NCBI GenBank assembly: GCA_003169655.1 | Contig: PNAZ01000058.1 | Span: 43,587 to 75,588, forward strand | Length of the DNA stretch: 32,002 nt | Direction of reading: 5' to 3' | Source: Chloroflexota bacterium | GTDB taxonomy: Bacteria; Chloroflexota; Limnocylindria; Limnocylindrales; CSP1-4 | Shown here: positions 1 to 32,002 of the stretch, in pieces | How the letters are laid out: each line of letters opens with the position of its first letter | Position numbering within the stretch: position 1 is the stretch's first letter | The notes under the pieces: generated by a model | Database searches by the model: none | The model's input: the letters and a program-made list of their open reading frames with translations, nothing else | Told to the model about the DNA's origin: nothing | Translations under genes and position numbers: made by a program

Positions 1-887
1 GTGCTGGCCCCGCGCATGATCGACTGGCTCGGTGGGCTGGCGGTCACGCTGAAGGTCGGGTTGTAGGTGACGGCCGTCAGGTCGGCGCCGTTGTACCGAT
101 CGAGATCGACGCAACCCGTCGTGATCCCGGTCACATGGCCGCAGTCCGTGTACTGCCAGAACGTGTAGCCGTTGCCGTTCCAGTTGTTGGCCGGGACTGT
201 TGGGCTGGTCACGCCCCAGTTGGCGATCCAGAGGGTCGTGTAGCCGGCCTGGGCGATGCTCGTGTTGTTGCCGACCTTGCTCGACCAGAAGTTCGGGCTG
301 ACGTAGATCATCGGCCGGATGCCGAGCTTGGCGGTGACTTCGTCCAGCCAGGCCCGGACCCAGACCTGGAGGGCGGCCGGGGCCAGTCCACCCGTCTGCT
401 CGAGATCGAGCGCAGGCAACAGGTTGCCGGCGGTCAGGCCGGCGACGGCGACATAGTGGTCGGCCTCCTGGATCGCCTCGTTGGGGCTCGAGTCGGGCGA
501 GGCGAAGTGGTAGGCGGCCATCGGGATGCCGACCGCCATCGCCCCGGCCCGGTTCGTGGCGTACATCGGGTCGACGTAGCCGGTCCCCTCGGTCGCCTTC
601 ATCACGACGAACTGCTTGCCGGCGGCCTTGACCTGCGGCCAGTTGATCGTGACCTGCCAGCGACTGACATCGAGGCCTTCGAGGGGCGCGACGATGGTGT
701 TTGCCCGTACCCCGTTCTTCGTGTGGGACAGGGTATTGGCCGGCACGGGCACTGGCGAAGCACCAAGGACGGGAACGGGGATGGCGCCCGCCGCGAGGGT
801 GACGAGCAGGATCCCAGCCAGGATCCGGGCTGGCCAGGCCCCTCCGAATCTGGGCCTGACGGGAGGGATGGCGAGTCTCACGAGCAT
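1..887 (-). CDS. Secreted glycoside hydrolase family 25 (muramidase/lysozyme); 3' end runs off the window
   Basis: Not in the ORF track. Manual translation from ATG 887 gives MLVRLAIPP...ILAGILLVTLAAGAIP (signal-like), then LEGLDVSRWQVTINWPQVKAAGKQFVVMKATEG, AAYHFA, LPALDLEQ (DxE motif), PMIYVS, LWIANW, FWQYT and VDLDRYNG, the typical GH25 motif order. Confidence 0.9.
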   Translation of the reverse strand, partial: MLVRLAIPPVRPRFGGAWPARILAGILLVTLAAGAIPVPVLGASPVPVPANTLSHTKNGVRANTIVAPLEGLDVSRWQVTINWPQVKAAGKQFVVMKATEGTGYVDPMYATNRAGAMAVGIPMAAYHFASPDSSPNEAIQEADHYVAVAGLTAGNLLPALDLEQTGGLAPAALQVWVRAWLDEVTAKLGIRPMIYVSPNFWSSKVGNNTSIAQAGYTTLWIANWGVTSPTVPANNWNGNGYTFWQYTDCGHVTGITTGCVDLDRYNGADLTAVTYNPTFSVTASPPSQSIMRGAS

Positions 888-968
888 CTTCCGTGCGGAA
901 GACCCACCCTAGACCCCTGCGTCAACCCGGGACCATCACCCCATCGGAGCAATCCGCACCGCCATGGG

Positions 969-2339
969 TCATGGCGTAGATCGCTTTGAAGTTGGCCGGG
1001 CTGGGGCCTTGCCTCCCGGCGAGGAGGCCGACTGGCTCATTGGTCCGAGCGTTGCTCGAGCCGCGGGCCTGGGCCCCGGAGCGATCGGCTCGCTTGCACC
1101 GATCGGCGCAGGCCGGCCGGCGAGGACCCGGGTTGGCCTGCTGACGGCGACCGGCGCCGTGCTTGGCGCGCCGAGGGACGCGGGCTTGGCCATGGATCGC
1201 ACCGAGCGCGGGGCGGGCACGGCGGTTGGAACCAGGTGGGGCGCGGGCGGAGGCGCGGGCGCGGGCGCGATCCGGCGGGCGGGCTTGGCGGGCACGGCTT
1301 CGACCACGGTCGCCGGTTTCGTCGATGCCGTCGCGATCGACTTGGTGGCGGGCCGGCTCGTCGCCTTCGCCGACGGAGGCGCGGCGGCCGCCGGGGTCGC
1401 TCGTGGGGCGGCCTGCCGGGCCGGCGCATTCGTGGCTCTTGGCTGTGCCTTTGGCTGTGTGCTGCTGGGCTGAGACTTGGCACGCCGGGCGATCGGCGGC
1501 TTGGCGGCCGCCGGCGCGGGCCTGGCCGGCGTGGCCGCGGGCGATGGAATCGGCGGGTTGAGCAAGGCGGCCGACATGCTCGGCGTCGTCTCCCGCGGCG
1601 CGTCCAACAGAGCCGGCAGGCCCACGGTGACCGGCCGGACAATGAGCGGAGGCTCGGCCGCGGGCAGACTGTACAGGGCCGGCGAGGACGTCGAGCTGTC
1701 GCCCAGCAGTGGCTGCGACGTCGGAGTCGGTGGTCGGATCGTCACCTCGGTGATCGGACGCGGCGGTCCCCACAGGTCGAGGTGGACGAGCGGCTCGGCG
1801 ATGATCGGCCTCTCGCCGTGATTGAGGCGGCGCTCCTGCTCAGCGAGCGCCGTCAGCAGGCGGACCCGGATCGACGCCATCTCGGAGGCAACGTCGGCGG
1901 GCAGTCCGCGGCCGGCCTGGTTGCGGAGCATGTCCACCGTGATCTGGTAGGTGGCGATCACATTGGCGTCACCGACCAGGGTGATGTCGCAGGTGTTGAT
2001 ATCGCCGAGCTCCGCCCGCAGGGCCGTCGCTCGCCAGGCGTCACCCAAGGCGAACGCCTCGAGGACGCTCAGCCAGCCGAGGAGAATCGAGCGCGTCCGG
2101 TGGAGCTCGACGATCAGGTGCTGAACGCGGACTGGGTCGAGATGCTCCGTTTTCGCGCCGGACCGGCGGGCGCTCGCCGGGCGGTCGCCGTAGACCGAGG
2201 ACTGCGGCGCAAGGACCTTGTCCTGGACCCCCTTTAGATCGCGTCTCCGCGCCCAGGCGGCGAGGAGGGTATCGACGATCGCGAGAATGCCGAAGAACAC
2301 CCCACCAGCCGCGATCAGGAGCAGAATCGTCTGTTGCAT
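969..2339 (-). CDS. Hypothetical membrane-anchored protein with long Pro/Ala/Lys/Ser-rich disordered C-terminal tail
   Basis: 456-aa ORF: N-terminal hydrophobic helix (ILLLIAAGGVFFGILAIVDTLLAAW), a ~130-aa helical region, then a low-complexity tail. Fills the gap between flanking minus-strand genes. Confidence 0.7.
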   Translation of the reverse strand: MQQTILLLIAAGGVFFGILAIVDTLLAAWARRRDLKGVQDKVLAPQSSVYGDRPASARRSGAKTEHLDPVRVQHLIVELHRTRSILLGWLSVLEAFALGDAWRATALRAELGDINTCDITLVGDANVIATYQITVDMLRNQAGRGLPADVASEMASIRVRLLTALAEQERRLNHGERPIIAEPLVHLDLWGPPRPITEVTIRPPTPTSQPLLGDSSTSSPALYSLPAAEPPLIVRPVTVGLPALLDAPRETTPSMSAALLNPPIPSPAATPARPAPAAAKPPIARRAKSQPSSTQPKAQPRATNAPARQAAPRATPAAAAPPSAKATSRPATKSIATASTKPATVVEAVPAKPARRIAPAPAPPPAPHLVPTAVPAPRSVRSMAKPASLGAPSTAPVAVSRPTRVLAGRPAPIGASEPIAPGPRPAARATLGPMSQSASSPGGKAPARPTSKRSTP

Positions 2340-2348
2340 TGGGGGGCG

Positions 2349-2354
2349 AGTCTA
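2349..2354 (-). promoter_or_regulatory. Putative -10 element TAGACT, near-leaderless start for 969..2339
   Basis: TANNNT hexamer 9 nt upstream of the ATG; no Shine-Dalgarno visible. Confidence 0.4.
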
Positions 2355-2405
2355 CGACGAGACCATGGTCGACGCGATCATCGCGCCGACCCGGTGGGTT
2401 TGGCC

Positions 2406-4517
2406 TTAGCTGACGGCAACCGGAGGCGGACTCGCTCCGATCGAGGCAAGGGTCTTGGCAGATGCCTGGCCCTTGCTGGACGGCGCCATGACGGGTGTCC
2501 CAACTGCGCGGTCCTCCGGTTCGTGTCGAGGTCCGCGAGCATACTCGAGCAGAGCCCGTCTGAGAAGGTCCTCGGTCTGACCGCTGGCCAGGCTCATCAA
2601 TCGGGCGACATCGTCGCGGACTGTTGTGGGGGCTTCGCTGGCAGCCGCCCGAAGGACCTTCGGGTTCTCGGTCGGCTGGACCTGCTCGGAGGCGTAGAAC
2701 AGCTCCTCGTGGAGCTTCTCGCCGGGACGCAGCCCGACGATCTCGATCGGCTGGCTCTCGGGATCCCGGCCGGCGAGGCGGACCAGGTCGTGGGCGAGAT
2801 CCATGATCTTGACCGGCTCGCCCATGTCCAGGACGAACAGGTCGCCGGACCGGCCCAATGCCGAGGCGTCGAGGATCAGCCAGGCTGCCTCCGGGATGGT
2901 CATGAAGAAGCGGGTCATCGCCGGATCCGTGATCGTCAGCGGCTCGCCGTTCTCGAGCTGCTCCTGGAAGATCGGCACGACGCTGCCGTTTGAGCCGAGG
3001 ACGTTTCCGAAGCGGACAGAGACGTAGGCCCGACCGGTTCGGCGCGCGGTGTCGGCGACGAGCATCTCGGCCAATCGCTTGCTGGCGCCCATCACGCTTG
3101 TCGGCCGGACGGCCTTGTCGGTCGACACCAGGACGAACCGTTCGACTCCCGCCCGGGCGGCGGCGTCAAGGACGGCCATGGTGCCGCTCACGTTGACGAA
3201 CATCGCATCGGACGGATGCGACTCCATCATCGGGACGTGCTTGTACGCCGCGGCGTGGAAGATCACCGACGGGACTTCCGCCGAGATCAGCTGGTCCATC
3301 GACTCGCGATTGGTGATGTTGGCAAGCTGGATCTGGAGCTCGCCGTGGCCCTTGCCGTGGTCCTTGCGGGCTTCGAGCTCCCGCTGCAGGAGGTAGAGCG
3401 GGCTCTCGGCCCGGTCGACCAGGATCAAGCGGCTGGGTCCGAGGGCGAAGACCTGGCGGGCCAGCTCCGAGCCGATCGAGCCGGCGGCGCCGGTGATCAT
3501 CACGACCCGGTCCTGGACGATCTCGCTGACGCCGGCGACGTGGTCGGTCACGATCGGGCGGCGGAGGAGGTCTTCGACCCGGATTCGGCGCATTCGATAG
3601 GCATCGACGGTGCCGTCCAAGAGATCAGTCAGGGGCGGCACCGTCCGGACCTCGAGACCGAGGGCCAGGGCCTCATCGACGATCGGTCGAACGGTCGCAC
3701 CGGGCGCGCTGGGCATCGTGATCAGGAGGGTCCGGGCGCCAGTCAGGTCGGCGATCTTGGCCAGCTCGTCGCGGCCGCCGTAGACCCGCAGGCCGGCCAC
3801 GATATTGCCGGCGAGCGAGCGATCGTCATCGAGGAAGCCGACCGGGACGATCCCCGCATCGGGGTTCCGCTCGGCGGAGCGGGCCATCAGGACGCCAGTC
3901 CGGCCGGCGCCGTAGAGCAGGGTCAGGCGCCTGGCCGTGTTCAGGTTCGCGCCTGAGTGGGGCGCCCAGTCATAGGCCGCCCGGATCGCGAACCGGGAAC
4001 CGCCCAGGAGGGCGATGCTCAGGAGCATCTCGGCGGGCCAGAACGACCGCGGGAACCCGGCCGGGACGACGGGTCCGGCAACGGCGCTCAGGGTGTAGAA
4101 CACGACGACTGTCGCGACGGTCCCGATGAAGACCGCCGAGACGATCCGGATGACCTCCGGGATGCTCGCGAACCGCCACCCCCGGCTGTACAGCCCGAGG
4201 CGCAGGTTGACGATCGTGCGCACGGCCAGGAGGAGCCCGAGGACCGGCAGGAAGAGGCCAGCCAGCTCGAACCCGATGAAGCGATCGTAGCGGATCGCCA
4301 GGGCGGCATACGCCGCCACGATGGTGCCCAGCAGGTCGATCGCCAGGAGCTCTCGAGCCCGGAGTCGACGGGCGATCCGGGCAATGCCGGCCTCCACATG
4401 GAGGGCAGACGACGGCCCATGCGGGCGATGGGGTGAGGCGCGGAAGGCGCCCGCGACCCTGGGAGGGATGTGTACCGATCGGCGAGTTGTCACGACAAAA
4501 CCCCCGGGTACCGCCAT
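2406..4517 (-). CDS. Membrane-bound nucleoside-diphosphate sugar 4,6-dehydratase (PglF/CapD/WbpM family)
   Basis: About 4 N-terminal TM helices, LLYGAGRTG, ITGAAGSIGSEL, FHAAAYKHVPMME, STDKAVRPTSVMGASKR, VRFGNVLGSNGSV and GLRPGEKLHEEL. Exact start uncertain. Confidence 0.95.
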   Translation of the reverse strand: MAVPGGFVVTTRRSVHIPPRVAGAFRASPHRPHGPSSALHVEAGIARIARRLRARELLAIDLLGTIVAAYAALAIRYDRFIGFELAGLFLPVLGLLLAVRTIVNLRLGLYSRGWRFASIPEVIRIVSAVFIGTVATVVVFYTLSAVAGPVVPAGFPRSFWPAEMLLSIALLGGSRFAIRAAYDWAPHSGANLNTARRLTLLYGAGRTGVLMARSAERNPDAGIVPVGFLDDDRSLAGNIVAGLRVYGGRDELAKIADLTGARTLLITMPSAPGATVRPIVDEALALGLEVRTVPPLTDLLDGTVDAYRMRRIRVEDLLRRPIVTDHVAGVSEIVQDRVVMITGAAGSIGSELARQVFALGPSRLILVDRAESPLYLLQRELEARKDHGKGHGELQIQLANITNRESMDQLISAEVPSVIFHAAAYKHVPMMESHPSDAMFVNVSGTMAVLDAAARAGVERFVLVSTDKAVRPTSVMGASKRLAEMLVADTARRTGRAYVSVRFGNVLGSNGSVVPIFQEQLENGEPLTITDPAMTRFFMTIPEAAWLILDASALGRSGDLFVLDMGEPVKIMDLAHDLVRLAGRDPESQPIEIVGLRPGEKLHEELFYASEQVQPTENPKVLRAAASEAPTTVRDDVARLMSLASGQTEDLLRRALLEYARGPRHEPEDRAVGTPVMAPSSKGQASAKTLASIGASPPPVAVS

Positions 4518-4669
4518 ACGACGGCACGACCGATGGCGCGCGGATGATAAGTCATGCTCGGACCCGGCCGCACCCAGATCTCCCGGGGACGCGCCACCCT
4601 GGAAATCCTGAGCCGCCTACGCCGTTGACCACGATGAAAAGAGGTGTGGCCTCAGCTCGTAGACGATAG

Positions 4670-4784
4670 GCCATTTGGGCCCGTCGGGCTAGTACTCCGG
4701 GGGCCCAAATGGCATTGATTCGTTGCATCAATGCACCAGCCAGCCGTGAGCGAGCGGCCAGGGGTACTAGTCGCGTCCGACGGG
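4670..4784. repeat. Cluster of overlapping inverted repeats in the degT-pglF intergenic region
   Basis: GCCATTTGGGCCC 4670-4682 / GGGCCCAAATGGC 4701-4713; GCATTGAT 4712-4719 / ATCAATGC 4727-4734; CCCGTCGG 4680-4687 / CCGACGGG 4777-4784; CTAGTAC 4689-4695 / GTACTAG 4764-4770. Confidence 0.75.
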
Positions 4785-4842
4785 TCGTTGCCCCTGGGCA
4801 CCAGTGGGCCGCGGCGGACGAGCGGGCGAGCGGGCGTTTGAG

Positions 4843-6033
4843 CTAGCGTCGGGCGGGAGTGAGGAGTTCGCCCAATGCCCCGACGACCCGGTCAAGGTCG
4901 ACGTCGGCCATTCCCGGCCAGATCGGCAGGGAGATCACCCGCTCAAACTCTCGGCTGGCGATGGGTAAGGCTCGTGGCGTCGTCTCCGGTCGAGACCGGT
5001 AATACGGGTGGAGGTGGAGCGGAATGAAGTGCACGCTCGCCCCGATTCCTCGTGCCTGGAGGCCGTCCATGACCGCCGCCCGGTCGATTCTCAAGCGCTC
5101 GAGCCGGAGTCGGACAACATACAGATGCCAGGCGTGGGACTCGTCGGGAGCGTCAGCCGGGAGATCGAGCAGGTCGTCGAACCCGGATCCGAGGAAACGC
5201 CGGCGGTAGCCGGCGGCAAGCTCGCGTCGCGCGGCAAGGAGCTCCTCGGCTCGACTCAGCTGGGCCAGGCCGAGAGCCGCCGCCAGGTCGGTCATGTTGT
5301 ATTTGAAGCCGGCGTCCTCGATCTCGTACGACCAGCTGCCGCCGGCCGCATACCGGTTCCAGGCATGGCGGCTGATCCCATGGAGGCCCATCAGGCGGGC
5401 CCGGTCGGCCAGTGCGTCGTCGTCGGTCACGAGCATCCCGCCCTCGCCGGTGGTGATCGTCTTCGTCGCGTAGAACGAGAACGCGCCGGCGCGCCCGATC
5501 GTGCCTGCGAACCGCCCGCCGAGCTCGGCGATCCGGCTCGGGAAAGCGTGGGCCGTATCTTCGACAACCGGAATCCCGCGGCGGTCGAGGCGATCCACGA
5601 GCTCGCCGATCGCCATCGGCCGGCCACCGAAGTGAACGGCGACGACCGCCTTCGTCCGCGGCGTGATGGCCTCCTCGATCGTTTCCGGGGTGGCGTTGAG
5701 GGTCGCGGCGTCGACATCAACCAGGACCGGCACCGCATCGCGATAGACGACCACCTCGGCACTCGCCGCGAAGGTCCAGGTGGGCACGATGACCTCGTCG
5801 CCTGGCCCGACCCCGAGCCCCTCGAGCGCCAGGTGGAGGGCGGCCGTGGCCGAGTTGAACGCCAGCGCGTGGCGGCTCCCGACGGTCTCAGCGAAGCGCG
5901 CTTCGAACTCCTTGGTCCGGGGTCCGGTCGTCAGCCAGCCAGAGTCCAGGACATCGAGGACCGCCGCCCGCTCGAGGGCGGTGATCGACGGTCGGGCGAA
6001 CGGCAGGAATTCGAGCGACGCTTCAGCCTTCAT
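4843..6033 (-). CDS. DegT/DnrJ/EryC1/StrS family PLP-dependent sugar aminotransferase
   Basis: SGWLTTGP, NSATAALHL, VVEDTAHAF, FSFYATKTITTGEGGM (PLP lysine), GFKYNMTD and HAWHLY. Start overlaps the upstream stop (ATGA). Confidence 0.95.
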   Translation of the reverse strand: MKAEASLEFLPFARPSITALERAAVLDVLDSGWLTTGPRTKEFEARFAETVGSRHALAFNSATAALHLALEGLGVGPGDEVIVPTWTFAASAEVVVYRDAVPVLVDVDAATLNATPETIEEAITPRTKAVVAVHFGGRPMAIGELVDRLDRRGIPVVEDTAHAFPSRIAELGGRFAGTIGRAGAFSFYATKTITTGEGGMLVTDDDALADRARLMGLHGISRHAWNRYAAGGSWSYEIEDAGFKYNMTDLAAALGLAQLSRAEELLAARRELAAGYRRRFLGSGFDDLLDLPADAPDESHAWHLYVVRLRLERLRIDRAAVMDGLQARGIGASVHFIPLHLHPYYRSRPETTPRALPIASREFERVISLPIWPGMADVDLDRVVGALGELLTPARR

Positions 6034-6782
6034 CGAGCAACTGCCAACAGCGTCCGGCCCAGGAGGTTGAGGTCCGAGGCCAGCGAGCGGTGGGCCAGGT
6101 AGGCAGCGTCGAGGGCCAGCTTCGCCGGCAGGATCTCCTCGACGTACCTCTGTTCGATGTCGCGGCTGGCCAGGAGCGACTCCTCGTGCCTGAACTCGAT
6201 CTGGGCCGGGCCGGTGATCCCCGGGCGAGCACAGAACACCGCCCGATGGAGTGGATTCGACCAGTCCGCGTAGCGGGGATCCTCGGGCCGGGGGCCAACC
6301 AGGCTCATCTCGCCTCGGAGAACGTTCCAGAGCTGGGGCAGCTCATCGAACTTGGCCTGGCGCAGTACGCGGCCGACCCGCGTGATTCGAGCGTCACCGG
6401 CGGCCGTGACGGCGGGTCCAGCGATGGCCGCCCGCATCGTTCGCAGCTTCAGTGCGTGGAAGGGCCGACCGCCTTCACCCATCCGGACCGCCGAGTAGAA
6501 CAGCGGACCGCTGTCTCCGGAGATCCGATTGGCGATGAACGTGGCGGCCAGGACGGGTCCGGAACAGACCAGCAAGGGGACACCGATCACGACGTCCAGG
6601 CAGCGTTTCCAGAACGGGAAGGCCGGCTGCGGCACCACCGAAGCGGCTCCGACGGTCGCGCTGGAGACGATCTGATCATGCACGGTTGGAAACCTGATCT
6701 CCGATTGAGGCTGGGGCAAATCGTAGCGTCTTGCCGGTCCGGGCGAAGTCCCGAGCCTAGGGATTCCTGATCCGATTGACAA
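6030..6782 (-). CDS. Priming sugar (phosphoglycosyl) transferase, PglC/WcaJ C-terminal type
   Basis: KRCLDVV plus TM, KLRTM, DARITRVGRVLR, DELPQLWNVLRGEMSLVGPRPE and RPGITGPAQ. Start may be further downstream. Confidence 0.93.
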   Translation of the reverse strand: MSIGSGIPRLGTSPGPARRYDLPQPQSEIRFPTVHDQIVSSATVGAASVVPQPAFPFWKRCLDVVIGVPLLVCSGPVLAATFIANRISGDSGPLFYSAVRMGEGGRPFHALKLRTMRAAIAGPAVTAAGDARITRVGRVLRQAKFDELPQLWNVLRGEMSLVGPRPEDPRYADWSNPLHRAVFCARPGITGPAQIEFRHEESLLASRDIEQRYVEEILPAKLALDAAYLAHRSLASDLNLLGRTLLAVAR

Positions 6783-6836
6783 GGTGGTTCGGGAGAGGAG
6801 CGGTGCCCGAGGGCACCCGTGGGACTGGCCGGCCGC

Positions 6837-8870
6837 TCAGCGGCGCACTGCGTTCGCCGGCACACCGACGGCGGTGCTCGAGTTGAGGCGATCGACGATC
6901 GTCTTGAAATCCACGGTCGACCGCCGCGAGGGGACGCTCCGGATGAGCCGTTCGTGGAGCAGCCCCGTGGACAGAACGCCGACGAGAGCCATGTTGTCGG
7001 TATTCGAAAACTGCTTGCCGGCCGGCCAGTCCTGGACCTTGCGCCAGAGCTGGCCGACTGCCGCCGGGTTGAAGACCCCCGCCTCGCTCACGGCGCTCTC
7101 GCTGATCACCTCAGCGACCCAGTCGACCGGGTTCGGCCCAGTGAATGACAATGCGTCCGGCGCCCGGAAGGGCTGCTTGGAGCGACGAATGATGTCGGCC
7201 GGCACGAGCCCTGCCGCCGCGCGCTTGAGGATGTGCTTCTCGTCCAGCCCGCGGAGCTTGAACGCTGGCGACAGGGAGTTCGCCAACGCCACGACGTTGA
7301 TGTCCAGGAACGGGAACCTGCCCTCGACCGAGTGGGCCATCAGCATCCGGTCGCCCTGCGATGAGAGCAGGTAGCCCGACAGCAGGGTGCGCACCTCGAG
7401 GTACTGGTCCTGGGCCAGGAACGACCAGGACTCGAAGGCCGGCGGGAGTGAGGCGAGCAGGCGCCCGACGACGTCGACCTGGGCTGCCCGTTCGTGCACC
7501 TCGGCGACGAACAGGCGCTGGAGGGCGGCCGCTGATTGCCAGCGGATCTGGTGGGCAAACCCGGCCTCGGCCCACGTGGCCCGATCGCGCCCGAAGAACT
7601 CCCGGGCCATCGCCTGCTGGGCCGTGGGCGACCGGGCGAGGTACGGGTAGAGCCGTTCGAGCAATCGCGGCCGAAGCTTCGATCCGGGTTGCCGGCCCCA
7701 GAACCGGCGCACCTTGCCTTCGCGGAAGATGTCGTAGCCCGCGAACATCTCGTCGGCGCCCTCGCCGGTGAGGACGACCTTGATGCCGGTCTCGTGGACC
7801 AGTCGCGACAGCAGGAAGAGCGGTGCTGCTGCCGTGCGCAGGAGCGGGCGCTCGGCGTGGGCGACCACGTCGGGAAAGACATCGGCGATATCCCGACGGC
7901 TGACCGTGATCTCGTGATGGTCGCTTTCGATGAGCGCGGCCACCGATCGTTGGAACGCTGTCTCGTCGTACTCGGCATCTTCGAACCGGATCGAGAACGT
8001 GTTGAACTTGTCGCCCTTGACCCGCCGCCCGAGCGCTGCGACGAGCGAGCTGTCAAGCCCGCCCGAGAGGTACGACCCGACAGGCACGTCGGCGCGCAGC
8101 ATCCGCAGCCGGACTGCGTCCTCGAGCGCGGAGCGGACTCGCTCGGCCGCACCCTCGATCGACTCCTGCGATGCTGCCTGTGGCGCGGGATAGCTCGGCG
8201 TCCAGTAGGCCCGGTCCGTGGTCGTCTCCCGAGAGATCGTCCGAACGTGACCCGGCTCGAGCTCGGTGATCCCTTCGAAGACCGCCTGCGGGGCGACGCT
8301 GGTCCAGAAGGTGAATGTCTCGGCCAGGCCGACCGGGTCGAGCCGGCGCGGGATCGAAGGGTCGCCGGCGAAGATCGCCTTGACCTCGCTCGCGAACCAC
8401 AGCCGCCCGCCGTGGGTGCACAGGAACAGGGGTCGAACGCCCAGCCGGTCACGGGCCAGGACGAGCGTGGCCGTATCCGAGTTCCAGAGTGCCAGGGCAA
8501 ACTGGCCGTTGAACCGGGCAAAGGCGTCGTCCGCCCATTGCTCGTAGGCGTGGACGATGACTTCGGTGTCGCTGGCGGTCCGGAACTGATGCCCCAGCTG
8601 GACGAGCTCCGCCCGAAGCTCGACGTAGTTGTAGATCTCGCCGTTGAACACGATCCACAGCGAGCCCGATTCGTTGCATATCGGCTGCTGGCCCGTCGCC
8701 AGGTCGATGATCGAGAGGCGGGCCATGGCCAGTCCCGCGGTCCGATCGCGATACAGGCCGAACTCATCCGGCCCGCGATGGCGGATCGCAGCGATCATCG
8801 CCGTCAGGTCTTCACGCGTCGGTGGGCCAACCCCATCGCCCAACGCGATCGACCCTGCAATTCCGCACAC
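6837..8870 (-). CDS. asnB: Asparagine synthase (glutamine-hydrolysing)-like amidotransferase
   Basis: N-terminal MCGIAG (Ntn Cys2), HRGPD, NGEIYNY, RDRLGVRPL, SGGLDSS, TGEGADE and DRMLMAHSVEGRFPFLD. Confidence 0.95.
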   Translation of the reverse strand: MCGIAGSIALGDGVGPPTREDLTAMIAAIRHRGPDEFGLYRDRTAGLAMARLSIIDLATGQQPICNESGSLWIVFNGEIYNYVELRAELVQLGHQFRTASDTEVIVHAYEQWADDAFARFNGQFALALWNSDTATLVLARDRLGVRPLFLCTHGGRLWFASEVKAIFAGDPSIPRRLDPVGLAETFTFWTSVAPQAVFEGITELEPGHVRTISRETTTDRAYWTPSYPAPQAASQESIEGAAERVRSALEDAVRLRMLRADVPVGSYLSGGLDSSLVAALGRRVKGDKFNTFSIRFEDAEYDETAFQRSVAALIESDHHEITVSRRDIADVFPDVVAHAERPLLRTAAAPLFLLSRLVHETGIKVVLTGEGADEMFAGYDIFREGKVRRFWGRQPGSKLRPRLLERLYPYLARSPTAQQAMAREFFGRDRATWAEAGFAHQIRWQSAAALQRLFVAEVHERAAQVDVVGRLLASLPPAFESWSFLAQDQYLEVRTLLSGYLLSSQGDRMLMAHSVEGRFPFLDINVVALANSLSPAFKLRGLDEKHILKRAAAGLVPADIIRRSKQPFRAPDALSFTGPNPVDWVAEVISESAVSEAGVFNPAAVGQLWRKVQDWPAGKQFSNTDNMALVGVLSTGLLHERLIRSVPSRRSTVDFKTIVDRLNSSTAVGVPANAVRR

Positions 8871-8872
8871 AG

Positions 8873-9547
8873 CTAGTCTTCCGAGCCAGCGTCGGCGATC
8901 GCCGGTCGTTCCACGCCGGCCGCCGGTCGGCGTTCAAAGATGAAGACCCAGCGGATTCCGAGGAGGCGTCCGAGCGATCCGTCCGCGGCCCGAAGGACCG
9001 CGCCCGGCAGCTGGCTGTAGAGCACGGATGGCAGGATCTGGTGCCGGAATCGATGGACGAGGTCAAACCCCGCCCGGTCGGCGATCCGAAGATGGTCCCG
9101 GGCTCGGCTCCAGTGCTCACCCCACAGGTTTGGCAGGATAAAGATGAACCGGCCACCTGCTGGCAGGGCCGCATGGACGGATTCGTAGGTCTCCTCGACG
9201 AGCTCGAGGTCAGGCGTGATCAGGACCGAGATCGACTGGGCCAGGACGTTCGTGTAGTGCCGATCGATGCCACTCACCAGGTCGGTGGCATCCATGATCC
9301 TGGCCTGGAGTCCCCGCGACAGCATGAAGTCCACGAGGAAGGGCTGGACGTCGGACGGGGTCACATCCAGTCCCCTCGCAGCCAGGAGCTCGGAGAGCTG
9401 GCCGCAGCCGGCGCCGATTTCGAGGATCGGACCCGGCCGGAAGTAGGGCACCAGGGTCGGGATGAATAGCGCGTCCTTGGCGCGTTGACGCCGCGTCGTC
9501 GCAAGCATCGTCGGTAGTACGCCGGGAACGTAGTGAAATTCGGTCAT
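8873..9547 (-). CDS. Class I SAM-dependent methyltransferase
   Basis: Motif I ILEIGAGCGQLS, acidic motif II (PSDVQP) and post-motif LPAGGRFIF. Stop lies 2 nt before the asnB start. Confidence 0.8.
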   Translation of the reverse strand: MTEFHYVPGVLPTMLATTRRQRAKDALFIPTLVPYFRPGPILEIGAGCGQLSELLAARGLDVTPSDVQPFLVDFMLSRGLQARIMDATDLVSGIDRHYTNVLAQSISVLITPDLELVEETYESVHAALPAGGRFIFILPNLWGEHWSRARDHLRIADRAGFDLVHRFRHQILPSVLYSQLPGAVLRAADGSLGRLLGIRWVFIFERRPAAGVERPAIADAGSED

Positions 9548-9573
9548 CTGCCAGTGCCAGCCTATCTGCCCGG

Positions 9574-10701
9574 TTAGAGGTTCACAGGTCCGTCGCCATC
9601 GCCCCGATTGAGGTAGAACCTGGTCAGGTTGCTTCCTAACGGTCCCAATCGCTCGGCTAGGCTGGGTGATGCCGCGAATAGAAAGTTCGACGGCCCGCTC
9701 AGAAAGCCATTCCGCTTGAGCGCGGCACCGAGCGGCCGGAAGGTCTGGTTGGTCACGATCAGGTCGACGCCCTGGTGCTGCAGCCGGTCGACCGCCGCCT
9801 TGACAAGGGCGGCCTCATAGCCAGGCACAGCGAGCAGGTCGACAATCGAACCAAGTTTGAGATCACCGAAGTACTTGTCGTCGCTCCGCTGGGTGGCCAG
9901 GCAGACTGCCCAGCCGCACGGTCGACCTTCATCCTCGATCGCGACCCTGAGGAATGGGCTGCCCTTTGAATCGTACAACTGAGCCAACAGTGCCCCGTCC
10001 CGGACGGCACCGAACGCGAAGGTACCCCGGGCGGCTCCCCAGACGGAATCTGCGCAGCCTTCAAACGAGCTCACCTCGTTCACCACAACTCTCGTCCGCT
10101 GACGGGTCAGGCCCGCTCGATAGCGTTGCAGCCCCCGGATGCCGAGGGCGCCGAGCCCGCTCGCTGCGGCCACATCCGCGGCGATGCGCCGGGACTTCGA
10201 GGTCCGAAGAGGTCCAACCTGGCGGAGGAACCGGGCGGGATGCTCCACCCGGAAGTGGAACGGGACAGTGGCAAATTGGAATCGGGCGCCCTTCAGCAGG
10301 CGCGCAATCGCATGGTCGTAGCCACCAATCCCAAGACCATAGATCAACGGTTGGCCGCCAAGTGCGTGGCGGAGCAGCCGCGGCCCGATCAATGCGAAGC
10401 GCTTGTCGATCGTCCCCTCGGACAGCGCCTGCTGGAAGAAGCCGATCGAGGTGACAACGTCATTGATCATGAACTCCTGGTGCTTGAGCGTGTACCCGCC
10501 ATGCACTCCCTGGCCATCGACGGCCAGGAACAGCTCCTCGTGGATGCCCGCGCCCGGGACCCGTGCGGAGCCGACATTGGTTTCTCGGAGCAGGCTGCGC
10601 ATCCCGAACGCGACGGTGACACCAGCGGCATGCAATCGAGCATTGAAGGCCTGGACCGCCGGAATGTGCGTGGCTTCGTAGGGGACAATCTCGAGGGTCA
10701 T
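9574..10701 (-). CDS. Hypothetical protein, possible tandem GNAT-fold acyl/aminoacyl transferase
   Basis: 375 aa with EIVPYE-like beta1, TIDKRFALIGPRLLRHAL (motif A-like), VRDGALLAQLY, GSIVDLL and LKRNGF, resembling two GNAT halves. Fold call is inference. Confidence 0.55.
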   Translation of the reverse strand: MTLEIVPYEATHIPAVQAFNARLHAAGVTVAFGMRSLLRETNVGSARVPGAGIHEELFLAVDGQGVHGGYTLKHQEFMINDVVTSIGFFQQALSEGTIDKRFALIGPRLLRHALGGQPLIYGLGIGGYDHAIARLLKGARFQFATVPFHFRVEHPARFLRQVGPLRTSKSRRIAADVAAASGLGALGIRGLQRYRAGLTRQRTRVVVNEVSSFEGCADSVWGAARGTFAFGAVRDGALLAQLYDSKGSPFLRVAIEDEGRPCGWAVCLATQRSDDKYFGDLKLGSIVDLLAVPGYEAALVKAAVDRLQHQGVDLIVTNQTFRPLGAALKRNGFLSGPSNFLFAASPSLAERLGPLGSNLTRFYLNRGDGDGPVNL

Positions 10702-10716
10702 CGTGGTGCGCCGCCG

Positions 10717-11691
10717 CTAGCTCGGACCGATGGTGAGCTTGCTCATCAGCCAGCGCCGTTCGAGGCCTTGACGCTGCCGGTCTGAGATCACGGTCGGCCC
10801 CCGCTGTTGGGCCAGGAAGTCGAGCAGTGTGGTGACCGGCACGAACCAACCGTTCTTGCCGGCCAGGCGCTCCATAAGCGACTGGAAGCGCGGATTGATG
10901 TGGCCGTCGTCGTTGAAGCCCGAAGCGAAGTGGGTGTACATGATCGAAGCCCCGCCGCGAGCCTCCAGGCGGTCCATGTTCGCCTCCGTGAGGCAGCGAT
11001 TGAAGGCCTCCACGTTCCGTCCCTCGGACGACGCAAACCAGTGGTTCACGTAGGGCCGCTCGGGGTCGTGGTAGGGCATCATGGGGCAGGCCGCGAGCGT
11101 GTCAAGTTCCTTGAAGGTGAAGTTCCGAACGTAGCGCACCTTCTCCTTGCAGATATCGCCCCAAAACAACGGATCCCCTTCGCAGTGGCCCCGGAATCGC
11201 CCGTTGCCCCTGAAACGGGTGAGGAGGTTGTAGGCCAGGCGATTGATTCCTGTCACGCGGTCGGCCCCCCAATAGATCGACTCGCCGCAGGCCAGGTGAT
11301 TGGCCATCGAGAGCGGGTAGTGGCCATACAAGTCATTGAACCGTTCGATCGCCGCGATCACCCGTTCACGCGGTGAGGTTACGAACGTGGCGCCGTGGTA
11401 GCCGATCTCAAAGCCCTTGGCCTGGAGGCCCAGGGTCCAGGCCAGGTATTCCGGGTCTGCGCAGGTCGACCCGCTGAAGTCCGGCGACCCCTCCCCCCTC
11501 AGAGGCCAGACCGATTTCGTTGTGCGCAACCCAAGGCCGTCGAGGACGTCGTAGACCGGCCTGACCAGCTCGAGCGTAGCGCTGTCGGTGTCATCGAAGA
11601 TCGTGAAGGCGAAGTCTCTGCCATCCGGCCACTGGATCCGCGGACGCTCTGCCGCGGACGAGCCAATCCCAACCCGACCAGCCGATCTCAC
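10717..11691 (-). CDS. Polysaccharide deacetylase-fold (NodB/CE4-like) hypothetical protein
   Basis: WPDGRDFAFTIFDDTD, GFEIGYHGA, ANHL and IMYTHFASGF. The ORF-track start (11892) overlaps wzx, so GTG 11691 is preferred but tentative. Confidence 0.65.
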   Translation of the reverse strand: MRSAGRVGIGSSAAERPRIQWPDGRDFAFTIFDDTDSATLELVRPVYDVLDGLGLRTTKSVWPLRGEGSPDFSGSTCADPEYLAWTLGLQAKGFEIGYHGATFVTSPRERVIAAIERFNDLYGHYPLSMANHLACGESIYWGADRVTGINRLAYNLLTRFRGNGRFRGHCEGDPLFWGDICKEKVRYVRNFTFKELDTLAACPMMPYHDPERPYVNHWFASSEGRNVEAFNRCLTEANMDRLEARGGASIMYTHFASGFNDDGHINPRFQSLMERLAGKNGWFVPVTTLLDFLAQQRGPTVISDRQRQGLERRWLMSKLTIGPS

Positions 11692-11830
11692 CGGATCATC
11701 GAGCCTCGTGGGCAGAGCCGAGCCGGAGGTCGTCCGGCCCCGTCGAGATCGACGGCAATGTGTGCTACTCCCTCTCCCTCGTCCGGCATCATCCCATGTC
11801 TGGAGCTGCTCGGGCACCCTCCGATCCGGT

Positions 11831-13147
11831 TCATTCGGGACGCCAGGCCCGCGACCGATGGCTCGTGATCGCACGCCACGATGTGAGGCCATAGGCGATG
11901 TAGGTCAGGCAGCCCGCCACGCTGAAGATGGCGACGGCGAGCACCGGCGACGCATGGATCATGACGGAGATGAAGGCGGCGGTCCCTACGAAAACGAGTC
12001 GCAGAACCTCGCGCACGAGATGGAGGTCCTGGCGCTCGAGCACGTCGAGCGTGCCGCCCGTCGGGCTCGTCACGAGCTGGAGGTAGAACATCGGGGCCAG
12101 GATGGCCACGTACAGTCCTGCGTCGCGCCAGGCCTCGCCGAAGATGAGCCCGGCAAGGATCGGCGCGAGGATCGCCAGCAGCAGGAATGGGCCCGCAGCC
12201 AGGAGGGCGAGGACCCGGGTGGTCCTTCCGAACATGACCCGCATCTCCGACGGCTGCTCACGAGCGAGCCGCGCGGTTTCCGCCACGAAGACTTGCGAGA
12301 CTGCCGCGGCCACGAGCGTTACCGGCAAGGCGCCGATTCGGACGGCCAGGGCGAACTGCCCGCCCACGGCCGCACCGTAGATTCCCACGAGCAGCAGCAG
12401 TGGCGCCTGCTCGCCGAGCGTGTTCATCAGGGCTGATCCACTCGAAAAGATCGGGAATCTTTGGTACCGCCGGGCGGCGTACCTGATGCCTGCCCAGGTG
12501 ACGGCTCGAAATGCCGGTGCGTGGGTGCGCCAGGCAACCCGGGCAAGTCGGATGAATCCGGCCTGGTTGCCGGCGACTGAGCCGAGGAGCATGCCGACCG
12601 GGCCAAGGCGGATCACCCCAAGGGCGACCTGGACCACGACGAGCGTGGCGCTCTGGGTCAAGCGGTTGATCCCGATATCGGTGAACCGCTTGGTCCTGAT
12701 CGCCCAGCCCGTGAGGGCCAGCACGATCCCGGCCCCGAGTTGACCGACGGCAATCAGGACGGCCCACTGGGCGACCGTCGGAGCTCCGAGCAGGGTCAGG
12801 AGCCAGGGGCCCCAAAGCCACAGGGCAACGGCGGCGATCAGGCTCGTGCCGATCGCGACGAGGAGGCATAGACCAAGGACGTTCGCCGCGGCGACGTCGG
12901 ATTCAGGGAGGGGGATTGCCCATTCGTAGCGCAGGCAGGTGACCACGATGAGGACCGACAGGACCGAGTTCGCCACCGAGTACGAGCCGACGTCAGACGG
13001 TGTATAGAGCCTGGTGATGATCGGCGCGCTGATCACGACGATGGCCTGGCCGATCGTCGCCGCACCGACGAGGGTCACGACCCCCTGCTTGAGCTCGCCT
13101 TGGGGCAGCATGCGGCGCCAGAGGTCAGGGATCCGCATGAACGGCAT
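11831..13147 (-). CDS. wzx: Oligosaccharide flippase (Wzx / MOP superfamily)
   Basis: About 12 hydrophobic segments; PIITRLYTPSDVG, LRYEWAIPLP, RRYQRFPIFS and IFGEAWRDAG. Confidence 0.88.
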   Translation of the reverse strand: MPFMRIPDLWRRMLPQGELKQGVVTLVGAATIGQAIVVISAPIITRLYTPSDVGSYSVANSVLSVLIVVTCLRYEWAIPLPESDVAAANVLGLCLLVAIGTSLIAAVALWLWGPWLLTLLGAPTVAQWAVLIAVGQLGAGIVLALTGWAIRTKRFTDIGINRLTQSATLVVVQVALGVIRLGPVGMLLGSVAGNQAGFIRLARVAWRTHAPAFRAVTWAGIRYAARRYQRFPIFSSGSALMNTLGEQAPLLLLVGIYGAAVGGQFALAVRIGALPVTLVAAAVSQVFVAETARLAREQPSEMRVMFGRTTRVLALLAAGPFLLLAILAPILAGLIFGEAWRDAGLYVAILAPMFYLQLVTSPTGGTLDVLERQDLHLVREVLRLVFVGTAAFISVMIHASPVLAVAIFSVAGCLTYIAYGLTSWRAITSHRSRAWRPE

Positions 13148-13268
13148 TGTGGCGCACGGTGGCAGGCACCGCGAACCATTACGAAAGGGCTGGCAAGCGG
13201 CCGACTCTCAGGTATCTTGTGCCACCGCTGCCACGACTGGGATCGTAGGGCGGCCGTTTGGCGTCGAC

Positions 13269-13274
13269 TATGCT
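13269..13274 (+). promoter_or_regulatory. Putative -10 element TATGCT for the adenylation enzyme-ACP-nadE-hemK operon
   Basis: TANNNT hexamer in the divergent intergenic region, about 70 nt before ATG 13345. Confidence 0.3.
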
Positions 13275-13344
13275 GTCAGTTCGATTGACTCGTGCGGAGG
13301 GCGACCTCAGGGTTGCCGCGGCCGCGCTGACTTCGAGGGCGGGA

Positions 13345-14868
13345 ATGCTGTTACAGGACGACTTTGAAGGCTGGGTTGAGCGTGACGCCGACCGGCTGGC
13401 GCTCGTGTGCGGCCCGGAACGCTATACGTATGGCGACGTTCACGGGCTGGCCCAGGCCGTCGCAGCGACGCTCCGGGAGGGAGGCATCGTGCGCGGCGAC
13501 CGGGTCGCGCTCTTTCTCGACAACGGCGTGGAGCTGGTCGCCGGGGTGCTGGCCAGCCTGACCCTTGGAGCCGTGTTCATGCCGATCAATCCATCGACGA
13601 AGGAGGACAAGCTCGGCTACATGCTCAGGGACGCCCGGGCGAGCGCACTATTGACCCACGATTCGCTCCGTTCGGTTTGGGATCCAGCGGTCACGTCGAG
13701 CCCGAGCGTGCGATCTGTGCTCGTCGCGGGCCAGGCTGAATGGCCGAGCGGTAACCAGCCGGCGATCCTGCCCTGGCCTCGCGATGGAGTCGCTGCGGCC
13801 GCACCGGACACGATTGACCAGGACCTGGCTGCGATCATCTACACGTCGGGCTCGACCGGCCTGCCCAAGGGCGTCATGCTCAGCCACCTCAACATGGTCA
13901 GCGCGGCTCGATCAGTCAGCACCTACCTGGGGCTGCGCGGCACTGACGTCATCATGTGCGCGTTGCCACTGTCCTTCGACTACGGGCTGTACCAGGTCTT
14001 GATGGCGTTCCGGCTGGGCGCCTGCGTGGTGCTTGAACGCAACTTCTCGTTCCCGGTTGAAGTGCTCAATTCGATGGTCAGGCAGCAGGTGACCGTCTTT
14101 CCCGGCGTCCCGACGATGTTCTCGATGCTGATGGCCTACGGCAACCTGACCACGTACGATCTCGCCTCCCTACGCATGATCACCAACACGGCGGCGGCCC
14201 TCTCGGAGACCCACATCCGCCGCTTGCGCGAGCTCTTTCCGCAGGCCCAGCTGTTCTCCATGTACGGCCTGACCGAGTGCAAACGGGTGACCTACCTGCC
14301 GCCCGAGCAGCTTGACATCCGGCCGACCAGCGTGGGCCGAGGGATGCCCAACGAGGAGGTCTGGCTGGTGGACGACGAGGGGCGACGCCTGCCCAACGGC
14401 GCCACCGGTGAGCTGGTGATCCGGGGCAGCAACGTGATGCGCGGCTACTGGGAAAAGCCCGAGGAGACAGCTGCCCGCCTGAAGCCGGGTCCAATCCCGG
14501 GCGAGATGGTCCTCTACTCTGGTGATCTCTTCCGTACCGACTCCGACGGATGGCTGTATTTTGTGGCGCGTCGCGATGACATCATCAAGAGTCGCGGCGA
14601 GAAGGTTAGCCCTCGGGAAGTGGAGAACGCGATCTCCTCCCTCGAAGGTGTGTATGAGGTGGCGGTGATCGGTATCCCGGACGACGTGCTGGGACAGGCA
14701 ATCAAGGCGTTTGTCACCCTCACGCCCGGCGCACAGCTCACCGAGCGCGAGGTGATCCGCCATTGCCTGGCGCACCTGGAGAGCTTCATGGCGCCGAAAT
14801 ACGTCGAGTTTGTCGAGTCCCTGCCCAAGACCGGGACCGGCAAGATCAAGAAGACCGGCCTCGCCTGA
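13345..14868 (+). CDS. Stand-alone adenylate-forming enzyme (ANL superfamily), likely loads the adjacent carrier protein
   Basis: IIYTSGSTGLPKGV, LPLSFDYGLYQ, MYGLTECKRV, YSGDLF, RRDDIIKSRGEKVSPREVE and LPKTGTGKIKK. ATG 13345 follows GAGGGCGGGA and is preferred over TTG 13258. Confidence 0.92.
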   Translation: MLLQDDFEGWVERDADRLALVCGPERYTYGDVHGLAQAVAATLREGGIVRGDRVALFLDNGVELVAGVLASLTLGAVFMPINPSTKEDKLGYMLRDARASALLTHDSLRSVWDPAVTSSPSVRSVLVAGQAEWPSGNQPAILPWPRDGVAAAAPDTIDQDLAAIIYTSGSTGLPKGVMLSHLNMVSAARSVSTYLGLRGTDVIMCALPLSFDYGLYQVLMAFRLGACVVLERNFSFPVEVLNSMVRQQVTVFPGVPTMFSMLMAYGNLTTYDLASLRMITNTAAALSETHIRRLRELFPQAQLFSMYGLTECKRVTYLPPEQLDIRPTSVGRGMPNEEVWLVDDEGRRLPNGATGELVIRGSNVMRGYWEKPEETAARLKPGPIPGEMVLYSGDLFRTDSDGWLYFVARRDDIIKSRGEKVSPREVENAISSLEGVYEVAVIGIPDDVLGQAIKAFVTLTPGAQLTEREVIRHCLAHLESFMAPKYVEFVESLPKTGTGKIKKTGLA

Positions 14869-14898
14869 GCGGGGGACCTGCGGAGGAATCAACGGCGA

Positions 14899-15150
14899 AT
14901 GCGGGACTACAAAGCCGATCTGCGCAAGTTCATCGACGACAACTACATCATTGGCCTCAACGGGCCTGCCTTCGCGGATGCCGACTCATTCATGGATCGG
15001 CGGATCATCGACTCCACGGGATTCCTGGAGCTGGTCATGTTCCTCGAGGAGACGTGGGGCGTCGTCGTCGCCGATGACGAGATGGTCCCCGAGAACCTCG
15101 ATAGCCTCGACCAGCTTCAGGCCTACCTGACCAGCAAGCTCGGCGCGTGA
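14899..15150 (+). CDS. Acyl/aminoacyl carrier protein
   Basis: 83 aa, acidic; IIDSTGFLELVMFLEE (phosphopantetheine serine) and MVPENLDS; GGAGG RBS upstream. Confidence 0.92.
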   Translation: MRDYKADLRKFIDDNYIIGLNGPAFADADSFMDRRIIDSTGFLELVMFLEETWGVVVADDEMVPENLDSLDQLQAYLTSKLGA

Positions 15151-16166
15151 GCGGCGCGTCCGAACGGATGGCGATGCCCGCAGCCGCGCCCCTGGAGCCG
15201 CAGGTCCTCGAGCTGGACGTCGCCGCCGAGGTCGAGCGCATCTGCGCCTGGATGGTGCAGGAAGTCTCTTCAACGCTGCACCGGCGAGGGGTCGTTGTCG
15301 CCATGTCGGGCGGAGTGGACAGCTCGGTCTGCGCCGCACTCGCGGTGCGGGCCCTTGGCCCCCGGAAGGTCTACGGGCTGCTGCTCCCCGAACGGGATTC
15401 CAAGACGGCCAGCTCCGACCTCGGTCGGGAGGTCGCCGAGTACCTGGGCATGTCTTACGAGCTGATCGACATCTCGCCGACGCTCCAGGCAATTGGCTGC
15501 TACCGCCTGCGCGACGACGCAATCCGGGTGGTGTTCCCGGACTACGCCGAGGATTGGAAATGCAAGGTCGCGATCGCCGGCGGCGCGACAGGCGGGATCA
15601 ACTTCTTCAAGCTGATCGTCGAGGCACCAGACGGTCGCCGGCAGGAGGCGCGTTTACCCCTCCGTGAATACCTCCAGGTCGTGGCCGCAACAAGCTTCAA
15701 GCAGCGGGTCCGCAAGACCCTCGAGTACTACCACGCTGACCGCCTGAACTTTGCGGTCATCGGCACGCCTAACCGCCTGGAATACGACCAGGGATTCTTC
15801 GTCAAGAATGGTGATGGCGCTGCCGACCTGAAGCCCATCGCACATCTGTTCAAGACGCAGGTCTATGCCCTGGCGAACTACCTCGGCTTGCCCGCGGACG
15901 TGTGCGCCGCCCTGCCGACCACTGACACCTACAGCCTGGTCCAGGGCCAGGAGGAGTTCTACTTCGCTCTCCCGTACGACCAGATGGACCTTGCCCTGTG
16001 GGCCCACAACCACGGCCGATCGGCGAGCGAGCTTGCTGTCGCATTGGGGATGACCGAGGAGCACGCTCAGATCGTCTTCACCGACATCGAGGCCAAGCGG
16101 CGAACGACCCACTACCAGCACGCGCGCCCGCTGCTGGTTGAACCAGTGACCGAAGTCAACAGCTGA
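15147..16166 (+). CDS. nadE: NAD+ synthetase (NadE)-like ATP pyrophosphatase without a glutaminase domain
   Basis: PP-loop VVVAMSGGVDSSV, GTPNRLEYDQGFFVKNGDGAADLKPIAHLFKTQV and PTTDTYS. GTGA overlap with the ACP gene. Confidence 0.88.
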   Translation: MSGASERMAMPAAAPLEPQVLELDVAAEVERICAWMVQEVSSTLHRRGVVVAMSGGVDSSVCAALAVRALGPRKVYGLLLPERDSKTASSDLGREVAEYLGMSYELIDISPTLQAIGCYRLRDDAIRVVFPDYAEDWKCKVAIAGGATGGINFFKLIVEAPDGRRQEARLPLREYLQVVAATSFKQRVRKTLEYYHADRLNFAVIGTPNRLEYDQGFFVKNGDGAADLKPIAHLFKTQVYALANYLGLPADVCAALPTTDTYSLVQGQEEFYFALPYDQMDLALWAHNHGRSASELAVALGMTEEHAQIVFTDIEAKRRTTHYQHARPLLVEPVTEVNS

Positions 16167-16168
16167 GC

Positions 16169-17125
16169 ATGGCCAGCCAGCCGGCACCGCGGCCCGTGGA
16201 GTCCGCGCAGCTCGGCGAGGATGATCTCGCCCTGTGGCAGGCGCTGACAGTCCAGCTGGAGCAGGGCCTTGATCGCCTCCCTGACAAGCCGGAAGAGACG
16301 GCCGAGGCAACGATCCGGGTGCTATGGCAGCTCGCAGCGGGCGAACCAATGTCCGTCCAGCGGGCAGCAAGCTGGCCCCTGCCAGCGTCGAGCGTCGAGG
16401 CCCGCGAACGGCTGGGTCGCCTGGTTCGCGAGCGCCTCGCGGGAGTGCCGCTCGCCCATCTCACCCAGCGCCAGACGTTCATGGACGTCGAGATGCTTGC
16501 GGGCCCCGAGGCGCTGATCCCGCGGAGGGAGACGGAGCTGTTGGGTGGCGCGGCTGTTGCACTCCTGCGTCGCCTGGCCGAGGCCAACGCGGACGTCATC
16601 GTCGTGGACGCCTGTACCGGCTCAGGAAACCTGGCGGCGGTGCTGGCACTATCCGAATCCCGGGCGAAGGTCTACGCGTCGGACCTGTCCAGCGAGGCGG
16701 TGACCCTGGCCCGGCGAAACATGGCCCACCTGGGCGTCGAGAAGCGTGTGACGCTACGCGTCGGCGACCTGCTCGAGCCGTTCGACACGGACGAGCTGCG
16801 CGGACGGGTGGACCTGCTCACCTGCAACCCACCGTATATCTCGACCGGACGGATGGCGGCAATGCCCGACGAGATCGTTGGGCATGAACCCGCCCTCGCC
16901 TTTGACGGCGGACCGCTCGGGATCCGGATCCTCCAGCGGCTGATCAGCGAAGCCCCTCGCCTGCTCCGACCCGGTGGTTGGCTGGCTTTCGAGGTCGGCC
17001 TCGGTCAGGGTCCATCAGTCGAGCGTCGGCTGCTCGGGTCGGGAGATTACGGCGACGTCGAGCCGGTGGCGGACGCAGCTGGGCAGACCCGCGCCCTGCT
17101 AGCCCGCCGGCGACAGGACCCGTAG
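16169..17125 (+). CDS. HemK/PrmC-family N-methyltransferase
   Basis: RERLAGVPLAHL, ALIPRRETELL, VDACTGSGNLA, CNPPY, HEPALAFDGG and GGWLAFEVG. Atypical N-terminus (LPDKPEETAE). Confidence 0.88.
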   Translation: MASQPAPRPVESAQLGEDDLALWQALTVQLEQGLDRLPDKPEETAEATIRVLWQLAAGEPMSVQRAASWPLPASSVEARERLGRLVRERLAGVPLAHLTQRQTFMDVEMLAGPEALIPRRETELLGGAAVALLRRLAEANADVIVVDACTGSGNLAAVLALSESRAKVYASDLSSEAVTLARRNMAHLGVEKRVTLRVGDLLEPFDTDELRGRVDLLTCNPPYISTGRMAAMPDEIVGHEPALAFDGGPLGIRILQRLISEAPRLLRPGGWLAFEVGLGQGPSVERRLLGSGDYGDVEPVADAAGQTRALLARRRQDP

Positions 17126-17145
17126 CCGGGACGGATCGAGGCCGC

Positions 17146-17871
17146 CTACGGTTTCAGGCGCTGCTGAGGGATTCGGATGGGCTCAGCCGGGGCGTCGGCA
17201 CGAGGCCCGGCGGCAACGGTCACCTGGTAGCTGAACGACGGCGATGCGTCGTTGCCCGCCTCGAGGCGACGGACGTTCCGCTCACCCTGCATCACAAAGG
17301 CAATGATCGCCGCGGCGACCAGCACGCCGCCGACGGTGCCGAGAATCGTGATCAACAGGACCTTGGGCGAGCTGGGCACCGACGCGGCGACGGCAGGTTC
17401 AACGACCGTCAGGGTGGCATCGGCATTGGCGGCGGTCGTGCCTGGAGACGCGCTTACCGGCGGCGCCAGGGCAATCAGCTCCTTGGCGATCTGGTCGGCG
17501 ACCGCCGCGGCGGCATCGGGCCGCTGATTCGAGACGGTGATCGTCAGCAGGTTGCTGGTATGGGATGCCTCGGCGATCACCTGGTCCGCCAGGGCGTCTG
17601 GCGTCTCATTCAGGCCGACGGCGGTGATCGCCTCCTGAAGGATGGGCCGGAGGGTCGCCAGCTCGGCATAGGTTTGTGCCTGGAGCTGGTTGGCCGCGAG
17701 GATGTCCGTGGTCGCCGTAAATGGCTGGCCCACCAGCAACGTCGTCGTGCTGGAGTACATCTTCGGCAACACAGCTGCAAGGCCATACCCGAGGACGGCT
17801 CCGACAACGTACCCGAGGGCAAGGAGGCGGATCCATCGTCGCGCGATGGAGAGCAGCGGGCGGACTTCCAT
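17146..17871 (-). CDS. Wzz/CpsC (YveK)-like polysaccharide co-polymerase without a kinase domain
   Basis: Start at ATG 17871 with GGGAG RBS. MEVRPLLSIARRW plus TM1, PKMYSSTTTLLV, QTYAELAT, LLTITVS..P..AAAVA and PSSPK plus TM2. Confidence 0.85.
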   Translation of the reverse strand: MEVRPLLSIARRWIRLLALGYVVGAVLGYGLAAVLPKMYSSTTTLLVGQPFTATTDILAANQLQAQTYAELATLRPILQEAITAVGLNETPDALADQVIAEASHTSNLLTITVSNQRPDAAAAVADQIAKELIALAPPVSASPGTTAANADATLTVVEPAVAASVPSSPKVLLITILGTVGGVLVAAAIIAFVMQGERNVRRLEAGNDASPSFSYQVTVAAGPRADAPAEPIRIPQQRLKP

Positions 17872-17895
17872 TGGACTCCCTTTGGCGGTCGAGAC

Positions 17896-17987
17896 AGTAT
17901 ATGGGGGGCGTTTGGCGAGCGCCAATGGGCCCAATGTGCTACGTCGAGGACCATCAGGCAGGCCACCAGGAGGGAGTCCGATATAGT
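17896..17987. promoter_or_regulatory. Divergent promoter region: -10 TATACT (minus, 17896-17901) and -10 TATAGT (plus, 17982-17987)
   Basis: Two near-consensus -10 hexamers in a GC-rich background, each upstream of an RBS and start codon (17871 minus; 18055 plus). Confidence 0.45.
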
Positions 17988-18054
17988 CACGGGCGCCGTC
18001 GGCCTGGACACCGGTTGGACCGTGGGCGAGCTGCCAGCACGCAGGGAGCAACAG

Positions 18055-18918
18055 GTGACACGACTACCGGGGAAGATCAGCGAGCGAGTCTACGGGGACT
18101 TCCTGATGTCCTCGCGCCTCGCCGTGTACCGGGCGCTGCTGGAGACGGCCCTCGAGGCAGGCTACAAGGTGGTCTCGATCGAGGGCTTCTGGGCATTGAT
18201 CAGGGGCAGCATCGTTGACCCGGCTAGCCGCTACATGGTCCTTCGCAACGACATCGATACTGGTCCGAAGACCGCCCGGGCGATGTGGCGGATCGAGCGC
18301 TCGCTGGGGATTGTGAGCTCCTACTTCTTCCGGCTTTCCAGCCTGGACCTGGCCCTGATGGCTGACATCGGCAGCGCCGGTGGCGAGGCCAGCTATCACT
18401 ACGAGGAGCTCGCCACGGTCGCCAAGGGACGGCACCTTCGGACCCCAGCCGAGGCGCTCAGATATCTGCCCGAGGCCCAGGACCTCTTTCGCCTCAACCT
18501 CGACCGACTCCGCGTGTCGAGCGGCCAGCCAATCCGGATCGTCGCCTCACACGGCGATTTCGTGAACCGCAAGCTCGGGCTCACGAACTGGTTGATCCTC
18601 GTAGACCAGCCCTTCCGGGCCGAGGTCGGAATCGAGCTCGAGACGTACGATGCGGCCTTCATGGATCACGTCACCAGCCGCCATGCGGATCTCACCAACC
18701 CGCCGTATTGGACCCCAGCCGACCCCCTGTTGGCCATCGAGCGGGGCGAACCCGTGATCTACGTCCTCGTCCATCCCCGGGGCTGGCAGGTGGAACGCGG
18801 CCTCAACGCGCGGGATGATCTGGTCCGCGGCTGGCAGAGCCTGTGGTATGCGCTCCCGGGTCGGCGGCGCAGACGCGGTTCAAACGCATCGGCGGCGGCC
18901 AAGGTCGGGCGCCAGTGA
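18055..18918 (+). CDS. Polysaccharide deacetylase-fold hypothetical protein
   Basis: Probable start GTG 18055 after AGGGAG. YMVLRNDIDT, SSYFFRL, SYHYEEL, ASHGDFVN and VLVHPRGW resemble the LRHDxD class of EPS-associated CE4-like proteins. Confidence 0.7.
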   Translation: MTRLPGKISERVYGDFLMSSRLAVYRALLETALEAGYKVVSIEGFWALIRGSIVDPASRYMVLRNDIDTGPKTARAMWRIERSLGIVSSYFFRLSSLDLALMADIGSAGGEASYHYEELATVAKGRHLRTPAEALRYLPEAQDLFRLNLDRLRVSSGQPIRIVASHGDFVNRKLGLTNWLILVDQPFRAEVGIELETYDAAFMDHVTSRHADLTNPPYWTPADPLLAIERGEPVIYVLVHPRGWQVERGLNARDDLVRGWQSLWYALPGRRRRRGSNASAAAKVGRQ

Positions 18919-18955
18919 CCAGGCGCCTCAACCCTCGGCGGGCGGCCGGGTCACG

Positions 18956-20299
18956 ATGAGTCGAGTCATCGTCCGGACCCTGGTGATCGCGGCGGCACTT
19001 GCCTACGTCCTGTCAATCCAGTGGTCGTACTCCGCGATCATTGCTCCGGCATTCAGCTACAACGGCTCGGTCTACCGACCCGCCGGCGACGGTTCGCTGG
19101 TGTTCGCCTTCGCGGTCAGCATCCTGCCGGCGATCTGGTTGCCGATCAAGGTCTCGCGACCGTCGCAGGTCACGTTGTGGGTCCTGTTCATCCTGGGCTA
19201 CGTGCCCAGCATTCTGATCCCGTACTTCGTGCTGGGCACGGGCTTCCAGGGTGTCCTCCCGCTGACCCTGGCGATCGTCGGGTCCTTCAGCCTGCTATCG
19301 ATCATGGTCTGGATCCGATCCGGGGTCACCTATTCGCCTGCAATCACGATGGCGACCTACGAGAATCTGATCCTGGGCTTGGCGATCCTTCTTGGCGGCT
19401 ACACGATCCTGGCCTTCGGCATCAACCTCAACCTGCCGGCATTGGCGAATGTATACGACGTTCGCTCGACGTTCGACCAGGCTGTCATCAACACCAATGT
19501 GCCGTTTGCCGCCTATGCGCTCGACTGGAGCATGTACGTCGTCAATCCCCTCCTCATGCTCGTCGGGCTCCGATCAAATCGTCTTGGGATCTTCGCCACC
19601 GGCCTGGCGATCGAATTGCTCGTATACGGCACGACCGGGTACAAGAGCGCCCTGCTGTCGGTCCTCCTGCTGGCGCCGCTGCTCGTCCTGTTGACCAGGC
19701 GGCTCCGGCCCGTCTTTGGCGCCAGCCTTGTCACCGGCTCGGTGATCATGGTGCTCGGCTCGGCGCTCTGGGATCAGGCGAATGACACGATCCTCGCCAC
19801 CTCGTTGTTCGTCCGGCGGCTGATCAGCGTCCCGGGCCAGCTGATGGCCGATTACTTCGACTTCTTCTCTCAGCATCGAACCTACGGCTTGAGCGCCAGC
19901 TTCCTCGCTTTTCTCGGTCCCGCGCCCTATGACCTGGCTCCGCCCTATCTCATCGGCGCCGTATATTTCAAGGCCCCGGCCGAGGACGCCAACGCGAACA
20001 TCTGGGCCGACGCGTTCGCCAACTTCGGGTTTGCCGGCATCTTCGCGTTCACCATCATCCTCGGCCTTGTCCTGATCGTCCTCGATAGCGCCGGGTCGGG
20101 CCGAGACCTGCGGATCACCGGCGCCATGGGCGGCCTGATGGCGATCGCGCTCTCCAATTCAGCCCTCCAGACGACGATCGTGACCCATGGCCTGGGCCTG
20201 GCGATCGTGCTGATCTTCCTGATGCCGCGGGACCCGGATCCGGCTCCCGTCCAGGACGTTAGCTGGCCAAACGCGGTCATCAGCGACGATTCTTCCTGA
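18956..20299 (+). CDS. wzy: Polysaccharide polymerase (Wzy)-like polytopic membrane protein
   Basis: About 11-12 TM segments; NVYDVRS loop, GYKSAL, FVRRLISVPG, ANANIWADAFANFGFAG; cluster context. ATG 18956 is preferred. Confidence 0.75.
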   Translation: MSRVIVRTLVIAAALAYVLSIQWSYSAIIAPAFSYNGSVYRPAGDGSLVFAFAVSILPAIWLPIKVSRPSQVTLWVLFILGYVPSILIPYFVLGTGFQGVLPLTLAIVGSFSLLSIMVWIRSGVTYSPAITMATYENLILGLAILLGGYTILAFGINLNLPALANVYDVRSTFDQAVINTNVPFAAYALDWSMYVVNPLLMLVGLRSNRLGIFATGLAIELLVYGTTGYKSALLSVLLLAPLLVLLTRRLRPVFGASLVTGSVIMVLGSALWDQANDTILATSLFVRRLISVPGQLMADYFDFFSQHRTYGLSASFLAFLGPAPYDLAPPYLIGAVYFKAPAEDANANIWADAFANFGFAGIFAFTIILGLVLIVLDSAGSGRDLRITGAMGGLMAIALSNSALQTTIVTHGLGLAIVLIFLMPRDPDPAPVQDVSWPNAVISDDSS

Positions 20300-20328
20300 G
20301 CACCTGGCGGGCGACTTCACGGGCCCAG

Positions 20329-21279
20329 CTACCAGCTGTTGCCGCCCCCGTCGACCATCGGGCTGTTGATGATCGGGGGTCCAGATGTCGTCACGTGCAT
20401 GTTCCTGACGATGCCGGCAGGGCCCTCTGAGTCGAACGAGGAGTAGGAGACCCCGCTGATCGTCCAGCCTTCGATGTCGACTGCTGTCGCGTCGAGGCGG
20501 CCAACGAAGGCCCAGCGGCCGCCCTTGACCGTCCAGCGCAAGGCCGTCACTCCGTCCGCCTGGGGCGCGTGTTCGAGCTGCAAACCATTGACCGTAGGCG
20601 AGGTCCCGGTGTTACCGACGTCCCAGTCGTCGAAGGTCAGGTCGCTGGCGCGATGGATCCCATCCGAGGAAACGTACGCCGCCCAGGCCTGCTGGCCGTT
20701 TGTCGTCGGTGCGGTCGTGCCGCGCACCGTGAAGCCGTTGAAGGCCATATGGCTGGCCCAGGCGGTGCTGATCAGGCCGGTCTGGCCGATCGTGTAGTTC
20801 GTGATCTGGAACGGGCCCTGAAATGTAATGTGCGAGGTGTAGCCCGACCAGCCCGGGTACAAGAGACCCTCCTGGGTCGTGCCGCCGGTGTCGTCGAAGA
20901 CCACCGTGCCCCCCGCCGCCGGTCGGATCGTGAGCGGCCGGGCGGTGCGGTCGATGTCAATCGACAGATGCCAACCCTGATAGGTGCCCGGCGTCATCTC
21001 GATCACGTCGATCGACATGTCCTTCATCAGCTCCAGGAACGCGGCCTGGCTGCCGCCGAGCGGGAAGGCGGCGATCTTCTCGCCGGAGATCGCCGGGGTC
21101 GGCGTCGGGGTTGGGACGGGGGATCTGGCCGGCGCTGCCTCCGGGGTCGGGTTGGAAAGCAGCGCGAAGCCGATCAGGGCCAGAACAGCCGGAGCCAGCC
21201 AGATCGCCCGCCGGTTGCTACCAGAGCTCGGGGACGACTGGCCGGGACCGGCTGATTCAGGCGAGGATTCAGGGGCGAC
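20329..21279 (-). CDS. Exported probable beta-helix protein, paralog P1 (short form); start codon unresolved
   Basis: The frame stays open upstream of the tracked ATG 21027 up to TAG 21289-21291, encoding RRAIWLAPAVLALIGFALLS (TM/signal), a PTPTPTP linker and IAAFPLGGSQAAFLEL, homologous to P2-P4. That stretch has no ATG, GTG or TTG. Confidence 0.75.
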   Translation of the reverse strand, partial: VAPESSPESAGPGQSSPSSGSNRRAIWLAPAVLALIGFALLSNPTPEAAPARSPVPTPTPTPAISGEKIAAFPLGGSQAAFLELMKDMSIDVIEMTPGTYQGWHLSIDIDRTARPLTIRPAAGGTVVFDDTGGTTQEGLLYPGWSGYTSHITFQGPFQITNYTIGQTGLISTAWASHMAFNGFTVRGTTAPTTNGQQAWAAYVSSDGIHRASDLTFDDWDVGNTGTSPTVNGLQLEHAPQADGVTALRWTVKGGRWAFVGRLDATAVDIEGWTISGVSYSSFDSEGPAGIVRNMHVTTSGPPIINSPMVDGGGNSW

Positions 21280-21380
21280 GGTCGGATTCTAGACGATGAC
21301 CGACGGTCGCGTTGTCGAGCTGGAGCCTCGGCGGCAAGGGCCCACCGTGGGCCGGCAAGCCCTTGCCTCGAGATCCCGAG

Positions 21381-22934
21381 CTACCAGATATTGCCCGTGC
21401 CGTTGACCATCGGACTGTCGATGATCGGGGGGCCTGAGTTGATCGCGTGCATGTTCTTGACGATCCCGGCCGGACCCTCGAAGTCGAACGACGAGTAGTT
21501 CGCGCCGGTGATCGTCCAGCCCTCGATATCGACGCCGGTACCGCCCACGCGGCCAACGGCTCCCCAGCGGCCGCCTGTGACGATCCAGCGCAACGCAGTC
21601 ACTCCATTCGCTTGCGGACCGTGCTCCATCTGGAAGCCGTTGACCGTCGGGCTGGTGCCCGTGTTATCGACGTTCCAGTCGTTGGCCGTGATGCGTGCGC
21701 CGCTGTGGACACCGTCCGAGCTGATGTACAGGGCCCAGGCGGTCTGGCCATTGGTCGTCGGCGCCGTAGTGCCGCGCACGGTGAAGCCGTTGAAGGTCAT
21801 GTCAGCGACCCAGGCGGTGCTGATCAGGCCGGTCTGGCCAATGCTGAAGTTGGTGATCTGGAAAGGACCCTGGAAGGTGATGTGCGAGGTGAAGCTGGAC
21901 CAGCCCGGATAGAAGAGCCCGTCGCCCGCGCCGGCATTCCCGTTCCAGGTCACCGTTGAGCCCGGTACCGGTTCAATCAATAGCGGGCGAGCCGTGCGAT
22001 CGACATTGATCGCCACGTCATGCCAGCCGGTGTAGGTGCCGCCGGTCATCTCGATCACGTCGATGGTCATGTCTTTGGTCAGCGCCGCGAACTGAGCTGA
22101 TGTGCCATTGAGCGGGAAGACGACAACCTTCGCGCCCGGTGCCATTGGTGGCGGCGTCGAGGTCGGCGCGGACGTTGGAGCTGGAGTCGGAGTCGGCGTT
22201 GGAGTCCCCGTTGGAGTCGGGTCGACCGTTGGAGCCGGCGTAGGCGTCGGCGTCGAGGTTGGCGTCGGCGTTGGTCCGTTGGTCGGATCTGGCGTCGGCG
22301 TCGAGTCCGGCGGCTGGCTCGCCGTCACGCCCGGCAGGAACCGGGCACGGAAGTCCGACATCGCGGCCTGAGAGCCCGAGATCACGACGGCATCGATCGA
22401 GACGTAGGGGTGGCCCGGCGTGCCGACGACCTGGATCTTGAGGATATGGCGGTCGCCGGCTGGCCCGGCTGCGAAGACGACCCGCTGGGCACGGAAGACG
22501 TTGCCATGGGTAGACACGGTGGTCGTCGTCCCGTCGAGGGTCACCCGGAAGGCACCGGCTCCGCGGCCGGTCGGCGCGAGGATCTTGAGATACGAGCCGT
22601 AGTAGACAAGCGTGGCGCTCGCCCCGGCCTTGCCACTGACATGGACCGAGTCGCCTGAGGCGGACCCGTTGCTCTGGACCTTCCAGCCCGAGCTCCACAC
22701 GAGATGCGAATCGGTGTCCTGCAGGACCAGCTGACTGGAGCTCGAGCTCGTCAGCAGGTTACTCGGCTGGCTCAGCACCCTGCCCAGGCCCGCGCCACCG
22801 ACGGCGAGCAGGGCAAGGACGAGCAACCAGGCCATGGGCTGCGATGAACGGGGTGTGCGGGCGAGCTCTCGACGAACAGCTGCGTTCGGGTCGGGTCTGG
22901 TTGGAGTGCTCGCACCAGGGACGTGGTCCGACAA
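21381..22934 (-). CDS. Exported probable beta-helix protein, paralog P2 (TM + CBM-like beta-sandwich + PT linker + conserved domain)
   Basis: TTG 22934 preceded by GAGGAG. WLLVLALLAVGGAGLG TM, DTDSHLVWSSGW...HPYVSIDAVVI module, Pro/Thr linker and the shared C-terminal domain ending PMVNGTGNIW. Confidence 0.85.
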   Translation of the reverse strand: MSDHVPGASTPTRPDPNAAVRRELARTPRSSQPMAWLLVLALLAVGGAGLGRVLSQPSNLLTSSSSSQLVLQDTDSHLVWSSGWKVQSNGSASGDSVHVSGKAGASATLVYYGSYLKILAPTGRGAGAFRVTLDGTTTTVSTHGNVFRAQRVVFAAGPAGDRHILKIQVVGTPGHPYVSIDAVVISGSQAAMSDFRARFLPGVTASQPPDSTPTPDPTNGPTPTPTSTPTPTPAPTVDPTPTGTPTPTPTPAPTSAPTSTPPPMAPGAKVVVFPLNGTSAQFAALTKDMTIDVIEMTGGTYTGWHDVAINVDRTARPLLIEPVPGSTVTWNGNAGAGDGLFYPGWSSFTSHITFQGPFQITNFSIGQTGLISTAWVADMTFNGFTVRGTTAPTTNGQTAWALYISSDGVHSGARITANDWNVDNTGTSPTVNGFQMEHGPQANGVTALRWIVTGGRWGAVGRVGGTGVDIEGWTITGANYSSFDFEGPAGIVKNMHAINSGPPIIDSPMVNGTGNIW

Positions 22935-23069
22935 TTGGTCGCTCCTCTTCCACGGGACAAGTGCCCCCGCAGCGTAGGAGTGCCAATCGGTAATCAGACC
23001 CGTGACCAAGGGGCCAATCCGGCCCGGAATCCGTGGCCCCATGGTCATGGGCGTGCAGTCGGGTGGGGT

Positions 23070-23093
23070 AAATGGTGCCAGTTGGCACCATTT
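23070..23093. promoter_or_regulatory. Perfect 11-2-11 palindrome, candidate transcription-factor operator
   Basis: AAATGGTGCCA-GT-TGGCACCATTT in the divergent intergenic region between P2 and the GT4 operon. Confidence 0.6.
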
Positions 23094-23180
23094 GGACACT
23101 ATTTGTGTGGTCGTTCACCCGTGCGAACGGGCTCAATCATCCCCGGAGATCGAGCCGGGACGCCGCGCGACGACCGACTG

Positions 23181-23186
23181 TATAGT
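23181..23186 (+). promoter_or_regulatory. Putative -10 element TATAGT for the GT4-degT-GT4 operon
   Basis: Near-consensus hexamer about 55 nt upstream of the GAGGAG RBS (23241-23246). Confidence 0.45.
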
Positions 23187-23254
23187 CCGGCGACGGGCGC
23201 TGGGGCCAGGCGAGCCCGGCCCCCTGCAATCCCCGGAATCGAGGAGCGATCCGT

Positions 23255-24520
23255 CTGAGCAAGAATGAAGCCCGCCCGTCGCCGAGCCCGGGCGCTCGTC
23301 CGTTCGTCGTCTGGTTCGTCAATCAATACGCGGGCTCTCCGGTTCATGGGATGGAGTTCCGGCACTACGAGCTCGGTCGGGAGCTCGTGGCTCAAGGCCT
23401 GACGGTCGTGGTCATCTCCGGGTCGTACTCCCACCTGTTCAGCCATCAGCCGACGGCCGCCGGGACCTACACGGTCGAACAGGTTGGCGGCCTGACCTAT
23501 TGCTGGGTCAAGGTGCCGGGGTATCGGCGGGCGATGAGCATCGGCCGGATCTTCAACATGGTGGCGTTCATGCTCCGCCTCTTTCGACTGCCCACAGGTC
23601 GCCTGCCGGCACCAGATGCCATCGTGGTTTCGTCCCCCTCGCTCTTTCCGATCCTGCCCGCGCAGCGCTGGGCGCGACGCTATCGCAGCCGCTTGATCTT
23701 CGAGGTCCGGGACATCTGGCCGCTCACCTTGCAGGAGCTGGGAGGACTGTCGAGCCGACATCCGCTCGTCGCCGCGATGAGCTGGTTCGAGGCGAGGGCC
23801 TACCGAGTCGCCGATGCCGTCGTGTCGGTCCTCCCGGCGGCCGGCGCCCACTTCATGGCCAACGGAATGGCGGCCGCCAAGCTGAGCATCATTCCGAATG
23901 GCGTCAGCCCGGATGCCCTGCTGGAGCCGGCTTCGAAGATTCCGGCCAACGTTCGCGGGGCAACCGCTGGCAGCCAGTTCACCGTCGGGTTCGTCGGAAC
24001 GCTCGGAGTCGCCAATTCCCTTGATGCGCTGATCGAGAGCGCCCGGCTCCTGGCGAATGAGGAGATCCGGTTCGTGATCGTGGGTCAAGGATCGGAGGAG
24101 GCGCACCTCAAACGCCTGGCGGCTGGCTTGCCCAACGTCGCCTTCGCCGGCGCGGTCGCCAAGTCTGACGTCCCGGCGACCCTGCGCCAGTTCGACGTCT
24201 GCTACGTCGGCTATCACCGCAGTCCCTTGTATCGCTTCGGCATTTCGCCGAACAAGGTGTACGACTACATGGCGGCCTCCCGACCGATCATCATGGCGGC
24301 GGAAGCGGCCAACGATGTCGTGGCCGACGCCGACTGCGGGTTGACGGTGCCGCCCGATGACCCGGTCGCGCTGGCGGCAGCCATCCGGTCCATCCGGGCG
24401 CTCTCGGCGTCGCGCCGAGCCAGCCTGGGTGCCAACGCTCGGGCGGCCGTTGAACGCGAGTACACGTACGCCAGCCTCGCTCGGCGATACCTGTCGATCC
24501 TGACCGGAACCGATCGTTGA
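23255..24520 (+). CDS. Glycosyltransferase family 4 (WbuB-like), probable CTG start
   Basis: FEVRDIWP, FVGTLGVANSLD, FGISPNKVYDYMAASRPII. The family N-terminal strand VWFVNQYAGSPVHGMEFRHY lies in frame upstream of ATG 23351. CTG 23255 is 8 nt after GAGGAG. Confidence 0.9.
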   Translation: MSKNEARPSPSPGARPFVVWFVNQYAGSPVHGMEFRHYELGRELVAQGLTVVVISGSYSHLFSHQPTAAGTYTVEQVGGLTYCWVKVPGYRRAMSIGRIFNMVAFMLRLFRLPTGRLPAPDAIVVSSPSLFPILPAQRWARRYRSRLIFEVRDIWPLTLQELGGLSSRHPLVAAMSWFEARAYRVADAVVSVLPAAGAHFMANGMAAAKLSIIPNGVSPDALLEPASKIPANVRGATAGSQFTVGFVGTLGVANSLDALIESARLLANEEIRFVIVGQGSEEAHLKRLAAGLPNVAFAGAVAKSDVPATLRQFDVCYVGYHRSPLYRFGISPNKVYDYMAASRPIIMAAEAANDVVADADCGLTVPPDDPVALAAAIRSIRALSASRRASLGANARAAVEREYTYASLARRYLSILTGTDR

Positions 24521-25683
24521 CCGTCGGCGGCCGTGATCTGTTTCGGGCGAGGATCGGCGAGGCAATCGGCGTCTCGCCGTCGCGGGTGTCCCTCTTCGCC
24601 AAGGGTCGTGTCGCGCTGTACGCGATTCTCAAGGCCCTTGATATCGGCCCCGGCGACGAGGTGATCCTGCCCGCCTTCACCTGCGTCGCGGTTCCCAACG
24701 CGATCCTGTACTCGGGTGCCCGCCCGATCTACGTCGACATTGACCCGCTGACCTATACGATCGACACGGCCGCTGCTGAGGCGGCGATCACCCCCCGGAC
24801 ACGGGCGATCCTGGCCCAGAACACGTTCGGCCTGTCATCCGACCTGGATGCCCTCGGCGCCATCGCCGCCCGGACCGATGTGCAGATCATCGATGACTGC
24901 ACCCACGGGCTTGGTGGCCAGTACCACGGCCGACCGAATGGCTCGATCGCCCCCGCGTCATTTTTCTCGACCCAGTGGAGCAAGACCATCTCGACCGGCT
25001 TGGGCGGGTTCGCGATCGCCCGCGACGACGCCCTGGCCGTGCGCCTCCGGGAGCTCGAGGAGACCGCCGCCGAGCCGACGACGATGAGCGTTGCACTGCT
25101 CCGCGTGCTGCTCTTCGGGCTGGAGCATGGCGGTCACGGGGTCGTGTTCCGCAACGGCCGGGCGCTCTATCGGCGCTTGAGTCGGATCGGTGTCGTCCCG
25201 AGCTCCTCGAGCCGCGATGAGCTTGAAGGCGTGACCATGCCCAAGGGGTTCATGGCCCGCCTGTCGCCCTCCCAGGCGCGCAGCGGCGTGGCCCGGATCG
25301 GGCACCTGGCCGGCCAGGTCAGGCGACGGCGTGCGATCGCCGAACGCTACAGCGGGTGGCTCTCGGGACACGGCCTGACCGCTGCTGCCGAGCCGGCTGG
25401 GTTCGTCCACGCCTACCTGCGCTACCCCCTTCGGGTGAGCGATCGACCGGATTTCGTCTCGGCGGCGGGGCGGGCGGGCGTTGACCTGGGCGACTGGTTC
25501 GTCTCGCCGATCCATCCCGTGGTTGGGGATTTCGAGCGCTGGCAATATCATCCCGGCTCGGCGCCGATTGCCGATCGGACGTGCCTGGAGATCGTGAACC
25601 TGCCGACCAACCCGTCAATGTCCGACCGGGACGTCGAGCGGGTGATTGCCTTCCTCGGCCAGCAGGTCGCCAGCATCCAGTGA
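24517..25683 (+). CDS. Divergent DegT/DnrJ-family PLP-dependent enzyme
   Basis: GRVALYAIL, GDEVILPAFTC, IIDDCTHGLG, FFSTQWSKTISTGLGG (lysine retained) and IVNLPT. TTGA overlap with the upstream gene. Confidence 0.88.
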   Translation: MTVGGRDLFRARIGEAIGVSPSRVSLFAKGRVALYAILKALDIGPGDEVILPAFTCVAVPNAILYSGARPIYVDIDPLTYTIDTAAAEAAITPRTRAILAQNTFGLSSDLDALGAIAARTDVQIIDDCTHGLGGQYHGRPNGSIAPASFFSTQWSKTISTGLGGFAIARDDALAVRLRELEETAAEPTTMSVALLRVLLFGLEHGGHGVVFRNGRALYRRLSRIGVVPSSSSRDELEGVTMPKGFMARLSPSQARSGVARIGHLAGQVRRRRAIAERYSGWLSGHGLTAAAEPAGFVHAYLRYPLRVSDRPDFVSAAGRAGVDLGDWFVSPIHPVVGDFERWQYHPGSAPIADRTCLEIVNLPTNPSMSDRDVERVIAFLGQQVASIQ

Positions 25684-26930
25684 GCGACCAAGGCACCCGC
25701 GGGCTGCGGATCGCGATGGCGCTGTACGGCGCCATCACCTACGACAGCCGCGTGCAGCGCGAAGCCGAGGCGCTCGCCCAGGCGGGCCACACCGTCACGA
25801 TCTACTGCATCTCGGGCACGCCGCCGGAAGGTGCCCGATATCGGACGGTCGTCGGGGTACCCAGCGGATCCTCGGTGCTGCCCGACGGCAGCAGCCCATT
25901 TCTCGGTGCGTCGCGATCCTCGAGATGGGCGCGGATGACCGGCCGGTTCAAGTGGATCGTGGGCTTCGCCCGAAACATCCGGGCCTGGGGTCGCTGGGCA
26001 GTCGCGGCGGCGGGCGAGGTCGATGTCTGGCACGTCCACGACCTGACCGGGCTGATGGCAATCGGGCCAGTGCGGGCGAAGGGATCGCTGCTGGTCTACG
26101 ACAGTCACGAGATCTTCCTCGAAGCCGGAACCGCCGCCCGCCTGCCGGGCTTCCTGCGACGCCTGCTGGGCCTGGTCGAGCGGCGGCTGTCGCGACGAGC
26201 TGTGGCTCTCGTGACCGTCAACGATCCAATCGCCGAGATCCTGGCTCGGCGCCTTCGACCGCGGCGGACGGTGGTAATCCGCAACTGCCCGCCGAGGTGG
26301 GATCCGCCCGTGCCCCGCCCGGACCTGATCCGCGCCGCGACCGCGATCCCGGCCGACGCGCCGATCGCCCTGTATCACGGCGATTTCTCGGCCCATCGGG
26401 GCCTTGAGGAGCTGGCGGCTGTCATCCTGCTGCCCGGCTTCGAGAACCTCCACGCGGTCTACCTGGGACGCGGGCCGGAATGGGCCATGCTCGAGCGAAT
26501 GGCCCTCGATCCCGTCTACGCCGGCCGGCTGCATCTCCTGGCCGCCGTTGGCCCCGACGAGCTCCTGCCGTGGGTCAGCTCCGCCGACATTGGCGTCATC
26601 CTGATCCAGGCATCCACCCGCAATCACCGGCTGGCGACCCCCAACAAGCTCTTCGAGGCCCTGGCTGCGGGCCTGCCGGTCATCGCCAGCGACTTTCCCG
26701 GAATGCACCAGATCGTCCTCGACGATCCGCTGAGCCCCCTTGGCGCGGTCTGCCGCCCTGATGACCTTGACGCCGTCGCCCGCGCCATGGCCACGATCGT
26801 CGAGCTGTCACCCGTCGACCGCGACGCGATGCGCCAGCGCTGCCTGCAGGCGGCGCACGAGCGCTGGAACTGGGAGACCGAGTCGGCTCGACTCGTCGAC
26901 CTGTACGCCGGGATCCGCGCCGCCAGCTGA
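25680..26930 (+). CDS. Glycosyltransferase family 4
   Basis: GTG 25680 (GTGA overlap). DSRVQREAEAL, HVHDL, VYDSHE, YHGDFSAHRGLE, PNKLFEALAAGLPVIASD and WNWE. Confidence 0.92.
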   Translation: MSDQGTRGLRIAMALYGAITYDSRVQREAEALAQAGHTVTIYCISGTPPEGARYRTVVGVPSGSSVLPDGSSPFLGASRSSRWARMTGRFKWIVGFARNIRAWGRWAVAAAGEVDVWHVHDLTGLMAIGPVRAKGSLLVYDSHEIFLEAGTAARLPGFLRRLLGLVERRLSRRAVALVTVNDPIAEILARRLRPRRTVVIRNCPPRWDPPVPRPDLIRAATAIPADAPIALYHGDFSAHRGLEELAAVILLPGFENLHAVYLGRGPEWAMLERMALDPVYAGRLHLLAAVGPDELLPWVSSADIGVILIQASTRNHRLATPNKLFEALAAGLPVIASDFPGMHQIVLDDPLSPLGAVCRPDDLDAVARAMATIVELSPVDRDAMRQRCLQAAHERWNWETESARLVDLYAGIRAAS

Positions 26931-26949
26931 AAAACGCCACGGCCGCGAT

Positions 26950-27498
26950 CTAGCGTCGCCTGGGCGCCACCGATCGGAGCACGGTCGCGACGGCCATCCA
27001 GCCGGCCAGGGTCCCGATCGTCAATCCGACGACGAGGCCGCTCAGGTTGTCGAAGACATCGGCGCTCTGGCAGCCCCGTTCTAGGGCGGGCACCAGCAGC
27101 TGGATCGTTTCGATCACGATCGGCAGGGCGATCGCCGCGACAATCAGGCCGGCCTTCTGGCGCGAGCGGGCCAGCAGGCCGAGGGCGACCCCGAGGGGAA
27201 TGAACATCACGATGTTCAGGCTCGTGTCGTCGATCGTCAGCAAGTCGTCGAATGGGGCCAGTCCCATCCGGGAGAAGTCGCAGGCTCGGCCGACGGCCGC
27301 CAGGTTGAGATGGCCGTTGAGCGGCGTCAGGGTCGCCGCCACGATGATCCCGAAGCCGATGACGAGGGCGCAGGCAATCCAGAAGCGCGTCGCCAGCATC
27401 CGGGCGAGCGGCCGACCGAGGGCCAGGCCCAGGACGACGAAGACGGCCGTCCCTGGCACAAACCACGGCAGCAGGTGTCCGTAGGCCCCTTCCATCAA
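26950..27498 (-). CDS. VanZ-family membrane protein
   Basis: LNIVMFIPLG, IETIQLL, R...ADVFDNLSG; about 5 TM segments. Confidence 0.8.
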   Translation of the reverse strand: MMEGAYGHLLPWFVPGTAVFVVLGLALGRPLARMLATRFWIACALVIGFGIIVAATLTPLNGHLNLAAVGRACDFSRMGLAPFDDLLTIDDTSLNIVMFIPLGVALGLLARSRQKAGLIVAAIALPIVIETIQLLVPALERGCQSADVFDNLSGLVVGLTIGTLAGWMAVATVLRSVAPRRR

Positions 27499-27696
27499 CC
27501 GCCAACCGCCTTCCCGGCAATCGTCATGATTCGCGCGAGCGCGAGCCTGGATGCGGCCTGCCTCGACACCGTCGACCCCAATCCTCGGTTACCTGGAGCA
27601 CCGCAGCGCCTAGCCCCTTCGTACGGGATGGCGGCCACGAAGATGGGTGGCAGGATCTAAAGAGCAGTCCGAAGCGCGCAAAACGTGCTGCCGTCG

Positions 27697-27702
27697 TACA
27701 CT
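27697..27702 (+). promoter_or_regulatory. Putative -10 element TACACT for P3
   Basis: TANNNT hexamer about 40 nt upstream of ATG 27741, which has a GGAGG RBS. Confidence 0.4.
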
Positions 27703-27740
27703 GCTGGCGGCCGCCGGGAACGGTCGCACTGGAGGGGTCC

Positions 27741-28835
27741 ATGCGCGTTGACCGCCTACCGCGTCGCCTTGGCTTGCTCGCTGCGGGCCTGCTCATTGCC
27801 ACATCAGCATTCGTCACGACCGTGCCCCGGCTCGTTGCCGCACCGGGTCGGCCCGAGCAGCTGGGGTCGCTCGCCGACCCGCCTCAGGCATTCGGCGACC
27901 CGACCGTCAGACCACTAATGGACCAGGATCTGACGTCCGGCAGCGTGCCGGCACCGAGCAGCTCCATTCCACCGACGCCAACCCCGCTGCTGGAGCCCGT
28001 GGCCACTCCGAAGCCGGCGCCCAAGGCGACCCCGCGGCCGACGGTGACCCACCCTGCGCCGCCGAAGCCGCCTAGAGCCGCGCCCACGCAGAAGATCGTC
28101 ACCTTCCCGACGTCCGGGACGCAGGCCCAGTTCCTGGCCCTGATGAAGAACATGTCGATCGACGTGATCGCGATGGAGCCGGGCACGTATCGAGGTTGGC
28201 ACCTCTTCTTCGATGTCGACCGCACGAAGCGCCCCCTGACGGTGCGACCGGCCCACGGCACGGTGATCTTTGACAACTCCGGCGGGGGGAACCCGGACGG
28301 CCTGCTCTATCCGGGCTGGCACGGCTACACCGCGCATATCACATTCAGCGGCCCGTTCGTGATCCAGAACTACAAGATCGAACAGACCGGCCTGATCAGT
28401 ACCGCCTGGGCCAGCCACATGGCCTTCAACGGCTTCACGGTCCGCGGCACGACGGCTCCGACGACGAACGGTGAGACGGCCTACGCGGTCTACGTCTCCT
28501 CGGACGGCGTCCATCGCGGTTCGTACCTGACATTCGACAACTGGAACGTTGATAACACCAAGTCGGGCCAGAAGGTGTCGGGCCTGCAGCTCTATCACAC
28601 GCCCCAGGCAATCGGCGTCACGGCCCTCCACTGGACCGTCACCGGCGGCCACTGGGGCTTCGTCGGCCGCGGCAACGCTACCGGGGTGAAGATCGAGTAC
28701 TGGACGATCAGTCACTGCATCGTCAGCTTCGACTCGAACGGGCCGGCCGGCATCGTGAAGTATGTCCATGCCACGTCGTCCGGTGCGCCCACGATTCGGA
28801 GCCCCATGGTCGACGGCGGAGGCAACACCTGGTAG
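27741..28835 (+). CDS. Exported probable beta-helix protein, paralog P3 (short form)
   Basis: Signal-like RRLGLLAAGLLIATSAFV, Pro/Thr/Lys linker and the shared domain from IVTFPTSGTQAQFLALMKNMSIDVIAMEPGTY to PMVDGGGNTW. Confidence 0.87.
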   Translation: MRVDRLPRRLGLLAAGLLIATSAFVTTVPRLVAAPGRPEQLGSLADPPQAFGDPTVRPLMDQDLTSGSVPAPSSSIPPTPTPLLEPVATPKPAPKATPRPTVTHPAPPKPPRAAPTQKIVTFPTSGTQAQFLALMKNMSIDVIAMEPGTYRGWHLFFDVDRTKRPLTVRPAHGTVIFDNSGGGNPDGLLYPGWHGYTAHITFSGPFVIQNYKIEQTGLISTAWASHMAFNGFTVRGTTAPTTNGETAYAVYVSSDGVHRGSYLTFDNWNVDNTKSGQKVSGLQLYHTPQAIGVTALHWTVTGGHWGFVGRGNATGVKIEYWTISHCIVSFDSNGPAGIVKYVHATSSGAPTIRSPMVDGGGNTW

Positions 28836-28844
28836 GTCCCGCGG

Positions 28845-29213
28845 AGCGGGTCCGACCCTGGGTCAGCCGAGCGGTGTGGGCCCGTTCCTCGTTCTAGAAG
28901 CGGACATAGGCAGCGCGGTCACGGCTGAGGTCCGGGCCGCGCTCGGGTTGAGCGGCGTCGTCGCCAGCTCGGCCCAGACATAGGACGAGGCGAGGTCGAT
29001 CGCGGAGTACTGCCAGACCCGCCCCGCGGTGCCCGAGAGGCGCCCGACGTGGAAGCAGTCGAAGCCGACGAGCTCACCCGGGTCGTCGACCGCGACATGG
29101 CGGGCCTCGGGCGGCGCCGGCCCCTCCATGGGTGGATCCCGAAGATCCGGCAGGCGGCCCGGACGTTGTCGACCACGGCGCCGACCCTCCTGCTCATCGT
29201 TTGAAGCACGACA
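28845..29213 (-). mobile_element. Degenerate IS481-family element (transposase pseudogene)
   Basis: Three collinear fragments in different frames: NVRAACRIFGIHP (HTH start), PGELVGFDCFHVGRLSGTAGRVWQYSAIDLASSYVWAEL (integrase core) and AYVRF*NEERAHTARLTQGRT (C-terminus, TAG at 28894-28896). Candidate left end TGTCGTG at 29213, followed by AGGAGG. Confidence 0.8.
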
Positions 29214-29238
29214 AGCATGAGGTGACGGCGCCGCTTGT

Positions 29239-29263
29239 TACCTGGCGATCAGGCGCCCAGGTA
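29239..29263. terminator. Hairpin downstream of P4, possible terminator
   Basis: TACCTGG 29239-29245 / CCAGGTA 29257-29263, about 35 nt past the P4 stop. No clear U-tract. Confidence 0.35.
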
Positions 29264-29296
29264 TCGGGAGAACCACGCCCCCCAACCGTTGCTCGA

Positions 29297-30859
29297 TCAG
29301 TTCCAGACGTTGCCACCGCCGTTGACCATCGGCGCGTAGATGTACGGGGCGCCGCTGTTGGTCGCGTGCATGTTCTTGACGATTCCGGCTGGACCGTTCG
29401 AGTCGAAGGAGGGGCCGCTGGTGCCGGTGATCTGCCAGCCCTCGATGTCGACTCCGGTGGCGTCCCCTCGGCCGACGAAGCCCCAATAGCCGCCGCTGAC
29501 GGTCCAGTTGAGCGCCGTGACTCCGATCGCCTGGGGCGTGTGATAGAGCTGGAGGCCGTTGACCTTATGATCGGACTGCGTGTTATCGACGTTCCAGTTG
29601 TCGAACGTGAGGGACGAGCCCCGATGCACACCGTCCGACGAGACGTAGACCGCCCATGCAGTCTCACCGTTCGTCGTCGGAGCCGTCGTGCCGCGGACCG
29701 TGAAGCCGTTGAACGTAAGGTGGCTCGCCCAGGCCGTGCTGATCAAGCCGGTCTGTTCGATCTTGTAGTTCTGGATCACGAACGGGCCGCTGAAGGTGAT
29801 GTATGCGGCATAGCCCGACCAGCCCGGATAGAGCAGGCCGTCCGGGTTTCCCCCGCCGGAGTTGTCAAAGGTCACGGTGCCGGAGGCCGGTCGCACGGTC
29901 AGCGGGCGCTGGGTACGGTCGACATCGAAGAAGAGGTGCCAGCCCCGGTACGTACCGGGAGCCATCTCGATCACGTCGATCGACATGTCTTTCATCAAGG
30001 CCAGGAACTGGGACTGCGAGCCGGACAGCGGGAATTCGACCACCTTGCCTCCGGGTGCTACCGGCGGCGGAGTCGCGATCGGCGCGGCCGTCGGAGTCGG
30101 AGTCGGAGTCGGAGTCGGAGCCGGCGCGGCGGTCGGAGTCGGCGCGGCGGTCGGAGTCGGCGCGGCGGTCGGAGTCGGCGCGGCCGTCGGAGTCGGGTGG
30201 GCGGTAGGAGTCGGGGTCGGAGCCGGCGCGGCGGTCGGATTCGGCGCGGCGGCCGGCTTCTGCGCGGCGGCCGGCTTCTGCACGACGGTCGGCTTCTTCT
30301 GCGCGGCCGCCATCGCGGCCTGGGCTCCGGAGATCACGACGGAGTCGATCGAGACATACGGATGCCCGGCGGTGCCCGCAACGTGGAGGGTAAGGACGTG
30401 GCGATTGCCCGCCGGCCCTGCCGCGAAAACCACGTGCTGGGCATGGAACACGGTGCCGTGGGTCGTGACCGAGCGGGTCACGCCATCGAGCGTCACCGCG
30501 AGCGTGCCGGCGCCATGGCCGGTCGGCGCGAGGATCTCAAGGTACGAGCCGTAGTAGACGAGGGAAACCGTTGCCCCGGCCTTGTCACTGATGTGGACCG
30601 TGCCGCCCGATGCGGAACGGCTGCTCACGACCTTCCAGCCCGCGCTCCACACGAAGTGCGAATCGGTGTCCTGCAGGACTAGCTGGCCCGAGTGCGAGGT
30701 CGCCAGCAGGATCGTGGGCTGGCTCAGGACACTGCCCAGGCCGGCGCCGCCAAACAGAAGCGCGAGCACGCCGAGGAGGACGAGGGCCGGTTTTGGGTGG
30801 CGCCGATGGTGGGCGGGCGAAGGGCGCGCAGCAGCGCCGGGTAGGGTGCTGTCTAGCAA
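29297..30859 (-). CDS. Exported probable beta-helix protein, paralog P4 (TM + CBM-like beta-sandwich + PT linker + conserved domain)
   Basis: TTG 30859 preceded by GAGGAG. LVLLGVLALLFGGAGLG TM, DTDSHFVWSAGW...HPYVSIDSVVI module, (PTPTAA)n linker and the shared domain ending PMVNGGGNVW. Confidence 0.87.
   Translation of the reverse strand: MLDSTLPGAAARPSPAHHRRHPKPALVLLGVLALLFGGAGLGSVLSQPTILLATSHSGQLVLQDTDSHFVWSAGWKVVSSRSASGGTVHISDKAGATVSLVYYGSYLEILAPTGHGAGTLAVTLDGVTRSVTTHGTVFHAQHVVFAAGPAGNRHVLTLHVAGTAGHPYVSIDSVVISGAQAAMAAAQKKPTVVQKPAAAQKPAAAPNPTAAPAPTPTPTAHPTPTAAPTPTAAPTPTAAPTPTAAPAPTPTPTPTPTAAPIATPPPVAPGGKVVEFPLSGSQSQFLALMKDMSIDVIEMAPGTYRGWHLFFDVDRTQRPLTVRPASGTVTFDNSGGGNPDGLLYPGWSGYAAYITFSGPFVIQNYKIEQTGLISTAWASHLTFNGFTVRGTTAPTTNGETAWAVYVSSDGVHRGSSLTFDNWNVDNTQSDHKVNGLQLYHTPQAIGVTALNWTVSGGYWGFVGRGDATGVDIEGWQITGTSGPSFDSNGPAGIVKNMHATNSGAPYIYAPMVNGGGNVWN
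30080..30300 (-). repeat. Coding tandem repeats in the P4 linker (6-bp and 18-bp units)
   Basis: GTCGGA x5 at 30090-30119; CGGCGCGGCGGTCGGAGT x3 from 30122 plus degenerate copies (PTPTAA); 18-bp QKPAAA/QKPTVV-type units near 30245-30300. Confidence 0.85.
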
Positions 30860-31167
30860 TGTTCGCTCCTCTTTCACGGGGGGCACGTGTCCCGGAACGG
30901 TTTGCGCCGCTACCACCAACGCCGACCGGCATTGGCTGACCAGTCAAGGTCGAGTTAGAGACGGATGGTCACAGCGGGGCTAGGCGGGGAATCGCGGGGG
31001 TCCCGGGGGCACGAGCGGGGGCCGGCATCTGGGGGTATGTCCGTCCTCAGCCGTCTTCTGAGAGTGACACCGTTTCCCCGACTCCCGGGCCGACGTGGCG
31101 GTGCTGGGCAGAAGTGTACCCAACCTGACCAGACCGTGCCGGAACCGCCTTTTCCGCACGTCGCAAG

Positions 31168-32002
31168 CTAGTGGACCCGGCTGCCGAGGCCGGCCCAGAA
31201 CGGCTCGCGCAGCTCGGCCTTGAGGATCTTGCCGGTGCCGCCCTTGGGCAGCGCCGCGCGGAACTGGATCTGGCGGGGGACCTTGAAGCCGGCCAGCCGC
31301 TCGCGGCAGAAGGCCTTGAGCTCCTTTTCGGTCGCCGTCGCGTCGGGCTTCAGGACGACCAGGCCGACCGGCACCTCGCCCCGCTTGTCGTCCGGGGCGG
31401 CGATCACGGCGCACTCGAGGACGGCCGGGTGGGCGCCGAGGGCCACCTCGATCTCGACCGACGAGATGTTCTCGCCGGCGGTGATGATGATGTCCTTGGA
31501 GCGGTCCTTGATCAGGACATAGCCTGCGGCGTCGATCGTGGCCATGTCGCCGGTGTGGAGCCAGCCGTCGCGGATCGTGCTGGCGGTGGCCTCGGCATCG
31601 CGGTAGTAGCCGTCCATCACGGTGTTGCCCCGGACCACGATCTCGCCGATCTGCTCGCCGTCGGGACGGACGTCCTGGCCGCCGGCGTCCACCACCCGGA
31701 CCCGGACCCCGGGGATCGCCCAACCGGTCATCGACTGGCGTTGCTGGCGACTCTCCGCCGGCTCGCTCTCGGTCAGGTGGCGACGGGGCTGGGCGAGGGT
31801 CACGATCGGCGAGGTCTCGGTCAGGCCGTAGCCGACGATCGCCTGGACGCCCAGCTCGGCCTCGAGCGAGCTGACCAGGGCCGGCGAGGCCGGCGAGCCG
31901 CCGATGATCACCTGGCGCAGGCTGGACAGGTCGAACTTCGAGCGCTCGCGATGGTTGAGCAGGGCGGTGAAGATCGACGGGACGGCCAGCAGGCGGGTCA
32001 CC
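31168..32002 (-). CDS. Long-chain fatty acid-CoA ligase (5' end outside window)
   Basis: IIGGSPA, GYGLTETSP, GEIVVRGNTVMDGYY, GWLHTGD, DRSKDIIITAGENISSVEIE and LPKGGTGKILK. Confidence 0.92.
   Translation of the reverse strand, partial: VTRLLAVPSIFTALLNHRERSKFDLSSLRQVIIGGSPASPALVSSLEAELGVQAIVGYGLTETSPIVTLAQPRRHLTESEPAESRQQRQSMTGWAIPGVRVRVVDAGGQDVRPDGEQIGEIVVRGNTVMDGYYRDAEATASTIRDGWLHTGDMATIDAAGYVLIKDRSKDIIITAGENISSVEIEVALGAHPAVLECAVIAAPDDKRGEVPVGLVVLKPDATATEKELKAFCRERLAGFKVPRQIQFRAALPKGGTGKILKAELREPFWAGLGSRVH

Follow-up and report, generated by a model that had tools for sequence, protein, structure and literature searches.

A widespread carrier-protein-dependent tailoring cassette, predicted to use a VinN-like ligase, in a glycan locus of a Chloroflexota bacterium

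Analysis of a glycan locus from a Chloroflexota bacterium (the window, a stretch of 32,002 nucleotides of contig PNAZ01000058.1) reveals a stand-alone adenylation enzyme (ligase), a small acyl carrier protein (ACP) and a NadE-like enzyme that constitute the invariant core of a widespread, uncharacterised tailoring cassette. In the scheme that we propose, for which the chances appear about even and the chemistry of which is read from sequence, the ACP would be loaded with an aspartate-like acid that would then be amidated, methylated and attached to an amino sugar. The genes considered here are:

2406-4517, minus strand: PglF-like 4,6-dehydratase (PF02719, 354 bits)
4843-6033, minus strand: DegT aminotransferase (PF01041, 395 bits)
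6030-6782, minus strand: small Bac_transf priming phosphoglycosyltransferase (PF02397, 167 bits)
6837-8870, minus strand: glutamine-dependent AsnB-family amidotransferase (TIGR01536, 528 bits against a cut-off of 267)
8873-9547, minus strand: small class-I SAM methyltransferase (weak matches to Methyltransf_23/25, E 0.004-0.006, below the cut-off)
9574-10701, minus strand: tandem-GNAT N-acyltransferase, 375 aa (identified by fold; no Pfam or NCBIfam match)
10717-11691, minus strand: CE4-like (deacetylase-fold) protein, ~324 aa (from fold comparison; no Pfam or NCBIfam match)
11831-13147, minus strand: Wzx-type flippase with ten hydrophobic segments, transcribed away from the ligase gene (PF13440, 60.6 bits against a cut-off of 23)
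13258-14868, plus strand: stand-alone AMP-binding adenylation enzyme, the carrier-protein ligase (PF00501, 313 bits, and PF13193)
14899-15150, plus strand: acyl/aminoacyl carrier protein, 83 aa (conserved DSTG serine; weak NCBIfam ACP matches)
15147-16166, plus strand: NadE-family PP-loop ATP-pyrophosphatase paralogue (NF002048, 480 bits against a cut-off of 313)
16169-17125, plus strand: HemK-family N-methyltransferase paralogue (TIGR00536, 174 bits against a cut-off of 115; NPPY motif)

The minus-arm and plus-arm genes diverge from a gap of 110 bp between wzx and the ligase gene (ORF coordinates). The ACP and NadE-like ORFs overlap by 4 bp and 2 bp separate the NadE-like from the HemK-like ORF; given that the gene order of the plus arm recurs in dozens of genomes, this arrangement is far from chance. 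All nine genes listed in the preliminary description were recovered in their places by ORF and family searches, and its statement that condensation and ketosynthase domains are absent agrees with Pfam scans of the submitted ORFs (27 ORFs and 12 window ORFs, partly overlapping sets). Nor did the Pfam-scanned ORFs include a decarboxylase, a PKS domain or a lipid A acyltransferase; LbH, MBOAT and AT3 acyltransferase families were not found among the window ORFs scanned with Pfam. The PglF-like, DegT and Bac_transf proteins together are the likely source of a 4-amino-4,6-dideoxy-hexosamine acceptor, and their homologues adjoin the cassette (L175) or the GNAT family (L109, L114, L167) elsewhere.

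A genome scan yielded at least 600 pattern matches, and 591 of the matches listed encode a NadE-like relative. Neighbourhoods were counted for the best 80 NadE-like loci of these at least 600 matches, from several phyla. The ligase lies next to the NadE-like homologue in 75 of these 80 loci, the ACP in 72, AsnB in 54 and HemK in 22; in the 43 that extend 7 kb or more to either side, the respective counts are 42, 38, 35 and 10. This adjacency indicates that the plus arm of the preliminary description is a genuine functional unit that has been conserved. The co-occurrence extends to other glycan loci: most cassettes have glycan genes around them, among them genes for deacetylases, glycosyltransferases and priming transferases, and several cassettes are housed in EPS loci of the XrtA type (L009, L034, L071). 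Our literature searches found no characterised pathway with this gene set, in agreement with the preliminary description. The window ligase is 65-75% identical to its Burkholderiales versions, which share 66-76% among themselves, and the NadE-like protein is 63-72% identical to those of Burkholderiales (62-79% among themselves), whereas the NadE-like homologues within the phylum of the window are only 43-49% identical, a pattern that suggests separate acquisition of the two arms.

The window ligase matches TIGR03098 with 450 bits, below the cut-off of 592. Its best relatives of solved structure are NRPS A domains (LgrA, 293 bits; the VinN entry 3WVN, 252 bits), and acyl-CoA ligases of solved structure come behind at ~200 bits. 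VinN activates aspartate or 3-methylaspartate via the side-chain carboxyl, and its pocket determinants are defined in the sections of the source considered here (PMC11253843). In a gap-free alignment, the VinN pocket segments WDFGLYK / TNSAAAL / TECKRIS correspond to FDYGLYQ / TNTAAAL / TECKRVT in the window ligase; over the pocket stretch, VinN is the top solved match, with 87 bits compared to 57 for the next. All five determinant residues given in those sections are retained or conservatively replaced (D, F/Y, S/T, K and R), including the Asp that binds the amine and the Lys-Arg pair that binds the carboxylate, and the short beta13-beta14 loop is shared as well. These comparisons support assignment of the ligase to the amino-acid type rather than the fatty-acyl type, and predict that it activates the side-chain carboxyl of aspartate or 3-methylaspartate. 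Because the VinN determinants are retained, the ACP intermediate is likely to be aspart-4-yl-S-ACP, the free alpha-carboxylate of which is a plausible target for amidation. The carrier itself scores below the cut-offs of the AmcB-type (40.6 bits) and OlsHI-type (36 bits) NCBIfam models; the serine of its DS(T)G motif is invariant across a 23-row alignment and visible in all 69 ACP ORFs inspected.

The NadE-like protein also exceeds the TIGR00552 cut-off (146 bits against 64); PF02540 matches it in two pieces that flank an insertion of ~65 residues, and its PP-loop reads SGGVDSS. A separate canonical full-length NadE (232-249 bits) is encoded in all five genomes checked, that of the window included. 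The HemK-like protein scores 188 bits with the PrmC equivalog model TIGR03534, below the cut-off of 199, and lacks the first 25 model positions; the canonical PrmC of the window genome is encoded separately at G000:C150 (217 bits), and a separate PrmC above the cut-off is present in each of the four genomes checked. Taken with the conserved adjacency to the cassette, the separate canonical copies support the earlier placement of these two enzymes in the module and mark them as dedicated paralogues rather than housekeeping genes; for the NadE-like enzyme, we predict amidation of a carboxylate on the carrier-bound acid. Of the judgeable loci, all 21 whose ligase is of the Asp type (with the amine-binding Asp) also have HemK, versus none of the 42 others, a link that probably reflects one or few evolutionary events and not 21 independent ones.

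In the minus arm, the 'GNAT-like' protein proved to have a tandem-GNAT fold (AlphaFold model, pLDDT 89). Its best Foldseek matches are N-myristoyltransferases (E 1e-11, TM ~0.5), and VIA-align Z scores rank NMT (19.5) above Eis2 (17.9), MshD (15.1), glucosamine N-acetyltransferases (14.7-15.7) and FemX (11.0). Using hhalign, we detected remote homology to a family of ~350-aa transferases (probability 98.3%, E 1.8e-14) that adjoins the cassette in 23 of the best 80 loci. Conversely, 14 of 80 metagenome loci of the tandem-GNAT family have a ligase alongside, and small carrier ORFs with a DSL motif lie between the two. The tandem GNAT is therefore a candidate transferase for the carrier-bound group; of the 40 metagenome loci that extend 2.2 kb or more downstream, however, only 10 carry a ligase no further than 2.5 kb from the GNAT, so that the family need not use a carrier protein. 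The methyltransferase has a second copy (58% identity; Methyltransf_12, 33 bits) beside a second GNAT copy at G000:C158, where ligase, ACP and glycan genes are absent from the vicinity, and the same order of methyltransferase and tandem GNAT is found in L088.

The earlier 'deacetylase-fold' call for the neighbouring protein is borne out by resemblance of its model (pLDDT 88) to PuuE allantoinase, putative polysaccharide deacetylases of the CE4 type and ArnD (Foldseek E 5e-7 to 2e-5, TM ~0.5); hhalign gave only 40% probability for a relationship with the PF01522-type deacetylases of cassette loci. A 391-aa version of this ORF, reaching position 11892, is probably over-long, judging from its relatives of 310-330 aa (P0241, at 99% identity, has 324 aa). 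The CE4-like family is often encoded directly upstream of the tandem-GNAT family, which it adjoins in 13 of the 57 metagenome loci whose upstream sequence spans 1 kb or more.

The window AsnB retains the N-terminal MCGIAG with the catalytic Cys and an SGGLDSS PP-loop, and scores 424 bits with TIGR03108, below the cut-off of 817; its closest solved relative is the hydroxyamidotransferase 7YLZ (214 bits). An orthologous relationship to the cassette AsnB was considered and ruled out, as the protein is 49-52% identical to the Burkholderiales-group cassette AsnB, which share 65-73% mutually; its place in an assembly line is uncertain as a result. Its role is probably an independent glutamine-dependent amidation, either of the sugar or of the group that the cassette tailors. 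WbpS-type enzymes form uronamides and OxyD a malonamyl starter; neither the window nor its flanks showed a gene for uronic acid formation, so that a WbpS-like role would have no obvious substrate encoded there. As the cassette usually includes its own AsnB, there would be two amidating enzymes for one free aspartyl carboxylate, an excess that counts against the proposed scheme.

Under the proposed scheme, the ligase would adenylate the side-chain carboxyl of L-aspartate, or of a close analogue like 3-methylaspartate, and load the ACP, with the pocket Asp holding the alpha-amino group and the Lys-Arg pair the free alpha-carboxylate. The NadE-like enzyme would adenylate this carboxylate and amidate it with ammonia, giving an isoasparaginyl thioester. 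The HemK-like enzyme would N-methylate the new carboxamide, which is preferred over the amine because it is closest to the glutamine amide that HemK normally methylates. The tandem GNAT would move the group onto a sugar amine, either the 4-amino group made by PglF and DegT or one that the CE4-like protein would unmask, and Wzx would flip the finished lipid-linked unit. We infer both the methylated nitrogen and which enzyme amidates what. Of the mini assembly line suggested in the preliminary description, the plus arm and the tie of the GNAT family to ACP and ligase in other loci are sustained, and the inclusion of AsnB is uncertain; the share of the minus arm is weakened by the occurrence of the methyltransferase and tandem-GNAT pair apart from ligase and ACP.

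That second location of the pair is among the observations consistent with two functionally separate arms, in which the cassette would make or modify something else than the amino sugar of this glycan, such as a lipid, a small molecule or a different acceptor in the envelope, and the tandem GNAT, with its methyltransferase and CE4-like partner, would use acyl-CoA. The cassettes flanked by housekeeping genes in L030 and L041, which belong to strains of Pseudoxanthomonas mexicana and Thiomonas delicata, respectively, the majority of GNAT-family loci without a nearby ligase, and the Burkholderiales-like plus arm in a phylum with more distant NadE-like proteins point the same way. We nevertheless regard such a separation as unlikely, given the homology of the GNAT family to the cassette-linked transferase, the recurrent GNAT-ACP-ligase arrangements, the glycan context of most cassette loci and the lack in the window of another visible transferase for the ACP cargo. 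Somewhat less likely still is a variant with the same frame and other chemistry, where the HemK-like enzyme would methylate the aspartyl alpha-amine, and/or the two PP-loop enzymes would work one after the other (from carboxylate via amide to amidine or nitrile), or the acceptor sugar would be amidated by one of them. In its favour, PP-loop enzymes can form amidines or nitriles (PseA/WbpG, QueC), AsnB separates the ligase from the NadE-like gene in the in-phylum loci L175-L177, the order in L178 and L180 is Lig-AsnB-NadE-ACP, and HemK strictly accompanies the amine-binding Asp although amidating enzymes accompany all ligase subtypes in the best 80 loci. Against this, the HemK family has an NPPY motif, which typically goes with planar amide or exocyclic amine nitrogens; no sequence feature examined tells these options apart.

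We consider it improbable that the ligase merely activates fatty acids or forms acyl-CoA in the ordinary way, so that the glycan would receive a simple N-linked acyl chain, fatty or short, from the module. The best NCBIfam names are indeed acyl-CoA ligases (TIGR03098, and PRK06187 with 376 bits, both below cut-off), but among solved structures the amino-acid A domains of NRPSs give the higher scores, the pocket has the amine- and carboxylate-binding residues described for VinN in the cited sections, and a plain acyl chain would offer no carboxylate to an amidating enzyme. The notion that the NadE-like and HemK-like proteins are the NAD synthetase and release-factor methyltransferase of the cell, placed here by chance, draws on the NF002048, TIGR00552 and TIGR00536 cut-offs that they pass; we consider it close to refuted and its probability negligible, in view of the separate canonical copies, the ligase and ACP adjacency across several phyla and the divergence of the HemK-like protein from the PrmC equivalog.

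The pairing of a stand-alone A domain with a discrete ACP resembles VinN/VinL (with VinO) of vicenistatin biosynthesis, where 3-methylaspartate is activated via its side-chain carboxyl. In that pathway, PLP-dependent decarboxylation follows and yields the primer of a polyketide synthase. In both cases, the next enzyme would find its handle in the alpha-carboxylate left free on the tethered acid; unlike the vicenistatin system, the window has NadE-like and HemK-like neighbours in a glycan locus in place of a decarboxylase and PKS domains. In the DltA/DltC and AlmE/AlmF systems, teichoic acid or lipid A is decorated with a small amino acid that an adenylating ligase has first placed on a dedicated carrier protein, and the window likewise combines ligase and dedicated carrier. 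Those systems transfer the unmodified amino acid as an ester via membrane acyltransferases (the MBOAT protein DltB, and AlmG), whereas for the window we predict tailoring of the cargo while it is carrier-bound and then transfer to an amine through the soluble tandem GNAT. The XrtA/PEP-CTERM set (TIGR03098 ligase, ACP, TIGR03099 decarboxylase, TIGR03108 amidotransferase, TIGR03006 deacetylase) provides the nearest NCBIfam models for the window ligase and AsnB, both of which score below the cut-offs; L034 encodes a true TIGR03098 ligase (640 bits) besides the cassette ligase, and no exosortase was found in the window genome (81% complete). The AsnB-family proteins WbpS, OxyD and 7YLZ share glutamine- and ATP-dependent carboxylate amidation, for which the window AsnB retains the catalytic Cys and PP-loop; it falls outside both TIGR03108 and the cassette-linked AsnB group.

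Known glycan structures, in the portion of the survey drawn on here, include 4-D-malyl on a GlcNAc3N-uronamide, N-acetyl-alanyl or N-acetyl-glycyl on Qui4N, and acylated bacillosamine; dicarboxylic acids are linked via the distal carboxyl, and amino acids occur on 4-amino-4,6-dideoxy sugars, sometimes with uronamides (PMC3210612). These are product structures to which that portion assigns no biosynthetic genes, and it mentions no N-methyl-isoasparaginyl substituent. The gene set described here may represent a variant of carrier-protein-dependent glycan decoration, with the chemistry predicted above.

The glycan-assembly locus spans approximately positions 969 to 30919 of the window, which has a G+C content of 67%, and is flanked on the left by purine-catabolism genes and a GH25 gene and on the right by one AMP-ligase gene and pentose-phosphate genes. 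ORF calls, family HMMs and translations recovered every gene named in the preliminary description, and its statement that condensation and ketosynthase domains are absent holds as well: Pfam scans of the submitted window ORFs detected neither of these, nor any decarboxylase or PKS acyltransferase domain. The genes in the central part of the locus are arranged in two divergent arms, as follows.

2406-4517, minus strand, PglF-like dehydratase
4843-6033, minus strand, DegT aminotransferase
6030-6782, minus strand, small Bac_transf priming transferase
6837-8870, minus strand, AsnB
8873-9547, minus strand, weak SAM-methyltransferase
9574-10701, minus strand, 375-aa protein without a sequence family
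10717-11691, minus strand, second protein without a sequence family (CE4-like)
11831-13147, minus strand, Wzx
13258-14868, plus strand, AMP-binding ligase, separated from wzx by a divergent gap of 110 bp
14899-15150, plus strand, ACP, 83 aa
15147-16166, plus strand, NadE-like, with a 4-bp overlap with the ACP stop
16169-17125, plus strand, HemK-like, 2 bp beyond the NadE-like gene

The 391-aa ORF called for the CE4-like gene is probably over-long: its relatives are 310-330 residues in length, a database protein that is 99% identical to it measures 324, and the start is accordingly placed at about 11691. Wzx and the Bac_transf protein have clear Pfam assignments. The best candidate for the Wzy polymerase is a 494-aa protein (18815-20299, plus strand) that matches no family and has at least 9 hydrophobic segments, and the Wzz-like gene (17146-18051) gives only weak matches below the cut-offs (PF02706, 20.5 bits against 25.5; TIGR01006, 50 bits against 296). 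The gene for the candidate polymerase is preceded by one for a 256-aa soluble protein without a family match (18148-18918, plus strand); a 646-aa ORF called at 16978-18918 was dismissed as an artefact of the high G+C content. The Rfam scan of the window yielded nothing at gathering score, and a search of the wzx/ligase gap detected no promoter or terminator.

Several other genes of the locus deserve mention in their own right. The proteins encoded at 20329-21027 (minus strand) and 27741-28835 (plus strand) are paralogous (71% identity over 232 residues, no Pfam match) and may be secreted proteins associated with the glycan; in the latter, which is the longer one, a hydrophobic segment at the N terminus is combined with a Pro/Thr-rich linker. 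The gene at 26950-27498 (minus strand) encodes a VanZ-like membrane protein (PF04892, 42.6 bits). At the right edge, a second AMP-binding ligase (30980-32002, minus strand) continues into the fetched locus L168:755-2586; its motif YGLTETSPIV is of the ordinary acyl-CoA-synthetase type, and beyond the window it reads as two overlapping ORFs, which could reflect a frameshift or an assembly error.

Among solved structures, the best matches of the plus-arm ligase are amino-acid A domains of NRPSs (LgrA, 293 bits; 3WVN, 252 bits), with acyl-CoA ligases at about 200 bits, and when the pocket stretch alone is compared, the VinN entries 3WV4 and 3WVN come first in a gapless alignment (87 bits versus 57 for the next). 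The three pocket motifs of VinN, WDFGLYK, TNSAAAL and TECKRIS, read FDYGLYQ, TNTAAAL and TECKRVT in the window ligase. According to the available part of PMC11253843, VinN binds (2S,3S)-3-methylaspartate as a β-amino acid, and L-Asp is a further ligand named in its structure entries; D230 binds the amino group of the substrate, F231 and S299 shift the substrate toward the β13-β14 loop, which is one residue shorter than in α-amino-acid domains, and K330 and R331 sit on this shortened loop. At the five respective places, the gapless alignment puts D, Y, T, K and R in the window ligase. A plain fatty-acyl ligase was rejected on the grounds of the NRPS-type best structure matches and the VinN-like pocket. 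Read most simply, these sequence features point to a ligase that activates aspartate, or a close analogue, through its side-chain carboxyl. This would leave the ACP-bound intermediate with a free α-carboxylate and a free amine, and the former is a plausible substrate for a NadE-type enzyme, that is, one that adenylates a carboxylate and uses ammonia.

The NadE-like protein exceeds the respective family cut-offs (NF002048, 480 bits versus 313; TIGR00552, 146 bits versus 64) and belongs to a strongly conserved family (mean column identity of 75% over 24 sequences) in which the PP-loop SGGVDSS is invariant. The HemK-like protein exceeds the TIGR00536 cut-off (174 bits versus 115) and contains the NPPY motif (in LTCNPPYIS); it falls below the cut-off of the PrmC equivalog TIGR03534 (188 bits versus 199), with model positions 1-25 unmatched. 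Judging from the sequences, both are paralogues, and a housekeeping role was rejected for either since canonical NadE and PrmC are encoded elsewhere in the genomes checked: a separate full-length NAD_synthase gene is present in 5 of 5 genomes (232-249 bits; 235 bits at G000:C163 in the genome of the window), and a separate PrmC scores above the curated cut-off in 4 of 4 (217 bits at G000:C150). Three lines of indirect evidence argue against the NadE-like protein being the organism's own NAD-forming enzyme, namely this separate NadE, the fixed adjacency of the ligase and ACP genes, and the Pfam NAD_synthase match, which in cassette proteins is interrupted by an insertion of about 65 residues and falls into two pieces (about 64 and 88 bits). 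When the NadE-like dimer was co-folded with the ACP from their own alignments, the score was 0.14, with the mark at 0.32, which counts neither for nor against binding. The HemK family methylates glutamine amides in proteins, and the NadE family is so far known only for NAD synthesis.

The ligase, the ACP and the NadE-like protein form a conserved cassette. A scan for NadE-like proteins, with one genome per species, gave at least 600 pattern matches, at least 591 of which encode a relative; the best 80 loci (58-72% identity) were kept, and these come from Burkholderiales, Xanthomonadales, Chromatiales, Steroidobacterales, Gemmatimonadota, Acidobacteriota, Polyangia and others. Among these best 80 of at least 591, the neighbors of the NadE-like gene (tblastn with window proteins, E ≤ 1e-8, at least half of the query covered) include the ligase in 75 loci, ACP in 72, AsnB in 54, HemK in 22, Bac_transf in 13 and a DegT-type protein in 5. 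In the 43 of these loci with flanks of 7 kb or more in each direction, the counts are 42 for the ligase, 38 for ACP, 35 for AsnB and 10 for HemK, with AsnB absent within 7 kb in the remaining 8. The counts therefore identify ligase, ACP and NadE-like protein as the invariant core, with AsnB as a frequent and HemK as an optional partner.

The context of the cassette varies, from EPS loci of the XrtA/PEP-CTERM type (L009, L034 and L071) to housekeeping genes in Thiomonas delicata (L041) and Pseudoxanthomonas mexicana (L030). Recurrent neighbors in the best 80 loci include a weakly GNAT-like protein of about 350 aa (23 loci), a PF01522 deacetylase (21), an ATP-grasp protein (9) and a FabH-like protein encoded immediately upstream of AsnB (8). 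Within Chloroflexota, a NadE-like homolog (E ≤ 1e-80) was detected in 8 of the 401 sampled genomes, the genome of the window included; the in-phylum homologs are 43-49% identical to that of the window, and in 5 of the 6 in-phylum loci fetched, the gene is again accompanied by ACP, ligase and AsnB, with PglF, DegT and Bac_transf homologs close to the cassette in one of these loci (L175). We found no published account of the cassette in the literature on exosortase/PEP-CTERM loci, on asparagine synthase and floc formation, or on ACP and ligase genes; in the main text of a paper on Rubrivivax EPS (PMC3684757), 'ligase' and 'acyl carrier' occur zero times and none of the six listed matches to 'NAD' refers to NAD synthase.

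The ligases of the best 80 cassette loci fall into three pocket types: the Asp type (xFDYGLYQ ... TECK-R), to which the window ligase belongs; a type with Ser or Asn replacing Asp (FSYGLYH, mostly TECK-R); and a type with the motifs YYSYGNSV and TEATAR and the gene order ACP-ligase. The non-Asp types, which have Ser/Asn or Tyr-Ser instead of the amine-binding Asp but retain the NadE-like protein, may load dicarboxylic acids that lack an amino group, for example malate or succinate. Among the loci that can be judged, HemK accompanies 21 of 21 ligases of the Asp type versus 0 of 42 of the other types; 20 of the 21 were identified with a distance-limited script and the last (L076, with HemK 4.2 kb away) from the tblastn listing, and the count leaves out L035, which ends at the NadE gene, 11 more non-Asp loci and 5 loci without a readable motif. 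The methyltransferase therefore goes with amine-bearing substrates, although, the loci being related, this link probably reflects one or a few evolutionary events rather than 21 independent ones. The co-occurrence fits equally a methyl acceptor that is the new amide, which is closest to the known chemistry of HemK, or one that is the amine.

Some cassette loci encode an additional ligase: those in L034 (16468-18069, minus strand; 640 bits), L025 and L036 are true members of TIGR03098. All three carry a VinN-like Asp and a short loop with Arg (SFDYGLSQ ... TEAF-R). The window ligase itself scores below the TIGR03098 cut-off (450 bits against 592). By analogy with VinN, VinL and VinO, the TIGR03098 ligases, the family partners of which are an ACP and a PLP decarboxylase, may load aspartate on the way to β-alanyl-ACP, and their database name, 'acyl-CoA ligase', may be misleading.

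By pairwise identity, the window ligase and NadE-like protein nest among the Asp-type cassettes of the Burkholderiales group: the ligase is 65-75% identical to members of this group, compared with 66-76% within the group, and the NadE-like protein 63-72%, compared with 62-79%. In-phylum homologs are more distant, at 43-49% for the NadE-like protein and 33-51% for the ligase. The plus arm, being closer to Burkholderiales than to in-phylum genes, appears to have been acquired by horizontal transfer from a Burkholderiales-like source. By the same comparison, the AsnB of the window, which has the features of this family (TIGR01536, 528 bits versus 267; MCGIAG with the N-terminal catalytic Cys, and the PP-loop SGGLDSS), is 49-52% identical to the cassette AsnB of the Burkholderiales group, versus 65-73% within the group, and therefore does not correspond to the AsnB that belongs to the cassette. 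The minus arm, to which the plus arm would have been joined, would be either resident or a separate acquisition. Overall, the initial interpretation of the two arms as a single carrier-dependent assembly line finds partial support and is refined in three points: the predicted substrate is of the aspartate type, the conserved core is ligase-ACP-NadE, and the AsnB of the window is no ortholog of the cassette gene.

The two minus-arm proteins without Pfam or NCBIfam matches are best understood from their predicted structures. An AlphaFold model of the 375-aa protein built from its alignment (pLDDT 89) has two fused GNAT domains, and the top Foldseek hits are N-myristoyltransferases (NMT; E 1e-11, TM about 0.5); VIA-align Z scores are 19.5 for NMT (rmsd 5.0, 307 residues), 17.9 for Eis2, 15.1 for the mycothiol synthase MshD, 14.7-15.7 for glucosamine N-acetyltransferases and 11.0 for FemX. 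At the level of the modeled fold, then, 'GNAT-like' is an apt label. For the CE4-like protein (about 324 aa, pLDDT 88), Foldseek retrieved PuuE allantoinase, putative polysaccharide deacetylases and ArnD (E 5e-7 to 2e-5, TM about 0.5), and the family alignment contains an invariant FDDTD motif and three invariant His, a possible Asp-Asp/His metal-site pattern. The description of this protein as deacetylase-fold is accordingly kept as a structural resemblance but not as membership in PF01522, for which there was no profile match; the hhalign probability against the PF01522 deacetylases of the cassette loci is only 40%, and we do not claim homology beyond the fold.

The connection between the arms comes from the 375-aa tandem-GNAT family. 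Its alignment with the cassette-linked family of about 350 aa (hhalign, 98.3%, E 1.8e-14, 277 aligned columns, common C-terminal acidic motif) identifies the two as remote homologs. Scanning metagenomes with the 375-aa family gave 80 loci. The CE4-like gene lies immediately upstream of the tandem GNAT in 13 of the 57 with at least 1 kb of upstream sequence; 14 of the 80 have an AMP-ligase no more than 2.5 kb away, as do 10 of the 40 loci that extend 2.2 kb or more downstream. Small carrier ORFs (DSL/DSV serine) are located between GNAT and ligase in L091, L114, L135-L137, L139, L141, L145, L149, L154 and L167, and DegT and priming-transferase homologs adjoin the tandem GNAT in L109, L114 and L167. 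These neighborhoods indicate a recurring module of CE4-like protein, tandem GNAT, ACP and ligase, often beside bacillosamine-type sugar genes. Counting against a link between the arms, most loci of the GNAT family lack the ligase, and the genome of the window contains a second, lone methyltransferase and tandem-GNAT pair (G000:C158:40713-42472, corresponding to L084:10711-12491; 58% and 56% identity to the window proteins), whose neighbors include SnoaL-like, STAND-ATPase and FMN-dehydrogenase genes but neither ligase nor ACP nor glycan genes. None of the 400 other Chloroflexota genomes sampled yielded a member of the tandem-GNAT family.

The best reading of these observations, to which as a whole we give roughly even chances, is a five-step mechanism. 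The ligase would load an aspartate-type acid onto the ACP via the side-chain carboxyl, the NadE-like enzyme would amidate the free α-carboxylate, and the HemK-like enzyme would N-methylate the amidated product; the tandem GNAT would then move the group to a sugar amine, either made by PglF/DegT or freed by the CE4-like protein, and Wzx would flip the completed unit. The main difficulty for this mechanism is that the cassettes usually include two amidating enzymes, AsnB and the NadE-like protein, versus one free carboxylate on the aspartyl group. The second amidation might fall on the acceptor sugar, the two enzymes might act serially to produce an amidine or a nitrile, or they might have different substrates in the non-Asp subtypes.

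Each of the known systems resembles this proposed mechanism in part. VinN/VinL share carrier loading, and the pocket determinants (D, a bulky residue, S/T, K and R) are aligned in the window ligase, but the PLP decarboxylase and PKS loading that follow in the vicenistatin pathway are absent from the window according to Pfam scans of its ORFs. The Dlt and Alm systems likewise combine a ligase with a dedicated carrier protein, adjacent in the window and in most of the best 80 loci; unlike these systems, no membrane acyltransferase of the MBOAT/AlmG type was detected among the window ORFs scanned. The module also differs from the TIGR03098/XrtA exosortase-associated families, falling below their cut-offs, and exosortase (PF09721) was not found in the genome of the window, which is 81% complete. 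Other points of reference are OxyD and WbpS, the PseA/WbpG and QueC chemistries, the tetronate genes of V. cholerae O1, another proposed ACP-based N-acyl route, and the entry 7YLZ (TsnB9). Amino sugars are known that bear aminoacyl groups and dicarboxylic acids attached via the distal carboxyl, in some cases together with uronamides, and the part of PMC3210612 available assigns no genes for such substituents.

It is possible, albeit somewhat doubtful, that NadE- and HemK-family enzymes were recruited to make an N-methyl-isoasparaginyl (or related amidated) group, which is attached by the new tandem-GNAT family to bacillosamine-type sugars. On this reading, the ligase-ACP-NadE core would represent a widespread, previously unrecognized glycan-decoration module of Proteobacteria, Gemmatimonadota, Acidobacteriota, Myxococcota-like lineages and Chloroflexota. 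The cassette is small, soluble and present in culturable strains, so the proposal is directly testable by mass spectrometry of the ACP. If the five-step mechanism is right, it would suggest that the 'acyl-CoA ligases' of exosortase-type EPS loci are aspartate-type carrier-protein ligases, and would provide a first function for a very common 'NAD synthase' paralogue now annotated as NadE, a function for a HemK paralogue outside translation, and a route for amide-bearing acyl or aminoacyl groups onto bacterial amino sugars, many such structures being without assigned genes.
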